From NCBI GenBank assembly GCA_033763455.1, contig JANRKO010000011.1, positions 64,001 to 128,000 of the forward strand: a stretch of 64,000 nt of DNA, written 5' to 3'. Each line of letters starts with the position of its first letter. Position 1 is the first letter of the stretch. Source of the DNA: Polyangiaceae bacterium (GTDB lineage Bacteria > Myxococcota_A > Polyangia > Polyangiales > Polyangiaceae). Shown here one piece after another: positions 1 through 64,000 of the stretch. A model generated the notes under the pieces. That model was given only the letters and a program-made list of their open reading frames with translations, was not told the origin of the DNA and searched no databases. The position numbers were made by a program, and so were the translations under genes.

Positions 1-2
1 AA

Positions 3-917
3 GCCAAGCTCGCACCCCTGCACGCCAACATCGCTCGCTCCAAAGCCGAAATTCGGGCCATTTTCGAGTTCTTCTGCGGCCCGAAAACGCCGCTTTCTCG
101 CAAGAACGCAGCCCAGGTGAGGCGCCTCTACTTGCAGATGATGCCTCCGGAAGATGAGCTGGAAGGCGCCGACGAAGAAGACGCGGTTTGGGAGGACGAC
201 GCACCTTCCTCCAACCGCGGCGGCAAGGAACGCCAGCCGCGAGGTCATGCTTCAGAAGATGAGGATTACAGTCACCGCTCCACGGCGCGAGATGTAGCCT
301 CCGCCACCAAACCACAAGCCTCCACGGACGGCTTGTTACGAGGGCTATTTCGCCGTCTCGCTGTAGCCCTCCACCCCGACAAAGTTCAGGCCGAGGCCGA
401 GAAGGATGAGCGCACTCACCTCATGAAAGAGGTAACGCGGGCCTACGAATCGAGCGACATCGCTCGCTTACTGGAGCTTGAGCAAAAGTGGCTAGCGGAT
501 GCTCCCAGCAGCGTGGGCAATGAGGTAGCCAAAGAAGTCGAAGCCACACTCGCTGCGGCCAATCGTGAGCTTCGCCAGCAAACCCGTGCACTCACTGCCG
601 AGATTAAGGCCATCAAGCAAAGCACTCCCACCATGGTCCAGGTCAGCCAGCGCCGTGGGCGAGCACCCGTCACCGAGGCGGATATGATGCTGGATGAGCT
701 CCAACGCATGGCCAAAGTGCTCGAGCACATCCAAGCCTTTACCGTAGATTTTCGCGAAGGCCGCATCCCACTGAGCACGTTCCTACGGGGGCCAGCCATC
801 GATCCTGATTTGCTGCCTCCAGAGGAAGACACCTTCCACGAGGTTATCGAGTTTGTCGTCCAAGAAATGATGGAGCGAGGCCCCAGGCGCCAAAAGCGGC
901 GGGGTCGGAGGCGTTAG
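3..917 (+). CDS. J-domain (DnaJ-like, HPD motif) coiled-coil protein, 5' partial
   Basis: Frame is open from the window edge. LRGLFRRLAVALHPDK...MKEVTRAYE matches J-domain helix II-HPD-helix III. Confidence 0.75.
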   Translation, partial: AKLAPLHANIARSKAEIRAIFEFFCGPKTPLSRKNAAQVRRLYLQMMPPEDELEGADEEDAVWEDDAPSSNRGGKERQPRGHASEDEDYSHRSTARDVASATKPQASTDGLLRGLFRRLAVALHPDKVQAEAEKDERTHLMKEVTRAYESSDIARLLELEQKWLADAPSSVGNEVAKEVEATLAAANRELRQQTRALTAEIKAIKQSTPTMVQVSQRRGRAPVTEADMMLDELQRMAKVLEHIQAFTVDFREGRIPLSTFLRGPAIDPDLLPPEEDTFHEVIEFVVQEMMERGPRRQKRRGRRR

Positions 918-965
918 CTTGGGTAGCCCTGCTCGCCGGTGCACGGGGCCCATCCCACGCGCCAA

Positions 966-991
966 GAAGTACTTAGCATGCAAAGTACTTC
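966..991. repeat. 26-bp palindrome GAAGTACTTAGCA|TGCAAAGTACTTC (copy 1 of a dispersed element)
   Basis: 13-bp arms with one mismatch, between convergent genes; similar copies at 7583, 30378 and 32421. Confidence 0.7.
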
Positions 992-1061
992 GCACGGCCG
1001 CAAAAGGGCACTCCGGCTCCGCCCCACGCTGCACGACGCCCACGCCGTACCCCCCACCCCA

Positions 1062-1853
1062 TTAAGCGTTCCCCGCCCGCGCCAATAACCCACCCAATCT
1101 ATCAATAGCTGCCTCTAAGAGCGCGTGCACAGGTTCATCGCGCTTCGAGCGAGCTCCGCCTCCCCAACGTGACCACGTCATGGCTATTACACGTTCGTCG
1201 TCACTGTACGGGCTGGGAAAAGTACGCAAAGCAAGCGTTGCTTGCTCCGTATCGCCAACGGAAAGCAAGATGTCGCGCTCGGGCACGTTAGCGAGTACTC
1301 GGCCTTCGATTAGGTTCTCTCCGCCAAGATCCAACATGTAGCTCGAGCCCACGGCGCCGATACCTTTGGTACCGCGCGTGAGCCACACACCCAGCGCGTC
1401 GCTGTCGGTGAAGAAGGTGTGGGCAATGCGCGAGGAGGTTTTAGAACGACGCAAGAACCAAGTGGCGTGTCGGTTCTCATCCAGGTGGTGCGTGAGGTAG
1501 TGCTCCAGCATCGCGAGGGAGAGCTCCCACGAAGAGAACGTGCCTTCGCGAGCATCGTCGTCTTCGATGCCCCGCACCAAGACTTGTAGGCGATCATCAG
1601 CAAATAAAAATTCGGTAGTCAGCTCTCCGTTCTGTAGTAGGAGGCTCTCACCTTCGATCATGCGGGCCACCTTGAGCTCCACCTCCACGCGCAGCGCTGG
1701 CCAGCGCAGGCCGATCGTCTCCCCGGGCTCCAGCTTGCCGCGCACCACGTCCGCTTGCCAAGCAGCCATATGTTTCGGCTCTGTACAGGCTCGCCACAAA
1801 AGCTGTCGCGAGGCAGGCAGCTGCCGTTCAATCAAGAGCTCCGACTCAGTCAT
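1062..1853 (-). CDS. Tandem SRPBCC/AHSA1-like domain protein
   Basis: LLIERQLPASRQLLWRACTEPKHMAAW is a typical AHSA1 N-terminus. Start reassigned to ATG 1853 because the ORF-track extension runs through the tRNA. Confidence 0.7.
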   Translation of the reverse strand: MTESELLIERQLPASRQLLWRACTEPKHMAAWQADVVRGKLEPGETIGLRWPALRVEVELKVARMIEGESLLLQNGELTTEFLFADDRLQVLVRGIEDDDAREGTFSSWELSLAMLEHYLTHHLDENRHATWFLRRSKTSSRIAHTFFTDSDALGVWLTRGTKGIGAVGSSYMLDLGGENLIEGRVLANVPERDILLSVGDTEQATLALRTFPSPYSDDERVIAMTWSRWGGGARSKRDEPVHALLEAAIDRLGGLLARAGNA

Positions 1854-1867
1854 ACTTTCCAAACTTG

Positions 1868-1940
<73 letters not shown>

Positions 1941-1960
1941 CGGGATGTTTGGGGAGCCGG

Positions 1961-1988
1961 AGCCTATCTAGGGGCTTTTGGGTGTCAA
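1961..1988 (-). promoter_or_regulatory. sigma-70-type promoter for tRNA-Ala (TTGACA-16-TAGGCT)
   Basis: Perfect -35 and a plausible -10 about 20 nt upstream of the tRNA. Confidence 0.6.
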
Positions 1989-2000
1989 CCACGGAGATCA

Positions 2001-2028
2001 TTGACCCACAAAGCATCGTGATTATGTT
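2001..2028 (+). promoter_or_regulatory. sigma-70-type promoter for dnaK (TTGACC-16-TATGTT)
   Basis: Near-consensus boxes 60 nt upstream of the dnaK ATG, back to back with the tRNA promoter. Confidence 0.45.
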
Positions 2029-2088
2029 GCGCCCTGACTCGCGGGAACCCACCAAAACGGCGGCTCGCGTTAGCGGAGAACTTCTATC

Positions 2089-3993
2089 ATGGGCAAAATC
2101 ATCGGAATCGACTTGGGAACCACGAACAGCGTCGTCGCGGTGATGGACGGCAAAGAAGCCAAAGTCATCGTGAATGAGGAGGGCTCGCGGATCACCCCGT
2201 CGGTCGTAGCCTGGGACGACAAGGGCGAGGTCTTGGTGGGTACCATCGCCAAGCGCCAAGCCGTCACTAATCCTGAGAACACGGTCTACTCGGCGAAGCG
2301 CTTCATCGGTCGGCGGTACTCGGAGGCGAAGGGCGATTCGGCTCGCGTCCCGTACAAGCTCCTCGAAGGCAAGAATGGGGATTGCGCCATTGAGGTGCGC
2401 GGCAAGAGCATGGCGCCTCCCGAGGTGAGCGCGAAAGTGCTGCAGAAGCTGCGGAAGGCGGCGGAGGATTACCTCGGTGAATCGGTCACCGAAGCCGTCA
2501 TTACGGTCCCTGCGTACTTCAACGATGCTCAGCGCCAGGCCACCAAAGATGCCGGTAAGATCGCCGGGCTTGAGGTAAAGCGCATCATCAATGAGCCTAC
2601 CGCCGCGGCGCTCGCGTACGGCCTCGATAAGAAGAACAACGAAGTCATCGTTGTGTATGATTTCGGCGGCGGCACTTTCGATATCTCGGTGCTCGAAGTG
2701 GGCGACAACGTGGTGCAGGTTATCGCCACCAACGGCGACACGCACCTCGGCGGTGACGATGTGGACGACGAGGTCATGAAGTGGCTCGCGGCTGAGTTCA
2801 AGCGAGACACCGGTATCGACGTTTCAGCCGATAAGATGGTGATCCAGCGCCTCAAAGATGCGGCGGAGCAGGCCAAGATCGAGCTTTCCTCCAAGCAGGA
2901 AACAACCGTCAATCTTCCCTTCCTCACGGCTGACGCGAGCGGCCCCAAGCACCTTCAGAAAGTGCTCACCCGCGCGAAGCTTGAGCAGATGATTCAGCCG
3001 CTCATCGAGCGCACCATGGAGCCTGTGAAGAAGGCTCTCGCGGATGCCAAAAAGCAACCGGGAGATATCGACGAAGTGGTGTTGGTAGGTGGTTCCACGC
3101 GCATCCCGCTCGTTCAGCAGACCGTCACCAAGTATTTCGGCAAGGAGCCGCACAAGGGCGTAAACCCGGATGAGGTCGTGGCCATTGGCGCGGCCGTCCA
3201 AGGCGGTGTCTTGGCTGGCGACGTGCAAGATGTGGTGCTGCTGGATGTAACCCCGCTTTCTTTGGGCGTGGAAACGCTCGGCGGCGTGATGACGGTGATG
3301 ATCCCGCGCAACACGACGATCCCCACCCAGAAGAAGGAAGTCTATTCAACTGCCGCTGATAACCAGACGTCCGTGGAAATCCACGTACTTCAGGGGGAAC
3401 GCGCCGAATCACGCTACAATCGCACGCTTGGCAAGTTCCACCTAGAGGGTCTTCCTCCCGCTCCCCGCGGCGTGCCCAAGGTAGAGGTTACCTTTGACAT
3501 TGATGCGAACGGCATTCTCAGCGTCAACGCTAAAGACACCGCTACCGGTAAAGATCAGCGCATCACCATCACCGCTTCGAGCGGCATCAGCGAAGCCGAC
3601 ATCGAAAAGATGGTCAAAGACGCCGCTGCGCACGAAGAGGAAGATAAGGCGCGCCGCGAGGCCATCGAGAAGCGCAACCGCCTCGATAACATGTGTTACA
3701 CGCTCGAAAAGCAGATCAGCGAGAACAAAGATAAGCTTGGCGGCACTGATCTTTCGGCTGTGGAAGGCCTCATCAAGGAAGGCCGCGAAGCCATCGAGAA
3801 GCAGAACGACGAAAAGGTCTCAAGCGTTCTTGAGCGGTTAGAGAAGGAAGCGCACACCATGGCCAGCAAGCTGTACGAAGCAGCAGGTGCGGGCGCCGCG
3901 CCGGGCGGCGAAGATGCTGCACCTTCGGGCGAGAAGGAAAGCAAGAAGAAAAAGGCCGACGTCATCGACGCTGAGTTCGAAGAGACGAACTAA
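2089..3993 (+). CDS. dnaK: Molecular chaperone DnaK (Hsp70)
   Basis: [37 protein letters not shown] and C-terminal [16 protein letters not shown]. Confidence 0.98.
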
Positions 3994-4178
3994 CCAGGCC
4001 GGCACGCACTCGCTCGGTGAACGAGCGCCCAGCCCACAAATTGGAAGCTAAAGCGAGCAGTGCGTGGGCATTTTGCGAGTTTTGGTGCCCTCCCCCGCTG
4101 CCGCTCTTCGCGGCAGCTTGCCCCTCCCTAATGGCTCCCGATCCGGGAGCCATGGGCGGGGCGCTCACGGCGCCCGCT

Positions 4179-5567
4179 TCAGCGGCGGGCGACCGTGTTG
4201 GTTGGCGCTTTGACCATATCGATCTCAACGAAGTCCCGACCCAAGCTGGCACCTTGTTCGTCGAAAACGTTGACGCGAAGTACCCACGGACCGTCGCCTC
4301 CCTGCGGATCGACACTCGCGGTCCAGACATTGCCCTTGTGCTTCCAGGGTACTTCGAGCGCCTTCAAGCCTAAGCGAAGCTCGAAGCGCGGTTGTGATGC
4401 AGCCGAAGCAGCTGGCCCGCGTGGATCAGTGATGGTTACAGAGATGGTGACCTTGTCGCGCGGCCAAACGGCATTGCGCGGAGTGAGTTTGATATCCGCA
4501 CGGAGCGCTCGGGGGCGCAAATCAAGCCGGAGTGTTTCACCCGTTCGCTCGTCTTTGAAGGTTACCTTGGTTTGCTCATTGCGATAAAGGCCGACAGCGC
4601 TTGGCGCGTCGATAAAATAGTTGGCGCGTCCGTAGGTCATCTTCAAGCCAGCTACGTTCGACAGCTTCACCTGTTGGCGCGCACCCAAGTAGATGGTGTC
4701 GTCATTTTCACCGAAGCTTGACCCTTCGGGAAGCTCCGCGCCAAGAACGCGAAGTGTGCGAGCAAGAGGCTGATGAGAGTCGATTCCGGCTGAATCCAGC
4801 GCCTTGATGCGCACCTCGTATTTTCCTGGTCCGACACTCGGGGGCGTTTCCAGGCTGGTGGCAGGAGTCTTCACATTCACCACCTCTTTGCCGTTGTCAC
4901 CGCGGACAATCACGACCTGATAGGCCTTGGCTTTGGTCACTTCCGACCAGCGCAGATCGCCGAGCGACACTTCACCCCGAAACGCGGCGCGCACCAGTTG
5001 GCCTTTAAGCTCCGCTGGAGCCAGAATGGTCTTCTCTACATCGCCTGTAGGTCGACGTGTATCGCGAATACGTTCTGAGCCGGGCTCAATAGGATTCCAC
5101 CCAGCTCCAACCCGAGCAAGTGTCTGTCCATTGCGGTTAGCAAGCACCACCACATCATTGCTGGAGAACACAGTGGCGTGACCCTTAGTAACGATTGCGT
5201 TCGTTTGTCTGGATGCGGAGATCATCACCGCCGAAGGGATGAGTTGCTTCTCGGGCACGGAAATGTCCAAGCGCCCATCACGCACAAACACACTGTAGCC
5301 CTGAGTGACCTCGTTGGCATTCAACCGCAGGTTCTGAACAGAGGTAAATACCTTGAAGACAGTACCCGCCGCGGCCCGCACCCGAATTCCCCCAGGCAGC
5401 GAATACTCGGCCCCCTCGTCACCCGCCACAAGCAGCGCAAAGTGTTTTTTTGTAGCTCCCGCGACCAGCTCTATACGAGCGCCCGCGTGCGCCACGCTCA
5501 CAGTGGTGAGCAGCACTAAAACCATGAGGCAAGAACGGACGCGTTCGACCCAGCTTCTTCGATCCAT
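4179..5567 (-). CDS. Secreted beta-rich hypothetical protein (possible FecR-like N-terminus plus fibronectin-III-like domain)
   Basis: Signal peptide ending AHA; LRWSEV..AKAYQV...PGKYEVRIKALDSAG resembles FN3. Confidence 0.55.
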   Translation of the reverse strand: MDRRSWVERVRSCLMVLVLLTTVSVAHAGARIELVAGATKKHFALLVAGDEGAEYSLPGGIRVRAAAGTVFKVFTSVQNLRLNANEVTQGYSVFVRDGRLDISVPEKQLIPSAVMISASRQTNAIVTKGHATVFSSNDVVVLANRNGQTLARVGAGWNPIEPGSERIRDTRRPTGDVEKTILAPAELKGQLVRAAFRGEVSLGDLRWSEVTKAKAYQVVIVRGDNGKEVVNVKTPATSLETPPSVGPGKYEVRIKALDSAGIDSHQPLARTLRVLGAELPEGSSFGENDDTIYLGARQQVKLSNVAGLKMTYGRANYFIDAPSAVGLYRNEQTKVTFKDERTGETLRLDLRPRALRADIKLTPRNAVWPRDKVTISVTITDPRGPAASAASQPRFELRLGLKALEVPWKHKGNVWTASVDPQGGDGPWVLRVNVFDEQGASLGRDFVEIDMVKAPTNTVARR

Positions 5568-5658
5568 GGAGGAAAGAACGGTCAGAACGCGGGGAACTTG
5601 AGCCGAGGTGTGGGAGCCTGGTGCTCAAAGTACGAGCCGACTAGACTCGGGGGATCCT

Positions 5659-7506
5659 ATGTCACGCATTCCTGCATTCTTAATCGCTACCCTTCTTGCT
5701 GGCTGTGGTGGAGCCCCCGCTGCTCACGCCCCCAAGCCGCCGACGCAAGTGCTTGCGGCACCTAACGCGGGCGCTGAAGTAGTCGCGGTGCCCACACCGG
5801 TAACGGCTCCCGAAGACATCGTCGGTGTGTTGCGAGTTAAGAACCCAGCTGCCCTGTTAGACACGTTAACCGATTGGGCTCACCTCCCCCTCGATTGGAA
5901 GACACTCGCAGCGAGTCGCATGCCTGGGCTCACGGAAGTCGTTGCACTGGATGCACCCCTTGAAGCCTTGGCAATGCTGGCGCCGCCCAGTGGAAAGACA
6001 GTCGACGAACCGCTCGCGGCACTGAGCGTCGGGCTCAAATCCTTGGCGCGGGCCGTACAGTTCGCTCGTGATCAGGGGCAAGATGCCGAACGCATCGAGC
6101 CTGATATCTACCAACTTGGGAGTGTTTTGGGGAGCCCTTGTGCAATGGGCCCAGCTCTTGGCAAGACTCCTGCGCGTCTGGTTTGCGGGATGGATGAGCA
6201 AAGTTTGCGAGCGCTCATGCCCTACGCCACCCGAGGGTTACCGTTAGTTGCCCTGCCCACTACGGATTTGCACGTCGAGCTCCGCGCCGATCCCCTCCGT
6301 AGGCGCTACGCTGAGAAGCTGGAGCGTCTTTCGGCTCTCGCGCCGCTTGCTTTGAGCCAACTCGGCCAAGATCACCCAGTATTTGATCGAGCCCTCGGCG
6401 ACGCCGTGCACGCACTCACCGCCGAAGCCTTGGCATTGGTGCAAGATTTGGAAGCTATCACCATTGATTCATCCGCTGACGTCGGACAATCCAAGCTGGA
6501 TCTCGAGGTTGGGGTCAACTTTCGAAAGAAAACATCGTGGATGGCGCAAATCGTCGATGACCTCACGAGCCAGAGCGGCACGGCACCGCCGCTGTTTTGG
6601 CGCCTGCCCAAAGATGCAACGACGGCAAGCTTTCGCTTCAAGGGCTCGACACGCGGGAAGGACGCCATTCGAACCACGATCACGAATCTTGCCGAAGGCT
6701 TCGCCGATCACGAAGGGCTGCCTGAGAGCCTCCAGAAAGACATCGGAAGCCTGCTCCAGCTCGGATTCGATTTTGCGCCCGAGCAGATGGTGAGTGCCTC
6801 TGGCGAACTCGCTCAAAACCCGTTTCCGAACCTCGGCCGCGGCCCGGTAGACTCAATGCTGCGCAGCCAGCTCAAGTGGACCGTCATTGGCTATCCTGGC
6901 GCCCCCACCTCTAGCAAAGAAGCGCTCGGCCTACTCACGCGACTCGTAAATCACGCGTCCCTCAAGAGTCTCGCCAAAAAAGGCGGCATCGAAGCTAAGT
7001 GGCTCCCACGCGCCAAACTGCAACCGGCGCCGAAGCTCGGCAAGGGCGCCGAGCTCATGGAGGTCCGTCTCCCGGCAGCTTTGCTCGACAAATTGGACAA
7101 GAAGTCGAAACACAAGGATTTTTCCTTCTACGTGGCGGTAGTGCCAGAAGGAGACGTTACCTGGCTGCTCACGGCGCCATCTGAGGCAATCATTGCCGAA
7201 CGTGTTCGCCTTCTCAAAGCAGGGCCAACGCTCGCAGACCGAGCAGATCTTTCGAGCTTGAAGTCTGAACGAGCCTTCTCCGCAGGTTTTCTGCAATTGC
7301 CGGCTCTTTTGAGTTCGCTTGAGCCCGAGGTCGCGCAGAAGGTCCGCTCTGTACTCAACACCACCAAGAACCACGGCGAATCCCCCGCATTCTTCTTCTC
7401 GCGCCCAACCAAGATCGGCGCGGGGGTACGCATGAGCGTCTCGCTCGTGGTACCGCGTGACCTCATCGCCGACGGCGCAGCTGCCGTCGCAGCTGCCAGC
7501 TTTTAG
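5659..7506 (+). CDS. Hypothetical lipoprotein
   Basis: MSRIPAFLIATLLAGC lipobox; GGGGGA RBS; long open frame. Confidence 0.75.
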   Translation: MSRIPAFLIATLLAGCGGAPAAHAPKPPTQVLAAPNAGAEVVAVPTPVTAPEDIVGVLRVKNPAALLDTLTDWAHLPLDWKTLAASRMPGLTEVVALDAPLEALAMLAPPSGKTVDEPLAALSVGLKSLARAVQFARDQGQDAERIEPDIYQLGSVLGSPCAMGPALGKTPARLVCGMDEQSLRALMPYATRGLPLVALPTTDLHVELRADPLRRRYAEKLERLSALAPLALSQLGQDHPVFDRALGDAVHALTAEALALVQDLEAITIDSSADVGQSKLDLEVGVNFRKKTSWMAQIVDDLTSQSGTAPPLFWRLPKDATTASFRFKGSTRGKDAIRTTITNLAEGFADHEGLPESLQKDIGSLLQLGFDFAPEQMVSASGELAQNPFPNLGRGPVDSMLRSQLKWTVIGYPGAPTSSKEALGLLTRLVNHASLKSLAKKGGIEAKWLPRAKLQPAPKLGKGAELMEVRLPAALLDKLDKKSKHKDFSFYVAVVPEGDVTWLLTAPSEAIIAERVRLLKAGPTLADRADLSSLKSERAFSAGFLQLPALLSSLEPEVAQKVRSVLNTTKNHGESPAFFFSRPTKIGAGVRMSVSLVVPRDLIADGAAAVAAASF

Positions 7507-7582
7507 TGGAGGTGCGCTCCAACAACGGCGCTCCGTAACATAGGAGAACGACTGCGCTCGGCCTCCCGTGTAACGGCGAGTT

Positions 7583-7608
7583 GAGATACTAAGCATGCTA
7601 AGTATCTC
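7583..7608. repeat. 26-bp palindrome GAGATACTAAGCA|TGCTAAGTATCTC (copy 2)
   Basis: 13-bp arms with one mismatch, intergenic. Confidence 0.7.
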
Positions 7609-7700
7609 CCCGGGGGCCAAGTCCCCACCGTTCGTCGCGAGGTTTCGGAGCCTCGTTTCTTTGCCCCAACGCCTGGAGCGGCGTATGTGAATGTAGGCAT

Positions 7701-9689
7701 ATGTGCTCTATCGTTCCACGCCTTGGGATCCTGTTGATTGGCGGCTCTTTGCTGGCGGTGGTCAGTCCGGCCCAAGCCTGGGTTGAATCCTCAGTGGAAT
7801 CCCAGGTGGTCACCGTGGAGCTCGATCGACAGGGCAAGGCCCAGGTGACTCAGGAGCTGCTCGTGAACGTGCGGGGCGGGCCACTTGAGAGTTACACCCT
7901 CGAAGGCGTCGATAGCGACGCTGAACCCCTCGCTGACTCTCGGGTGCTCGACACGCACTCTGACGACACGGCTGGCATCCCGATCTCAGCGACTCGCCTG
8001 CCCAATGGCAGCCTCAAGCTCTCGCTGGAAGAAGGGCGTGGGCTCTCGCGCGGCTCGTATCTCTTCCGCTTCGCATATCGCACGGACCTGTTGGGTAGGG
8101 GGCTGTTACGTGCACAGGTGGGGCACGCAGAACTGAACTGGAGCGGCCCTCGGCTCGCTGACGGCGTGGATTCAGCGAAAGCCATCTTTCGCTTCCCGCG
8201 CGCCGTCGTACCGCCCAGCCTACCTTCCCAAGATTTGGAACGCACGGCGCTAGGGCTGGATCCAGAGCTTGCTGGGGTTTTCATCAGTAATCTAGTGCGA
8301 GGTCAACGTTACGACGAAGTCGAGGTCGTACGGCTACACATCGCCGCGCGCGAGGCCCCCAATTACAAGCTTTGGGCCGGGCTCGACGCCTTCAACGAAT
8401 TCGCTCCCGTGCCCGCACAAACCGTCGTAAACCCCGCACCCCCCTCGCGAAATGAGCGGTGGAAGGCGCCTCTTTCGATAGCTATTGGGCTGCTTGGGAT
8501 GGGGCTCAGCCTCTTTCGCTTCAAGCGCAGTCAGGGGGTTGCAGCCGCCCTCAGTGCCAGGGTCGCGCCGCTGATTCCGGGTCCAAATCTGCTCCGAATA
8601 CCGCTCATCGGGGTTCTGGTCGGCGTAAGCGCAGCCTGCGCCCTCTTCACGCAGATCCCTTGGCTCGCCCTCGTGGGAACACTCGCGGCGTCAGCCCTAC
8701 TTTTGCACGACATCTCCGCAGCATCACCGCCGCTCCGGGGCCCAGGTGAATGGAAGCCCCTGACGGTGAAGGAATTGTCGGCTCTCTCGCGCGCTAGCGC
8801 ACATGTTGCGACCGGGGGTGTTGGATCCACGCACTGCGGCGTAGCGAGTTTTGGGTCAACAGGTGCCGGATCAACAAGTTCTGGAGCAGTCAATGTTGGC
8901 GGATTGGCAAGTGCTGGAGCTGCGAGCACTGGAGCAGCAAGCACTGGTGCCGTAAGCGCCGGAAGTCCTGGAGCAACAAGCACTGGTGCCGCTGTTGGCC
9001 CCAGCCGGTTCGGATTCAGTCGCCTTTCGACCTCTTTCAAGCTTCGACTAAGCTTCACGATGCTCCTTCTGAGCACGGTTGCCGCCATCACCTTCTTGCC
9101 GTTCGGCATGAGCGAACGGGTGACGTTTGGGCTCGTTTGGCTGTGCTTCTTGCTAGCTCTTGGCAGCTCTGGGCGTCGGGAACATGCGCAGGTCGCCGCG
9201 TTCGGCCAGACAGTGACCGAAATGCTGAAATACAGAAACGCTTTGGCAAAGCGCCGAGGCGTTGAGGTGCGGGTGCTTGGGCGTTTTGGCGCCGGTAGCA
9301 CGGTGCCCGACGAAATCCGTCTACGTGTCCTGCCGTGCCGTGCCAAGTCGGGGTTGCTGGGAGTTGAGTTGGGAACGATTCTTGGCCGAGGAGGAATGCT
9401 TCAGCCGTACGTCTTAGTGCGTGTTATGGACGGCTCGCTCGCCTGCCGCGCCTTACCATCTCGCATGGTCTGGGTGCGGGGCAGAAACGCCGAGGAACGC
9501 GTCGCTGTTGTTGCGCCGCGCGTGCCCATGCGGAGCGCTACACGTCAGCTGATTTTAGAGCTGGTAGAGTTGACCCGTGAGTCCGAGGTGGCGGAGCTCA
9601 AGCCATCCCAGAAAGCCACCAGTTCCGGCGGCAATTCGGCTCGCGCCTCGAAGGCTAAAATGCGCGTATCTCCTCCAAAAGCCGCGTAG
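7701..9689 (+). CDS. Membrane protein with N-terminal exported domain (DUF2207-like)
   Basis: Signal peptide ending AQA; 'VTVELDRQGKAQVTQEL...FRFAY...LNW' pattern; several TM segments. Confidence 0.6.
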   Translation: MCSIVPRLGILLIGGSLLAVVSPAQAWVESSVESQVVTVELDRQGKAQVTQELLVNVRGGPLESYTLEGVDSDAEPLADSRVLDTHSDDTAGIPISATRLPNGSLKLSLEEGRGLSRGSYLFRFAYRTDLLGRGLLRAQVGHAELNWSGPRLADGVDSAKAIFRFPRAVVPPSLPSQDLERTALGLDPELAGVFISNLVRGQRYDEVEVVRLHIAAREAPNYKLWAGLDAFNEFAPVPAQTVVNPAPPSRNERWKAPLSIAIGLLGMGLSLFRFKRSQGVAAALSARVAPLIPGPNLLRIPLIGVLVGVSAACALFTQIPWLALVGTLAASALLLHDISAASPPLRGPGEWKPLTVKELSALSRASAHVATGGVGSTHCGVASFGSTGAGSTSSGAVNVGGLASAGAASTGAASTGAVSAGSPGATSTGAAVGPSRFGFSRLSTSFKLRLSFTMLLLSTVAAITFLPFGMSERVTFGLVWLCFLLALGSSGRREHAQVAAFGQTVTEMLKYRNALAKRRGVEVRVLGRFGAGSTVPDEIRLRVLPCRAKSGLLGVELGTILGRGGMLQPYVLVRVMDGSLACRALPSRMVWVRGRNAEERVAVVAPRVPMRSATRQLILELVELTRESEVAELKPSQKATSSGGNSARASKAKMRVSPPKAA

Positions 9690-10522
9690 CTTGCATGGAG
9701 CGCGTGGCGCTCGCCAAGCGCCGGATGCACTCCGCTCCCGTACACGCGATCCCCAACAATGGGGTAGCCAATACTAGCCAAGTGGGCTCGGATCTGGTGC
9801 CGATAGGCGCGCGATACCTCGACCTCTAAGAGTGAATGGCCATTGCGAACTCCGAGCACAGTGTAATCCGTCTTGCGCGTAGGTAAGGGAGACGCCTCGC
9901 TCTTGACCTCCACACGCCGCCCCGAGCGAGAGCTCGGCCCGAGTGCCCGCTCAACACTACCCGGACCTGGCACGCAGCCCTGAACCATTGCAAGATAACG
10001 CTTGATCAGCTTACCTTGAGTCAGGATGCCTCGCAGGCCTTGCCAGCTTTCGGCGTTTCGCGCGGCCACCAGCACTCCGGAAGTATAAGTGTCGAGCCGA
10101 TGGATGAGCCCGCCATCCCAACTACCGCCCAACCCTCGACATTCTGGAAACCGAGCCGCGAGAGCCTGAGCTAGTGTGCCGGTTTCGCCGGAATGGCGGG
10201 GTACCGAGGCTTGCCCTGCCGGCTTATTGAGCACCAAAAAGTCTGGCCGCTCCAAAAGTACGCTGAGCGGAGCGAGAGGATCAGGCTGCATTTCTGGCTG
10301 TTCCAGACGCACGCTCACCTGAGCACCAAGCGTTAAGACCCTGGATTTTTCTGAAGCTCTGCCGTTTACCTGAACACGACCTGCGGCAAGCAGACGCTTT
10401 ACGCCGCGACGACCCAACTCGGGAATGTGGTCGACCAAGAATTTGTCGAGGCGTTTACCTGCCTCGCTCTCATCAACTTGCCAAACGGTGAGCGCACGAG
10501 AACCAGCGCCTGCGGATGTCAC
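9545..10522 (-). CDS. RluA/RluD-family pseudouridine synthase with S4 domain
   Basis: RLDKFL S4 start, LNKPAG, IHRLDTYTSG, HQIRAHL..IGYPIVGDRVYG, LHA. GTG 10522 overlaps the upstream stop. Confidence 0.92.
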   Translation of the reverse strand: MTSAGAGSRALTVWQVDESEAGKRLDKFLVDHIPELGRRGVKRLLAAGRVQVNGRASEKSRVLTLGAQVSVRLEQPEMQPDPLAPLSVLLERPDFLVLNKPAGQASVPRHSGETGTLAQALAARFPECRGLGGSWDGGLIHRLDTYTSGVLVAARNAESWQGLRGILTQGKLIKRYLAMVQGCVPGPGSVERALGPSSRSGRRVEVKSEASPLPTRKTDYTVLGVRNGHSLLEVEVSRAYRHQIRAHLASIGYPIVGDRVYGSGVHPALGERHALHASYAAFGGDTRILAFEARAELPPELVAFWDGLSSATSDSRVNSTSSKIS

Positions 10523-12024
10523 CAGGTACCCTGCACACCGGCCACCCATCCCATGTGCAGCGATGTGTCCTCGGGGGAACCTTCCTCGGACGTGAACGCC
10601 GGATCCCACGCTGGGCCCGCGTAGGGCAAGAGGGTCGTTGAAGTGCGAGCCTGCTCCGGCAAAGGGCCAGGGTCATTCTCCTTAGTATCCTCAGTGGCAA
10701 CGTAAGCAATAATGCCGCCAGCCACCATTCCGGCGGCAATCCCTGAAAGCCAAATCCGATTGCGCATAGCGTTCTCTTCGCGCTCCACGAGCAAGAGCGG
10801 GCTCAAAGCGGCCGCGCCGCCGAGACCACCCAATCCGATACCAACATCCAACATCAAGACCCGCGAGGGAGCAAAGCTCACCTGGGTTGCCAAAACACCG
10901 CCGAACACGGCACCTCCTGCGGTTCCCCAACCAATTCCGCGCTTAGAGACTGGCCCAGCGGGGCCGCCGTCGCGTTTCGACGAAAGGCCTGTGCGGCCGG
11001 CAACCATGAGCTCACCAATGCCTCCGAGCGCAAATCCAAAACCCGACGCCGAATGCAGAATTACTGCATCACCATCGTCAACATTGGCTTGGGATACGGC
11101 CGTTGCGGCCAAAGTGAGCCCTAACCCTGAGCCCAAAAGACCCCTCACATACCTATCTTTTACCTTCGAACCGTAGCCTTCCGCTAAGAATTGTGTCGCA
11201 ACGTTGGGCCACACCGCCCCCCCCGCGATGAACCATGCTTCTCCAGACGCAATATCCCATTCGTCGGAAACCACCATCGCCGTGCCAAGCCCAACCCCTG
11301 CGCCCAAGGCTGCCAATGGGTACGTGAGACGTAGATCTCGCGAACCGCTGGCTCGCTGCAAGGAAAACCCAGTATAACCGCCAAGAGCCGCCCCCGTTGC
11401 TACTAAAATCGCTCGGCCCGAAGAACGTACTTTTGAAGGAACCGTGCTGGCGCCGGGTGCCAACTCTCCCGTTCTCGCGCCAATGGAAAGCTGGCGCCGA
11501 CCGGCCGCCACCAGATCCCGAAGCATCACCATCACGCGGACTTCAAGCTCCGACTTGCCAAGGCTTTGCGACTTCGACAGGACCACCTCGCTTCCCGGTG
11601 GAACGACTATCAGCGTTACCTCAAAGTCCCCGTCGCCCGCTACGCCGATAATCGGCACGATAACCCAACTCGATGCGGCCAACGTTACCAGGTTCTCGCT
11701 TGATAGCGACTCAACGCGTAGATCCTGCCGACCCGAAAGATCCAAACTGAGATCTAGATCTTGAGCAGCCTCGACTACTACCTGCCCAAGATACCTCGCC
11801 CAGCTAGAGCGCTTTTCACCAAGTAAGCTCTGAGGCGCCGCCGCCAAGCCGTAGTGTGGCCTTCCTCCTTCAAATGACTTCACTTCCAACACAGGTAAGA
11901 TGCGCACCTGCGAAACGGGCTCAGCCTGTGTTGTCGCGGAATACAGCCACACCGCCATCGCCAACATGAAGGCGCCAAGAGAGGCCGCCGGGGTTCCCCA
12001 CCAAGCTTTGAGCAGCGCGCCCAC
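10519..12024 (-). CDS. Gly-rich multi-helix membrane hypothetical protein
   Basis: Long ORF with signal peptide and repeated GxGxG hydrophobic helices; coupled to both neighbours. Confidence 0.7.
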   Translation of the reverse strand: MGALLKAWWGTPAASLGAFMLAMAVWLYSATTQAEPVSQVRILPVLEVKSFEGGRPHYGLAAAPQSLLGEKRSSWARYLGQVVVEAAQDLDLSLDLSGRQDLRVESLSSENLVTLAASSWVIVPIIGVAGDGDFEVTLIVVPPGSEVVLSKSQSLGKSELEVRVMVMLRDLVAAGRRQLSIGARTGELAPGASTVPSKVRSSGRAILVATGAALGGYTGFSLQRASGSRDLRLTYPLAALGAGVGLGTAMVVSDEWDIASGEAWFIAGGAVWPNVATQFLAEGYGSKVKDRYVRGLLGSGLGLTLAATAVSQANVDDGDAVILHSASGFGFALGGIGELMVAGRTGLSSKRDGGPAGPVSKRGIGWGTAGGAVFGGVLATQVSFAPSRVLMLDVGIGLGGLGGAAALSPLLLVEREENAMRNRIWLSGIAAGMVAGGIIAYVATEDTKENDPGPLPEQARTSTTLLPYAGPAWDPAFTSEEGSPEDTSLHMGWVAGVQGTW

Positions 12025-13562
12025 TAGAGCATCAACACAACGTTGAGCCAGGCATCGAAGGTATGGGAGCCATCTACCAAGAATCGACTCCCGGGATCAT
12101 CGATGACGCGGCGGAAATGGGGATTCGGCACGCCCGAAGCAGTAAAAGCACCACCCGATTGAGTGCGGCAGGGCCCGGCGTCTGCCACCGTGTTACTTTC
12201 GCCCGTGGCGCACGCCTGATCGTAGGTAATGAGGTGGGATTGCGTCAGCGTGAGTGCGCCGCCCATGTTGAACTTCACGTATTTTGCCGGCTGCCACGTG
12301 AACTCCGAGCTGAGCTTCATTTCGGCGTATTGCTGAGTATCTGTGAGGCCTTCGTTGTAAACCTTCGTGGACGTTGGGTCCACAATCGAAGGATCGGCGC
12401 TGGTGGCCGGAAACGCTGGATTACCCTTGAACCCAGCGAAGTTTGGATTCCTAAGGCTGGGGGCGTCGCTTGAGCCAAGCGCATCAAACAATTCCGTGTA
12501 ATCGCGCCCCTCGGACACATAGCTACCGGTGGAGCGGAAATCGAACGTTAAGCGCTGAAACTCGCCACGTGCTTCCCACGGGATCACGTTGATACCCACC
12601 ACCATTGAGCCACGCAAAGGCGGATGGTTCACAAGCACGCCCTTTAGGTCACGCGAAGGGCCGTATTCGCTGGAATCATTGGCAAACTCAAACAACGCAT
12701 TGAAGCCGCCGTAGGGCTCCACATATTTCACGCGCTTTGACAGATAAGTATGCACTTCGAGCCCTGTGGTGCCTCGGCTTACCCCCGCCGAACGATCCCC
12801 CGAAAAGCTGCCCTCCAAATCGACATCCCCACCTTTATCGGAGACACCATTGCGATTCACATCTGAAGGATGAGCACACTTTTTCTGCTGATCACCCATC
12901 AGATTCAAGGGCTTGGGATCTGAGTTGCAGGCACGCATCGGATCGGAAACACTGAAGCGCCCTTCCGCTCCGATTACCCACGTGGGCTTCGTGTAATCGC
13001 GCGCTTGATTCAGAAGCCCAATATCAAGCCCGACGGCTAAATATTCGATGCCGCTTCTGGTTGGGCTCTTGAACGGCAAACTAAAAAGACGCTCGCCCGG
13101 CAGGCCCATGAGCGTGGTGCTCTGCTGCGCGCCACTACCCTCGACCGAAGCCAGTTCACGGTCGTTGGAGAGGATAATCGGAAGCCGAAATACGAGCGCG
13201 AGGTCTTTGTAGAGCCCAACGTTAGCGCGCGTGTTGAGTCGACTCGTCGACTCGGAATACTTGGCCACGTTGAGCGCCCGCGACGTAAAGCCGCCCGAAG
13301 AGAGGCCATCTTGCGTGATGGAGGTTTCGCGGCGGATCTGCGCGGTTTTCCAAGTCTGAGCGAAGCCTGCGGTAAGCTCGAGATCAAACGGATCATCACC
13401 GTCAACCGCGTCCGCCACTTGCGTAATCTCAGCGGGCTCCGAGAAGAGCGTGGGCTCAGCCACCCCATGCGGCTCATCGGCTCGAGCATACCCCACCCAC
13501 GCGAACACACCTAGAAGTGCCGCGAGTCCCCCGAGTGACGTTCCTCTACGCAGCGTTGCCAT
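12024..13562 (-). CDS. Putative outer-membrane beta-barrel protein
   Basis: Signal peptide (ARA|D), alternating amphipathic strands and a C-terminal strand FDAWLNVVLML. Confidence 0.65.
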   Translation of the reverse strand: MATLRRGTSLGGLAALLGVFAWVGYARADEPHGVAEPTLFSEPAEITQVADAVDGDDPFDLELTAGFAQTWKTAQIRRETSITQDGLSSGGFTSRALNVAKYSESTSRLNTRANVGLYKDLALVFRLPIILSNDRELASVEGSGAQQSTTLMGLPGERLFSLPFKSPTRSGIEYLAVGLDIGLLNQARDYTKPTWVIGAEGRFSVSDPMRACNSDPKPLNLMGDQQKKCAHPSDVNRNGVSDKGGDVDLEGSFSGDRSAGVSRGTTGLEVHTYLSKRVKYVEPYGGFNALFEFANDSSEYGPSRDLKGVLVNHPPLRGSMVVGINVIPWEARGEFQRLTFDFRSTGSYVSEGRDYTELFDALGSSDAPSLRNPNFAGFKGNPAFPATSADPSIVDPTSTKVYNEGLTDTQQYAEMKLSSEFTWQPAKYVKFNMGGALTLTQSHLITYDQACATGESNTVADAGPCRTQSGGAFTASGVPNPHFRRVIDDPGSRFLVDGSHTFDAWLNVVLML

Positions 13563-13631
13563 CTACGGTAGTGCAAGCTAGCGGTGCTAGGCAGAAACTG
13601 TCAATCCCACGGCCGAACAGCGAGGCCAACG

Positions 13632-14996
13632 TCAGTTCTCGGGCGAAACGCCTGGGCCAGAAAGCAGTGGATTCACGAGGGTGATACGCCCCGTTTCTTC
13701 GTCCTCGTCGTCGAAGATTTCCGCCGTGATGTCTTCGGCCGCGAGCTCTGCCTTGGCCTGCCCTAGCTCTCGACTGGTATCGGCAAGACGGTCCGCGAGC
13801 ACTCCCAAGAACTGCCACAAGAGCTTTACCGCAAGCTGGTGCTCTTTGCGCAAGATCTCAAAGAAATCAGTGCGTCGAATCACCATCAGCTCGCTTGGCC
13901 CGTCGGAGAGGACCGTGGCCGACCGGGGCTGACTGCGAACAAGGGCCATCTCTCCAAAGTGGTCACCAGCGGTCAACACCGCGATCTGAGCGTCCCCACG
14001 CACCACGCTAGCCTGCCCCGTAAGCACGATGAAGAGCTCCTCGCCCGAATCACCCTCGCGAATGATGTGCTGCCCGCTATCGTAAGCCACAACATCGGTG
14101 ACTTGCAGTACGCGCAAGAGCTCGCGATCGTTGAGCGGCCTAAAAAGAGGCATGCGCGCCAGGATATCGCGCTTCAACTGAAGCTGCTTGGCGCGCGTTT
14201 CATCCTTCGCCGCCGGATCCCCCACGGTGATAATACAAGCGGTGATGTTATCTTTGCCACCGCGCTCGTTAGCGGCGGCGATCATCTGCTTAACGGCCTG
14301 CTCTTCACTCGGCTGCATCAGCAGCTGGCCGAGCCCTTCGACGTTTTCCTCGAAGTACCCGCTCAAGCCATCCGAACACAAAAGAAAGCGATCTCCCGGC
14401 AGAAGATCGACCACTATGGTTTCGGGCTCGACGTGTTCGTAGACACCGACGGCACGCGTAATGGCATTCTTCTGCGCAAGCTTTTCCACCTGCTCGCGTG
14501 GCATCTTCTTGCGTTTGATGAGCTCGTTGTAAACGTTGTGATCTTCGGTGAGCTGCTGCAACTGTCCTTCGCGCAGCTGATACAACCGGCTGTCCCCGAC
14601 ATAGATGATGAAGGCTTGGCTGCCGACGATCAAAATGGCAACGAGCGTGGTGCCCATGCCGCGCTTCTTCGCGTCCCGCTGGGCCTCTGAATGCACCTTG
14701 CCTGAAGCTCGGTTAACCGCGAACTCCAGCATGTTCAAAAGGTCACGCTTGCTCACCCGCGCGCCACCTTTCTTCTCTGCTAGAAAATCTTCGATGAGCT
14801 CCACTTCGCGTTTCACTTCTTCGTGAAACGTACGAACCGCGATAGCACTCGCCACCTCACCCGCGGCATGCCCACCCATGCCATCGCACACGATGAAGAG
14901 CCCCAGCTTCTTGTCGACTAGGTAATTGTCCTCGTTGTGCTCGCGGACCTTGCCGACGTCGGTCAGGGCGGCGAACTTTAGTTCGAGTGCCTTCAT
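13632..14996 (-). CDS. PP2C-family Ser/Thr phosphatase fused to a cyclic-nucleotide-binding domain
   Basis: TDVGKVREHNED, CDGMGGH, VGDSRLY, LCSDGL, GGKDNIT; C-terminal IIREGD..LFIVLTG..GDHFGEMAL..PRSATV. Confidence 0.93.
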   Translation of the reverse strand: MKALELKFAALTDVGKVREHNEDNYLVDKKLGLFIVCDGMGGHAAGEVASAIAVRTFHEEVKREVELIEDFLAEKKGGARVSKRDLLNMLEFAVNRASGKVHSEAQRDAKKRGMGTTLVAILIVGSQAFIIYVGDSRLYQLREGQLQQLTEDHNVYNELIKRKKMPREQVEKLAQKNAITRAVGVYEHVEPETIVVDLLPGDRFLLCSDGLSGYFEENVEGLGQLLMQPSEEQAVKQMIAAANERGGKDNITACIITVGDPAAKDETRAKQLQLKRDILARMPLFRPLNDRELLRVLQVTDVVAYDSGQHIIREGDSGEELFIVLTGQASVVRGDAQIAVLTAGDHFGEMALVRSQPRSATVLSDGPSELMVIRRTDFFEILRKEHQLAVKLLWQFLGVLADRLADTSRELGQAKAELAAEDITAEIFDDEDEETGRITLVNPLLSGPGVSPEN

Positions 14997-15031
14997 GAAG
15001 TAGCAAGAATAACCAACCCAGCAAAAAGAAG

Positions 15032-15757
15032 CTACATACCGAAAGCCTCGTGGTCGAATAGCGAATATGCGCCGTTTTCAGCCACAATCACGTGATCGAG
15101 CAGAGGGACCCCGACCACCTCACACGCACGCCGAATGGCCAGGGTCATCACCACATCCTCCTGGCTCGGCTCGGGATCCCCGCTGGGATGGTTATGAACC
15201 AGCAGAATTGAGGTCCCCGCAGCTCTTAGCGCCGGCCTTAGCACGTCCTTCACCGTGAGGGCGCAGCCATGGACCCCACCGGATGCCACCCGCTGCAGAG
15301 CCTTCAGATGATTCTTGGCATCGAGCACCAACAACCACACTTCCTCATGCTCCAGGCCCGCGAGCCGCGGCCTGGCCCATTTTACCACCTGCTCAAACTG
15401 CGTGAACCTGAAGAGCTCTGGCACTGGCTCGCGAAAGGTTGACCGTCTTCCGAGCTCTAGCGCGGCAGCGATGCAGGCGGCCCGCGTCTCACCAAGGCCG
15501 GACATGGCAAGCAACGAGTGAAGCCCTTGGGAGGCAATACCCTGCACGCCGCCGTAGGTTTCAAGAAGCGCCACCGAACGCGCTAGGAGCTTCGGCTCCC
15601 GCGACCTGCGACCAAGCAACAATGCGAGCAGCTCGTGATCCCCAAGGGACTCCACCCCGTAGAGGAGCGTCCGTTCATAGAGGGATGGATTTTCACGCGC
15701 GGGCGGAGATGACTTTGGAGCCGAAGGGGACTGCGAAGAAGCGAGAGAGAGCATCAT
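15032..15757 (-). CDS. radC: RadC-family JAB-domain protein
   Basis: ERTLLYGVESLGDHELLALLLG, HhH GLGETRA, LVHNHPSGDPEPSQED, LLDHVIV. Confidence 0.95.
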   Translation of the reverse strand: MMLSLASSQSPSAPKSSPPARENPSLYERTLLYGVESLGDHELLALLLGRRSREPKLLARSVALLETYGGVQGIASQGLHSLLAMSGLGETRAACIAAALELGRRSTFREPVPELFRFTQFEQVVKWARPRLAGLEHEEVWLLVLDAKNHLKALQRVASGGVHGCALTVKDVLRPALRAAGTSILLVHNHPSGDPEPSQEDVVMTLAIRRACEVVGVPLLDHVIVAENGAYSLFDHEAFGM

Positions 15758-15766
15758 CGCGCTTCA

Positions 15767-15875
15767 GCACGAAGTGTGCCGGCACTGAAGCGCCGGAACT
15801 TAGGGCGAAACCCAGAGCGGCTACGTTGGCGAAAACGGCCAGGTGTCGGTGATGGACGGATGGCTCAGGTTGCGA
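15767..15875 (-). promoter_or_regulatory. sigma-54 promoter (CGGCACA-CTTC-GTGC) with upstream conserved boxes, for radC
   Basis: GG-N10-GC spacing at 15767-15781; boxes shared with 16849-16973 and 30165-30258. Confidence 0.65.
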
Positions 15876-15896
15876 GTGAAGGGAACTCTTCAAAGT

Positions 15897-16787
15897 TCAA
15901 CTCAAAACCTGTTCCAAGGTGGCGGCCGTAAGCACTCGCTCAGCAAAGCGCTCCAGATCGTCTGGCGAAGCTGTTCTTACGCGATCGGCCAGAGCCTGCT
16001 CAATGTGACCGAAACGCAACGTGAGCTGCTTCAAGACGACTTCAGCTTTGCCCTCGGCTTTGCCCCGAGCCTCGCCCTCGGCCTCGCCCTCGGCACGACC
16101 GATGGAGATGTAACGGCGAGCGAACTCACTCTGAAATTCGTATTTGGCTGGGTCCATGGCTTGGAGGGCCTTTCTGGCGGCGGTCCCTAGATTGGCTAGG
16201 ATGAGATCAGTGTAAAGGACGGATAGTTCCTCGTCGAGGCCGATGCTGGCAGCCATAGCAGCGAGGGCGATGCGGACGGATTTATCGGTGTTGGTGCTCT
16301 TGCCGTGAGCCATGGCGGACAGGACGGCCAGCTCGGGATCCGCCTTGGCAACGTTTTCGTCTTCGACTTCGGGGACGCCCGATGGGCCCAAGACAAGCGG
16401 CGTGAATGTGTTGCCGCCGCCAAGGTGAATGGGCTTTGCGGCCCACTTGGCTACCGACTCGGTGGACGTGACTACGAGGAGGACGACAGGGCACCGAATC
16501 CGCGTTCGGAGATGAACCGAATAGCCTGGCCAGACGAACAACTTATCGTCGTCTGGTTGAAGCTGTGCTTCTACTACTATGCCAAGCACGGGCTTATTGT
16601 CGTAGAGGAGGACGACGAGATCGGCGTGATACTGAACGGGCTGAAGCTCCGTGAATTCGCCGGACTCAACTCGTATTTCTGTGTACTCGGGAAGCGTTAC
16701 GTGAAGAGCGTCGCGAAGCAGCTCGGGGGCGAGCGCGGGCCGATTGCGGAATAACAGGAGCAGAGCTTCGTGAAGGACAGAGGGAAT
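15897..16787 (-). CDS. Rpn-like PD-(D/E)XK nuclease with C-terminal DUF4351-like domain (start uncertain, possibly damaged)
   Basis: ADLVVLL..GIVVEAQL nuclease core, AEGEAEGEARGKAEGKAE repeats, LKQLTLRFG..LERFAERVL tail. The expected 'MPS..HE' start reads ATT-CCC-TCT at 16787. Confidence 0.8.
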   Translation of the reverse strand: MPSVLHEALLLLFRNRPALAPELLRDALHVTLPEYTEIRVESGEFTELQPVQYHADLVVLLYDNKPVLGIVVEAQLQPDDDKLFVWPGYSVHLRTRIRCPVVLLVVTSTESVAKWAAKPIHLGGGNTFTPLVLGPSGVPEVEDENVAKADPELAVLSAMAHGKSTNTDKSVRIALAAMAASIGLDEELSVLYTDLILANLGTAARKALQAMDPAKYEFQSEFARRYISIGRAEGEAEGEARGKAEGKAEVVLKQLTLRFGHIEQALADRVRTASPDDLERFAERVLTAATLEQVLS

Positions 16788-16848
16788 TTGAGCGCATTGC
16801 CGCGCCTCACTGCGCCGAACGGCGAGTGCGGGAGCCTCCAGTGCTTCA

Positions 16849-16973
16849 GCAGGAAGCGTGCCCGCTCCGAGGGGGCACAAACTGAGCGCCCTTCTGGGAA
16901 ACCGGGGACAGCCACGTTGGCGAAACTAGCCAAGTGTCGGCGCTGGACGGTCAGGCCAAAGCCAAGGTTGCGA
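16849..16973 (-). promoter_or_regulatory. sigma-54 promoter (GGGCACG-CTTC-CTGC) with upstream boxes; diverged copy of the radC promoter region
   Basis: Shares GCTTCAGCA, ACGTTGGCGAAA, GTGTCGG-N3-TGGACGG and AGGTTGCGA with 15761-15875, in the same order. Confidence 0.7.
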
Positions 16974-17004
16974 TCCCCCTTGCTTTCGTCGGGAGCTTGC
17001 GTCA

Positions 17005-17028
17005 ATGTACAACCAAATGGTTGTACAT
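17005..17028. promoter_or_regulatory. ArsR operator palindrome ATGTACAACCA-AA-TGGTTGTACAT
   Basis: Perfect 11-bp arms overlapping the start of the ArsR gene. Confidence 0.75.
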
Positions 17029-17376
17029 GTAAGCGCTTCTTCGGCGAGCATTGACCGGATTTTCCGGGCAATGGCCGACCCCACTCGCCGGGACATTGTC
17101 GAGCGGGTGCTGAAGGGCGAGCAATCCGTGAGTGCCCTCGCGGATCGCTACCAGATGTCGTTCGCCGCCGTGCAGAAGCATGTCGCCGTGCTCGAACGTG
17201 CGGGCCTTGCCAAAAAACATGCACGTGGCCGCGAGCGGCTCGTGAGCGCCAACATAGGCTCTATTCGCAAAGTTCGTAATCTGCTCGACCGCTACGAGGC
17301 GCTTTGGAGGGACCGCATCGATCGCCTCGACGCCCTACTTGCTGAGCCAGAGCACCCCTCCACCACGAAGGAATAA
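17017..17376 (+). CDS. ArsR/SmtB-family transcriptional regulator
   Basis: IFRAMADPTRRDI, SVSALA..MSFAAVQKHVAVLERAGL..GRE; start at 17005 or 17017. Confidence 0.93.
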   Translation: MVVHVSASSASIDRIFRAMADPTRRDIVERVLKGEQSVSALADRYQMSFAAVQKHVAVLERAGLAKKHARGRERLVSANIGSIRKVRNLLDRYEALWRDRIDRLDALLAEPEHPSTTKE

Positions 17377-17380
17377 CCCC

Positions 17381-18370
17381 ATGCCCATCACCAACGTAGT
17401 TAAAGATCCAAGTGCCCTCACCATGACCGTGACCGCTGAGTTTCCTGTGCCGGTGCGCCGCGTGTGGGATGCCTACGCTGATCCGCGCAAGCTGGAGCGT
17501 TTTTGGGGTCCGCCAACCTGGCCAGCTACCTTCACCCGCCACGACATGGCCGTGGGAGGGCGCTCCGAATACACCATGCGGGGCCCCGACGGCACAGCCT
17601 CCTCAGGCTATTGGGAATTTATCGGAGTGAATGCACCGCACAGCTTCGAGGTCAAAGACGGTTTTCTCAGGGCCGATGGCACACCGAATAACGAGCTCCC
17701 TAGCATGCGCATGGTCTTTCGCTTCGAAGAAACGGCAAAAGGCTCACGCGTTGTAACTACCACTTTCTTTCCGTCAGCCGAGGCGCTGCAACAGCTTCTT
17801 GACATGGGCATGGAGGAAGGCATGCGCCAGGCGATGGGTCAGATGGACTCCGTGCTCACCGATCTCGCATTGTTTGCGGCCGGAAGCGGAACCGAGGTGC
17901 AACAGCTCCCGGGCACTCAGGTACGCATCAGCCGCGTGATCCGCGGGAGCGTGGAGCAGGTGTGGCGTGCGCACCACGATCCGGATTTGCTCAAACGCTG
18001 GATGCTTGGCCCGGAAGGTTGGTTAATGCCGGTGTGCCAACCAGCGGCAAAGGTGGGCGACAGTTATCGCTACGAATGGGCGCCCGTTGCGGGAGGCCCA
18101 GCTGAAGGCCAGCCGGGTTTTGCATTCGAGGGTCAGCTCCTCGCATCAGAGCCCCCCTATCGCGCCGTAACCACCGAACGCATGGTGGGCATGCCTGGCC
18201 CAGGTGCTACCAATGAGCTAACGCTCACCGCGCTGCAAGAAGGCACGCTCATGTCATTGCTCATCACCTACCCAAGCGCCGAGCTGCGCGACATGGTGCT
18301 GGGCACCGGCATGGCCTCTGGCATGGAAGCAAGCTACGCGCGGCTGGAATCGATCCTGGGAGTGGGGTGA
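17381..18370 (+). CDS. Tandem SRPBCC (AHSA1-like) domain protein
   Basis: Two repeats, VWDAYADPRKLERFWGP and VWRAHHDPDLLKRWM; AAGGA RBS. Confidence 0.92.
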   Translation: MPITNVVKDPSALTMTVTAEFPVPVRRVWDAYADPRKLERFWGPPTWPATFTRHDMAVGGRSEYTMRGPDGTASSGYWEFIGVNAPHSFEVKDGFLRADGTPNNELPSMRMVFRFEETAKGSRVVTTTFFPSAEALQQLLDMGMEEGMRQAMGQMDSVLTDLALFAAGSGTEVQQLPGTQVRISRVIRGSVEQVWRAHHDPDLLKRWMLGPEGWLMPVCQPAAKVGDSYRYEWAPVAGGPAEGQPGFAFEGQLLASEPPYRAVTTERMVGMPGPGATNELTLTALQEGTLMSLLITYPSAELRDMVLGTGMASGMEASYARLESILGVG

Positions 18371-18410
18371 AGGGCAGCCAACGCTAGCTCAAGTATGCTA
18401 GGCTGGGCGG

Positions 18411-18596
18411 ATGCATTCAGGCGATGTCCATGGGCGAAAGCGGAGCAAAGTGGCTGCCGAGGGGCGCCGCGTGGAGCTTGAAGCGGTGCTAAAGATGACT
18501 CCGCTGGAGCGCGCCCAGCTAGCTTTGCGTCTCGGGCGTCGTGATCGCGCGGTCAGGGAGCTTGCCCTCGCGCGCGATCTCGGCGCGAGAAAATAG
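18411..18596 (+). CDS. Small basic protein, putative partner (antitoxin-like) of the downstream nucleotidyltransferase
   Basis: 61 aa with an 'MTPLERAQLA' helix, 2 nt upstream of the NTase gene. Confidence 0.5.
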   Translation: MHSGDVHGRKRSKVAAEGRRVELEAVLKMTPLERAQLALRLGRRDRAVRELALARDLGARK

Positions 18597-18598
18597 GT

Positions 18599-19162
18599 AT
18601 GGACCGTACATTCGAATTGGCTGAGCGCGTTCGCTCTATCTTGGAACAGAAGGGGCACAGCTGCGCCGTGATCGGTGCCGTGGCGCTCGCAGCCTGGGGT
18701 TACCCGCGCAGCACGTTGGACATCGACCTAGCGGTGAACTTGGATCCGCGTGAACTCAGCGAAATCGGTAGAGCCATTGAGTTAACAGGCGACGGACTTA
18801 GAACTCGGCTCTTGCTTCCCGATGCGGAGGATCCGCTGGGTGGGACGCTAACAATTACCGGAGATGAGAGCGACCCGGTGCAGCTCGTGAATTTCTACAA
18901 TCCTCACCGCGGCCGAAATGTACTCGGGCGTTCGCTACTTCTTGCCGCCAAGCCCAAGATCATCGGGGAGCTCGCCGTCGTTGATCTGCCGCACCTAGTA
19001 GCCACCAAGCTCTACGCAGGTGACTTGGCCGACCGCGTGGATGTGCTTGAAGTGTTGCGGCGCAATCCAGAATGCAATCTTGAGGAAGTGGCCAACACCT
19101 GCACGCGCTTAGGGCTCGGTGAAGCTTGGAGCGCGATCGCCTCAGACCTGGGAGAACGCTGA
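18599..19162 (+). CDS. Pol-beta-superfamily nucleotidyltransferase (DUF6036/AbiEii-like)
   Basis: AVIGAVALAAWGYPRSTLDIDL signature; LVATKL..G...DRVD C-terminal motif. Confidence 0.8.
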   Translation: MDRTFELAERVRSILEQKGHSCAVIGAVALAAWGYPRSTLDIDLAVNLDPRELSEIGRAIELTGDGLRTRLLLPDAEDPLGGTLTITGDESDPVQLVNFYNPHRGRNVLGRSLLLAAKPKIIGELAVVDLPHLVATKLYAGDLADRVDVLEVLRRNPECNLEEVANTCTRLGLGEAWSAIASDLGER

Positions 19163-19164
19163 TT

Positions 19165-19890
19165 CTATTCAGACGCGCCTGAGGCCGCTACGTCGAATTC
19201 GTGAAGCAGACCCACGAGGATGATGGCAGTTTGATTGCGCATGGAGATCGTGTCGGACATTACGCTGTCTCCGTTTGCACGGGCGGAGCCTGCGCGCGGA
19301 TAATGCAGCTCACCGCCTGTGAGATAGCGGAAGCCGAACGTCAGGAACGTGAGATGCTCTGGCCCATGTGAGCGGATCTGAATCTGCGCTCCGAGGCCGA
19401 ACCCGTAGCTGCGCAAATAGGACAACGACGTCTCGTGTGGTGGGATCGTCAATCGCCGGGCAGTGTCGTCCAGCATTTCGCGTTCAACCCCGATGTTAAC
19501 TCGGCTAACCCCCAGTAAGCCTTCTACGAACGGCCGAAGGCGAGAACTGAACGGCTGAAACCGAGCATGGAGATGGCTGTTGAGGGAGTAAGAATCCAGC
19601 GTGGTCCTGAGGGCGCCACTTGGAACATCTGCGATTCGCTCAATGAGAGTGCTTCCTTCGTAAAAATAGGACACAGACCCCAGAAAGGCGAGCGGCACGC
19701 CGGTAAACCGTGCTCCGAGGCCGACACCGAACCCAAGGCCAGGCCCCAACTGCAGCTGGGCTTGCTTGCCCGGGTGCCACGCAGCAAGCACATCGGCCTG
19801 CACGTCCGTCTTAACGTCTGCCGAGCTAACGCCACACCACAAGAAGGAACCACTTGCAGCCGCCGCTGCGAACCATCGTGAGGACCTCAT
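19165..19890 (-). CDS. Small outer-membrane beta-barrel protein, paralog A
   Basis: Signal peptide (SSA|D); HLHARFQPFSSRLRPFVEG, SYGFGLGAQIQ. Confidence 0.7.
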   Translation of the reverse strand: MRSSRWFAAAAASGSFLWCGVSSADVKTDVQADVLAAWHPGKQAQLQLGPGLGFGVGLGARFTGVPLAFLGSVSYFYEGSTLIERIADVPSGALRTTLDSYSLNSHLHARFQPFSSRLRPFVEGLLGVSRVNIGVEREMLDDTARRLTIPPHETSLSYLRSYGFGLGAQIQIRSHGPEHLTFLTFGFRYLTGGELHYPRAGSARANGDSVMSDTISMRNQTAIILVGLLHEFDVAASGASE

Positions 19891-19958
19891 GGACTTACGC
19901 ACCTTGCGCAGCTCAAACAGCGGGCGACAGGCGCCTTCTCGGATTAACACCATGATCT

Positions 19959-20669
19959 CTACATTTCCCCAAGGAATCCAAAGAGAATCGTGAAGGACTC
20001 ATAGCGGCTGGGCACAGTGTAGAACGTGAGAGCATTGCCGTTAACTCCGGCGGTGCCTTCCAGTGGGAAGCTCACCTCACCTCCCGAAAGTGAACGAAAC
20101 CCCAAGGTCAAGAAACTACGAGCGTAGACCTCATCTGGAGGCTGATTGAAGCCAATTTGGACCTGCACTCCCCCGCCAAATCCGTAGCTACCCAAATACG
20201 ATGCGTCGCTTTCATGGGTTGGGAGGATCAATTCCCCGCCGGAATTCTCTTCGATCTTCCGCTCGACTTCGATGCTAACCCGGCTTCCCCCCAGGGTGCC
20301 TTCGATGTACGGACGAATCCAAGAGTTGAACGGCTGAAAGCGGGCATGGAGATGAGCGTTGAAAAAGACCGTGCTGAAAGAAGTCGTGAGCCTCGCAGTT
20401 GGGATGTTGGCTATTCGCTCGCTAAACTCGCTGTCTTCGTAAACAATCGAGGACGCAGATAACCCCAAAACCAACGGAACCCCAACCAGGCGCACTCCCC
20501 CGTAAAGACCGCCACCGAAGCCCGGCCACGATCTATGCTGCGCCAGCTCGCCGGCAGGAAACTCGGCCATGGCATCCAATTGAACGTTCCCCCTAACCTC
20601 TGCCGAGCTAACCGCTGACCACGCGAAGACGATACATGCAACCGCCAATGCGAGTGTTGAGAACCTCAT
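19959..20669 (-). CDS. Small outer-membrane beta-barrel protein, paralog B
   Basis: Signal peptide (SSA|E); HLHARFQPFNSWIRPYIEG, SYGFGGGVQVQ; clearly homologous to paralog A. Confidence 0.7.
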   Translation of the reverse strand: MRFSTLALAVACIVFAWSAVSSAEVRGNVQLDAMAEFPAGELAQHRSWPGFGGGLYGGVRLVGVPLVLGLSASSIVYEDSEFSERIANIPTARLTTSFSTVFFNAHLHARFQPFNSWIRPYIEGTLGGSRVSIEVERKIEENSGGELILPTHESDASYLGSYGFGGGVQVQIGFNQPPDEVYARSFLTLGFRSLSGGEVSFPLEGTAGVNGNALTFYTVPSRYESFTILFGFLGEM

Positions 20670-20881
20670 GGGATGATGATGCCAGGCGCCCGGTGCCGCC
20701 TCATGCTCAAGTCGAGCTCGTACCATAAACTGCAGGCATTCCAAACCCAACCACCGCCGCTCGTGACCAACCCGGACATTGTACTCTGTTGGTCGATAAG
20801 TGCCAACGAGCACCAGTTTTCGCAGGGTTCAGGACACCGATCTCCAGCGCTCACATCCGCTCGCCGAACGCAAATCGCCTC

Positions 20882-21413
20882 CTACCTCGCCGGCAGCGCC
20901 GCCTCGTAAATTGCATCAACATCCAGATTCGCACCCACCGTTCAGCGCCACTTCGTGCGACCAAGCGTCACCGGTTCTGCGATACAACTCCATTTTCCGT
21001 TCAGTCTGCGAAACCAACAGGTATTCGCGCAAGGAAGGGATCGTGAAGTAGTGCTCGCGCTTCTCACCGCGATCGTAATCCTCTGTGCCCGGGCTCAACA
21101 CTTCGACAAGGAGAGTTGGATTGGTGGCGGTATTTCGACCGTCGGGATCAAACTCCATCGGCCCGCAAACGACTGAAACATCCGGGTAGGTGGCCAGGCC
21201 CGTCTCTAGCACCCGAACCCGCAGATCCGGGCTGTAAGCGCGGCACGGTTTGCCTTTCAGCTGGGCGTGGAGCTCTGCAGCAATTGCCAATGTATTAGCG
21301 GCATGCTCAGGCGTACCCCCTGCCATTCCGAAAATCTCGCCATTGAGGTATTCGTTCAAGAGATAGTCTTCATAGCTAGAGCGATGCCGGCGCATGGGAA
21401 GCGAGACCGTCAG
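20882..21413 (-). pseudogene. Uma2 (DUF820) endonuclease pseudogene
   Basis: EYLNGEIFGMAGGTPEH, YPDVSVVCG, NPTLLVEVLSPGT..YDRGEK..Y..IPSLREYLLV. The C-terminus (VGANLDVDAIYEAALPAR*) lies in another frame after ~20935. Confidence 0.8.
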
Positions 21414-21598
21414 TGTTCTTGTTTAGCGCATGTTGGCCCGTCTGGCCGTCCTCGACAGCCTTAGGCGAGGCAACCGCCTCAGACTTTCGAGGCTCGACGT
21501 CCTCATCGCATTGTTCTGCGAAGTCGAGGGGATGATTACCACGGGTTCCAGGGGGAAATTTGTCCTCGCGGCACGCCTCTTGCTCTACTTCTCAGGTG

Positions 21599-22312
21599 AT
21601 GCGTGGAGTGCTGCCGTGGATGTTGCTGGTAGCCGGTGTTATGCTGGTGAGCTCACGAGCCCATGCGCGCGGAGTAGACGCAAATGCTTATGGTTTTGCC
21701 GAGGTTCCTAAGGCCGCCACACCCGCGCCGCTCCGAAGCCTAATTCGAGTACGAAGTGGGATTGGGCTGCTCTACACGAACGCGGACTATGACATTTCCT
21801 TCATGCATAGCCCCACGAGTTACACCGTTGCCAAGTACGCGCAGCCGCGCACTGGCCTGGCCTACACGCTAGATCTTACCCTTGGGTTGGGCCTAGATCG
21901 CAGAGGGTTGGCGTGGTTGGGCGCCAGCTACAGGGGGCATTGGCGCCCATCCGTTCCAGACGTTTCCGTGGAACGCGCGATCGGACTGCACTCTAGGTTC
22001 ACGCTTGTTCAAGAAGCTTTAGTGATATCAGAGCTCAATATTCCCAAAATACAGTGGACGGTCGGCCCAAAGCTTGGAGTGGGCTTGCTCCGAGAATACC
22101 TAGGCCCTTACCGCGTCACCGCTAGCAACACGGCCTATGTATTGGGTGCGTCGCTCGCGAAAAAATTCCCACTCCGAGGCCCCTGGCATGCGAGCATTGC
22201 GCTAGATGCCACGGTGCATAACCTGAACCCGTACGTACTACTTGGGAGCCGCCTTGTAGAAGCTGGGACCGTCAGGCTCCTGTTTGGCATCGAGCGTCGC
22301 TCGGCCCAATAG
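21599..22312 (+). CDS. Putative outer-membrane beta-barrel protein
   Basis: Signal peptide ending AHA and amphipathic strands. Confidence 0.55.
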   Translation: MRGVLPWMLLVAGVMLVSSRAHARGVDANAYGFAEVPKAATPAPLRSLIRVRSGIGLLYTNADYDISFMHSPTSYTVAKYAQPRTGLAYTLDLTLGLGLDRRGLAWLGASYRGHWRPSVPDVSVERAIGLHSRFTLVQEALVISELNIPKIQWTVGPKLGVGLLREYLGPYRVTASNTAYVLGASLAKKFPLRGPWHASIALDATVHNLNPYVLLGSRLVEAGTVRLLFGIERRSAQ

Positions 22313-22738
22313 CATCAGGCGACGCCGCCCGAGCCGATACGATACAAACAACATCGGCAGCGCCAAAAGATCGGTAGGATCGGCCCATGTCCTATGGGGC
22401 GTTCCCAAACCCCAATCAAGCGCACGCACGTATGCCTCCGCCCCCCAGGCAGAAAGCTCGGTAACGCTGAAGATCATTCCCGTCAGCCCAACGCAAACCA
22501 AAAGCACCTTTCGAGACGGAACGTGAACGCCGAAAAGTACTTTCTGAACAACTTCTGCGCAACCTTGGAGCAAAAGCGGAAAGAACACAAGCCCCGCAAA
22601 ATCCGAAAGCTTTCCGGTAACCCAACTCGGTTGAATATGCTTGAAGATGTGATCGTTGATGAACAATATAGCCATCGAGGCGATCACCCACGGGTCCAGC
22701 AGCGCTCCGCCCGCAACGTTGGCGGCACGCCCGTTCAT
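22238..22738 (-). CDS. Conserved membrane protein (NDH..K....W.TGKLSDFAGL...DPTDL family)
   Basis: Recognisable motif in a multi-TM protein; coupled to the upstream lipoprotein. Confidence 0.75.
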   Translation of the reverse strand: MNGRAANVAGGALLDPWVIASMAILFINDHIFKHIQPSWVTGKLSDFAGLVFFPLLLQGCAEVVQKVLFGVHVPSRKVLLVCVGLTGMIFSVTELSAWGAEAYVRALDWGLGTPHRTWADPTDLLALPMLFVSYRLGRRRLMLLGRATLDAKQEPDGPSFYKAAPK

Positions 22739-23199
22739 TCCTCGGCCTCGAACTTGAGATAAATGGGATCGCTGGGGTTGCAGCCAGCCTCCGCGGTTGC
22801 GAACGCTTTGAAGCTAACATCAGCCGTGGAGCTCAGCGTGCTCGCGACCACCGTAACCCGGGTACATCCCTGGCACAGCTCGCGGCGTGCGGGAAGCGAA
22901 CTGCCTGCCGTAAGAAGCAGGGCTCCTGAGTTTGTAGAGGAGAAGTCTGCATCTGCGGTCCACTCGATGCGGACCTCCGTTCCTTTGGGGGCCGCAACGT
23001 CGAACTCAACGCTGATCGTAGCCAACCCGTTCGACGTAACTCGGAAGGTTCGGGAAACTGACGACTGCGACGTCAATGTCAGAGTTTGGGCCGGGAGCTC
23101 GGCTGCCGCCTCCGCACTGAGGCAACTGGTTCCAAGCGAGGAGTAAGCGCCAAATGCGATCACCAGGCAGGCTAGCGTCTGGTAGGTTGCAGGTTTCAC
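22735..23199 (-). CDS. Hypothetical lipoprotein
   Basis: Signal ending LGTSC; ATGA overlap with the next gene. Confidence 0.6.
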   Translation of the reverse strand: MKPATYQTLACLVIAFGAYSSLGTSCLSAEAAAELPAQTLTLTSQSSVSRTFRVTSNGLATISVEFDVAAPKGTEVRIEWTADADFSSTNSGALLLTAGSSLPARRELCQGCTRVTVVASTLSSTADVSFKAFATAEAGCNPSDPIYLKFEAEE

Positions 23200-23212
23200 G
23201 CGCCGATGATGT

Positions 23213-23227
23213 GCAAGAGCTGTGCCC
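23213..23227 (-). promoter_or_regulatory. Candidate sigma-54 promoter GGGCACA-GCTC-TTGC
   Basis: Correct -24/-12 spacing; the predicted start site (~23201) nearly coincides with GTG 23199. Confidence 0.5.
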
Positions 23228-23254
23228 TATGGCAACAGTGGCTCCGCCCCACCC

Positions 23255-23995
23255 CTACTCCACCCTCTGCGGCTCCCCCTCCGGCAAAGCAGCTAAAAGC
23301 TCCGCAAGTGCCGCTTCCACGCCCTCGGCATCGTCTCCATCAAGCGTGACTTTCGTCTTGTACGTAGCATCGAACCATTTCGGGTAGGAGCCAATTTCGA
23401 CGGTAGGGTGGGCCGCTACTACGCTATCGAGAAGCGGCTTCAGTTTTACTTCATCGATCAGCGTATAAATCTGCCGCGTGATTATTGGCTTCGGGCCGCG
23501 CACGTGGCCGCGCACGACTGCGAGCTTCATGCGAAAAAGCTCTGGAACCCCTGGCAATATCCAAACGTTGCGCATCACGACGGTGGGCCAACGCACGCCT
23601 TCGATGGTCTTTAGCTCGGCACCTTCCGGCACTAGAGCCATACGCCGCGCGGCTTCCAGATCATTCGGGTATACCTGGGCCAGCATAGCTTCGAGCTCCG
23701 GGTGCACCGGCACACTCACCCCAAAGGCCACGCCAACGGCATCCAGCGTGAGATCATCGTGAGTGGGCCCCACGCCGCCGCTCGTGAATACAACGTCGAA
23801 CTGAGCGCTCTGGATCCGCACTTCTTCAGCTATCGTCTCAATGACATCGGGCACCACCACTACGCGTTCCAGGCGGATGCCGAGTGCGCGCAAAGTTCCG
23901 GCCAGAGCGAAGAGGTTGGCCTCACATACTTTTCCGTTCAGAAGTTCGTTGCCCACCAAGATCGCCGAAGCGCGCGTGGCAAGCTGGGCCTTCAT
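23255..23995 (-). CDS. CinA-like molybdopterin-binding domain protein (N-terminal CinA/FAD hydrolase type)
   Basis: VGNELLNGKV.EAN, VFTSGGVGPTHDDLT, LPGVP, IGSYP. Confidence 0.9.
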   Translation of the reverse strand: MKAQLATRASAILVGNELLNGKVCEANLFALAGTLRALGIRLERVVVVPDVIETIAEEVRIQSAQFDVVFTSGGVGPTHDDLTLDAVGVAFGVSVPVHPELEAMLAQVYPNDLEAARRMALVPEGAELKTIEGVRWPTVVMRNVWILPGVPELFRMKLAVVRGHVRGPKPIITRQIYTLIDEVKLKPLLDSVVAAHPTVEIGSYPKWFDATYKTKVTLDGDDAEGVEAALAELLAALPEGEPQRVE

Positions 23996-24297
23996 TCGTG
24001 ATCCAGCGTTTTTACGATGGGCTGACCTTGCTCATCGATAGACAGCAACTGTTCGACTCTCTTTTCTGCTAAATCGAGCCGAGCTTGCGAAGCGCGCGCC
24101 AAGCGTACGCCTTCTTCGAACAGCGCGAGCGATGCATCCAACGGCAACTCACCATCTTCGAGCTTATCGACAATCTCTGAAAGGCGCGCAATCGAGGCCT
24201 CAAAGGAACCCCCGGCTTCTGCTTGCTCCGCGTGGCCGCCTTCAGCGCTTGCTTTTGCGACAGCTTCTTCCTGCGACTGTTTAGTGCGTTTGCTCAT
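23992..24297 (-). CDS. xseB: Exodeoxyribonuclease VII small subunit
   Basis: SFEASIARLSEIVDKLEDGELPLDASLALFEEGVRL...AEKRVEQL. Confidence 0.95.
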   Translation of the reverse strand: MSKRTKQSQEEAVAKASAEGGHAEQAEAGGSFEASIARLSEIVDKLEDGELPLDASLALFEEGVRLARASQARLDLAEKRVEQLLSIDEQGQPIVKTLDHE

Positions 24298-26174
24298 GAG
24301 CCGTGGGTACCAAAAGACTTCGGGGGAAGGTGCTTGAATTTTGTTGGGGGCGCAAGGCGGAGCGAATAGGGCCCTGGAACTGCGTTCGGAACCACCACAA
24401 AGCCGTCTGCGTCAGGTATTACGGGCAAGACCAATCCGGGGGCAATACGCACGCCGATAGCGTCACCGGGCTTCACCCCCTCCGTAAAGATCCACAAGGG
24501 AAAACTCCCTCCGGTGCATGGCCGGGGCAGCGGGCCTTTGAGCGCCTGCTCCGCGATAGCCCGAACGCGAGCATCGGCATCGAGCGCGGCCACTTTTGAA
24601 AACCACGCAGGCGCCCACTCGGGGGAACCGAGGCCCATGCCGGTTACGATCGCCTGCCGGACGGTGGGGTCAACTTCGGAGGCGTAAGCCGCTGTGAGCC
24701 AAGCATAACGACTGGGCTCGTCGCTCTGAGCCAGGCCCAACAAAGCACTGGCGCGCACATCGGCATCGGCGCTGTGCAGTAGCTGCTCGAAGAGGGTTTG
24801 TTGGGGGTTGTAGCGGGCCCCCAACACGAGCGCTGCAAGTGGAGCACTACCGCTCGCTTCTAGGAGCTCTACAAGAGCATCCGTTGGGACCTTCGACCAA
24901 ACTTCGCGGTACTGCAAGCACGCTTGAAGGTGTGTGGGCAAGGACGCGGTGGCGGTAGCAAAGAACCCAGAAACCGCCTTCAAACAAGCGCTCCCCGTGG
25001 GAAATCCGTGCTTATCCTGCTCCGCAGGATCTGCCGACTGGATGAGGAGCGCTCTCTTCCACAAGCGTTGTTCCCAACCTTTCGTTGCAACTAAGCGAGC
25101 CTGCAGGGTGCGCTCGGCGGCAACATTGTGCGCCGTAGCTAGCGCGTAAGCCACAAGCGCGAGCTCTGTACGTCTCCGTGTTGACTTGAGGAGCCTATTA
25201 TTGGCCTCTTCAGAATTGAGGGAAGCGATCAAGCGGCGCACTCGCAGCGCTTGCGAAGGTGGAGCTTTCAACAGCAACTGAATGAGCAACGTTGCTAGGC
25301 GCGGAGATCGCGTGCGCTCCGCTAGCTCCAAGCCGAGCTCGACATCTTCTTCACGCCCGAGAAGTTCCTGAACGAGTGGTTCGGATTCGGCGGGTGCCAA
25401 ACGAGCAAGAATTTCGGCAGCCGCACTTCGCAACCTTGGGGCGGAGCTCCCTGCCCATTGTCGAGCCAAACCAAGCGGCTCCGCGCTACCGAGCTTAACC
25501 ATTGCCACCGCAGCTTCCGTGCTCACTTCCATGCGCGCCGTTTGCACGAGCGCACGCAGGACCGCAAGATCTCTGGAACTTCCGAGCTCGCCCACTAAAG
25601 CCACCGCAGCCGCAGGGGAGGTCTTGGATGTTAACATGTTGAGCGTGCGCGGCGGATGCGCCAAAAGAGCCGTGCGAGCGATGTCTGCTAGGGGGCCTTC
25701 ATGGCCCAACGCCGAGAGCAATAACCCGATCGCGCGTGAACTTCCCGAGTGGCTGAGCGCGAGAGCTGCGGACATTTGAACTTGGCGCAGTGAGGTGGAC
25801 TCGCCACCGGAAGCGTCTGAAAGTATGCGATACAAGAAGGCCGCAACCCTCGGCTCCGCCGCAAACGGTGCGAGCGAAAATACCAGAGCCCGCTTTTCTG
25901 GTGGCTCCAGTGATTCCACCTTATCCACCATTGTGAGCAGCCGTTCACGCACCTCGGGTAGTAGGGGTAGGCCCAAACGCTCAAAGCCGCGGCGCCGCTC
26001 TCCACTTTCCGATGAACGCAGAAGCTTGGCAATCGCAGCTTCGCCGAAACGCTCTTGTATCGGGAGCGATTCGGCCTCTGCAGGCATAGCAGCCGAAAGC
26101 ACACAAACGCTCAAGCACCAGGCGCTCACGCGCAGAGTTAGCCAGCGCTGTCGAAGCCTTCGACGTTCACTCAT
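24294..26174 (-). CDS. Exported HEAT-repeat protein
   Basis: Signal peptide; repeats such as LLHSADADVRASALLGL and EVDPTVRQAI; start ATG 26174. Confidence 0.75.
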   Translation of the reverse strand: MSERRRLRQRWLTLRVSAWCLSVCVLSAAMPAEAESLPIQERFGEAAIAKLLRSSESGERRRGFERLGLPLLPEVRERLLTMVDKVESLEPPEKRALVFSLAPFAAEPRVAAFLYRILSDASGGESTSLRQVQMSAALALSHSGSSRAIGLLLSALGHEGPLADIARTALLAHPPRTLNMLTSKTSPAAAVALVGELGSSRDLAVLRALVQTARMEVSTEAAVAMVKLGSAEPLGLARQWAGSSAPRLRSAAAEILARLAPAESEPLVQELLGREEDVELGLELAERTRSPRLATLLIQLLLKAPPSQALRVRRLIASLNSEEANNRLLKSTRRRTELALVAYALATAHNVAAERTLQARLVATKGWEQRLWKRALLIQSADPAEQDKHGFPTGSACLKAVSGFFATATASLPTHLQACLQYREVWSKVPTDALVELLEASGSAPLAALVLGARYNPQQTLFEQLLHSADADVRASALLGLAQSDEPSRYAWLTAAYASEVDPTVRQAIVTGMGLGSPEWAPAWFSKVAALDADARVRAIAEQALKGPLPRPCTGGSFPLWIFTEGVKPGDAIGVRIAPGLVLPVIPDADGFVVVPNAVPGPYSLRLAPPTKFKHLPPKSFGTHGS

Positions 26175-27078
26175 CGTTCGTCCAACCCAGGCCAAAAAAC
26201 GCGCGCATTTGGGGATTTCCTGGGCGAGAACCAAGCGGCAATTGGCACCCGGCGTTGACGGAAAGCGAGCCCATGCGGCGGCTAACACCGAGCCCAATGA
26301 GCGCGCCGTTAGCTCCTGAAGAAGCGAGCCCCGAAAGGCCGGACGCGCCTGAGAATTCGAGCCCAATACGCGTCCCACCAGATTGATCCCAGCCAAGGAG
26401 AATGGGGCGAAATTGCAAACCCAGGTTCCAGCGCAGTTCGTTGCCATAGCGCACCTGGAGCAATGTGGGCTCTGTCCCACGCAGGCGCACGCCCGCTCCG
26501 GCTCGCACTTCAAACACCATCAAATGGAGGGCGGACAGCAACCCCAGCTCCCCCTCGGGTGCTCCGCTCGATAAAAACGCTGCTTTAGAACCGGTGGGCA
26601 AGGCAACAATCCCACGCGACCCGAGCGTGAACCCCCCGACGTCACCAGGCTTGAGCCACGTTGTCTTGTAACCGAGTTCCAAGTTTCCGGTTGCGGTACT
26701 GGGTAGCTTCGGGCGATCGATGACCTCAGAAAGATCGTGTCCTGATTCGTTTAAAATGAAAGGCAGCGCCACCGAGAGCTCTAGGCGATTCAAGACGCCG
26801 AGCGCTAGCGCGTAATCCGTGAACACGCGGTCGGCGATGAGAGCAAACTCCTCGCCCCGAGCAACGTTATGAAGCACGAGAGGCTTTCTGGCATAACCCA
26901 TCCAAACGTTGGCCCGCAGGGCGCCGGGGGCAAGCGCCTCGGGTGAAAGTGACTGCACAAGCCCATCGCTCGCCGGAGGCAATGGAGCCTGCCCCAGATT
27001 GATGGCATCGCGATCGGCGTGGGCACGCCCGGAACCGAGCAGAAGCCCGAGGCTCAGAAGGACAGCAATCCGGCGCAT
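26167..27078 (-). CDS. Outer-membrane beta-barrel (resembles the N-terminal barrel of myxobacterial OmpA/TraB-type proteins, no OmpA domain)
   Basis: Signal peptide; YARKPL, RLELSVALP, ALPTG; C-terminal RAFFGLGW. Confidence 0.65.
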   Translation of the reverse strand: MRRIAVLLSLGLLLGSGRAHADRDAINLGQAPLPPASDGLVQSLSPEALAPGALRANVWMGYARKPLVLHNVARGEEFALIADRVFTDYALALGVLNRLELSVALPFILNESGHDLSEVIDRPKLPSTATGNLELGYKTTWLKPGDVGGFTLGSRGIVALPTGSKAAFLSSGAPEGELGLLSALHLMVFEVRAGAGVRLRGTEPTLLQVRYGNELRWNLGLQFRPILLGWDQSGGTRIGLEFSGASGLSGLASSGANGALIGLGVSRRMGSLSVNAGCQLPLGSRPGNPQMRAFFGLGWTNDE

Positions 27079-27167
27079 GGGGTCGGGGCCAGACTACCCG
27101 GGCTCGGCCCAAGCTTGCAAAACTTGCCCCGAGGCCCCGATCAGCGTAACCGCTTCAGCAAGAACCC

Positions 27168-28439
27168 ATGGATGCGATTCAGGTCCGCGGCACACGCCGA
27201 CTCTCAGGCTCAATCCGAGTTGGGGGTGCAAAAAACGCCGCCCTTCCCATCTTGTGCGCCACGCTGCTTTCGGAGGGCGAAAGCCTCCTTCGAAATGTCC
27301 CCGCGCTGCGCGACATTCACACCACAGGCGCCCTGTTGCGGTTCCTCGGCAGAACGGTCGAGGTCACGCCACCGACCCTCACCGTGCGAGCTGAAACGGG
27401 CAACATGCGCCCCGAAGCTCCGTACGAGCTGGTTCGCCAGATGCGAGCAAGCGTTCTGGTGTTGGGGCCGCTCGTGGCCCGTTACGGGCGCGCGCGAGTC
27501 TCCTTGCCCGGCGGTTGCGCGATTGGAGCACGCCCAGTCGACCAGCACCTCCGCGGGTTGGAAGCTTTGGGTGCGAAGATCCGCGTAGACCACGGCTACA
27601 TTGTTGCTGAAGCTGGCCGCTTGCGTGGCACCGAAATCGTCTTCGACATGCCCACGGTAACAGGCACCGAAAACATCATGATGGCGGCAGCCCTCGCCAA
27701 AGGAAAATCTGTTCTGGTTAACTGCGCTCGCGAACCAGAAGTGGAAGAACTCGGCAGGGTGCTAAACAAGATGGGCGCCAAGGTGGAAGGCGCTGGCACC
27801 AGCGTAATCCATATCGAAGGCAGGGATGCACTCGATCCATTTGATCATGCGGTGATCGCCGATCGCATTGAGGCCGGAACCTTCTTGGCGGCTGTCGGCG
27901 CGGCCGGCGGTGATGTGCTCCTGGAATATGCGCCCTTCGACGATCTCGAACCTGTAATCTACAAGCTGCGCCAAGCTGGGGTTGAAATCGAGCGCGAAGG
28001 CGAACACGTGCGTGTCCGACGTGAAGGCCCATTAAAGCCGCGGGATGTGACCACAGCGCCCCACCCCGGCTTCCCGACAGACATGCAGGCACAGTTCATG
28101 GCGCTCATGTGTTCGGCTGAAGGTAAGAGCGTGCTCACCGAAACAATCTTCGAGAATCGCTTCATGCACGTTCCTGAGCTCAGCCGCATGGGTGCAGATA
28201 TCGTGACCCACGGCAACACGGCCATTGTTCAAGGTGTAAAGAGCCTCTCGGGTGCGAGCGTGATGGCCACCGATCTCCGAGCCAGCGCGTCCCTCGTAAT
28301 CGCGGGCCTGGTCGCCGATGGCGAGACCACCGTACGCCGCGTGTACCACCTCGATCGCGGTTACGAACGCATCGAAGAAAAGCTAAAAGGCGTGGGCGCC
28401 GACATCGAACGCATCAAGCTTGAGGACCACGACTCTTGA
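27168..28439 (+). CDS. murA: UDP-N-acetylglucosamine 1-carboxyvinyltransferase
   Basis: [57 protein letters not shown]. Confidence 0.98.
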
Positions 28440-29065
28440 AACCGATCACGATAGCGATTCCCAAAGGCCGCGTTACCCAAGCGCTCGCGCCGCTTTTTCG
28501 CCACGCCGGCCTGGATACCTCGCCGCTTGATTCGGACGATCGGCGCCTGATTCGCTCCACGGACGACGAGAGCCTGCGCTTCCTTTTGTTAAAGCCCGAT
28601 GATGTGCCCACCTACGTGGAGTACGGTGCCGTGGATCTTGGCATCAGCGGTCGCGACGTACTTCTTGAACGCCGCTACGACCTCTACCAGCCGCTCGATT
28701 TGGGCGTCGGCAAATGTCGCATGATCGTGGCAGGCCCCAAGGGCCAAAAAGCTCCGCCCCTGCCGCGCATCGCTACCAAGTTCCCCCGCATCGCCGCCGA
28801 ACACTTCGCCAAGAAGGGCATCCAAGCCGAAATCATTTTCGTGCAAGGCTCAGTGGAGCTCGCCCCGCTTGTAGGCCTTTCTGATCTGATCGTGGATATC
28901 GCTGAATCCGGGAAAACCCTCGTGGAAAACGGACTTGAAGAGCAGGAGTTCATTTGCTCCATCTCCAGTGTCCTCGTGGCCAATCGGGCGCTTTATAAGC
29001 TCCGCCACGACACCATCGCCCCCGTTGTGGAGCGCCTGCGCAAGGCGGTTGAGTTGCTGGGGTAG
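28436..29065 (+). CDS. hisG: ATP phosphoribosyltransferase, short form
   Basis: [56 protein letters not shown]. Confidence 0.97.
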
Positions 29066-29120
29066 CGAAGGCCACCCCAAGCTTGCACATGGGGTACCCC
29101 CGAGCCCCCAGCGACTCGGC

Positions 29121-29804
29121 TCACGCCGCTGGCGGCGCATCCAGCACCACGAACGGCTCTATCTTCTTCAGCCCCTTCACCCCGATACCCTTCACGCGCA
29201 GCAAATCCGTCACTTTGCGAAACCGACCCAGCCGGGCTCGCAAATCCAAAATCGATTGAGCGCGTTTAGGGCCCACTCCCGGCAGCTTGACGAGATCAGA
29301 AACCTCCGCCGCATTCAGCACCACTTTGCCGTCCGCGGTTTTCCCTGGCGTGGCACCTTCGCCCGTGCCAGCCGCACCAGCGGGTGCACTTGACGCAACT
29401 CCGGTTGAACCCGCTGCGCTTGACGCCCCCGAAGCCGCTGGACACGGCTGCACTTGGACGGGAACAGCCGAGGCCTGCCCGGCCTTTCCCTTCTCCGCCG
29501 ACGAACCTGCCAGCCACTCATTGTTGCCGCGTGCGTGCGCCTTATCCTCCGCGGCGCGTGCTTCAGCGATGGATAACACGCTCCGCCCTTCGTGCTGAAG
29601 CGACCAATACCCAAGCCCTGCAAAGCCCAGAATGGCAACGCCACCCAGCACCACTTTGGCCACCACGGGCACCCACACACTTTGAAAAAACGGGCGCTTT
29701 TTCGGCTCAAGCGGTGCTCCAAAAGTGCAGGGAGCCCCCCCGGGCTCCATGGCGCTCGTTCCACACTGTTCGGATTTCTCTTCAAATGTAAGTTCTTGCG
29801 ACAT
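29121..29804 (-). CDS. comEA: ComEA-family helix-hairpin-helix DNA receptor
   Basis: N-terminal TM, Ala/Gly linker, then VVLNAA...LVKLPGVGPKRAQSI...GRFRKVTDLLRVKGIG. Confidence 0.9.
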   Translation of the reverse strand: MSQELTFEEKSEQCGTSAMEPGGAPCTFGAPLEPKKRPFFQSVWVPVVAKVVLGGVAILGFAGLGYWSLQHEGRSVLSIAEARAAEDKAHARGNNEWLAGSSAEKGKAGQASAVPVQVQPCPAASGASSAAGSTGVASSAPAGAAGTGEGATPGKTADGKVVLNAAEVSDLVKLPGVGPKRAQSILDLRARLGRFRKVTDLLRVKGIGVKGLKKIEPFVVLDAPPAA

Positions 29805-29834
29805 CTCCCTGCTCCTTTGGAAGAAGGTTAACGC

Positions 29835-30077
29835 TTACGCGCTCTTGGCGATGGGCAACGTTTCCGCGCCTCCGCCAAATCCCCTTGCGGACGGCCCCGC
29901 AAATTCGTCCTTCGCTACGAAGTCCCGAATGTGGAGCTCACCGGTAATCGGCAGCGCCTCCAAGCGAACATTCAACGACCCATCGCGATTGACGAAAGCG
30001 ACCCCGACGCGATTCCAATATTTATTTTCATTGCGCTCGGTGATCACGTAAACGGCCTTCATTCTGCTGTTTTCCAT
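29835..30077 (-). CDS. Small conserved beta-strand protein (W.RVG.AF.NRDGS.N..L.ALP..G.L), possible ssDNA-binding protein
   Basis: Recognisable conserved motif; first gene of an operon with comEA. Function is inferred. Confidence 0.75.
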   Translation of the reverse strand: MENSRMKAVYVITERNENKYWNRVGVAFVNRDGSLNVRLEALPITGELHIRDFVAKDEFAGPSARGFGGGAETLPIAKSA

Positions 30078-30164
30078 CTCTACTATTTCCTAACTGTTTC
30101 TCTATTTGGTTGGTTGCTTCGAAGCGCATCCGGCGAACCTTCGTCGCTTCTGGGGAGCAACTTT

Positions 30165-30258
30165 GCGAAGCTCGTGCCAAGGCAAAAATGGGCGAAATCC
30201 GAGAGCAAGCAGCAGCTGGCCTGAAGTGGCGGACTGTCCAAAGTGGCCAAATGGACGG
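30165..30258 (-). promoter_or_regulatory. sigma-54 promoter (TGGCACG-AGCT-TCGC) with upstream boxes shared with the radC promoter
   Basis: -24/-12 at 30165-30179; GGGCGAAATCCGAGAGC and ATGGACGGA boxes. Confidence 0.65.
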
Positions 30259-30377
30259 ACACCCCCTCAGGATTTGGGGGGTATCGGCGTTGTGCAAACA
30301 CCCACTTTCATGCTCGACTCGCTGACCGCGACCCATGCTCGCGAATGCTTGGCGGCGGCGCCTCTTACGCTCACGAG

Positions 30378-30403
30378 CAGGTACTTAGCATGCTAACTTT
30401 CGG
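30378..30403. repeat. Palindromic element copy 3 (GTACTTAGCA|TGCTAA)
   Basis: Perfect 12-bp core TTAGCATGCTAA; the left arm matches copy 1. Confidence 0.6.
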
Positions 30404-30600
30404 CACCGAAGCCGTGGAGGGCCCACTTCCACGCGGGTACCACTCGAATGTTGCCAGCCCGAGAGGCAATGGTCTCCTCAGAGTGAAGCGTTACGATTGT
30501 ACCCTCTTTGAGAAACAGCTCCTCCATCGCTTCCTCTAGTGCCCGGACCTCTCGCTCACGGGTCTTCGCTTCCTCCAGCTCAACGCAAGTCCTTGCACCA
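30393..30600 (-). pseudogene. C-terminal relic of an AAA+ ATPase/DUF4143 family gene
   Basis: TREREVRALEEAMEEL.LKEGTIVT...EE......IRVVPAWKW is the typical family tail; there is no N-terminal ATPase, and LVQ lies out of frame. Confidence 0.65.
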
Positions 30601-30725
30601 AGGACAGATAAACAAGTCAGGCTGATTTTCATCCCGCCCCCAGCTGTACGCCCCGGGCTGCGAGACCAAATGCGCCTTTTCCCCGCCAACCTGACACCTC
30701 CCCCAACCTGAGGCATATTTGCTGG

Positions 30726-31457
30726 GTGCCGCGCGTAAACTTCGAAGCCCCCATGCTCCAAGTTTGCGCCCCGCGTTCGCTCTTCGTCGCCGCGCTGCTG
30801 TTGGGGACGGCCGCTTGTTCCACCATTCCGCGTCAGCCCCCTGGAAAGCCACCGTCGCCGCAGTCTGTTACGGTGTCAGCGCCTGGCGGGGATGCCCATG
30901 ATCCGCACGCAGCGGCTCTCGCGCGCCAGCTCGCTGAAGGTTGGGGCTCTGGGTACGACAAAGATCAGCAATTATTCGTGCCGCTTCCGGATGGTGCACA
31001 CTGGCGAAGAGTTCGCTTTTTTGGGGTCGAGCATTTTTTGGGGTTTAGGTACGGAGATGATCATGACGTGGTCGCCGTGGTGTCTATTTTGGATGCGCCC
31101 GATGAGCCCACGCCCACCAGTGAAACGTGCATGAAGCGTTTTGAAGCGTGGGCCAGGCCACAAACGCGCGGCTACGATGTAGCGCTTGGCCCCATATCCG
31201 AAACACACGTAACTTGGCGCAATCAATCTATCGTTGTGCACCAGATGGATGGGCACATTGATATCGCGTTTTCCCGCCGAAAGTTCTCCGGCGCCTGGGC
31301 CAGCTACGCTCCGTACCCCCACGCTTGCCTCATCTACGCCATGGCAGCTCCTTGGGGAAAGAGTGAAGCATTGGCTCGGCAGGTGCGCGCACGCTGGGTC
31401 GCAGAAGCCTTTGCCCAGGTGAATCCTGTAACGGCAGAGCGGCCAGTGCGCAAGTAA
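30726..31457 (+). CDS. Hypothetical lipoprotein
   Basis: LLLGTAAC lipobox followed by a Pro-rich linker. Confidence 0.7.
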   Translation: MPRVNFEAPMLQVCAPRSLFVAALLLGTAACSTIPRQPPGKPPSPQSVTVSAPGGDAHDPHAAALARQLAEGWGSGYDKDQQLFVPLPDGAHWRRVRFFGVEHFLGFRYGDDHDVVAVVSILDAPDEPTPTSETCMKRFEAWARPQTRGYDVALGPISETHVTWRNQSIVVHQMDGHIDIAFSRRKFSGAWASYAPYPHACLIYAMAAPWGKSEALARQVRARWVAEAFAQVNPVTAERPVRK

Positions 31458-31561
31458 ACGCCGGCGGCTACACCCCCTCAATGTGCGCAGCGAGGGATAG
31501 CTTCGCCGGCACACCAACAGAAGTCCGCGATGTGAGGTGGCCATGAACCCCATAAGGCTAG

Positions 31562-31978
31562 CTATATCTTCAGCAGATTCTCAAACGGCTTTCTATTTTT
31601 CCAACGGTAGGCGCCAAAATCGCGTGTGTCGGTGGAGAATATGCGGCCAGAATTGAGCGATTCGGCGCAGATCACCAAAGATGCATCCGCAAGATCCATG
31701 GGCAGGCTCCTGTACTTCTTCATGAGCTCAACGATGCGATCGAGGTGTACGGCGCCGAGCTCAAACACATTGAAGGCTCCGCGCGCGGCGTTCGACATGA
31801 AGAGCGAGGCTGCATCCACGCTCAACCGCGCCACAAGCAAATGGCACGTTTCCGTGAGCACGGGCCACGTTGTTATTAGCGGCTCCCTGGCGCTGGATAG
31901 CGCCGCTTTGGCAGCCTTGTGGTGCTGATCTTTTCGATTCGCGAGCGCTAGCCAAAAACCCGTGTCCGCCAAAATCAT
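31562..31978 (-). CDS. vapC: PIN-domain toxin (VapC family)
   Basis: ILADTGFWLAL..KDQHH, VLTE, MDLADASLV..AE, IFSTD. Confidence 0.93.
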   Translation of the reverse strand: MILADTGFWLALANRKDQHHKAAKAALSSAREPLITTWPVLTETCHLLVARLSVDAASLFMSNAARGAFNVFELGAVHLDRIVELMKKYRSLPMDLADASLVICAESLNSGRIFSTDTRDFGAYRWKNRKPFENLLKI

Positions 31979-32283
31979 TTTGCACGCCTCTGGGCCCGCG
32001 CAGGACTCTTCCTTTTGGAGACTTTCTTAGACGAGGAATGTTTGTTTGCGAGGGAATCCAAGAGAGCTTCTTTGTAGTTGCTGGACAAATCAGACGGCCC
32101 ATCCGCACAACCAACGAATTCGCGGAGCCCCACGCCGGGCTCTTCAGATTGGGTGAACCGCGTATAGAAGGCTTCGATGGACGCGATGATTACCCCGGTG
32201 GTTGAGGAGCCTGTGCGTTCCCGCAAGTATTTTACTTTCCGCGCCAACTCCTGATCCATTCGCGCATTCAGGCGGCTTGTCAT
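31975..32283 (-). CDS. Ribbon-helix-helix antitoxin (VapB-like)
   Basis: MTSRLNARMD..L...V.YL...TG.S.TGVI..SI, DGPSDLS.NYK; its stop overlaps the toxin start. Confidence 0.85.
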   Translation of the reverse strand: MTSRLNARMDQELARKVKYLRERTGSSTTGVIIASIEAFYTRFTQSEEPGVGLREFVGCADGPSDLSSNYKEALLDSLANKHSSSKKVSKRKSPARAQRRAK

Positions 32284-32298
32284 ACATTTTGTATGACA
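32278..32298. promoter_or_regulatory. TA operator palindrome TGTCATACA-TTT-TGTATGACA
   Basis: Perfect 9-bp arms overlapping the antitoxin ATG. Confidence 0.75.
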
Positions 32299-32660
32299 TA
32301 CGGCAAATGAATCGTCAACGGACGCGCGCTTGTGCGAGCTGCCAGCGTGGCGCGCCTGCGGCACCGAAGTCGAGCCCCTCCCCCTCGACAAGGCCCAGCG
32401 CGATGCCTCCGGCGCAGCAGGTGATACTTGTCATGCGAAGCACCTCCGATTGGAAGTGAGGAGGCCCACGCCACAGTCCGGAGTGGGCCCAAGCTTCTCC
32501 CACCACTGCACTCGCACCCCATTGCAGCAGAAGGGCCGTGCCTCCGCCGCCGAGTCGCCGTGATATGCGGCAAAAAAACCTGATTCGAGTGCTGTGCTTG
32601 CTTGGTCCGCGCTCTACGAACTTCCCGCCTGCACCACTTTCGGCACCCGTCCGCCGGCAC

Positions 32661-32906
32661 TCAATGCACGTAGGCTCCCCGAACCACACCGAGAAGCAGA
32701 TACACAAGCAGGCTGGCCATCCAGAGTACGCTGCGGATTCGAAGCCGAGCGCCCCAACCCCAATACGGAGCCAGTGGCAAAACCAAGAACGCCAAGAGGG
32801 CGTTCAGCCGCTGGCCCCTCGTGAATAGGCCCCACGCGAGAGTGACGTGCGCCGTCACCCAGGTGGCAAACGCGCCCGCAACGACCCCGAGTTCCAGCCA
32901 CTCCAC
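32661..32906 (-). CDS. Small membrane protein
   Basis: 81 aa, three hydrophobic helices, PLAPYWG motif. Confidence 0.6.
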   Translation of the reverse strand: MEWLELGVVAGAFATWVTAHVTLAWGLFTRGQRLNALLAFLVLPLAPYWGWGARLRIRSVLWMASLLVYLLLGVVRGAYVH

Positions 32907-33066
32907 GGTGGTCTCGAAGTACCCCCGTTCGACGCGGCTCGCAACTTCCCCGCGGCCGATCTCCCGCTACAGTAGGGGCCGGCCTCGGTGTTGCTCCAGG
33001 TTGCGCCCACGTTGGGCCCCCGCGGGTGGCGCTTCCCTCCAGATCGGGTGCTATGCTGGGCCGGCT

Positions 33067-34935
33067 GTGCGTTTTTCCAACATCCTCGCTCTTGCCGCGC
33101 TCGCAGGCCTCACTATTCCGTTACCCCTCGGGCTAGGTGCCGCGCATGCCGATGGCGTCGCCGATCGCCGGGACGTGCTGAGCGTGAAAGATATTCGCCC
33201 TGGCATGAAGGGCTACGGCCTTACGGTGTTTTCGGGAATGAAGCCGGAGCGTTTCGATGTGGAGGTGATCGGCATTTTGGACAACTTCCAGCCGCGCCAA
33301 GATCTGATCTTGATAAAGACGAAACACCCACGCCTAGAGGTAGCCAAAGTGGTGGCCGGAATGAGTGGGAGCCCTATCTTCATCAACGGCAAGATGATTG
33401 GCGCGTACGCCTACGGTTGGAGCTTTGGATCAGAACCTGTGGCTGGGGTTACCCCCATCCGCAACATGTTGGATGATTTGGCTATACCGCTCCCTAAATC
33501 TATCTTTGGGTGGCCGCTTAAGGCTTTGCCTGGTGCCCAGAAGGACCCAAAGCAAGCTCAGGTGGACCCGGGGCAACGCTTTTTGGGCGATCTGATGCGT
33601 TATAGCGTGCAAGAACACTCCGACCAGATCCGCAGAGATTTACCAGGAAATGGAGCACACGCCGCCCTCACGCCGGTGGCTACGCCGCTCTTGTTGGGGG
33701 GGATGTCACCGGCGGGTGTGAGCCTGATGTCGAAGCTTTTTGCACCCATCGGGTTGGAGCCACTGCAAGCAGGGGGCGGTGGCGCACCTGATCCACAAGC
33801 TCCCACGCGTTTTGAGGATGGCGGGGCGATTGGCGTTAATTTGATCAGCGGGGATATGAGCGCCATGGGCCTCGGCACCGTAACGCGTGTAGAGGGGGAT
33901 AAGCTGGTGGCCTTTGGTCACCCGATGATGCAAAGCGGGGTCACCTCCATTCCCACCTCTTTGGCCAAGGTGTTGTGGTTCCTTGCGAGTGATCAACGCT
34001 CGTTCAAGCTGGGTGCCGCGGTTCGCCCCCTCGGCGCTTTGGTGAATGATCGCTTAGCATCCATTGTTGTGGATCAGTCCGCCAGAGCACCCACAATTGC
34101 GGTGGATCTTCAGATACAAGGCGTAGCGGGCCCGAGCTACACTAATTGGAAATTTCAGGTTGCTCATGAGAAATTCATGGCACCTTCGCTCATTGCAACG
34201 GCGCTCGGAAGCGCGTTTCAGGCAACCGCAGCTGAACGGCGAGACGTGAGTTGGTCTGCCAAGGGCCGCGTGCGTGTGAAGGGGTACGGGAATATCGAGC
34301 TAGAGGATTTTGGGGTGGCTATGGGCGGCACACCTGACGCCATGGAGCTCATGGGCTCCAACGCAGTGCGCACGGTGGGGGCGCTCTTGAACAATCCGTG
34401 GGAGCCGGCTCTTGTAGAAGCTATCAGCATGCAAATGGAGATCCGCTATGCGCGCGAAGTGCTCCGCTTACGAGGTGTCGAGAATCTCACGCCGGAGGTG
34501 CCCGCTGGCGGCACCGCTCGGCTTCGCCTTACCCTACTGCCGTACGCGGGGCCCGAAGTGGTGCGCACCATTTCGGTGCCTATCCCAGCCTATTTTGCGG
34601 GCCAAGCGGTCACTCTAACCGTTGCGCCGGGGCACCAGGTAGAGCGGGATTTGGCGGCGCCAGAAAACGTTCGCGAGTTAGTCGCTAATCTACGAGTGCC
34701 TATCTACCCGCCCAAGTCCGTTATCGTATCTTACGAGAACCAAGGGTCGGGCGTGAGCTACCGCAGCCACGTTGCGGACAATTTACCGCCCGGCGCCGTG
34801 GATCGCCTCCAGCCCACCTCCACCTCGCTCGGGCCCGCTCGGCATCAGCCCTACGTCCGTCAGGTTGTCCCCATGCAGGATTACATGATCGGCCAAGACA
34901 GCGTCAGCGTCGACGTCAAACCCGTGCTCAAGTAA
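33067..34935 (+). CDS. SpoIVB/peptidase S55 domain exported protease
   Basis: IRPGMKGYGLTVFSG, VVAGMSGSPIFINGKMIGA, GTVT....DKLVAFGHP; signal peptide after GTG 33067. Confidence 0.92.
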   Translation: MRFSNILALAALAGLTIPLPLGLGAAHADGVADRRDVLSVKDIRPGMKGYGLTVFSGMKPERFDVEVIGILDNFQPRQDLILIKTKHPRLEVAKVVAGMSGSPIFINGKMIGAYAYGWSFGSEPVAGVTPIRNMLDDLAIPLPKSIFGWPLKALPGAQKDPKQAQVDPGQRFLGDLMRYSVQEHSDQIRRDLPGNGAHAALTPVATPLLLGGMSPAGVSLMSKLFAPIGLEPLQAGGGGAPDPQAPTRFEDGGAIGVNLISGDMSAMGLGTVTRVEGDKLVAFGHPMMQSGVTSIPTSLAKVLWFLASDQRSFKLGAAVRPLGALVNDRLASIVVDQSARAPTIAVDLQIQGVAGPSYTNWKFQVAHEKFMAPSLIATALGSAFQATAAERRDVSWSAKGRVRVKGYGNIELEDFGVAMGGTPDAMELMGSNAVRTVGALLNNPWEPALVEAISMQMEIRYAREVLRLRGVENLTPEVPAGGTARLRLTLLPYAGPEVVRTISVPIPAYFAGQAVTLTVAPGHQVERDLAAPENVRELVANLRVPIYPPKSVIVSYENQGSGVSYRSHVADNLPPGAVDRLQPTSTSLGPARHQPYVRQVVPMQDYMIGQDSVSVDVKPVLK

Positions 34936-34974
34936 CCCCGTCGGCCCGAATTCTCAGCGTTCCCGTTTCTTGAA

Positions 34975-37023
34975 GTGAACCCCATGAACATCCCCCGCAC
35001 ATCCGTTCTAGCCCTTGGTGCTTCCCTCTTTGTTGGCCTGGCCGCCCCATCCGCCTTAGCGGTGGGCACTCGCCACTTCACGCTTCAAACCGGAGAAGAT
35101 TTTGAGGGTGGAGATTTGAAAGGCGTGGCGGTTGATTCCGGCGGGTCCGTGCGGGCTGGGTTTAACCTGGGCTCCATACCGCTCAGCAAAGCCACAAACG
35201 TGTGGGAAGCGCTCCGGCTGACAGATGGCTCATTGCTGCTGGCAACGGGTAACGAGGGCAGCTTGCTTCAGGTGCGCGGCCAGGTAGCGAGCGTCGCCGG
35301 GGAAACAAAGGCACTCGCGGCGACTTCCCTGGCGCTCCTAAAATCGGGTGCTGTTGCCGTAGGAACGCTCCCAGACGGCAAAATCCTCAAATTTGAAAAC
35401 GGTAAAGTCAGCGATTGGGTGACTTTGAAAGACACCGCCAACGTGTGGGATCTCGCGGTGGATCCGAAAACCAACTCCCTTTTTGCGGCCACCGGCCCCG
35501 AAGGTAAGCTCTACCGCATTGATACGGCTGGCAAAGCGAGCGTCTATTTTGACGCCGAAGAACAGAACCTCGTGAGCGTCGCCGTGGGTCGTGATGGCAC
35601 TGTTTACACGGGGGCAGGCGAAAAGGGAAAGCTGTACGCGGTGAATGGTCCAGGTCGTGCGCGTGTCCTTCAAGACTTCGGGAACACCGAGGTGCGTGCA
35701 ATCGTTACCAGCGCGAGCGGGGATGTTTTCGCCATTGCCAATGACCTAAAAGTGCCGCGAGCGATGCCTCGCCGGCCCGGTGCGGGGGAAGAGAGTGCTG
35801 CCCCAGCCCCGACCGCTCCATCACCCTCGGGCAAAGGTGTGCTCTACCGCTTCGACAGCAACGGCTCGCCGGAGCAACTGCTATCTAACGACAAGGACTA
35901 CTTCTCAAGCTTAGCCCTCGACGCAAAAGGGGTCCCTTACGTGGGCACGGGCACCGAAGGCCGGATCTACACAGTAGACGCGGAGCACAATTCGGTGCTT
36001 GTGGCCGACGCCGATCAGCGCCAAATTGGGGCCTTGGTGTTAGACGGAACAGAACGCTGGGCCATAGCCTCCGATCCGGCGGTGCTATTGCCTATCCGCG
36101 GAGTCGGTGGTGCCGACGCAATCTGGACGAGCAAAGTGCTAGACGCAGGCCTTAGAGCGAGCTTTGGGCGGCTATACTGGGAGTCGAGCGGTGCGCTCGA
36201 ATTTTCGACGCGTACGGGTGGCACCGAAAAGCCAGACAGCACCTGGAGTGATTGGAGTGCCCCCCTCGCCCAGCCTGCCAACGTGAAAAGCCCAGAAGCC
36301 CGCTTCCTTCAGGTGCGCGCACGGTTCGCGAAAGATCCCGCCGCGGTTCTAAAATCCGTAGATGTAGCGTTCGTCACCGAGAACCTGCGCGCGTACGTGA
36401 CGCAAATCAACATCAAGAATCGCAACCTTGGCAGCAGCAAGCCTCTGGAGGCCTCGGGCGGCCCCGTCTCCGGGAATCCTAGCTCGAATATTGAGCTTAG
36501 CTGGAAGATGGCCAACCCCGACGAGGACACGCTGCGCTATCGGCTGCTGTATCAGCTCATCGGAACGCCGAATTGGTTTGATGTATTGGCGCCGCAAGAA
36601 ACGCTGACAAAAGATAGTTACACGTGGAACACGCAGGATCTGCCCGAGGGCCGCTACCGCATACGGGTGATCGCCACCGATGAGCTCTCCAACCCCCCAA
36701 GCAGGGTGAAGCAGCACTCACTCGACAGCAACATCGTGCTCGTGGATAACACTCCGCCGGTGGTCGAACAGTTGACGGTAGCTGGGCGACACATCAAGGG
36801 CACGGCGACCGATGGCGTCGGGCCCATCGCTCGCATCGAAGTAGCCGTGAGTGGCAGCAATCGCTGGTTACCGTTTTTCCCCACCGACGGGGTTTTTGAT
36901 CAAAACCGGGAAGCGTTCGATCTCGACGTCTCCGGCCTTTTCTCTAATGTCCCGGTGATGCTCACCCTGCGTGTGTACGACGCCGCCAACAACGCCGCCC
37001 TGCGCTATATCACGCTGAAGTAG
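34975..37023 (+). CDS. Exported beta-propeller plus FN3-like protein, partner of the S55 peptidase
   Basis: Repeated blades (LLLATGNEG, LFAATGPEGKLYRI, VYTGAGEKGKLY, YVGTGTEGRIY); GRYRIRVIATD, DNTPP. Confidence 0.8.
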   Translation: MNPMNIPRTSVLALGASLFVGLAAPSALAVGTRHFTLQTGEDFEGGDLKGVAVDSGGSVRAGFNLGSIPLSKATNVWEALRLTDGSLLLATGNEGSLLQVRGQVASVAGETKALAATSLALLKSGAVAVGTLPDGKILKFENGKVSDWVTLKDTANVWDLAVDPKTNSLFAATGPEGKLYRIDTAGKASVYFDAEEQNLVSVAVGRDGTVYTGAGEKGKLYAVNGPGRARVLQDFGNTEVRAIVTSASGDVFAIANDLKVPRAMPRRPGAGEESAAPAPTAPSPSGKGVLYRFDSNGSPEQLLSNDKDYFSSLALDAKGVPYVGTGTEGRIYTVDAEHNSVLVADADQRQIGALVLDGTERWAIASDPAVLLPIRGVGGADAIWTSKVLDAGLRASFGRLYWESSGALEFSTRTGGTEKPDSTWSDWSAPLAQPANVKSPEARFLQVRARFAKDPAAVLKSVDVAFVTENLRAYVTQINIKNRNLGSSKPLEASGGPVSGNPSSNIELSWKMANPDEDTLRYRLLYQLIGTPNWFDVLAPQETLTKDSYTWNTQDLPEGRYRIRVIATDELSNPPSRVKQHSLDSNIVLVDNTPPVVEQLTVAGRHIKGTATDGVGPIARIEVAVSGSNRWLPFFPTDGVFDQNREAFDLDVSGLFSNVPVMLTLRVYDAANNAALRYITLK

Positions 37024-37181
37024 GCGGCTTGGGGCTCTCCGGAGCCTCTGGTGGCCGTAGGGCGTGCTTCGGGTGAGCTGGTCTCCCTTGGTGCCCGCGG
37101 CCGTCCGGTGCTAGCTTTGCCGAGCTTCCTTTGAACCGGGTAGCCGGCCCCTAATCGAGGCTGTGCGACCCGACTCTGACC

Positions 37182-38369
37182 ATGCAGCCCACGCGAATTC
37201 TAACCATCTCCTTCTTGCTGGTAGCCGCCTGGGCATCCAGTTGCGCCTCAGAAACCGGCTCGAACCTCCGCGGCGCAGGCACCGCGAGCCCCATGGGAAC
37301 CACCACGCGCGACCCAAACATGGACACGCTTTCGCTAGGTGGCAATGCCGGCGGCGCACCACAAAAGTTGAGTGCTCTGTGCGGCAACCCGCATGAGTGC
37401 AATCCGGACTCCATTACCGATTGCCGCGATTTTGTGCCTCCCAACCCCAATGGGGGTGCACTCGGCGCTGGTGGCGGCATAGCCACTGCGGGTGGCGCTG
37501 GTGGCACTCATGCCACTACAGGTTTCGGCGGCATGAGTGGTGGTCGCGCGGGAAGCGGCAGTTCCTCGGGCAGTGCTGGCGTACTTTCCAATGCGGGCGC
37601 TGCGGGCGCTTCAGGAGCCGCGGGTGCTTCAGGGGGCGAACCTTCCATGTCTGGCGGTGCTAGTGCGGGTGGCTCGGCCAATTCCAGCAGCGGCCTGGGT
37701 GGCTCAGCTTCGCTCCCGCCACCGACTTTCGAGGGAACGCCTAGCGCAGCCACCTACGCCTGCCGCGTACAACGAGGAAAAGAGAGTACGGCCGTGGCCG
37801 AATGTGCGCTCGCAGGAGCAGGCAAGCTCGACGACCCCTGCAACAGTTCGACCGATTGCAGCCCAGGGCTCGGGTGCGTTGGGGACTCAGCGTTAGCTAA
37901 ATGCCGTCCATTTTGCTGTGAAAACGGCGATAATTGCGCCGCCGGCAGCTACTGCGCAAATGAACCGCTTCGCGAAGCAGGAGTGGATCCGAGCGCTCCC
38001 CTATTGGTGCCGGTATGCGTGGCAGCGGACAACTGCGACCTCGGCGAGCCCTTCCCCTGCCCGCCCGGGCGAACTTGCACGTGTTCTTCGACGACAGCGT
38101 GCAGCGTGGTGCGTTCCGACGGAACCACTTCTTGCGTAACGCCCGGTCCCGGCATGGCGGGGCAAACATGCCCGTGCAGCGCGGGTCACATCTGTTCACA
38201 AGGAAGCGGCCTTTGCCTCAAGCTCTGCCGCACCATCGACGCCAACGCTACCTGCAGCGGCGGTCGCTGCCAGATCGCAGCCGGGCTCCCAGTGGGCTAC
38301 GGCGTCTGCGTTGGCGTACCCACAACCAACGGAGGCGCTGGAGGCGAGCCGGGAGCCGCGAACCGATGA
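37182..38369 (+). CDS. Cys-rich lipoprotein with Gly/Ser/Ala linker
   Basis: WASSC lipobox, low-complexity linker and disulfide-rich C-terminal modules. Confidence 0.75.
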   Translation: MQPTRILTISFLLVAAWASSCASETGSNLRGAGTASPMGTTTRDPNMDTLSLGGNAGGAPQKLSALCGNPHECNPDSITDCRDFVPPNPNGGALGAGGGIATAGGAGGTHATTGFGGMSGGRAGSGSSSGSAGVLSNAGAAGASGAAGASGGEPSMSGGASAGGSANSSSGLGGSASLPPPTFEGTPSAATYACRVQRGKESTAVAECALAGAGKLDDPCNSSTDCSPGLGCVGDSALAKCRPFCCENGDNCAAGSYCANEPLREAGVDPSAPLLVPVCVAADNCDLGEPFPCPPGRTCTCSSTTACSVVRSDGTTSCVTPGPGMAGQTCPCSAGHICSQGSGLCLKLCRTIDANATCSGGRCQIAAGLPVGYGVCVGVPTTNGGAGGEPGAANR

Positions 38370-38785
38370 TGGTGTTTCAAAGCACGCTCGAAATACGCAC
38401 ACCTGGGCAAGGCTTCACTGACGTTACCCAAGCAGTAAAAGACTGCGTAATGAAGAGTGGCACTCGCTCCGGCTTGTGCTCAATCTTCGTGCAGCACACC
38501 TCTGCGAGCTTGGTGATCCAGGAAAACGCAGATCCGGCCGTGCTACGTGATCTCGCTCGCTTCATGAGCGATTTGGTCGACGAGGCCCGCCGCTTCGAGC
38601 ACGACGATGAGGGGCCGGACGATATGCCGGCGCACGTGCGTTCTGCACTCACCAAGACTTCCGAAAATATCCCGATCTCCTCGGGGCAACTTTGCCTTGG
38701 AACGTGGCAGGCGCTCTACCTCTGGGAACATCGCCGTCGGCCGCACACGCGCCGGCTCATTGTGCACATTAGCGGAGTAGCTTGA
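38366..38785 (+). CDS. yjbQ: YjbQ (UPF0047) family protein
   Basis: HTSASLVIQENADP.V..D, EGPDDMPAHVRS, LGTWQALYLWEHR. Confidence 0.95.
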   Translation: MMVFQSTLEIRTPGQGFTDVTQAVKDCVMKSGTRSGLCSIFVQHTSASLVIQENADPAVLRDLARFMSDLVDEARRFEHDDEGPDDMPAHVRSALTKTSENIPISSGQLCLGTWQALYLWEHRRRPHTRRLIVHISGVA

Positions 38786-39364
38786 ATGTTCAATTTGCGT
38801 AGTGCGACGCCCGAGGCCTGGCTCAAGGTTGTGTTCGGGGACTTTAACAGCTTCCTTCTGGACCACGCTGCCTGCGAGCGCAAAGCCTCGGCAACCGGTA
38901 TGTCGTTTGTGGTGAAGTACCCAGATCGCACCGAACTCCTTGAGCCGATGATCGAATTTGCAAAGGAGGAGCTTGAGCACTTTCATATCGTCTTCAAGCT
39001 GCTTACCCAGCGAGGCTTGCGCCTTTTACCCGATTACAAAGATGCCTATGTAAATGGCCTCCTGAGCCAGCTGCGCCCAGGTACCGAAGCGCTCTTCCTA
39101 GATCGCTTGCTTGTGGCTGGCGTCGTGGAAGCCCGAGGTTGCGAGAGGCTGAAGCTCATTGCAGATAACCTGGAGGGAGAGCTCGCTCCGCTCCGGCCCA
39201 TTTATGAAGATCTCGCACGCGCAGAATCTCGTCATCACGCGCTTTTCTTCAGGCTGGCCCGCCGCTTCTTTGACCCCAAAGTGGTGCAAGAACGAGCCGA
39301 TTTCTTACTCGATTTTGAGGCAGACTGGATCGGCCGCTTGCCGCACACGCCGCATGTGCATTGA
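38786..39364 (+). CDS. miaE: tRNA ms2i6A37 hydroxylase MiaE
   Basis: LLDHAACERKAS, EELEHF, LLVAGVVEARGCER, AESRH di-iron motifs. Confidence 0.92.
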   Translation: MFNLRSATPEAWLKVVFGDFNSFLLDHAACERKASATGMSFVVKYPDRTELLEPMIEFAKEELEHFHIVFKLLTQRGLRLLPDYKDAYVNGLLSQLRPGTEALFLDRLLVAGVVEARGCERLKLIADNLEGELAPLRPIYEDLARAESRHHALFFRLARRFFDPKVVQERADFLLDFEADWIGRLPHTPHVH

Positions 39365-39382
39365 GAGTGATGTTTCGAATGG

Positions 39383-40789
39383 GTGAAGGGATCCATGAGC
39401 GAAACCACCTCACGCACTTACCTCGAACGCTACGCTGAAAGAGAGGCTCGTCTCTCCTTTAGGCTGGACACGTGCTTCGACCACGTAGTGGTCGTCCCTG
39501 CCTACGACGAAGACAGTTCACTCTTGGACGGCTTGGAGACTGCTTGTGGCGAGCACGCGGGAAAGGCGTTGATTGTCTTAGTTGTGAATTGCGCGGAGGA
39601 TGCGGAAGGTGACGCCGCCCTTCGAACGGCTGAGCTCGTCGCCAACCTTCGTGCTCAGGCCTCGAGCGAGGAGCAAAAAAGCAAAGTCCCTCCGATCTAC
39701 CTGCTACGGATTCGCTCGCTTTGGGTCCTCCTCGTGGATCGCGCTAGCCCCGCTTTTCAGTTACCCCCGAAAGAAGGGGTTGGTTTGGCCAGGCGTATTG
39801 GGTGTGATATTGCGCTTCGCCTAGGCGCGGAAGGCTTCATTCGTTCACCGTGGATAGCCTCAACAGACGCGGATGCTCTGCTGCCCACCGACTACTTTGA
39901 CACCCTCACAGCTCAACTTCCCACAGCCTCAGCTATCTTATTCCCTTTTGCTCATACGCCACCCGCGACGGACGCGACGGAGTCTTCGGGCAAAAGCCCC
40001 GAGGCCATTTTCCAGGCCACCCTCTTGCTTGAATGCTCACTCCGCTATTTAGTGCTCGGCCTGCACTCAGCGGGCTCGCCTTACGCGTTCCACACGATCG
40101 GCAGCACACTTTCCATTTCGCGTCGAACATACGCTGAAGTCCGTGGGTTTCCGCGACTTCTGGCTGGAGAGGACTTCCACATTCTGAACAAGCTCGCCAA
40201 GGTGGGCCCCATCCGGCGCGTGGCTAGCACTCCTATCCGTATTCGCAGCCGCATCTCCGAACGCACACCGTTTGGCACGGGAAAAAGCGTCTTCTCACTT
40301 CTCAATTCGGACGCTGAGGTACCGGCAGCCTCGCGACAACCCAGGGCTTTCTACCATCCCACCGTGTTTGCCGCTCTTCGCCTTTGGCACGGCTTGCTTG
40401 CCGATCTGGCGCTGCGCCCAGAAGCCAACGCGTGGGAGCAGGCAGAGCCGCATGGAGTGCCTGCACATCTCGTGGGCGCTTTATCCGCACTCTGGAACGA
40501 CAAGTCACTCCGCTCGCAGCTAGAAAACGCACTCCGACAGCGCAAGACACCGGAGCAGCGTCTCAGCCACGTATTTACTCAGTTCGACGCACTCTCGGGC
40601 GTACAACTAATTCGTCGCTTGAACGAGGCATGCCCGCCTTTGGAGTGGCAGGAGGCACTCCGCCTTGCACCTTTTATCGAACCAGGTTTGGGCTCACGCT
40701 CCCTGGCCGACTGGGCCGAACAGCTCAGATCGCAGGAAGCCCAACTCCCGAGAGAGATCGGGCCTACGTGCTTCCGCCAGATGAGTTAA
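39383..40789 (+). CDS. GT-A fold glycosyltransferase-like protein
   Basis: VVVPAYDE, GVGLARRIGCD, STDAD (DxD), GFP..AGEDF, R.S.RTPFGTG. Confidence 0.75.
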   Translation: MKGSMSETTSRTYLERYAEREARLSFRLDTCFDHVVVVPAYDEDSSLLDGLETACGEHAGKALIVLVVNCAEDAEGDAALRTAELVANLRAQASSEEQKSKVPPIYLLRIRSLWVLLVDRASPAFQLPPKEGVGLARRIGCDIALRLGAEGFIRSPWIASTDADALLPTDYFDTLTAQLPTASAILFPFAHTPPATDATESSGKSPEAIFQATLLLECSLRYLVLGLHSAGSPYAFHTIGSTLSISRRTYAEVRGFPRLLAGEDFHILNKLAKVGPIRRVASTPIRIRSRISERTPFGTGKSVFSLLNSDAEVPAASRQPRAFYHPTVFAALRLWHGLLADLALRPEANAWEQAEPHGVPAHLVGALSALWNDKSLRSQLENALRQRKTPEQRLSHVFTQFDALSGVQLIRRLNEACPPLEWQEALRLAPFIEPGLGSRSLADWAEQLRSQEAQLPREIGPTCFRQMS

Positions 40790-40801
40790 GCTGCCACGCG
40801 C

Positions 40802-42373
40802 ATGAGTGCCCTTAGGCCCAACTTCCGACGCCAATGGCTCATACCAGTGGTGGCCCTCATATCCACCGCCTTGGTGCTTTTCTCAGCCTTCTACTCCCTG
40901 GATGATTACCTAGTGCCGGCACCTAATTCGCTTGGTGCTTGGGAGCGTTACACAAGCTTCGACCCCACGGCCCTCACTGATGCGGTAAGTTCGCTCGCGG
41001 GGATGATAGCTGCGGTGCTCGGCATCGTGATCACCGTCGTTAGCATTATTGTTCAACTTTCGGCCGACCGCTATCAAGGCGTGACGCGAATGTTTTTACG
41101 TGATCGCGTGAACGTCTCAACGATGGCGTTCTACGTCGTGGCTTGTGTGTGCGGGGTATGGCTCAGCGTATCCTTGAAGCATGATTACGTGCCGAGGAGT
41201 GCGCTCCTATTCATGCTGGCCGCAACTACGCTCGGCCTAGTTATCATGGCGCCGTATTTTGCGTACGTGTTTTGGTTTTTGGATCCGATGAACATCATCT
41301 ATCGGATCCGGCACGATGCCTTGCAGGCGGCCATCGCCGGCACGCAAGCCGAAAAGCTTGGCCGCCTAGCGAGGGCTCAAGCCTCGGTGCTATCGGGCAT
41401 GGAAGAGCTCACGGACATCACCAGCAGCTCCGTATCGAATAAGGATAAGATCATCGCGAGCGGTGCGGTTGATGCCCTCAAAGATCTGGCACTCGCCTAT
41501 CTGGAGCACAAGCCCAAGGCGTCGAGCGATTGGTTCCGAATCGGACCTGAGATCCGCAGCAATCCGGATTTCGTCGCTATGGATCCAGAGTCCCTCACGG
41601 ATCTTGAGAATCGCCGCACGTGGGTCGAGTGGAAAGTGATGCGGCAGTACCTCGGCATCTACAATGAAGCCCTCGGGAGCATGCGCGACATCAACTACCT
41701 GGTGGCCATCGACACCCGGTACCTCGGCGAAGCCGCGGCTCGCAATGACGATCGCGAGCTCGTAGCTCTGGTATTTCGCTTCCTCAACTCATATTTGCGC
41801 GCCACCCTGAATGCTCGCGACGTTCGCACCGCGTACAACGTGCTCAATCAGTATCGCTTGCTCGTAGAATCGATGATCCGCTTGGGCCGAGTGGCAAGCG
41901 CCGTCGAAGGCGTGCGGCACATGATCTACTATGGCCACGTGAGCTTCGACATGAAGCTCACGTTCGTCACCGAAACAGTGGCCTACGATATTTCCACACT
42001 GTGCCAGCTAGCGCACGATCTCGGATCCGATACGGAAGCCGAGACCCTGCGGCTCTTCTTGGAGCTGGATAGACCCCTCCGAAATCGCAGCCAGGAAGCG
42101 GCACTGCTAGGCGTACGCAAGGCCCAAGTAAAGCTTGCCGCCTACTACCTTTTGCGGGGCCACGAAGAGAACGCTCGCACCATCTTCGAGGATATGCGGG
42201 AGGAGCCCGCAGATCGGCTACACACCATCCGAGCAACACTCAGCGCCGTGGAGAGCAAAGATTTCTGGGAGATTATCGACCGCGGCAGGAACTTCGAATA
42301 CATGCCCGTCGAACAACGCGACAAGTTGGGAGTATTCTTCGCGTGGTTTAACGACGAACCCACCAGCGCTTAA
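40802..42373 (+). CDS. DUF2254-like membrane protein
   Basis: IVITVVSIIVQLSADRY motif, four TMs and a helical cytoplasmic domain. Confidence 0.75.
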   Translation: MSALRPNFRRQWLIPVVALISTALVLFSAFYSLDDYLVPAPNSLGAWERYTSFDPTALTDAVSSLAGMIAAVLGIVITVVSIIVQLSADRYQGVTRMFLRDRVNVSTMAFYVVACVCGVWLSVSLKHDYVPRSALLFMLAATTLGLVIMAPYFAYVFWFLDPMNIIYRIRHDALQAAIAGTQAEKLGRLARAQASVLSGMEELTDITSSSVSNKDKIIASGAVDALKDLALAYLEHKPKASSDWFRIGPEIRSNPDFVAMDPESLTDLENRRTWVEWKVMRQYLGIYNEALGSMRDINYLVAIDTRYLGEAAARNDDRELVALVFRFLNSYLRATLNARDVRTAYNVLNQYRLLVESMIRLGRVASAVEGVRHMIYYGHVSFDMKLTFVTETVAYDISTLCQLAHDLGSDTEAETLRLFLELDRPLRNRSQEAALLGVRKAQVKLAAYYLLRGHEENARTIFEDMREEPADRLHTIRATLSAVESKDFWEIIDRGRNFEYMPVEQRDKLGVFFAWFNDEPTSA

Positions 42374-42395
42374 CGCGGGGGCGCAACAAGAACTT

Positions 42396-42737
42396 CTATT
42401 TATCGTCGCGAAAACCCGGCGGCACTGTGGTGCGCTGCATCGGGAATTGAGACTGACGCCGCTCAAAGCCAGCCAAGAGGCCATCCAGCAGTGTCTCGTC
42501 GCGACGCAAGATCGCCACGCGCAAAAGGCCCGATTGGGGGTGCGAAACGGGCAGGGATGCCAAAAGGATGCGGGCAGTGGCCAACTTGCGTGTTACGCGG
42601 TCTGCGTGTTCTCCGACCTCCTCTACGTCCTGCCGGGTTGCGGGCGGCAACGAGCCATCCGGGCGACGCACGCGCACCCGAGTGGCATCTGTCTCTTCGG
42701 AGGGAGGAGGAGGAGCGGAAGGGCGAGGATTAGTCAT
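42396..42737 (-). CDS. Hypothetical protein
   Basis: Fills the gap between genes; LL..AILRRDE.LLD helix. Confidence 0.55.
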   Translation of the reverse strand: MTNPRPSAPPPPSEETDATRVRVRRPDGSLPPATRQDVEEVGEHADRVTRKLATARILLASLPVSHPQSGLLRVAILRRDETLLDGLLAGFERRQSQFPMQRTTVPPGFRDDK

Positions 42738-42952
42738 GTTGGGCTACCCAGCTTTGAACGCGGGCGTACTTCCCACGATAACACTTCTCCGAGAAAGTTC
42801 ATTCCAGCTCAAACTTTTTCTCACCAAATTGAGATTTGTTCGGCCAAATTTACACTCAGTCGGTCGTTAGCAGCGAAAGCTTTCAACGACAATGTGGGAC
42901 AAGCTCGCCTAACAGCACGCATTCCCCGACAACCACAAGTACCGACCCAACT

Positions 42953-44323
42953 ATGGCTACGAGCTCAGATTTAGAGAACATTTGGACCATAGAGCGCCTG
43001 GTTCCTGGCGGTCGAGGCTTGGCACGTTTGCCCGACGGGCGCATCGGCTTTGCTACTCAAGTGGCCCCGGGAGATAAGATCCGCGTCCTTGCCGCCAAAA
43101 CGCACCGGCAATTCGTAGAAGCCAGTGAATGGACCTTGGTAGAACCGGCAAACGACCGAGTGCACCCAGAGTGCCCTCACTTCAATCACTGCGGAGGATG
43201 TGATTGGATGCACCTAAGCCGCCAAGCAGAGTTAGCCAGCAAACGAGCGCTCCTGTCCGATGCCTTGAAACGCGTCGGCAAACTGGGAGAGGTTCCGCCA
43301 ATAGGTCTTGTAGCTGACCAATTCCCGTCCACCGACCCAGGATATTCAGAAGTCGGGGTAGCCAAAGGTTACCGCAATCGACAGCGCTTCCACGTCAGCC
43401 CCTCAGGAAAGATCGGGCTGTTTGCTGAGAAATCCCACCAGCTCGTCGAAATAGAGACGTGTTTGATTTCTCACCCCGAAGTAGTGAGGGGGCTCGTTGT
43501 ATTGCGGGAGGCGCTCGCTCGCAGGCCGGAGGTTGGGGTGTGGCTGTCGGAAGCTGAAGTGCGGATCTCAGAGCTAGCTCCCAAGCTCGCTGTCCGGCTC
43601 GTGCAAAGAAGCGCAGGTTTCAAACCGGAGCTCACACGAAAGTTTGTGCAAGAGTTGGAACAAAGCTTCGATCTGGTCACAATCGGGAGACATCGCGCGC
43701 TTGAAACTCAGCGCTTTGCCGTTTTCGAAGATGTCGTGGTGGAGATCCCGCCCGCCGCGTTTGTTCAGGTGAACCCAAGCATCAACGCAAAACTCGTGGC
43801 GCACGTGGTGGGTCGCTCAAAAGAGCTCGGTATCGAGTATTTCGCCGATCTATATGCGGGAGCGGGCAATTTCGCGCTCCCCCTCACGGCCGCCGGAATG
43901 CGAGGCGTCGCTCTCGAACAATCACGCCCCGCAGTAACAGCCGCCACCCGGCAGGTTCAGGCACTCAAGCTGGACTCGCGGCTCCAATACATACTCGGGG
44001 ACGTCGCGACGGGTGTGGGAGCACTGGACAAAGCAACCGGTTCACGGCACCGAGCGAGCGAGACACGCCCTTTTGACCTAGTGATACTCGACCCGCCACG
44101 CGAGGGCGCCAAAGACGTACTCACGGGCGTATTGAGGTTGACCCCTCAGCACATAGCCTATTGCGCGTGCGACCCGGTATCGCTAGCGCGGGACCTAAAG
44201 ACGCTGACCGCTTCTGGGTATCAGCTCACCGATGTGACCATTTTCGACATGTTCCCCCGCACCCATCACTTCGAATCAGTAGCTTGGTTGTCACGCGGGC
44301 CTTTGCCTAAAGAGCGCTCCTGA
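42953..44323 (+). CDS. RlmD/TrmA-family 23S rRNA m5U methyltransferase
   Basis: TRAM domain, CPHFNHCGGCDW Fe-S motif, FVQVN, DLYAGAGNF, DPPREG, CDPVSLARD, DMFPRTHHFE. Confidence 0.93.
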   Translation: MATSSDLENIWTIERLVPGGRGLARLPDGRIGFATQVAPGDKIRVLAAKTHRQFVEASEWTLVEPANDRVHPECPHFNHCGGCDWMHLSRQAELASKRALLSDALKRVGKLGEVPPIGLVADQFPSTDPGYSEVGVAKGYRNRQRFHVSPSGKIGLFAEKSHQLVEIETCLISHPEVVRGLVVLREALARRPEVGVWLSEAEVRISELAPKLAVRLVQRSAGFKPELTRKFVQELEQSFDLVTIGRHRALETQRFAVFEDVVVEIPPAAFVQVNPSINAKLVAHVVGRSKELGIEYFADLYAGAGNFALPLTAAGMRGVALEQSRPAVTAATRQVQALKLDSRLQYILGDVATGVGALDKATGSRHRASETRPFDLVILDPPREGAKDVLTGVLRLTPQHIAYCACDPVSLARDLKTLTASGYQLTDVTIFDMFPRTHHFESVAWLSRGPLPKERS

Positions 44324-44868
44324 TAGCGGCGGAACGCGCCGCGCATTTGGTGCTGCACTCGCTGCATAGCTAGGCCTAATTTGGCGCGTTCCTTAGGCGT
44401 CATCACCTGGGCAAGCTCAGTGCCTTCCTCGCGGCGAAGGCGATGGATAGCTTCGGTGGTCGTATCCATCGCGGCCAGCAAGCGGGTAAACGCTCCTTGA
44501 TCCTGGCTATCGGCTGCAACCAGACGCCGCACCTCTTGTTGCTGCTCTCGCAGCTGCTTACCTAGCTCTCGCTTCTTTGCATGGAATTTCAGCAGTGTTT
44601 TCTCCACTTGAGCCTTGCGCGTGGCATCCAAGCCTACTTGTTCGGTCAAAACGCGCTCACGCACTTTGGCCAAACGCCCTTCAAGCTCGCGCCACCGTTC
44701 GCCGTGTTTGCCGTTTCTCGGTCGCTCGTGGGAGCCGCCCTTTGCCGCTCGAACGGGAACGTTATCGGCGTTTTGCCCATGGGCAAGGGAGGTGAGGCTC
44801 CCAAGTAGCAAACAGCCTGCGCCAAGCACCCATACAGCCGCAGTTTTCGTAAACTTCTGAAACATCAT
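44266..44868 (-). CDS. Spy/CpxP-like periplasmic protein
   Basis: Signal peptide; GLDATRKAQV and VMTPKERAKL (LTxxQ-like) helices. Confidence 0.75.
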   Translation of the reverse strand: MMFQKFTKTAAVWVLGAGCLLLGSLTSLAHGQNADNVPVRAAKGGSHERPRNGKHGERWRELEGRLAKVRERVLTEQVGLDATRKAQVEKTLLKFHAKKRELGKQLREQQQEVRRLVAADSQDQGAFTRLLAAMDTTTEAIHRLRREEGTELAQVMTPKERAKLGLAMQRVQHQMRGAFRRYQERSLGKGPRDNQATDSK

Positions 44869-45473
44869 CCACCTCCAAGCAACTCGTTCGTGGCTAGCAT
44901 CCACCAGTCCACATCCTCTTCGGACAAGGGGCCATACAGATCTTCCGCACCCATGCCGCTCCCGAGCTCGGCATCATCGGCGTTGTCCCCAACCAACAGC
45001 AGACTTGCCTCCGCATCAGTGGTAGCCCAATTATGCTCGGCCCCGAGTGCGACTTCATCAGCCTCGGCGAACCCCGGCCCATTCAGAACCTGAGCAGCCT
45101 CTCCGAGAGCCTCCGCCTCCTCGGATGTTGCGGGCCCAGCACCAACCACTCGCAATGCGTTCGGCGTGGCACGCTCTCCTACGTCGTGCTCCGTGCCCTC
45201 CGGCAGAACGCCGGCAGCTTGGGCTCCAACCTCAGCTCCAGCTTGAACTCCGCGCATATCTAGAACCCAAAATCCTGCAGCGGCCGCCGCTAGCACCGCC
45301 GACGCCCCTACGGGTAACCACACCCAACGAGGCCTTCGCTCAAGCGCAGCCGTGGGAATTGCACGCGCCTTGCCCAACATGCGAGCGACTTGCAAATCAC
45401 TCGGCTCCTCGCCAGCCTTTTCAAACAGCTGCCTCAGTTCTACGTGCGCGTTCTGTTCATCCTCGTTGTTCAT
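44865..45473 (-). CDS. Putative anti-sigma factor
   Basis: Single TM, acidic periplasmic tail, directly downstream of an ECF sigma. Confidence 0.65.
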   Translation of the reverse strand: MNNEDEQNAHVELRQLFEKAGEEPSDLQVARMLGKARAIPTAALERRPRWVWLPVGASAVLAAAAAGFWVLDMRGVQAGAEVGAQAAGVLPEGTEHDVGERATPNALRVVGAGPATSEEAEALGEAAQVLNGPGFAEADEVALGAEHNWATTDAEASLLLVGDNADDAELGSGMGAEDLYGPLSEEDVDWWMLATNELLGGG

Positions 45474-45483
45474 ACAATCCTCG

Positions 45484-46092
45484 CTATTCGGAGATCACAT
45501 CCGAGAGCTTCTCCTTCAATTCCTTCAACACCAGGTGCACAAGTACTCGAGCCGAGCCCTCGGTGGTGCCGGTTGCCTGAGCAATCTCAAGATAACTTAG
45601 GTTGGCGTCGAGCCGGAGTAGCGCCACCTGTTGCCGCTTTTTGGGCATTTGTGCCAAAGCTTCGCGAACTCTTTCCGCCAGTCGCTGCGCGGTTAACTGC
45701 TCAGCAGGATTCGCCGTGGGCTCGGGACCCACCGTGGCTTCTTCTCGACGCCGACGCCGACGCTCGGAGCGCAACAGTGTGAGTGCTTGCCTCGCTGCGA
45801 TGGCTCCTAAGAACGCCTTGAGCGAAGTACCAGCCTCGTAGCTACCGAGCTTTTTGAATGCCAACGCGAGCGTCTCCTGCACCGCATCTTCGGCGAGCGC
45901 AGAACTCCCACACGCGCGCTGAGCAATGCGATAAAGGAGCGGCAGGTGCGGCCCCACCAACGAAGCAAACGCGTGTCCGTCCCCTTGGAGAGCACGAAGA
46001 ATGAGTTCCTGCTCGAGCGGCACCGAGCCTTCAGAATTGCCCCGGTACTCTGAAAAAGCTAGGGACCGGTTAGGCAACGTCATGACGTGCAT
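45484..46092 (-). CDS. ECF RNA polymerase sigma factor
   Basis: GDGHAFASLV, AEDAVQET, LAQMP, LSYLEIA..TG..EGSAR. Confidence 0.92.
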   Translation of the reverse strand: MHVMTLPNRSLAFSEYRGNSEGSVPLEQELILRALQGDGHAFASLVGPHLPLLYRIAQRACGSSALAEDAVQETLALAFKKLGSYEAGTSLKAFLGAIAARQALTLLRSERRRRRREEATVGPEPTANPAEQLTAQRLAERVREALAQMPKKRQQVALLRLDANLSYLEIAQATGTTEGSARVLVHLVLKELKEKLSDVISE

Positions 46093-46106
46093 CGAGACAC
46101 CTCACT

Positions 46107-46131
46107 GATGCCTGGGGAGGCCAATCCGTTA
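46107..46131 (-). promoter_or_regulatory. Candidate autoregulatory ECF promoter (TAAC-N16-GCATC)
   Basis: AAC and CATC boxes directly upstream of the GAGGTG RBS of the ECF gene. Confidence 0.35.
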
Positions 46132-46183
46132 AAGCCCCGCTCAGCCGCACGTGAAATGCCGGGCAATCGTGAGACCTTATGTA

Positions 46184-46792
46184 TCAGCGCTTTGGTGGCG
46201 ACGCGTGGCGCGATACAAAATCCTGTATCGCATTGAGAATGCCGGCGTTCACTTGCTCGCTGCCTGTGGCATTTTCGCGGAGCCAGGTCTTGGTAACCTG
46301 AAGTGAGTGATCCCCGGAGGGGACCACGTACAGCTCGTTGGGGGCCCGCATTTTCCGCCGCACCGACTCTAAGAGCTCTATGGGACACAACGGATCGCGG
46401 GTGCCCTGCAGAAAAAGCACTGGGGTTCGGAGCTCCTTCAACACTTCGTCGCGAACCTTCTGAAGGTTTCCGGCGCTGAGCAACGGATACCCAAAACACA
46501 CAAGCGCGTTTGGCGGAGACTCCAGCGACACGTGGCAGCCCACTCGGCCCCCCATGCTCTTGCCGGCAAGGATCACCGGCCCCCTGTGGTGGGCTGCAGC
46601 CGCAACCAGGGCTTCCTGGTGCGCCTTAATCAACGTGGGAAGGGGATCGGGCCGGTGTCGCCCCTGAAGCATGTAAGGATAGTCAAACGACTGAACTTTG
46701 CCGACCCGCGCGAGCCGTGTGGCCCAGACGCGCATCCAAGGCGAGCTGGAATCGGCACCGGCTCCGGGAGCAAAAAGCAGTAGTGGCTTCAT
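46184..46792 (-). CDS. Alpha/beta hydrolase (KANSL3-like family)
   Basis: GAGA, FDYPYM, GKSMGGR nucleophile elbow, QGTRD, GDHSL. Confidence 0.9.
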   Translation of the reverse strand: MKPLLLFAPGAGADSSSPWMRVWATRLARVGKVQSFDYPYMLQGRHRPDPLPTLIKAHQEALVAAAAHHRGPVILAGKSMGGRVGCHVSLESPPNALVCFGYPLLSAGNLQKVRDEVLKELRTPVLFLQGTRDPLCPIELLESVRRKMRAPNELYVVPSGDHSLQVTKTWLRENATGSEQVNAGILNAIQDFVSRHASPPKR

Positions 46793-46820
46793 CCCGGCAG
46801 CATGGAGCGTGTGGCACGCG

Positions 46821-46864
46821 AAAAAAAGTCGGCCGGGTCAGAGCTACAGTGCCCCAACCCGGCC
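46821..46864 (-). terminator. Intrinsic terminator 2
   Basis: GGCCGGGUUGGGGC-ACUGUA-GCUCUGACCCGGCC, then GAC and U7. Confidence 0.8.
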
Positions 46865-46950
46865 AGAGGAGCGTTGCGACACGCACCCTACAAAACGACT
46901 CCCCGACCGAAGACTTAACGGGGCCTGTCTTCGTTTTGGCTGCATGCAAC

Positions 46951-47050
46951 AAAAAAAAACAACGGCCCAGAGTGAGGGGGTACTCTGGACCGTTGAGAGG
47001 AAGCGACGGCTGCCCGGGCGGAGGGGGGGATCGCCAAGGCGGCCGTCCAA
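46951..47050 (-). ncRNA. sigma-54-dependent small RNA with two C-rich-loop hairpins (Pxr-like architecture)
   Basis: Promoter TGGCACG-GATA-CTGC; hairpin 1 loop AUCCCCCCCUC; hairpin 2 has a 14-bp stem, loop ACCCCCUC and a following U9; no credible ORF. Confidence 0.8.
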
Positions 47051-47061
47051 GCTCTTACTAA

Positions 47062-47076
47062 GCAGTATCCGTGCCA
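47062..47076 (-). promoter_or_regulatory. sigma-54 promoter TGGCACG-GATA-CTGC
   Basis: Perfect -24 box, -12 GC at the exact spacing, pointing into the sRNA. Confidence 0.85.
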
Positions 47077-47148
47077 TACTCGGATCTACGGTTATTGCGG
47101 TGTTTCCTTCGGGGCGAGGCGAGCGGGACCTTCCAACTTAGCAAATGA

Positions 47149-47166
47149 CGTTTCGTAAACGAAACG
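47149..47166. promoter_or_regulatory. Palindrome CGTTTCG-TAAA-CGAAACG, candidate enhancer-binding-protein site
   Basis: Perfect 7-bp arms about 100-115 nt upstream of the predicted sRNA start. Confidence 0.55.
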
Positions 47167-47329
47167 ATGACGGCACCGAGGAGCCAAACGTCTTCAGACT
47201 TCATGTGCGCGGTGAGCAGGTCCGAGCTCGGTCGGATTTGCATCAAGTGACCCGCCCGCCCACGAGCAAGCCAGGCGGCTTTCCTCCGTTAGAATAATCG
47301 AGCAAGATGGCCGGCAGCCGAGAATCGTT

Positions 47330-47860
47330 ATGGCAAGCGACAGACCAGACTACCCGAGCCCACAGCCGGGTGATCCGGAAGACGTAAGAGTTGCGCTGCA
47401 AGCGGGCGAGCATGCCTGGAAGAGTGGGAACGAACGGGAGGCATTGCGCTCGCTCCAGCGTGCCACATTGGCTGCCACTAAGACCAACCCAGGGCAACGC
47501 GCGGGCCAGTTGGCGCAAGCAGTAGCAGCCCTGTCCCAGCGGGTGGGAGGCCAGGTGCTGACGGTTCCGACTCTCTCGAAACCCGTCCCAACCGGAGCCA
47601 CCCCGGAAAACGACTACTCAGATACAACCGTGGTAGACGGCCCCGCCGAAACGGTCTCCGCGCCCAAGCTCCAGGCGAAAATCACACCACCCAAAGCACG
47701 CATGGCACTGCGCGTGGCAGTGGAACCGACGCCGGGGGAGCCCAACGTACTGAGAGTGCACTTGCTCGAGGATGGTCGCGCGCCTGCTCAGGGCTTGCAC
47801 GAGGCTTTCCTCGTTGCAGTGGAACCCTTGGCGGATCTGCTGCGCCGCAAAGATGCCTAG
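47330..47860 (+). CDS. Hypothetical protein
   Basis: 176-aa ORF with helical N-terminus and Pro-rich linker, in a gap between genes. Confidence 0.65.
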   Translation: MASDRPDYPSPQPGDPEDVRVALQAGEHAWKSGNEREALRSLQRATLAATKTNPGQRAGQLAQAVAALSQRVGGQVLTVPTLSKPVPTGATPENDYSDTTVVDGPAETVSAPKLQAKITPPKARMALRVAVEPTPGEPNVLRVHLLEDGRAPAQGLHEAFLVAVEPLADLLRRKDA

Positions 47861-47922
47861 CAGAAGCTCGCTGGGACCACCGTTTTGCGACGCAGCCAGC
47901 TCAAGAGCGATAGCGCCCGAGC

Positions 47923-49242
47923 TCAAAGAAAATCTTTAAGCATCCGGCAACGCTTGGGATTTTTGAGCTTTCGAAGGGCTTTGGCTTCGATCTGACGAAT
48001 ACGCTCGCGCGTAACCTCGAAATCTTGGCCAACCTCTTCGAGCGTGTGCTCGCTCTTTTCCTCAATCCCAAAGCGCATGCGCAGCACCTTCTCTTCGCGT
48101 GGCGTAAGCGTCTTTAACGCACGCCCAGTTTGCTCGCTCAAGCTGCTTTCGATGGCCGCCTCTACAGGGCTGACAGCGCCGGCATCTTCAATGAAATCGC
48201 CCAGGCAGCTGTCCCCTTCCTCGCCAAACGGTGTCTCCAGGCTCAGCGGCTCCTTCACCAGCTTGAGCACCTTGTTGAGCTCAGTGGGAGATATCTCCAG
48301 CTCCTTGGCGATCTCTTCCGGCGTCGGCTCGCGCCCGAGCTCATGCATCAAAAAGCGGGCAGTGCGAAACACCTTGTTGGTGGTTTCCAGCATGTGCACC
48401 GGGATGCGAATGGTCCGTGATTGATCCGCGATCGCTCGGGTGATGGCCTGGCGGATCCACCACGTGCCGTAAGTGGAGAATTTATACCCGCGTCGGTAGT
48501 CAAACTTTTCTACCGCGCGCATCAAGCCAATGTTGCCCTCTTGCACGAGGTCCAGGAACTGAAGGCCGTGGTTGGTGTACTTTTTGGCAATCGACACGAC
48601 CAAGCGCAAATTGGCCTCGACGAGCTCTGCCTTGGCACGCTCCGTGAGGCGCTCACTCCGGCAAATCTGCTCGTAGGTGGCTTGTGCCTGCTGCGATGCG
48701 CTCGCTGAAAGCTGACGCTCCTGCATCTGCTGCTGATGCGACGCCTTCTGGTGCTTGATGAGCCGCTGAATGAGCTTACCGCTCAGCTGCATCTGCTTCA
48801 AAATCTCAATGCACTTGCCACGGTGTTCACGGATGCTGGCCGTGACTTCCTTCTTCTTCTCGGCAGTGCTGCCCTTACTCTCTTCAACGAGCTGAGCAAT
48901 CTGCTTCTCTAGCTTTTTGATCTTCTCGATCAGGCCCAGGAAGCGCTGAACGGATTCCTCTTCGGAACGGTTTTCAATGTCTTCCAGGTCGCCCAAGAGC
49001 GTGTTCGCTCGGATCTTCCCGAGCCGAAGTTGCTCAGCAAGACGCATGAGCTCCTCCATTGCCCAAGGGCTGCTAAAGAGCGCTTCGAGGATCTGGACTT
49101 GGCCTTCCTCAATGCGTTTCGCAATCTCAATTTCGCGCTCACGGGTTAACAGCGCAGTCCGCGCCATCTTTGTGAGGTAGGCGCGGACGCCATCACTCTC
49201 TAGACCCGAAGCATCACCCGATCTCTGAGTTGTCTTTTTCAA
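47923..49242 (-). CDS. RpoD-family sigma-70 factor lacking region 1.1
   Basis: DGVRAYL..M....LLTRERE (1.2), [60 protein letters not shown]. Confidence 0.93.
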
Positions 49243-49439
49243 GCGCCCTGTCCTAGCACCTTTCCAGAAAAAGGGGGCTACTTCGCGCTTTTTACCGAAG
49301 TGGTCCCATCCCGGCGATTTCTGGGGGTCCTGCCGGGGTCCCCACCGCCCCGGGACCCGTGCGCGACTTGGCTGGCGGCCAATTCCAGGGGTCCGACGGA
49401 AAACCTTGGCAGGCCGTGGGCGACCTGATAGTCGGCCGC

Positions 49440-49967
49440 ATGGCTAACCCGGCACTTACCGCCCAGACCGACCGCGTCGTCTCTATCCTCTATGTACTGA
49501 CCCTCAGCGACGGCAGGCAAGTCGACTCGTCCGGCGTTGACGATCCCCTCGAATACCTGCACGGACACGACAACATTGTTCCAGGACTCGAACGCAAGCT
49601 TGAGGGTCGAGCGGTGGGCGATAAGTTGAAGGTCACCGTGGCGCCAGTCGACGGGTACGGGGACGTTGAGCCCGACGGGGTGCAGACCATGCCAAAGGAT
49701 GCTTTTCCGCCCGGAGTAGAGGTCGGAATGCAGCTTGCGATGGAAGATGACGAGGGCGACACCGTGTCACTTTGGGTCAAAGAAGTTACTAAGGACAACG
49801 TCGTTATCGACTTCAATCACCCGCTCGCCGGGCAGACGCTTCATTTTGATGTCGAAGTTGTCGGGGTTCGAGAAGCGAGCCCTGAAGAGCTCGAACACGG
49901 TCACGTGCATGGCGCCCACGATCATCACCACGATGACTCCGAGGACGACCACCACCACCATCACTGA
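49440..49967 (+). CDS. slyD: FKBP-type peptidyl-prolyl isomerase SlyD
   Basis: [43 protein letters not shown], His-rich tail. Confidence 0.93.
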
Positions 49968-51079
49968 TCCGGATCGGGCGGTGGCACCACGAATTCGTAT
50001 TCGGTAGCCCAAGATTTCTCCGCACCGGAGTCGAGGTGCAGAGCAATGAACACCTCAGGCGCCACCACTTCGCGTACCGACCAAACGGTGAATTTCTCCG
50101 GCGCAAAGTCCCCAGAAACGCGCACCTTGGAACCAACCTGCGTGTTTTCTAGCTCGAAGCTAAAGGTGGGCCTCGCGTCAGTGGGCTTCAGGTTTCCGAA
50201 GATCGAAGACTTCGCTGGAATGGGGCCAAGCACCTCCAGCGCAGAGCCAACCAAGCGCCCTAAGCTAGGCGGCTGAAGGCCCTCTATAACGACAACGGGT
50301 GCACCGAAGGCAACGCGATAGGCTGGGCCAATGAACTGACCGTCCAAGCGGAAGAAATTGTGCGCGTAGTGATTGGTGTGGATGGGTTCTGAACCCGTGT
50401 TCTTGAGCGTGTGCTCGATCACCAGCAGCGTGCGGGTCGGATCGAGCCGCACCACTTTTCGATATTGATAACCAAACCCGCGGCTTATGGGCAGCTCCTG
50501 CGAAAAAGTGGCGCTCAGCGCGTCGTGCTCCACGCGCCACGGCAGGGCTCGCACGAGGGGATACTCACCGTTGAAACTGTAGGGCTCGGCTGAGGTGCGA
50601 CGGAGCTCACCCACTCCGATCTTGAAGAATGATTCACCTGGCTTGGCCGCGGCGTAGCCGAGTGGCGTCTCGATGCCGAATTCCTCAGCCGGCCCCGTCG
50701 CGGCGTCATGAGCCAACGGGTCGTGAGTTGCTTGCCACGGCTCCACAAACCGATGTGCGCCGACCTTTACCGAGCCAATAATGCCCGAGCGGTCGAAGCG
50801 AATTCCCCGATAATAACCGGTGACCGCATCGGGCGGAAAAACCTGTACTTGCATATTGGGGTTACCGAGGAAAAACACTGGGAAAGTGTCGCTCGGCTGT
50901 GAGTTGGCGTCGCTTGAGCGTTCCACATTTCCCGGCGCGACTAAGGTCGAGCTCGGCTCTCTGGAGCGGGGACATGGGCCGCTTCCGGCACAGCTCAGTA
51001 GGCTCGTGGCCACCAGCACCAAGCGGAACCTTCGGACAAACGCTAGGGAACCGAACGGAATGAGGTGGGGACTGCTCAT
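49961..51079 (-). CDS. Lipoprotein with a galactose-mutarotase-like beta-sandwich
   Basis: LLSC lipobox; GYYRGIRFDRSG, IEHTLKNTG...YAHNFF. Confidence 0.65.
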   Translation of the reverse strand: MSSPHLIPFGSLAFVRRFRLVLVATSLLSCAGSGPCPRSREPSSTLVAPGNVERSSDANSQPSDTFPVFFLGNPNMQVQVFPPDAVTGYYRGIRFDRSGIIGSVKVGAHRFVEPWQATHDPLAHDAATGPAEEFGIETPLGYAAAKPGESFFKIGVGELRRTSAEPYSFNGEYPLVRALPWRVEHDALSATFSQELPISRGFGYQYRKVVRLDPTRTLLVIEHTLKNTGSEPIHTNHYAHNFFRLDGQFIGPAYRVAFGAPVVVIEGLQPPSLGRLVGSALEVLGPIPAKSSIFGNLKPTDARPTFSFELENTQVGSKVRVSGDFAPEKFTVWSVREVVAPEVFIALHLDSGAEKSWATEYEFVVPPPDPDQ

Positions 51080-51088
51080 CGGCGCTGA

Positions 51089-51508
51089 CTATACGCGAAA
51101 GCCACTCGCTGCGAGCCACCCGGCCACACACCCCACAGCCACGCCTAGAATTGCGCACGCAACGAGCACGCCCAGAGTACGTATGCTCGCTGGAGGCGGG
51201 ACAGTCTTGGTTCGGTTATCCCGTACTCTGCAGCGCGCCCCTCGTTCGTGGCGCGGGCTTTGGCCAGGCAGTGCATCGGGCCAAGACGGGAGGCACACAG
51301 CTTGGAATTTTTGGGTCTCTATGGACAGCTCCGGGTCCACGGTCGCAGCGGGAAGCTGCACTGTTGGGAGATCTTCGGCAGCAAGCGCGGGGTGAAGTTG
51401 ACAGGGAGCAGCAATGCCGAGCGGCAAGGTGGGCATTTCAAATTGCGGGCGTCGCGAGGTTTGCATGTTCTGGGCGCCCTTCGACCGAGTGCCATGCGAG
51501 TTGCGCAA
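51089..51508 (-). CDS. Hypothetical protein with C-terminal TM
   Basis: Short ORF ending in a hydrophobic helix. Confidence 0.35.
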   Translation of the reverse strand: MRNSHGTRSKGAQNMQTSRRPQFEMPTLPLGIAAPCQLHPALAAEDLPTVQLPAATVDPELSIETQKFQAVCLPSWPDALPGQSPRHERGARCRVRDNRTKTVPPPASIRTLGVLVACAILGVAVGCVAGWLAASGFRV

Positions 51509-51820
51509 CTAGCGAAGGAGCGGAGAGCATCCCCGAACAAAGGCAAAAACCCGAAAGCTAAGTACTGTTTGGGCGAACGGGTGGCCGGGCCTGAGCCGCA
51601 AGGGGCGCCTGCCGACACCCTGTGAGCCTGGAGTTGCCCCTGGAAACAAGGCCTGGAAAAGCCCAGCTCATGCTAAAGCGGGGGCGGCCCAAGCTAACGC
51701 AGGAGCTTCCGCCCTAAGCTCCGGACCTCCTCAGTACCCCATCCAATGGCAAGGCACCCCTTCATGCTTCCTTCGACCACGCCAGAGCGCCCACCTCGTC
51801 GAACGTTCCGCCCCACCACC

Positions 51821-54253
51821 ATGATGAGGTGGATTACTGCGTGGTTAAGCTGCAGCTTGCTTTTCCTGGCGGCCATTTCGGCTCCGAGCTGCGCGCGAAC
51901 CCAGCTTTGCGATGCGCTCACGGGCGAGTGCCCGGTCATTAAAGGTGCGGTCGGAACCGGTGGTACTGGGAACGGCGGCACTGGCGGGAACGGCAATATG
52001 GGGTGCACAACCGGCACCGCTTGCAATGGCCTGTGCGTGAACACGGCGACTGACCCCAAGAACTGCGGAGCCTGCGGCAACGTGTGTGGCGATGGCCTTG
52101 TCTGCCAGGGCGGTACCTGCACAGGGACGTGCAACCCAGGCCTTTTGCAGTGCGGCAGTGAATGTGTGAAGGCGGATAGCGATCCCGCAAACTGCGGAGC
52201 CTGCGGCAACGTGTGCGCCACGGGTCAAAGCTGTTCGAATGGCGCGTGCAGTTGTGCCGTTGATAGTGCGTTGTGCAACGGCACGTGTCGCTCTCTCGCG
52301 AGTGATCCGAATAACTGCGGAACCTGCGGCAACGTGTGCGGGCGTGGCGCCCCATTTTGCCAACAAAATGGCTGTGTTTCTCAGTGTCAGGCGCCTTTTT
52401 CAGCCTGCGGCCTGAGCTGCGTAGATAGGCTGAGCGACCCTCTGAACTGCGGGGCTTGCGGCAACGTGTGCGGAGGGGGGCGCAGCTGCTCAGCAGGCGC
52501 TTGCGTGTGCCCTGCCGGTTTTCAAGACTGCAATGGGCAGTGTGTTGACCTCAAAGCTGATGGCGCCAACTGTGGAGTTTGCGGAAACAAGTGTGACGCC
52601 ACCTCTCAGTGCCTAAACGCCAAGTGCGAATGCCAAAATGGCGGCGTTCGCTGCAACAACCTCTGCACCACCACAGCCAGCGACCCCAATAATTGCGGCG
52701 CTTGCGGCAACGTCTGCGGCAACGGCAAGGTCTGCGCGAACGGAGCGTGCCAAGATCTGTGCCCTGTGCCACTCAGCTCCTGCAACGGCAGCTGCCTCGA
52801 TCTCACCTCCGATCCCGCCAACTGCGGCACCTGCGGAAACAAGTGCGCGACGGGCCAAAGCTGTGAAGGTGGGTCCTGCCGCTGCCAAGGTGGTGGCCTA
52901 GCTTGCGGCGGCGTGTGCAAAGATGGGCTGAGCGATCCTAATAACTGCGGCGCCTGTGGCAACGTCTGCGGGGCACGGCAAACGTGTTCGGGAGCGAAGT
53001 GCCAATGCGACGCAACCAGCACCGATTGCAACGGCACCTGCACCAACACGGCCGCAGATCCCAATAACTGCGGTGCTTGCGGCAAGGCTTGTGCGAATGG
53101 CCAGGTCTGCCAATTCGGACAGTGCACCACGAGCTGCACCGCGCCCCTTCAGAACTGCAGCGGCGGGTGCGTTGATCTCACTACCGATAGTCAGAACTGC
53201 AGTGCCTGCGGCATCGCGTGTGGTGCCGGGCAAGTGTGCTCGGGCGGGAAATGCGCTTGCCCCAATGGGACCACTTCCTGCAGCGGGCAGTGCGTGAGCA
53301 CCCTCACCGACCCCAATAACTGCGGAGGGTGCGGCCTTGTGTGTTCGGGGGGCAAGAGCTGCAGTGGAGGCCTCTGTGTATGCCCAGCTGGCGCCAGCAA
53401 CTGTGGCGGTGTCTGTGCTTTTACCTCAACGGATAAGGCCAATTGCGGAAGCTGCGGTGTTTCGTGCGGTGCCGCACAATCCTGCAACGCGGGCATGTGT
53501 TCTTGCCCAGGAAGCCAGACCGCGTGCAACGGAGCCTGCGTGGACGCGCTCACGGACGCTGCCAACTGTGGCGGTTGCGGTCGCGCCTGCGGGGCTTCGC
53601 AGGAGTGCATCTCGGGGGCTTGTCGGTGCGACGCCCGCACCACATTCTGCAATGGGCAATGCTCGAATACGCGCAGCGATCACGAAAATTGTGGAGCCTG
53701 CGGCAACGCCTGTGCTGCCAACCAAGTGTGCAGCAACGGTAATTGCCAGACGATGTGTTCTGGCAACAATGTGCAATGCATGGCCAATTCCTGCGTGAGC
53801 TTGCGGGACGACGTGAACAACTGTGGAGCGTGCGGTGTTGCCTGCGCAAGTGGGGAGGCTTGCTTCCGCGGAACCTGCGCCTGCAGGCGAGGCCTGCAAG
53901 CTTGCAACGGTACCTGCACCGATCCCCTCAACGATCCGAATAACTGCGGAGCGTGTGGCAAGGCGTGCGGCATAGGCGCCGTGTGCAATGGCGGGACGTG
54001 CGGTTGCCCGGGCGGCTCGGTAGCGTGCGGTAACGTTTGCGCCAATCCGCTTACGGATCCATCGAACTGCGGGAGGTGTGGCAACGCGTGCCCGGCTGGG
54101 GCCTCCTGCTTGAATGGCGCGTGCGGCTGTGCAGGGGAAACGAACCTGTGCAAAGGCGCGTGCGTGAACGTGCTGCTCGATCCACAGAACTGTGGCGGCT
54201 GCGGCAAGCCCTGCGCACCTGGACAAAGCTGCAACAACGGCTCTTGCCAGTAG
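51821..54253 (+). CDS. Cys-rich repeat lipoprotein (18 DxxNCGxCG / STIG1-like repeats)
   Basis: Signal ending APSC; 18 counted ~41-aa repeats of about 8 Cys each. Alternative start 51746. Confidence 0.9.
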   Translation: MMRWITAWLSCSLLFLAAISAPSCARTQLCDALTGECPVIKGAVGTGGTGNGGTGGNGNMGCTTGTACNGLCVNTATDPKNCGACGNVCGDGLVCQGGTCTGTCNPGLLQCGSECVKADSDPANCGACGNVCATGQSCSNGACSCAVDSALCNGTCRSLASDPNNCGTCGNVCGRGAPFCQQNGCVSQCQAPFSACGLSCVDRLSDPLNCGACGNVCGGGRSCSAGACVCPAGFQDCNGQCVDLKADGANCGVCGNKCDATSQCLNAKCECQNGGVRCNNLCTTTASDPNNCGACGNVCGNGKVCANGACQDLCPVPLSSCNGSCLDLTSDPANCGTCGNKCATGQSCEGGSCRCQGGGLACGGVCKDGLSDPNNCGACGNVCGARQTCSGAKCQCDATSTDCNGTCTNTAADPNNCGACGKACANGQVCQFGQCTTSCTAPLQNCSGGCVDLTTDSQNCSACGIACGAGQVCSGGKCACPNGTTSCSGQCVSTLTDPNNCGGCGLVCSGGKSCSGGLCVCPAGASNCGGVCAFTSTDKANCGSCGVSCGAAQSCNAGMCSCPGSQTACNGACVDALTDAANCGGCGRACGASQECISGACRCDARTTFCNGQCSNTRSDHENCGACGNACAANQVCSNGNCQTMCSGNNVQCMANSCVSLRDDVNNCGACGVACASGEACFRGTCACRRGLQACNGTCTDPLNDPNNCGACGKACGIGAVCNGGTCGCPGGSVACGNVCANPLTDPSNCGRCGNACPAGASCLNGACGCAGETNLCKGACVNVLLDPQNCGGCGKPCAPGQSCNNGSCQ

Positions 54254-54257
54254 CCGC

Positions 54258-55115
54258 TCAGTGAGCCGGCCAAGTCTTCCGCAATAGCTGCCGCAGCTTG
54301 ACCCAGGATTTTTCGTCTGCAGTTTTGTCGTAAGCTATCGGCAGCTGGAACTTTTTGCCGAGCAGGGTGGCCTTTGGGTTAGTAAATGCGTGCAGCGCAC
54401 CTGGGTAAACATTGACCTCTACGTCAGCGCCAGCAGCCAACATTTCTGCTTTGGCGGCGTCTACATCGGCCTGGGGTACCATGGGATCAGCGCCGCCGGT
54501 TTCGATCAGCACCTTGCCGTGATAGCTGCCGGGGCGAGCGGGGTTTTGGGTCTTTAGCGCTCCATGAAAACTAGCAATGGCGTCCAGGGGGACCCCCATG
54601 CGCACCATGTTGAGGACTACGCCGCCACCAAAACAGTAGCCAATGGCTGCAATTTTCCCCGCGTCCAGACGCGGGTTCGAAGCCAAAACTGCGCGCCCGG
54701 CCTCGAAGCGTTGTTTGGTGATTTCAAGATCGGCAGTAGCCGCCCCTGCCAATTTTCCGGCTTCTTCGGGATTTTCGGTCGTTTTCCCGTCGCCATACAT
54801 GTCGACCGCTAACGCCACATATCCGAGCTCTGCTAGCTGACGAGCACGGCTCCGCGCGTACTCATTCTGGCCCCACCATTCGTGAACGACAAGAATTCCA
54901 GGGTGTTTTCCCGCGCCCTTCGGTTCAGCAAGGAAACCCGTGAGCGCCGTGGCCCCAGCCTGGTAGCTCACCTCTTTGGTCGCGATCGCCTCGGTTGCTT
55001 TTTGAACCGGAACGTTTGCGGGCGACACGTCTTGCGCCTTGCAGGCGCCGAGCGTGAGGACACAAACAGCGAGTAGGGCATGGGCGCGAGTGGCTTTAGA
55101 TTCGAGAGTCGGCAT
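54258..55115 (-). CDS. Dienelactone hydrolase family lipoprotein
   Basis: LGAC lipobox; HEWWG, GYCFGG, SFHG, GADPMV, YPGALHAF. Confidence 0.93.
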   Translation of the reverse strand: MPTLESKATRAHALLAVCVLTLGACKAQDVSPANVPVQKATEAIATKEVSYQAGATALTGFLAEPKGAGKHPGILVVHEWWGQNEYARSRARQLAELGYVALAVDMYGDGKTTENPEEAGKLAGAATADLEITKQRFEAGRAVLASNPRLDAGKIAAIGYCFGGGVVLNMVRMGVPLDAIASFHGALKTQNPARPGSYHGKVLIETGGADPMVPQADVDAAKAEMLAAGADVEVNVYPGALHAFTNPKATLLGKKFQLPIAYDKTADEKSWVKLRQLLRKTWPAH

Positions 55116-55305
55116 GGGCCCGATGGTGCCATGCACTTCACCGCATGCGTTAGTCGAATGTTCCAAGCATGGCCGGCCCTCCCGGGCGAACGAACCACGC
55201 CGACCATCGCTTTGAGTGCGGCAGGGCCCCGTGCAATCGCGCTGATCTGCTCTTCGGGCGCCGGTAGACCCAACAATCAAGTTCTTCACTTTGGGTACGT
55301 ACACC

Positions 55306-55497
55306 CTACTTCAGCCTGAATCGATCAAGCCAGGATCTCGAAGCGCTTACCTCCTGCTCCTTCTCGCCCACCACCGCCTCATCGCGGCAGTGACAGCGTT
55401 CGGCTACCGGCACATCGGCAAGCACCTGTTCCACATGCGCGCCACAGCCCGCAAACGTCGGCTTTCCACATTTCTGACAGACAACTCGGCGACACAT
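55306..55497 (-). CDS. Small Cys/His (zinc-binding) protein
   Basis: MC....CQKCGKPTFAGCGAHVEQVL..VP..ERC.C conserved pattern; GGAGCGGA RBS region. Confidence 0.75.
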   Translation of the reverse strand: MCRRVVCQKCGKPTFAGCGAHVEQVLADVPVAERCHCRDEAVVGEKEQEVSASRSWLDRFRLK

Positions 55498-55513
55498 ACC
55501 ATTCCGCTCCGAT

Positions 55514-56038
55514 CTACTCCGATTCGTTGTGCACTCGTGAAGAGCCCCCGCGAGCGAGCTCCAGGGCTTCCAAGTAGCTAGCACCGCGCCGTTCCGCGAC
55601 AAGATCGAACGCGAGGAAAAATGCCGCATGAATTAGCAGTGCCAAAGCAATTCCCCAGAGCGTGGGCCGTGACTTTTGCGTGAGCCCAACAAACGCAGAA
55701 GCGCACAAAACGCCCACCCAAAGCAGCTCTAAGCGCGCGAAGTTTTTCTGCACTTTCGCCATACGAACGGCTTCTTGAGTCAGCGTGTTCGCCTGCTCTG
55801 AATCCAACTGTGAGAGCAGCGCTTGCACCTGTGGCCCCGTTCGCAACCACAGACCACCTCCAATCGCCACCTCCACCAACCCCAACACGCCAAGCGCGAT
55901 CGCGAAAGAGCGCAACTCGTACCGAGACTGCACGAGCACGGTTGCCGCACAGAGGCTCGCCGCTCCAACCAGGAAGGCCAAAAGAGCTCCTCCCTTTTCC
56001 CCAGCGAAATAGAGCTCTATGGCCTCGCGCATCAGCAC
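55514..56038 (-). CDS. Four-TM membrane protein
   Basis: YFAGEK...FDLVAERRG..Y pattern with four hydrophobic helices. Confidence 0.7.
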   Translation of the reverse strand: MLMREAIELYFAGEKGGALLAFLVGAASLCAATVLVQSRYELRSFAIALGVLGLVEVAIGGGLWLRTGPQVQALLSQLDSEQANTLTQEAVRMAKVQKNFARLELLWVGVLCASAFVGLTQKSRPTLWGIALALLIHAAFFLAFDLVAERRGASYLEALELARGGSSRVHNESE

Positions 56039-56248
56039 CCCTCACCCAACTGTGCCGAGCGTTCGCCGATCGCCCCCGACTGAAGACGCATGCGACTGGG
56101 CTGAAGAAAAGCGCCGAAGACCGTTGCGGGCCCTACTCCTGAAGAACAAGGGTTGAGCCGCGGGCCGAGAGCGCCGACACTCTGGAACTTCGGCAGTCTG
56201 GAGCGCTCAGCCAACCTTCCGACGCCGCCTACGCGCACAGAGAAAGAG

Positions 56249-57040
56249 ATGTCAAAACGATCGGCCAACAAGCGCCCCCGGAAAGGCTCATCGAACCGCC
56301 CAGCGGCGTCGACACCCAGCTCCCAACCGCAAAATCCTGGCGCGTGGAGCCTGCCAACTAACCCACCGAGCGCCATACCAAGCGCCGAAGGCAGCGCTGG
56401 CGAAGCGGATGAGCACCACGACTTTTTCCTCACAGGCGACGCTGGAAGTTATCCCGAAGGGCCCGCGAACGCCAGCTCCAAGGGTGATGACTGGCCCGAG
56501 CCGGAATCCCCTGCGGTGAGGCGCACACCGGCGATGGACGCTCGGCGTGCTCGAAACAAGAAGATCGTGTTGCGGTTGGTAGCAGGGCTTGCTGCGCTCA
56601 ATTCAGTCGCGCTTCTCATCTGGTTTTCGCGCCGAACCGATGGCACCAACGGAGAAGTGGCACGCAATGTTCGAATGGACACACATTCGGCTGCAGCAGA
56701 AAATCGTTCCGCGCACGTGCCGATCGAGGAACGCTTGATTGCCGCCGCCGCACCCCAACTAGCTCCCGCCCCCGTTGCCACCAAGCCTGAGGACGCAGCG
56801 CCAAAAGCAGCCTTGCCCTCGATGCAGCCGCAGGCAACGCCCCCTCCCAAGAACGTATCAAATTCCGACGCTGCGCCTAAGACATCCATGACGGCAGCCT
56901 CAGAGAAACCTGCAACTGTCACGAAGAAACCATCCGTGCAGCGCCCCCATGTCGCCGCCCCCGCAAGCGCACCCCGCCCGAGCGCCGCACCGGTTACGCC
57001 AAGCGGGCCTCGGCCGACCGCTGCCTTTCCTCTACTCTGA
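56249..57040 (+). CDS. Single-TM Pro/Ala-rich hypothetical protein
   Basis: AGAAAGAG RBS, central TM, low-complexity tail. Confidence 0.6.
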   Translation: MSKRSANKRPRKGSSNRPAASTPSSQPQNPGAWSLPTNPPSAIPSAEGSAGEADEHHDFFLTGDAGSYPEGPANASSKGDDWPEPESPAVRRTPAMDARRARNKKIVLRLVAGLAALNSVALLIWFSRRTDGTNGEVARNVRMDTHSAAAENRSAHVPIEERLIAAAAPQLAPAPVATKPEDAAPKAALPSMQPQATPPPKNVSNSDAAPKTSMTAASEKPATVTKKPSVQRPHVAAPASAPRPSAAPVTPSGPRPTAAFPLL

Positions 57041-57062
57041 CCGCACGCCCGCGCGCCGTCAC

Positions 57063-58469
57063 TCAAACGTACAGCGAAGTGAGCGGTCCGTTGACGTTCA
57101 CCGAACCAACGGTGTTGATGTCTGTTAAGCCCATGTATTGAATCATAGACACAAGCAAACGGGCGTTATCGCGACCAGCCTCAACTTCGTCGCCATCAGA
57201 CTTCCCCTTTAAGTAGCAACCGGTCTTGAACGTCCCTTGTCCGTTGCCGAATAACACAGCGGGCACGGATTTGGTGATGTGGGGGTCCCCATTGCCCTCG
57301 GCGCCACCGAGCTCAGACAACCAAAGCACCATCGTAGAATCCATGAGCGGAAGGCCCATCGCATCCTTGGTGGACTTCAACTTGTCGATCAGCAACGCAA
57401 TCTGCTCAGCGTAAGTGTTAGTGAAAATGCGCAAAGCAGTGGTCTTCTCGTTGGAGGGGTCCTGATGGCTCCAAGGGTGGTGTGCTGGGCCTGAATCTCC
57501 GGAATCCACCACCGAGGAGCTGGGCACCCCGTACTTTTTGGGCAACTGGTTGCGCGCAGCTTGGCAACCGATTTGAAATGCAATGAGGTGTGAAAATTCA
57601 CACGCCAGCGTGAGTGCCATGAGCTCGTTGAAAGATGAAGTCTGCAGGTCCCGCTGTTCCGGATCTTGCCAATCGATATCCGCTGGCATTGCGGGGCGAG
57701 CACAGGTTCCCGGCGTCGGTGCGGAACCATTCAGATTCCCTTCCATACTTCGCAAGGTGGTGCAGTGTTCGTCCAAGAGCTGGGTGCCCTCGGCACCAAG
57801 TGCACCTTGTAAAGCCGTACAATCGGACACGACAAAATCGAGCACGCTCTTTTCGCGCGAGGATGCAGCCATTGCCGCAGGGCTTACGTCAGGGCCTGCA
57901 AAATTGGCAAAAACCTGTTGCCACGCCTTCTGCGGGCTAAGCTCTGGCTCGATGTTGCGGCCCGGGCCCGTAGCAAAAGCATCACCCGTACCACCTGTCT
58001 GGAAGTTCACCGTGTTGCCCCAGACGAGGGATCGGATCATTCCCGCGCGGCCTTCGGCCTCAAGTCGCTTGGCGATGACTTGGTCGATTGTTTCTCCGTT
58101 TTGGGCGTATTGATCCCCGTTGGCGCCAGCGCCAAACCCACTGTATGTCTGTCCACCAAGGGCGTGGCCTGTTCCCTCCACCGTACCGTGACCCGTAACG
58201 GCCATGTGAGACATAAAGGTGCCCACATCTTTGTGCCGCTCGAGCGGCTTCCACCAATCATGGAAGGTGAAGGCCGTTTCCGTGCCCGAAGCTGGGCCCG
58301 TTGCCGTGATTGGACCATTGGGTGAAAATACCAAAATCAACCGCCGGGGCGAGGCTGCCGTTTGCGCCTGGGCTTCAAGCCTTCGCATCAAGGGAGCCAA
58401 GAGGGTAACGAGAGCCGTGTTGCGCAGAAGATTTCGACGCGAAAGGAGACGATTCAAAGGGGACTTCAT
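57063..58469 (-). CDS. DUF1552 family Tat-exported protein
   Basis: SRRNLL Tat motif, RLILVFSPNG, TIDQVIA, SVLDFV, MDSTMVLWLSELG. Confidence 0.9.
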   Translation of the reverse strand: MKSPLNRLLSRRNLLRNTALVTLLAPLMRRLEAQAQTAASPRRLILVFSPNGPITATGPASGTETAFTFHDWWKPLERHKDVGTFMSHMAVTGHGTVEGTGHALGGQTYSGFGAGANGDQYAQNGETIDQVIAKRLEAEGRAGMIRSLVWGNTVNFQTGGTGDAFATGPGRNIEPELSPQKAWQQVFANFAGPDVSPAAMAASSREKSVLDFVVSDCTALQGALGAEGTQLLDEHCTTLRSMEGNLNGSAPTPGTCARPAMPADIDWQDPEQRDLQTSSFNELMALTLACEFSHLIAFQIGCQAARNQLPKKYGVPSSSVVDSGDSGPAHHPWSHQDPSNEKTTALRIFTNTYAEQIALLIDKLKSTKDAMGLPLMDSTMVLWLSELGGAEGNGDPHITKSVPAVLFGNGQGTFKTGCYLKGKSDGDEVEAGRDNARLLVSMIQYMGLTDINTVGSVNVNGPLTSLYV

Positions 58470-60220
58470 GGTGACACCGTGCCCACGTTGATAAACTCGG
58501 GAGCCGAGACAATAGCTTTCAAAATGGCTGGCACATTGCCTCCATTCTTTCTGACCTGTGCGTCGAGAGCGGTCACAAGCGGCACATCCGACGCCGTGAG
58601 CCCGCGCCCGAGCGACCACTCAAGCGCCGCCTGAGCGAAGCAGCCTTGCACCTGCGGGCTGGTGGCCAAAGCTCGAACCAACTCAGCTGGGGACTGAAAG
58701 GAGATCATGGTGCCGTTACTCGTGCTCGTGGTGCCCGAGAGATCCCAAGGCTTACCCGTAGGATCTTTGGACACCCAGCGCCCAACCGGATCGAACGCCA
58801 TGAACGAGAAACCAAGGGGCGCGAACTGCGCGTGGCAGGAGCTGCAAACCGGCGCAGAGGTTTTGAACTCCAAGCTCTGCCGCATGCTGAGCCCGGCAGG
58901 CTCGCCCTGCTTGGTCATGTTCGTAGCGCCAGCGGGCGGAGGCGCAACTTTCTCGCACAAAAGAGCCTCCCTCAAGAATGCCCCTAGCTGAAACGGCGAG
59001 GACCCATTCTCCTTCGTGTGCGAAGAGATAACCTGGGGATGCATCAGAAGCCCAATGCGCTCGTAGGCACTCACGTCGCCGGTGGCGACCCCCGTACTCT
59101 GGGACTGATCGGTTACTTGCTTCAAGACCGGATCTGTTACGTACCCTTTGCCAGTAAGAAGATTGCCCACGGTGGGGTCCGCACTGGCCAGTACGACGTC
59201 GATGAAGCCATCCGCATCGGCACGCATATCAGCTGGGAAGGTGGCACTCACACCCGTCAAATAAGCCGTCGATTTTTGCGACAACTTAGATTCATTAGCA
59301 CCCAACCACTCATGAATGAACACGCTGAGAGCGCGCTTGCCGTCCACCGTTTGGGAAAGGCGTTCAAATTGCCTCACGCGCTCGGCACCATCGTTTAGGC
59401 TGCCGTTGTTCGCAGCCGTGAGAAGCGGCGCATCGGGCGGCCCAAGGCTCGCAAAGAAGCTGAGCTTGGCCGCAAGCTCGTTCGGCAGAAGTACGCGCCT
59501 GGTGGGTGTGCCCGCCAAAGGTGCACCAACTTCGGTACGGTAGAGGAACGACGGCGCGAAGAACAGCGCCGTAAGCACGCCTTCGACGGCTCCGGTATCC
59601 ATCCCGGCGGTTCCGTCCGCGTCGGCAACGATCGCCTTATACTTGGCCGCTTCATCCGCACGGGGCGCGCGCCGGAGCACGCGCGTTGCAAACGACTGAG
59701 CCCAGCTCGCCAGACAATCGCGCTGAGCTTGCCCCGATTGTTTGCAACCACTCTGCGTGAGCAATGCGGGCGCTGTTTTGCCAGCGAAAGCCTTCACAAC
59801 TGGATAGAGCTTCCCAACCTCGGTGGCGATGAAGCTGAGCCCTGTGGTCCGCAAGAGGTGGTGCCCCGAGCGCATCTCGGCGGGGAGATCCGCACGGGCT
59901 GGAGCCTGCCCCGTGAGACCCTTCATGGTGGTGAGCAGTTCATCACGGCTTAGCCTTCGCAATGACGACGCCTGACCGTTGAAATCGACAGGCCAGGCCG
60001 CATTAACCATTGGCTGGGCGGTAGGGCCAGCGGGTCCCGTGGGTCCACCAGGGCCAGGCGAACCACCTTTGGCAGCAGTGCCCCGTGGCACTTCAGCGCC
60101 GCAGGCACCGCTCAGCGCAGCGGCAAGCACCAGTACGAACTTCGGTGAGTGCCAACGCCGGACGCCGGGTCGCCGCAGCCAAGCCTCCTCCTGCGACGAG
60201 AGAACTTTGCGAACTGTCAT
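58466..60220 (-). CDS. DUF1592/DUF1588/DUF1595 family cytochrome c lipoprotein
   Basis: LRRLSRDE, PSFLYRTE, ELAAKLSFF, CSSCH heme motif, PLGFSF..FD.VGRW. Confidence 0.9.
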   Translation of the reverse strand: MTVRKVLSSQEEAWLRRPGVRRWHSPKFVLVLAAALSGACGAEVPRGTAAKGGSPGPGGPTGPAGPTAQPMVNAAWPVDFNGQASSLRRLSRDELLTTMKGLTGQAPARADLPAEMRSGHHLLRTTGLSFIATEVGKLYPVVKAFAGKTAPALLTQSGCKQSGQAQRDCLASWAQSFATRVLRRAPRADEAAKYKAIVADADGTAGMDTGAVEGVLTALFFAPSFLYRTEVGAPLAGTPTRRVLLPNELAAKLSFFASLGPPDAPLLTAANNGSLNDGAERVRQFERLSQTVDGKRALSVFIHEWLGANESKLSQKSTAYLTGVSATFPADMRADADGFIDVVLASADPTVGNLLTGKGYVTDPVLKQVTDQSQSTGVATGDVSAYERIGLLMHPQVISSHTKENGSSPFQLGAFLREALLCEKVAPPPAGATNMTKQGEPAGLSMRQSLEFKTSAPVCSSCHAQFAPLGFSFMAFDPVGRWVSKDPTGKPWDLSGTTSTSNGTMISFQSPAELVRALATSPQVQGCFAQAALEWSLGRGLTASDVPLVTALDAQVRKNGGNVPAILKAIVSAPEFINVGTVSP

Positions 60221-60476
60221 ATCGACTTCAAGTATACACTCGAGAGTGTGCGCAGCGAGCGCCACAAGTAGCAAAAACCGCAGTGGGTGCTGGTCGCTCC
60301 CGAAATTCAGCGCTCAGGGTGAAGTATTCCAGCAATTGTGCCCGATCCTCAGCAATTTTCCCACAAACAATGAGAAGGGAATTTTCTATTGTTTGCTTTC
60401 TTATCAGATGTTAATCTGTGATTTATACTGGTATTGCCGAGTTACTGGGGGCGAGAAGTGGCCAATTTGGCGAGAA

Positions 60477-61082
60477 TTAGCAGCGAATGCCCGAAATTGG
60501 CTTCGGGCAGATCTTCTTCATCCCGCAGCCCGCACACGGCTTGCCCGACCAAATCGAATCAAACAGCGCCTGCACCGAATCCAGCAGATAGGAGTCTTCC
60601 GTCAGGATCCCTAGCTCAAAATTCCGACGGTCGGGCGCACGCGCTCCCATGCCGGCACCCGTTAAGTTCGCGCTCCCAAGATAAAGCGCCGCACCATCGA
60701 TAATGACGGCCTTCAAATGCACCCGCGGACAACAGCGGAGCCACTGATTGCGATCACCCAAGCTCTTGTGGCGCCGAAGCTCCGCAAGGAAGGGGCGCGA
60801 CGGAACGGCTGCGTGCAATATGCGGACATCAACCCCCTTCACTCTGAGATCGTCCAGGGTTTCAAGTATGGAAAGGAAGCGACCACTGGCACGAGCGCGA
60901 GTTCCTACGGGCGCCTCCACTCGCAAATCCTTGAGGTTCGCCGTCGCGATCCAGACAGCCACCTCCGCCTTAGCCAACCTCAGAATAACATCGGTATAAT
61001 GCTGCTCACCGCTCACCAGGCTGAGCTCCGCACGCCGACGGCGTGGAACCTCGGGCTGGGGCAAGTGGATCTTGCGAGCCAT
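60477..61082 (-). CDS. Single-HKD phospholipase D/nuclease family protein
   Basis: HLKAVIID....YLGSANLTG, NFELG; C-terminal CAGC....ICP. Confidence 0.88.
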   Translation of the reverse strand: MARKIHLPQPEVPRRRRAELSLVSGEQHYTDVILRLAKAEVAVWIATANLKDLRVEAPVGTRARASGRFLSILETLDDLRVKGVDVRILHAAVPSRPFLAELRRHKSLGDRNQWLRCCPRVHLKAVIIDGAALYLGSANLTGAGMGARAPDRRNFELGILTEDSYLLDSVQALFDSIWSGKPCAGCGMKKICPKPISGIRC

Positions 61083-61207
61083 GTGTTAGACGCTACGCGC
61101 CTTCGCTGTAAGCCGCAACGCGCAAACGCAGACTTGTAAGGACGACTAGCGTGGCGTACTCACCATGAGAGGCGCCCGTAGGCTCCACACTGAACACACC
61201 CTAGCTC

Positions 61208-61948
61208 ATGAACTTGCTGCTCCTACAGCCGGCGGATCTCGACGGCAAGCATGCCCGCGTAGAGGGTCGACGAGCTGCCCATATCTCACGCGTGCTGAAG
61301 AAAAAACCAGGTGACAAGGTTCGGGCAGGTGTCGTCAATAGCGGTACTTGTATCGCGACCATTATTGAGATGGACGAGACCCGGATCGAGCTTGAGCTGT
61401 CCCCCATAAACTTGGTGGCCGCACCCACAACTCACATCGTACTTGCCCTGCCACGGCCGAAGGTGATTTCGCGCGTGGTGGCAGCCGTCTCCAGCTTCGG
61501 GGTCAAGAGCCTTACTCTGATCAACGCCTGGCGAGTGGAGAAAGCTTACTTCGAATCTCCCCGAATCACCCAGGAGCGCCTCTTGGAAGATGCGATTCTG
61601 GGCTGCGAACAGGGCGCGCAAGTGTGGTTGCCTGAAATCTCAGTCGAGCGCTCATTTCGCCGTTACGTGGAAGATCTGGACCAAGCTCAGCTTGGGCTCA
61701 ATGCTGCGGCGCGCGTTGTGCTCCACCCAGGTTCGGAGGCGTCCCTCGCTAGCGCCCTCTGCTCCTCATACGAGCCGACGATGCCCGTATTGCTTGCGTT
61801 AGGTCCGGAGGGTGGCTTCATCGATGCCGAGGTGGCCAGTTTCGAACGCGCCGGGTACAAGCCGGCGGAGCTCCGAACCGGACCACTACGAACCGAAGTC
61901 GCTCTCTCAGCTGCTCTTGGTCAACTCGCCTTGTTACGCGAGCACTGA
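61208..61948 (+). CDS. rsmE: 16S rRNA m3U1498 methyltransferase RsmE family
   Basis: HISRVLK, LPRPK, GCEQ, LGPEGGF..E, LRTEVA. Confidence 0.9.
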   Translation: MNLLLLQPADLDGKHARVEGRRAAHISRVLKKKPGDKVRAGVVNSGTCIATIIEMDETRIELELSPINLVAAPTTHIVLALPRPKVISRVVAAVSSFGVKSLTLINAWRVEKAYFESPRITQERLLEDAILGCEQGAQVWLPEISVERSFRRYVEDLDQAQLGLNAAARVVLHPGSEASLASALCSSYEPTMPVLLALGPEGGFIDAEVASFERAGYKPAELRTGPLRTEVALSAALGQLALLREH

Positions 61949-62051
61949 CTCAGCGCTAACCTTCGGCTGGGAGGGAGCTGTTCCGAGCCAATCTGCCAGT
62001 GGGGCCAGCTGCGCTAGCCCCGGAAGCAAGAGACGCCAACGTTCGCTAGCC

Positions 62052-62630
62052 TCACTTGTTCAGCTCTAACTTGACATCAATAGTCACCATGTCCCCAACT
62101 AACACGCCACCCTTATCCAGCGTTTTGTTCCACGTTAGCCCGAAATCCTGACGTTTGATTTTTCCCGAAACCTTCACGGACCGAACGGACTTGCCCCAGG
62201 GGTTTTGAAGGCTGTTCGAAAGCGAGGCAGCAAGAGTAACGGGCTTGGTGATCCCCCGAATTGTTAGGTTTCCAGCAATCTTGTATCCCGAGCCAGCTTT
62301 GGAAATCTTGGACGACTTGAAGTCGATGTTTGGGAACTTCTCGGCATCAAAAAAATCCGCGCTCTTCAGGTGCTTATCTCGGTCGGCATTGTCGGTGTTG
62401 ATGGAGCTCACCGGAATACTGAAATCGACACTACTCTTGGTGGGGTCAGCCTCATCGAGCTCCACCTTTCCTTTGAATTCCCTGAAGTTCCCCTCCACCT
62501 CCGACACGACCATGTGGGGGACGCTAAAGCTGACCCGTGAATGGCTCGCATCAATGGCCCAACTTGAGGGAGCCGCGATGGCAAGAGAGGAAACAAGGGT
62601 GAGAGCGGTGGAAAGCATCAGATTTCGCAT
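62052..62630 (-). CDS. YceI family periplasmic lipid/polyisoprenoid-binding protein
   Basis: WAIDASHS.V.F.V.HM, SINT....RDKHLKSADFFD, GNLTIRG.TKPV, RQDFGL.WN. Confidence 0.95.
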   Translation of the reverse strand: MRNLMLSTALTLVSSLAIAAPSSWAIDASHSRVSFSVPHMVVSEVEGNFREFKGKVELDEADPTKSSVDFSIPVSSINTDNADRDKHLKSADFFDAEKFPNIDFKSSKISKAGSGYKIAGNLTIRGITKPVTLAASLSNSLQNPWGKSVRSVKVSGKIKRQDFGLTWNKTLDKGGVLVGDMVTIDVKLELNK

Positions 62631-62751
62631 GATTTTTGTCCTTAGGGTGAGGGAGAAGGGCAATCAGTCGCCCAGGCCCGTCCAACTTAGTACCGGCGAG
62701 ATCGTTCGCTAGATTGCAACTAGGAAACTTACTGTGTAGCTATTAGAAACT

Positions 62752-63666
62752 ATGTACCCTGCGGACTTACGAGGCCTCTTCGCGTTTGTTCAGGTGGTGC
62801 AGGCTGAGAGCTTCTCAGGGGCCGCGCGGCGCTTGGGGATTACTAAGTCGGCTGTTTCAAAGCTCGTGGCCGGCGCAGAAGCCTCACTGGGCGTTCAGCT
62901 GTTGGTGCGCACCACGCGCAAGGTTTCGCTCACCGAGGTCGGGGAAACGGTCTATCAAGCATGTGCTCGGCTCGGTGAGGACTTGGAGGCTGCGCGTGCG
63001 GCAGCGTCATCCCAAAGCCTACTTGTGGTTGGGCGATTGAGGGTCGCTGCACCGGCGGTTTTGGGGCGCAACGAGGTGGTGCCCTTGGTGGCTGATTTCA
63101 TGGCACAGAACCCGCGAGTTTCGGTGGATCTTATTTTAGGAGACCGTGCAGTAGATCTGGTCGCAGATAGAATCGATGTGGCGTTGCGAGTGCGCCACAC
63201 GTTCCCGGATTCCACGCTGATAGTGCGGCGCTTGGCCGCGGTACGGCTTTACTTGTGCGCTTCACCCGCATATCTGAAACAGCACGGAACGCCTGCACAC
63301 CCACGCGACCTCTCGCACCACCAATTCGTGGGGCATATTCCGAGCTCTGACGAACAGCAGCTCACTCTTCAGCGCAAGGGAACCAAAGTTTCCCTCACTC
63401 CGCGAGGGCACTTTTCAAGCGACGATGGCGCCGCGAGCGTTGCCGCTGCACAGGCTGGGCTCGGCCTTGTGGTGGCGCCAGACTTCGAGGTCAACGAGGG
63501 TTTGTCGCATAACACGCTGTCACTCGTTCTACCCGAGTGGAAGCTGGAACCGCTCACGCTCGCAGCGCTCTACCCACAGCAGCGCCAAGTACCGGCCAAA
63601 ATCCGAGCCTTTGTTGGCTTTGTCGCCGAGAGATGGGAAACACCACCTTGGCACCAGCGAGGATAG
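62752..63666 (+). CDS. LysR-family transcriptional regulator
   Basis: FVQVV...SFSGAARRLGITKSAVSK, LLVRTTRKVSLTE.G; divergent from yceI. Confidence 0.95.
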   Translation: MYPADLRGLFAFVQVVQAESFSGAARRLGITKSAVSKLVAGAEASLGVQLLVRTTRKVSLTEVGETVYQACARLGEDLEAARAAASSQSLLVVGRLRVAAPAVLGRNEVVPLVADFMAQNPRVSVDLILGDRAVDLVADRIDVALRVRHTFPDSTLIVRRLAAVRLYLCASPAYLKQHGTPAHPRDLSHHQFVGHIPSSDEQQLTLQRKGTKVSLTPRGHFSSDDGAASVAAAQAGLGLVVAPDFEVNEGLSHNTLSLVLPEWKLEPLTLAALYPQQRQVPAKIRAFVGFVAERWETPPWHQRG

Positions 63667-64000
63667 GGTGTTAGCGGCTCGGTGGTGTGCGAAAATCTCC
63701 GCATTTACTCCCCTCTTTACTCGTTGTTCGAGAACCGACGCGACACCGCCGAACCGATGCTCCAAGCTGGCGGGTGATTCGCCCAGCTGCCCGCACAGTT
63801 TCGCCGCGTGGAGTTAGAAACCATCGCTGAATTGCGCGCACAGACTTTGTGGGAGCCGACTCTGGTGCTCTTTCAGAGTTACCTCAGCATACTCGATGCC
63901 CTTGACAACCCCGTGGCCCGAACGCCACCAAAGCGTTAGTTGCTAAGTTGGCTTGTAGCAGCGTCCCTAGCCCGTCGCACTCGCCTCAGAAGCAAGGTGC

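Follow-up and report, generated by a model that had tools for sequence, protein, structure and literature searches.

In the 64-kb window (the whole stretch of DNA analysed, 64,000 nucleotides), a segment of ~130 nt comprising the radC control region, the radC ATG and about nine codons is present twice, on either side of a DUF4351/Rpn-like gene, and the upstream copy has decayed. The joint explanation that we favour, to which we assign a probability of roughly 0.5, combines this duplication with sigma-54 promoters and with an activator that would be shared by radC and a second operon, in which an 80-aa ORF precedes a ComEA-like gene; a wider DNA-uptake regulon is not shown. The features of the duplicated region are:

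15032..15757, minus strand: radC, encoding a JAB-domain RadC family protein of 241 aa (Pfam RadC, 1.1e-34)
15730..15859, minus strand: module A, the radC upstream region with the start codon and first ~9 codons, the original repeat copy (local alignment; repeat family D7)
15897..16787, minus strand: DUF4351/Rpn-like gene between the repeat copies (Pfam DUF4351, 3.3e-08)
16809..16950, minus strand: module B, a decayed duplicate of A before the DUF4351/Rpn-like gene (alignment to A)

Modules A (15859-15730) and B (16950-16809) are 76.6% identical: across 130/142 nt, 98 columns of their alignment match, 30 mismatch and 16 contain gaps. The local alignment score of 56 compares with 19.8 ± 2.2 in shuffles and was reached by 0 of 300, while the 60-nt flanks are just 18-30% identical, as in random sequence. 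Since the homology covers the segment and the flanks are unlike, A and B constitute one observation, and the three independent promoters of the preliminary description are really two, B being a decayed duplicate of the radC promoter and the radC 5' end. The repeat extends 27 nt into radC and includes its start codon with some nine codons; in B, CTGGAG stands in place of the radC ATGATG, and relative to A this copy has gained 8, 1, 1, 2 and 2 nt by insertion and lost 2 nt by deletion. The radC assignment exceeds the TIGR00608 cut-off (143.9; cut-off 133.85), and support for the start comes from the closest homologue, P0124, with 62% identity and an equally long N-terminus. As direct repeats 1,091 nt apart, with B upstream, the modules bracket the nuclease gene, which therefore lies behind a second-hand radC promoter. 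Module A and the interior of the comEA ORF also have an identical run of 15 nt, an improbable coincidence in the same window.

The bracketed gene resembles the Rpn (YhgA-like) recombination-promoting nucleases and DUF4351 proteins in its C-terminal DUF4351 domain, its weak TIGR01784 match and the many-copy, patchy distribution and decayed copies of its family, but differs in falling under the NCBIfam cut-off (TIGR01784, E=0.0028 only). The family has more than 1,766 homologues, at ~58-72% identity, widespread across metagenomes and MAGs; the adjacent HEAT-repeat protein, by contrast, has only one relative, at 37% identity. From these sequence comparisons the family looks horizontally spread and the gene in front of radC looks foreign. 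Where the family has its Met codon, the window reads ATT; Met is present there in each of 14 aligned homologues from elsewhere, of which 13 start at this position and one starts 7 residues upstream. Among the homologous copies elsewhere, one is internally deleted and two are at contig ends.

At radC, the Rpn-like gene and the second operon, the following promoter elements and genes were located:

15767..15781, minus strand: box A, -24/-12 sigma-54-like (CGGCACACTTCGTGC), predicted transcription start ~15755, at the radC ATG
16849..16863, minus strand: box B, sigma-54-like (GGGCACGCTTCCTGC), a copy of box A
30164..30179, minus strand: box C, sigma-54-like (TGGCACGAGCTTCGCA), 88 nt upstream of the ATG of the 80-aa ORF
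15803..15818, minus strand: second box at A (GCTCTGGGTTTCGCCC), TTTCGCC core ending 23 nt before GG
30190..30206, minus strand: second box at C (GCTCTCGGATTTCGCCC), TTTCGCC core ending 12 nt before GG
29835..30077, minus strand: first gene downstream of box C, an 80-aa ORF in a conserved family of unknown function
29121..29804, minus strand: ComEA-like helix-hairpin-helix protein of 227 aa (Pfam HHH_3, 1.6e-15)

The preliminary description had reported a shared module made up of minus-strand sigma-54-like boxes (CGGCACACTTCGTGC at 15781-15767, GGGCACGCTTCCTGC at 16863-16849 and TGGCACGAGCTTCGC at 30179-30165), the plus-strand word TGGACGG at 15853, 16944 and 30252 (offsets of 72, 81 and 73) and GGGCGAAA-type second boxes at 15803, 30190 and 16895. 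Every string was found in the sequence at these coordinates and the offsets hold; the spacing of the second box by one helical turn, however, was based on A versus C alone, and the observation as a whole is partly confirmed.

The sigma-54 consensus is TGGCACG-N4-TTGCW. Box C deviates from it at one position and is among three matches with at most one mismatch (1.16 expected); against TGGCAC-N5-TTGC, A and B have two mismatches each and C has one. Taken alone, both TGGCAC-N5-TTGC with at most two mismatches (78 matches in the window versus 85.6 ± 9.2 in shuffles) and GGCAC-N6-TGC (7 versus 4.7 ± 2.4 expected) are at chance level, and it counts against the sigma-54 reading that consensus matches alone are no commoner than in shuffled sequence. 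For GGCAC-N7-GC, 7 of 22 sites fall in non-coding DNA, which makes up 12.5% of the window (P=0.015), an enrichment that is only P=0.095 without B and the antisense site at 16874. At five further consensus positions the non-coding sites score 3, 3, 1, 4, 4, 4 and 4 and the coding sites all score 2 or less (Mann-Whitney p=0.0009; 0.002 without B), base composition being equal in coding and non-coding DNA. In a scan with a simple consensus, sigma-70-like promoter hexamers were absent from the regions upstream of radC, the Rpn-like gene and orf80, and the 64-kb window contains no rpoN or activator gene. We consider that the non-coding GGCAC-N7-GC boxes in the window, which fit the extended consensus far better than those in genes, are probably genuine sigma-54 (-24/-12) promoters.

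The position of the boxes relative to genes points the same way. GGCAC-N6-TGC ends 10-14 nt upstream of 3 of 60 gene starts, versus 0.036 expected (P=8e-6); on the other side, the start of the gene at 21596 was shifted from the longest-ORF start at 21560 after the box was known. Leaderless transcripts are suggested by three boxes whose ends lie 10-14 nt ahead of supported start codons. At radC, the C of the GC is 10 nt ahead of the ATG at 15757 and 13 nt ahead of that at 15754, so the box puts the transcript start on the start codon and predicts a leaderless mRNA. Two unrelated secreted-protein genes in the window show the same box-to-start geometry as radC, and a 76-nt leader after box C would precede the 80-aa ORF and the comEA-like gene. 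Leaderless mRNAs are proposed for myxobacteria (PMC12754779); the case described there is alike in having 5 nt or less between predicted transcription start and start codon, but has a sigma-A-type promoter, whereas the boxes here are of sigma-54 type.

Farther upstream lies a candidate activator site:

15835..15859, no strand: imperfect 25-bp dyad at A, CCGTCCA-N11-TGGCCGT, 12/14 positions, centre 67 nt upstream of GG
30234..30258, no strand: imperfect 25-bp dyad at C, CCGTCCA-N11-TGGACAG, 13/14 positions, centre 68 nt upstream of GG
16926..16950, no strand: dyad remnant at B, CCGTCCA-N11-TGGCTAG, 11/14 positions

What is supported of the shared upstream module is one imperfect dyad, equally far from the box at radC and at orf80-comEA; B does not count as an independent third instance. 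Besides this dyad, A and C have in common an 8-mer and a 9-mer at the same offset from GG (73 and 74 nt). A same-offset 9-mer (± 1 from GGCAC) with a second 8-mer was achieved by 3 of 25,319 mock anchors, which after correction becomes ~0.0025 for 21 anchors and ~0.027 for 231 pairs of anchors. The dyad pattern, which was derived from the same sites, has 3 matches with at most two mismatches versus 0.33 expected (equalled in 1 of 100 shuffles), and 6 versus 4.1 expected with at most three. Four of the 22 boxes, all non-coding (A, B, C and 21570), have CCGTCC in the 150 nt upstream of them, and none of the 18 others does (P=0.033, counting 3 independent sites).

That radC and the orf80-comEA operon share an activator through the dyad is a tentative proposal from sequence, which we rate as somewhat less than an even bet. 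Against it, the second box is at unequal distances from GG (23 nt at A, 12 nt at C), and nhmmer, local alignment and k-mer sharing give no A-C relation, with B-C at chance. The strongest rival, which we likewise put at somewhat less than even odds, is chance: the two promoters, whether sigma-54-dependent or not, would be unrelated and each have its own regulator, A and C would have the 9-mer, 8-mer and dyad in common by coincidence, and only the A/B duplication would be real. Comparison of C with A or B by nhmmer --max gave nothing at E<=10 in either direction; 165 of 300 shuffles equalled or passed the B-C local alignment score; the 8 windows closest to A or B in k-mer content do not include C; and the global alignment score was matched by 4.0% of 3000 random segments for A-C and by 41.6% for B-C (p~0.04 and 0.42). 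C is thus not detectably homologous to either. Chance is further favoured by the 15 occurrences of TGGACGG/CCGTCCA on both strands of the window, which is chance level taken alone, by an equally good dyad within dnaK (3194, the third match with at most two mismatches), by the 15-nt identity noted above, which shows that improbable coincidences occur here, and by a word-sharing probability that is still ~0.03 after correction for 231 box pairs. What speaks against chance is that the 9-mer has the same offset from a box with a good sigma-54 promoter score, that the N11 dyad spacing is identical in A and C, and that every box with CCGTCC upstream is non-coding.

The full reading proposed earlier, in which three independent sigma-54 promoters and a common enhancer form a competence regulon of DNA uptake and processing genes, is partly supported overall: the boxes and dyad exist as described, and no paper returned by the literature searches has a title or abstract that describes direct sigma-54 promoters at comEA or radC. 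In its entirety we consider it unlikely. B duplicates A and is not independent, leaving two operons; the canonical start of the Rpn-like gene is ATT, and its homologues elsewhere are without such a promoter; and the window's remaining sigma-54-like boxes lie ahead of genes for secreted proteins and a probable small RNA rather than genes for DNA uptake. The only link to competence is the names of two genes. Of the cut-offs applied to the ComEA-like protein, it reaches that of Pfam HHH_3 alone and stays under those of two NCBIfam comEA models (58.3, cut-off 152.35; 46.8, cut-off 53.1), and the 64-kb window contains no other DNA-uptake gene. Linkage of radC to competence holds in some lineages only. 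The 80-aa ORF belongs to a family with 1105 cluster representatives at E<=0.001, the nearest Atlas clusters being mostly from Myxococcota. With only two operons involved, a wider sigma-54 DNA-uptake regulon is improbable.

It is much less probable still that the module is the Rpn-like gene's own promoter, or the terminal repeats of a mobile unit, with radC a mere neighbour. The flanking direct repeats and the apparent horizontal spread of the family would agree with this, but the radC start codon and first codons are inside the repeat, and in nhmmer searches of homologous copies elsewhere, including the full or near-full loci L001 and L002, no A/B-like module was found, nor were there flanking repeats at L001 and L002. 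Host sequence duplicated over 130 nt flanks the gene in the window, a feature not seen at the two other Rpn-like loci examined. Least probable of all is a structured RNA leader: a 9-bp inverted repeat in A (GCGCTTCAG...CTGAAGCGC) encloses the box, but folding z-scores are -1.2, -0.5, +0.75 and -1.4, the hairpin is lost in B, and compensatory changes affect only 2 of 26 predicted pairs in two sequences. The Rfam radC motif, raised earlier as an alternative explanation and alike in its position upstream of radC, is ruled out, the Rfam scan giving no match at any threshold tried (zero in 15600-17100 even at E<=10, and zero at gathering score across the window).

Returning to the joint explanation, the boxes resemble promoters of the enhancer-binding-protein-activated sigma-54 (-24/-12) class, such as those of NtrC-glnA and PilR-pilA, in having GG and GC 10 nt apart, a good fit to the consensus, a dyad some 90 nt ahead of the predicted start and a lack of sigma-70 hexamers in the vicinity; they differ in the predicted leaderless radC transcript and in having neither activator nor rpoN within the window. 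None of the target genes (radC, the small ORF and the comEA-like gene) is known to be under sigma-54 control. Known competence regulons are controlled by CRP-S/Sxy (Haemophilus; TfoX/QstR in Vibrio), ComK (Bacillus) or SigX/ComX (streptococci); the arrangement described here involves another sigma factor and mechanism and only two operons. Given one duplicated stretch in A and B, and a C that shares only a short paired-site motif, a common sigma-54 switch is possible but unproven. It would act through CCGTCCA-N11-TGGnCnG, common to radC and the orf80-comEA operon and centred 67-68 nt upstream of GG (~-92 from the predicted start): a dimer of one enhancer-binding ATPase, bound to the dyad, could reach the sigma-54 holoenzyme through a DNA loop and bring about opening of both promoters, so that comEA and radC would, as in the known competence regulons, be switched on jointly from a common upstream site.

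Three genes had been put forward as members of a candidate competence regulon by the preliminary description, and the strings on which that proposal drew (three minus-strand sigma-54-like -24/-12 boxes, three TGGACGG motifs and three GGGCGAAA-type words) were all recovered in place. The features concerned, in window coordinates, are the following.

15859-15730, minus strand: module A, the region upstream of radC
15032-15757, minus strand: radC, RadC family (Pfam 1.1e-34; TIGR00608 above cut-off)
16950-16809, minus strand: module B, before the DUF4351/Rpn-like gene
15897-16880, minus strand: DUF4351/Rpn-like gene (DUF4351 passes Pfam; Rpn model weak, E=0.0028, below cut-off)
30179-30164, minus strand: box of region C, before orf80 and the ComEA-like gene
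30077-29835, minus strand: orf80, 80 aa, family of unknown function
behind site C: ComEA-like protein, 227 aa, with a C-terminal helix-hairpin-helix domain (Pfam HHH_3 cut-off passed)

Two of the three proposed regulon members, however, are one duplicated sequence. A repeat search of the window returned a 53-nt direct-repeat pair with 77% identity, 1,091 nt apart, which local alignment extended to 15859-15730 versus 16950-16809, with a score of 56 against 19.8 ± 2.2 for shuffled sequence that was matched by 0 of 300 shuffles. In the global alignment of A and B, 98 of the 128 aligned bases match (76.6% identity), 30 differ and a further 16 columns hold gaps; identity falls to 18% and 30% in the 60-nt flanks. 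Alignable, sharply bordered and set in unrelated flanks, A and B constitute a segmental (direct) duplication. The first bases of the repeat are CCGTCCA, and it extends 27 nt beyond the radC ATG (15757), which we take as the real start because the nearest RadC homologue, aligned at full coverage with 62% identity, has an N-terminus of equal length and no alternative in-frame start codon lies ahead of residue 35. RadC relatives occur at 62-67% identity; the named ones belong to Polyangiaceae MAGs, which makes it likely that the window is of myxobacterial origin. Copy B has CTGGAG in place of ATGATG, and differs from A by five insertions and one deletion. Given that the repeat includes the radC start codon and 27 nt of the gene, and that ATGATG is lost and indels are present in B, B is a decayed copy of the radC control region and 5' end.

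The gene lying between the two copies looks, from its sequence relationships, like an incomer. Upwards of 1766 relatives, about 58-72% identical, were found for its product; for a neighbouring HEAT-repeat protein (gene 24294-26513) there is one, at 37%. The DUF4351 domain alone passes its threshold, and the cut-off of TIGR01784 (Rpn/YhgA-like nuclease family) is not reached (17.5 bits vs 52.1). Codon 16785-16787 of the gene is ATT, at a position that is Met in all 14 aligned homologues from elsewhere, 13 of which begin at that Met and one 7 residues upstream. One scan of a genome-contig collection with the Rpn-like protein gave five loci.

L001: full Rpn-like copy, Myxococcales MAG
L002, 1465-2085: internally deleted Rpn-like copy, gammaproteobacterial MAG
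L003 and L004: two partial Rpn-like copies at contig ends, Polyangiales MAG
L005: spurious match

A module resembling A or B is absent from all five (nhmmer --max with an A/B profile, whose only matches in the window are A and B themselves); we take a weak match (E=2.4) ahead of the L001 gene as noise. Neither L001 nor L002 has flanking repeats, and the idea that such repeats generally accompany Rpn-like insertions was rejected. Since the Rpn-like loci elsewhere have neither the module nor flanking repeats, the module belongs to radC and not to the incoming gene. Neither radC, comEA nor orf80 was found by tblastn in the five fetched loci. The DUF4351/Rpn-like family appears prone to decay and to upset assemblies. 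Most likely, the control region was duplicated as the DUF4351 gene took its place ahead of radC; the outer copy, B, now precedes the incomer and is decaying. The duplication illustrates a route by which a horizontally arriving gene ends up behind a copy of a host promoter. It also calls for care in similar scans, since two of the three 'regulon members' here were a single duplicated sequence.

Near module B, an ArsR-type regulator gene (17005-17376) begins inside the palindrome ATGTACAACCAAATGGTTGTACAT (17004-17027), probably its own operator. Elsewhere in the window, 51746-54253 (plus strand) encodes an 835-aa protein built from Cys-rich repeats, roughly 14 in number and 123-129 nt each, which match the plant STIG1-like Pfam family (4.6e-84).

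The relation of site C to the duplicated pair is of a different kind. No similarity between A/B and C was detected by nhmmer in either direction at E≤10; the best local alignment of A with C falls elsewhere, and the B-C score was equalled by 165 of 300 shuffles. C is outside the eight windows most similar to A or B in k-mer content (k=6, 7, 8), and the global A-C alignment was equalled by 4.0% of 3000 random segments, the B-C alignment by 41.6%. By these comparisons C is non-homologous to A and B. A and C do have in common the 9-mer TCCGTCCAT, at distances of 73 and 74 nt from the box's GG, and the 8-mer TTTCGCCC, a level of word sharing reached by 3 of 25,319 mock anchors (every fifth window position, with the 200 nt surrounding A, B and C left out); the probability becomes about 0.0025 when corrected for 21 other boxes, and about 0.027 when the correction spans all 231 pairs. 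CCGTCCA also forms the left arm of an imperfect dyad, CCGTCCA-N11-TGGnCnG, whose spacer is 11 nt long in A, B and C and whose right arm reads TGGACAG in C (13/14), TGGCCGT in A (12/14) and TGGCTAG in B (11/14). With up to two mismatches the dyad has three matches in the window against 0.33 expected, equalled by 1 of 100 shuffles, for a pattern derived from these same sites; the third match sits inside dnaK. At up to three mismatches there are six matches against 4.1 expected. The shared words and dyad are suggestive of a real feature common to A and C and do not establish it. No IHF site was seen by eye between dyad and box.

A further, uncertain site, D (the box at 21570), has upstream of it at 21446-21490 (plus strand) CCGTCC-T-CGACAG and TTTCG, words also present in A and B; CCGTCC followed by CGACA within 10 nt occurs only three times in the window. 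Read by eye, the region upstream of D holds no N11 dyad. The gene downstream of this box encodes a secreted protein of unknown family.

The extended consensus of sigma-54 promoters is TGGCACG-N4-TTGCW. As had been proposed, GG (-24) and GC (-12) are exactly 10 nt apart at all three sites; mismatches to TGGCAC-N5-TTGC number two in A, two in B and one in C. In this window of 59.6% G+C, the counts of such elements are close to those expected: TGGCAC-N5-TTGC with up to two mismatches is not above chance (78 matches vs 85.6 ± 9.2), the 16-nt consensus with up to one mismatch has three matches against 1.16 expected, and GGCAC-N6-TGC has seven against 4.7. Taken alone, then, the boxes are not above chance as sigma-54 promoters. 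Two further tests, of location and fit and of position relative to start codons, speak for them. There are 22 GGCAC-N7-GC sites in the window, including those at A, B and C, and seven of them fall within the non-coding 12.5% (P=0.015; P=0.095 without B and an antisense site). On five additional consensus positions (T ahead of GG, R following GGCAC, TT ahead of GC, W following GC), the non-coding sites reach 3, 3, 1, 4, 4, 4 and 4, the 1 being the antisense site, and the 15 coding sites score 2 or less. The difference has a Mann-Whitney p of 0.0009, or 0.002 without B, and the two classes are equal in base composition.

In the second test, start codons were found 10, 13 and 14 nt beyond the ends of three of the seven GGCAC-N6-TGC boxes.

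15780-15752, minus strand: box and radC ATG
21570-21601, plus strand: box and GTG 21596/ATG 21599
23226-23197, minus strand: box and GTG 23199

This compares with 0.036 expected over 60 starts (P=8e-6), for a hand-edited start list that kept 60 of 64 ORFs and in which one start (21596) was shifted after its box had been seen. GTG 21596/ATG 21599 and GTG 23199 open typical signal peptides, and no Shine-Dalgarno sequence lies between box and start in any of the three cases. Transcription from sigma-54 promoters begins about 12 nt after the GC, and therefore the mRNAs of these three boxes would be leaderless, which we regard as possible. Predicted transcript starts lie at ~15755 (radC), ~21595 and ~23201 for these boxes, and at ~16837 and ~30153 for boxes B and C. 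We know of no described case of sigma-54 leaderless transcripts, and none appeared in a literature search of titles and abstracts. In myxobacteria, a leaderless mRNA has been proposed for a sigma-A promoter (PMC12754779). With three boxes that stop so close to a start codon, leaderless transcription from sigma-54 promoters would become open to test.

Secreted proteins and a probable small RNA lie behind the remaining sigma-54-like boxes of the window. The latter concerns the gap at 46830-47178 (minus strand), with a good box, TGGCACGGATACTGCT, at 47076-47061, preceded by the perfect palindrome CGTTTCG-TTTA-CGAAACG. Behind the box come two strong intrinsic terminators, 46995-46960 plus T9 and 46865-46830 plus T7, both ahead of a hydrolase gene at 46792. 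Rfam similarity to two alphaproteobacterial sRNAs, ar7 (E=3e-4) and ar14, was seen below threshold at 46956-47105. The gap is a candidate for a sigma-54-driven small RNA or an attenuated leader.

Among other explanations for the upstream regions, sigma-70-like promoters were absent from the regions ahead of radC, the Rpn-like gene and orf80 in a simple consensus scan. A structured RNA at A/B, for which the Rfam radC motif had been put forward, was rejected: the covariance-model scan excluded that motif and any other Rfam family there (no match at gathering score, nor at E≤10 in 15600-17100), folding energies are unremarkable (z-scores -1.2, -0.5, +0.75 and -1.4), and a 9-bp hairpin enclosing box A is not retained in B.

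For promoters of the sigma-54 type, we envisage a compact radC control region of about 100 nt, comprising a dyad at about -92, two TTTCGCC words and the -24/-12 box, from which the transcript would begin at the ATG. The orf80-comEA operon has its own, better box, with a predicted leader of 76 nt, and an almost perfect form of the radC dyad at an equal distance from the box. The orf80 family is real (1105 cluster representatives at E≤0.001, the nearest Atlas clusters mostly from Myxococcota), and the ComEA-like protein is below both NCBIfam ComEA cut-offs (TIGR01259, 58.3 vs 152.35; TIGR00426, 46.8 vs 53.1). A 15-nt exact identity, CTTCGTGCTGAAGCG, between 29588-29602 (plus strand, antisense inside the comEA-like ORF) and module A at 15775-15761 (minus strand) adjoins an inverted GCTTCAGC/GCTGAAGC pair, and is probably due to chance. 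At 23255-24297 (minus strand) lies a CinA-N-terminal-like gene, which stays under the cut-offs of the competence/damage-inducible protein A family, in an apparent operon with xseB and the lineage-specific HEAT-repeat protein; no dyad or box was found upstream of it.

The case for shared control rests on two operons in one window: the observation behind the proposed common promoter module is confirmed in part, its interpretation is supported in part, and a competence regulon is doubtful. None of the 64 ORFs in the window has a Sigma54 or enhancer-binding (activator) domain, and radC and the ComEA-like gene are the sole DNA-uptake or processing genes found there. To our knowledge, all described competence regulons use sigma-70-family factors or CRP-like activators. 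Indirect links are PilR/sigma-54 control of pilin and, in Vibrio, LuxO/sigma-54 upstream of QstR; a search of titles and abstracts found no description of direct sigma-54 promoters at comEA or radC. That one putative enhancer-binding protein acts at both radC and orf80-comEA is a reasonable if tentative hypothesis. The full reading is doubtful, with a probability that we put at roughly 0.18: radC and the comEA operon of an uncultured, Polyangia-like myxobacterium would be driven directly by sigma-54 and one enhancer-binding protein, leaderless sigma-54 mRNAs would be made, and an Rpn-like nuclease gene would, on coming in, have gained a copy of the enhancer and promoter. If radC and comEA do share a sigma-54 enhancer, competence-type genes of myxobacteria would be controlled through an ATP-dependent activator and the signal to which it responds.

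Follow-up and report, generated by a model that had tools for sequence, protein, structure and literature searches.

A DNA stretch of 64 kb from a Polyangiaceae bacterium (GCA_033763455.1 JANRKO010000011.1:64001-128000; the whole of this stretch is termed the window) very probably contains a gene for a regulatory RNA of about 100 bases with its own sigma-54 promoter and terminator. The presence here of a self-contained, unannotated small RNA (sRNA) gene of the sigma-54 type was the original prediction, made from the window alone, and is supported by stems that covary and a promoter that is conserved in relatives. Transcription of the gene, its start and end, and its dependence on sigma-54 and an activator are predictions from the DNA sequence. 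On balance, we favor a reading in which this is an independent, activator-controlled, sigma-54-driven gene of the minus strand whose RNA would repress translation at ribosome-binding sites through two loops.

The sRNA is located in a 1.1-kb gap separating two minus-strand genes, in a window with a G+C content of ~60% (Table 1). Directly 3′ of the hydrolase gene, the ECF sigma factor, the 202-aa ORF and the Metal_resist protein form an apparent envelope/metal-stress cluster (44266-46092, minus).

Table 1. Positions in the window of the predicted sRNA gene, its control elements and the neighboring genes
Feature	Position	Strand	Comment
Predicted sRNA transcript, ~100 nt	47050-46951	minus	start predicted from the -12 element; end placed at the U-run
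Hairpin 1	47047-47005	minus	14 pairs in three stacked segments; 11-nt loop AUCCCCCCCUC at 47031-47021
Hairpin 2	46995-46960	minus	14-pair stem; 8-nt loop ACCCCCUC at 46981-46974; doubles as intrinsic terminator
U9 tail of terminator	46959-46951	minus	nine T
Sigma-54-type promoter TGGCACGGATACTGCT	47076-47061	minus	11/12 consensus positions
Promoter doublet GG (-24)	47075-47074	minus
Promoter doublet GC (-12)	47063-47062	minus
Palindrome CGTTTCG-TAAA-CGAAACG	47149-47166		exact 7-4-7 inverted repeat; candidate UAS for a sigma-54 activator
RpoD-like sigma-70-family gene	47923-49242	minus	upstream neighbor of the sRNA
ORF without family match	47330-47860	plus	short relative present in L012
Abhydrolase_11 alpha/beta hydrolase	46184-46792	minus	downstream neighbor of the sRNA
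ECF sigma factor	45484-46092	minus	directly beyond the hydrolase
202-aa ORF without assigned family	44865-45473	minus	possibly the anti-sigma factor of the ECF sigma factor
Metal_resist-domain protein	44266-44904	minus

The promoter of the window was the sole match to the strict pattern TGGCAC-N5-YTGCW. As 21 of 100 shuffled sequences also yielded at least one match to this pattern, the promoter match taken alone was weak evidence. With a looser score of at least 10 of the 12 consensus positions, eight sites were found in the window versus ~4.7 expected at the background rate. The seven sites other than the sRNA promoter included CGGCACGCCTCTTGCT at 21569 (plus), TGGCACGAGCTTCGCA at 30179 (minus) and a site at 47508 (minus).

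The predicted transcript begins ~12 nt downstream of the GC doublet. The minimum free energy (MFE) structure returned by RNAfold for positions 47052-46951 consisted of exactly the two hairpins, with a folding energy of -51 kcal/mol, while 200 dinucleotide shuffles had a mean of -29.4 ± 3.1 (z = -6.87) and none folded as well. Hairpin 2, with 14 pairs, eight of them G-C, followed by nine T residues, was picked by a terminator scan as an intrinsic terminator, and CCCCCTC was present in both loops. The near-consensus promoter, the pair of hairpins ending in U9, the CCCCCUC heptamer in each loop and a perfect palindrome at enhancer distance had all been claimed for this site, and each was recovered in the sequence, the palindrome being exact.

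The significance of these features depends on relatives, since it is there that the design of promoter, hairpins and loops recurs. Genomes were scanned with a pattern consisting of CCCCCTC, a gap, CCCCCTC, a second gap and T6; the promoter was deliberately omitted, and its conservation could, therefore, be judged without bias. At least 120 loci matched (all counts are lower bounds, and the genome of the window was not among the matches listed), most of them unrelated to the window sRNA. At least seven Polyangia-type loci had the design of the window (L012, L019, L040, L046, L094, L099 and L117). Each carried a sigma-54-like element a few bases before the first hairpin. The hairpins, two or three per locus, had C-run loops, and the final one was a terminator of 14 to 17 pairs followed by U6 to U9. 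Among the matches listed, these relatives were labeled Sorangium, Polyangiaceae, Polyangiales or, in one instance, 'delta proteobacterium' MAG, in keeping with the Polyangiales-type genome that had been suggested for the window.

The number and arrangement of hairpins differed between copies. In L099 (228-444, plus), a single promoter-proximal hairpin preceded three terminator hairpins that were nearly identical and had C-rich loops, and in L046 three repeated hairpin modules were present at 2965-3300 (plus), with a second complete sRNA gene containing two C-run loops on the opposite strand 1.5 kb away (1423-1530, minus). The gene context was partly shared with the window: in L099 a homologous hydrolase gene (64% identity over 53 aa) lay downstream on the same strand, and in L012 the 3′ end of the sRNA adjoined an RlmD-like gene, a type of gene found 2.6 kb from the sRNA in the window. 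Orthology of the window sRNA with some relatives (L099, L012) is thus supported by synteny, and the sRNA appears to be a member of a modular Polyangia family whose copies have two or three hairpins or form tandem arrays.

Nine further loci with myxobacterial, 'delta proteobacterium' or neighboring labels (L045, L060, L081, L115, L103, L114, L014, L079 and L052) matched the pattern but, lacking the combination of promoter and hairpins, were not counted as family members. Approximately 15 of the matches listed were Mesorhizobium, Aminobacter, Neorhizobium or Phyllobacteriaceae loci, and all five that were tested were bona fide ar7 genes (105 to 118 bits). Units of two hairpins that combined C-rich loops with a terminator but had no sigma-54-like promoter were also seen in L032, L003, L016, L055 and L114, whose hosts were Hyphomonadaceae, Henriciella, Marinimicrobia, a gammaproteobacterial MAG and a Bdellovibrionales MAG; these units scored 28 to 55 bits with the covariance model R2, described below. 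This suggests that the twin C-loop hairpin design recurs widely outside any Rfam family.

In order to score promoters, the 115 nt upstream of loop 1 were searched for GG-N10-GC and the remaining consensus positions, 12 positions in all. A promoter with at least 10 of 12 positions was present at the equivalent place in five of the seven related loci listed, although the promoter had not been part of the search pattern, and in six of the eight family matches when the window was included. None of 128 unrelated pattern matches reached even 9 of 12, and the background was 32 sites of at least 10/12 in 862,792 16-mers, or ~0.004 per 115 nt. An extra copy in the flank of L046 (minus), found by the model search and not by the pattern, had the promoter TGGCCCGTCGCCTGCA with 10/12. 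The GG and GC doublets were exactly 10 bases apart in eight of the nine family copies. The plus-strand copy of L046 had a weaker promoter (8/12), and L117, from Sorangium cellulosum So ceGT47, had no canonical promoter: its element at 212-229, TGGCACACTCCGATTGCT, corresponds to TGGCACACTCCGTGCT of L099 with two extra bases, placing the doublets 12 instead of 10 bases apart, a spacing that is not expected to be functional with sigma-54. The sigma-54 reading is supported mainly by conservation of the promoter, which the original prediction had named as a check, and sigma-54 control of the sRNA is well supported by sequence. In Myxococcus, rpoN is essential.

A covariance model was built from the window sequence alone and then iterated (R1 and R2). 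Searches of loci without the window were performed with filters off and were repeated with default filters, and matches to the model were found in relatives. When four or two family RNAs were aligned with MAFFT, the structures disagreed within hairpin 1, and these alignments did not enter the model. In an alignment of only seven rows from six sources (two rows from L099) that was fitted to the model, 92.2% of the cells formed standard pairs, compared to 34 to 52% when the partners were slid by one to three columns, and both sides changed in 23 of the 28 pairs; none of 500 shuffles reached any of the five measures. Helix 2 (changes on both sides in 13 of 14 pairs, 95.9% of cells pairing) and helix 1 (10 of 14 pairs and 88.3%) both contributed to this covariation, which had likewise been put forward as a test of the gene. 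RNAalifold, when applied to a plain MAFFT alignment of six RNAs, recovered hairpin 2 with 14 pairs, 10 of them compensatory, but not hairpin 1, the stems of which were too divergent for MAFFT; hairpin 1 did fold in each family RNA individually.

Since CCCCCTC had to occur twice for a locus to match, the loops were invariant partly by construction. Independent evidence comes from loops that the pattern did not cover, which were likewise runs of at least seven C residues, namely, those of the first hairpin of L040, the first hairpin and third repeat of L099, both hairpins of the minus-strand copy of L046 and the downstream units of its plus-strand copy. CCUCC, the exact complement of the SD core GGAGG, was present in most family loops and was lengthened by a C-run. 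Models R1 and R2 scored ar7 genes at 28 to 56 bits and failed to separate them from the Polyangia copies because all of the loci had been preselected for C-rich loops; hence, model scores alone cannot define the family.

The palindrome is a candidate binding site for the activator. Its center lies 107 nt upstream of the predicted start, and a palindrome search returned two matches that were the two strands of this one site, while none of 100 shuffles gave two. Inverted repeats with arms of 7 nt are common in these G+C-rich upstream regions, and only the shared core TTTCG-N4-CGAAA was, therefore, counted in relatives. With at most one mismatch, the core was found in four of nine family upstream regions (at -107 in the window, -108 in L012, -85 in L019 and -84 in L099), that is, in three of the eight copies other than the window, compared to a background of 0.010 per 200 nt, estimated from 433,091 bases of unrelated loci. 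The upstream region of L040 had only a version with two mismatches, and the core was absent from four of the nine regions even with two mismatches allowed. The plus-strand copy of L046 had a different 7-4-7 palindrome, CGTTGCA-GCCG-TGCAACG, at -86, which indicates that different activators may serve different family copies. No Sigma54_activat domain was detected by a domain scan of 28 of the 32 window ORFs of at least 280 aa, and no gene for an enhancer-binding protein was found in the 3-kb flanks of L012, L019, L040 and L046. An A+T-rich block was shared by L012 (AACTATTGAAATCA) and L019 (AAGTAATTGAAATTA) between palindrome and promoter, 10 to 30 nt upstream of the promoter; presumably it resembles a DNA-bending (IHF-like) site, and the window had no equivalent.

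At gathering thresholds, the only Rfam match in the whole window was a tRNA at 1868-1940, and for the sRNA neither the window nor the seven related loci contained a match at the gathering score of any family, in agreement with the novelty that had been proposed. With a cutoff of E ≤ 10, positions 46600-47400 gave eight matches, all below threshold, of which ar7 and ar14 were the best and the rest were miRNA/lncRNA noise; a search of the seven related loci at E ≤ 0.1 detected nothing, ar7 included. The actinobacterial 6C RNA was not among the eight matches, its phylum differs, and we know of no sigma-54 promoter for it. The match to ar7 (RF02342) had 29.7 bits (E = 7e-4 in an 801-base search) versus a gathering score of 60. 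In both RNAs, a hairpin with a AUCCCCCUCUCCG-like loop precedes the terminator hairpin, which has CCCCUCC in its loop, and true ar7 genes of Mesorhizobium, Aminobacter and Neorhizobium also matched the loop pattern of the genome scan and scored 43 to 56 bits with the Polyangia-built model. However, ar7 has three hairpins and 145 nt, whereas the window RNA has two hairpins and ~100 nt, and the host phyla differ. The promoters of ar7 are of the sigma-70 type, and at ar7 loci the only matches to GG-N10-GC (7/12) lay within the first hairpin and were not promoters.

The match to ar14 (RF02344) had 23.6 bits versus a gathering score of 58.8. This RNA belongs to the cuckoo family (ar14/NfeR1, RSs0680/CcsR), described as having modular hairpins with C/U-rich, anti-Shine-Dalgarno (anti-SD)-like loops in variable number and in tandem copies (PMC4615179), a modular trait that the Polyangia family shares, as two-hairpin, three-hairpin and tandem forms occur among the relatives. 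The cuckoo loop motif, given as CCUCCUCCC in that report (PMC4615179), was absent from both loops of the window RNA, and the loops of the window family are C-runs ending in CUC(C). The promoters also differ, being sigma-70 for NfeR1 (PMC10746234) and RpoHI/RpoHII for RSs0680a-d (PMC4615179), in contrast to the sigma-54 type of the Polyangia family. The described cuckoo members are all alphaproteobacterial. Other sRNAs with sigma-54 promoters include Qrr and GlmY/Z, and the trans-acting Qrr sRNAs of Vibrio are controlled by an enhancer-binding protein (LuxO) and sometimes occur in several copies; they have no sequence or structure likeness to the window sRNA, nor does their seed consist of a C-run in hairpin loops.

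In the mechanism that we propose, an enhancer-binding protein encoded elsewhere would bind the palindrome near -107 and switch on sigma-54 RNA polymerase at the -24/-12 promoter, and transcription would run from about 47050 to the hairpin-2/U9 terminator near 46951. The resulting RNA of ~100 nt would expose two C-rich loops (CCCCCCCUCC and CCCCCUC) resembling the anti-SD end of 16S rRNA. Each loop would pair independently with the G-rich ribosome-binding sites (GGAGG, GAGGGGG) of several mRNAs and would block the initiation of translation, as in the alphaproteobacterial anti-SD sRNA NfeR1. This anti-SD mechanism is proposed by analogy. Repression through loop-SD pairing is taken as the likeliest mechanism, at roughly even chances, because of the CCUCC loops and the precedents of cuckoo/ar14 and NfeR1; the cuckoo RNAs are described as carrying an anti-SD motif in each loop of their modular hairpins (PMC4615179). 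A search of the 64-kb window detected six G-rich heptamers located 8 to 11 nt before an in-frame start codon (ORFs of at least 80 aa), none of them a convincing target, and most of these six candidate sites were inside longer ORFs.

A genuine sigma-54-driven sRNA could act differently, by titrating a protein that binds C-rich loops, by sponging RNA or by pairing outside ribosome-binding sites, for instance with G-rich sites in coding regions or 5′ ends, so as to alter mRNA stability. This would account equally for the anatomy and conservation of the gene; the lack of an SD-positioned target in the window is consistent with it, and the several identical loops and the tandem arrays of L099 and L046 would suit titration. 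We nonetheless consider it rather unlikely, given that most loops contain the exact complement of GGAGG and that RNAs of such design that have been characterized act at translation start regions: in NfeR1, three loop anti-SD motifs redundantly silence mRNAs at that region (PMC10746234), and 6C, a C-rich-loop sRNA of Actinobacteria, is said to bind several mRNAs through such loops without a chaperone (PMC6486639). The possibility that the locus is no gene at all, and consists of a chance promoter-like site beside ordinary terminators or repeat hairpins, can draw on the facts that promoter-like matches are not rare and that the loop pattern matches many unrelated genomes. It seems scarcely credible, in view of the conservation of the promoter, of its spacing to the first hairpin, of compensatory stems and of the upstream motif across loci that share no other sequence.

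Alternatively, the hydrolase and ECF-sigma genes that follow (46792-44266, minus) may be regulated by the hairpins as a 5′ leader or attenuator, with the promoter driving these genes as an operon and the hairpins acting as conditional terminators. A homologous alpha/beta hydrolase gene downstream on the same strand in both the window and L099 fits such an arrangement, as does the presence of a second structured element with its own terminator between sRNA and hydrolase. This reading is improbable; it is disfavored because the sRNA 3′ end abuts a convergent gene in L012 (RlmD-like) and in L019 (Na+/H+ antiporter), which leaves nothing to lead into. The terminators are, moreover, strong, three of them following in a row in L099, and no alternative anti-terminator fold was evident in the MFE or centroid structures of the window RNA. 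The RNA might instead be orthologous to Pxr, the developmental sRNA of Myxococcus, and have diverged from it. Pxr resembles the window RNA in being a multi-stem-loop sRNA of ~100 nt from Myxococcota with a sigma-54-type promoter and enhancer site (PMC5568312), a promoter of this type being present in the window and conserved in relatives; published probe and primer sequences also imply a C-rich stretch in Pxr (PMC5568312). Against this identity, all pxr homologues examined in that report are flanked by nla19, a sigma-54 activator gene, on one side and by a gene for NADH dehydrogenase on the other (PMC5568312), whereas the neighbors in the window are an RpoD-like sigma factor and a hydrolase, without either of those genes. 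Furthermore, the origin of pxr is reported to lie at the base of the Cystobacterineae (PMC5684412), a lineage different from Polyangia; Pxr, compared by its description, has three stem-loops, with SL1 and SL2 conserved, versus two in the window RNA; and none of the eight Rfam matches at E ≤ 10 was named Pxr, which would count only if Rfam 15 contains a Pxr model. Orthology with Pxr is, hence, very improbable.

Of the two origins offered in the original prediction, a distant Pxr homologue or a new family, the second is favored, and genomic context and hairpin number speak against the first; the label 'Pxr-like architecture' was less apt than a likeness to ar7, cuckoo (ar14) and actinobacterial 6C hairpins with C-rich anti-SD loops. 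The sequence comparisons and the published descriptions of Pxr support the assignment of the sRNA to a new family of an already known type that is set apart from Pxr. Both ingredients were known, sigma-54-driven sRNAs from examples such as Pxr and C-rich-loop sRNAs from cuckoo, ar7 and 6C, and it is their combination that is distinctive. Literature searches covering the main texts of papers turned up no published account of an sRNA of this kind from Sorangium or Polyangia, and a search for Myxococcota sRNAs found only Pxr, reported for a different suborder. To our knowledge, almost nothing is known of RNA regulators in Polyangia (Sorangium and its relatives), bacteria with very large genomes, many sigma-54 activators and a rich secondary metabolism.

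More tentatively, and with somewhat less than an even chance in our estimation, the window sRNA may be the founding example of a Polyangia-wide modular anti-SD sRNA family that grew by hairpin duplication and was wired to sigma-54, its likeness to ar7 and cuckoo being due to convergence. If the proposed reading is true, one signal-sensing activator could throttle the translation of many mRNAs with G-rich ribosome-binding sites, and the likeness to ar7/cuckoo would mean that the same solution had been reached convergently in a different phylum. No principle would be changed, as sigma-54-driven sRNAs and C-rich-loop sRNAs both have precedents. The family would also be another case, apparently independent of the first, in which modular hairpins bear several anti-SD loops, and would help in asking why this design recurs. 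The conserved sRNA, its readable promoter and the candidate activator site together offer a possible entry to one sigma-54 regulon, and the family is a candidate for a new Rfam family.

A model search detected no second copy of the sRNA in the window; the only other match, with 25 bits, was a neighboring terminator (46822-46890). A second strongly structured element is present on the minus strand between the sRNA terminator and the hydrolase start (46823-46950). It comprises a long, imperfectly paired hairpin and, after it, a terminator of 15 pairs (46865-46830) with T7, has a folding energy of -58.2 kcal/mol (z = -3.2) and lacks a C-rich loop, and its 25 bits with the window-only model reflect a match simply as a terminator. 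This element could represent another small RNA, an extension of the sRNA by read-through or a leader of the hydrolase gene. Elsewhere in the window, an ORF at 51746-54253 (plus) encodes an 835-aa protein with ten Stig1-type cysteine-rich repeats.
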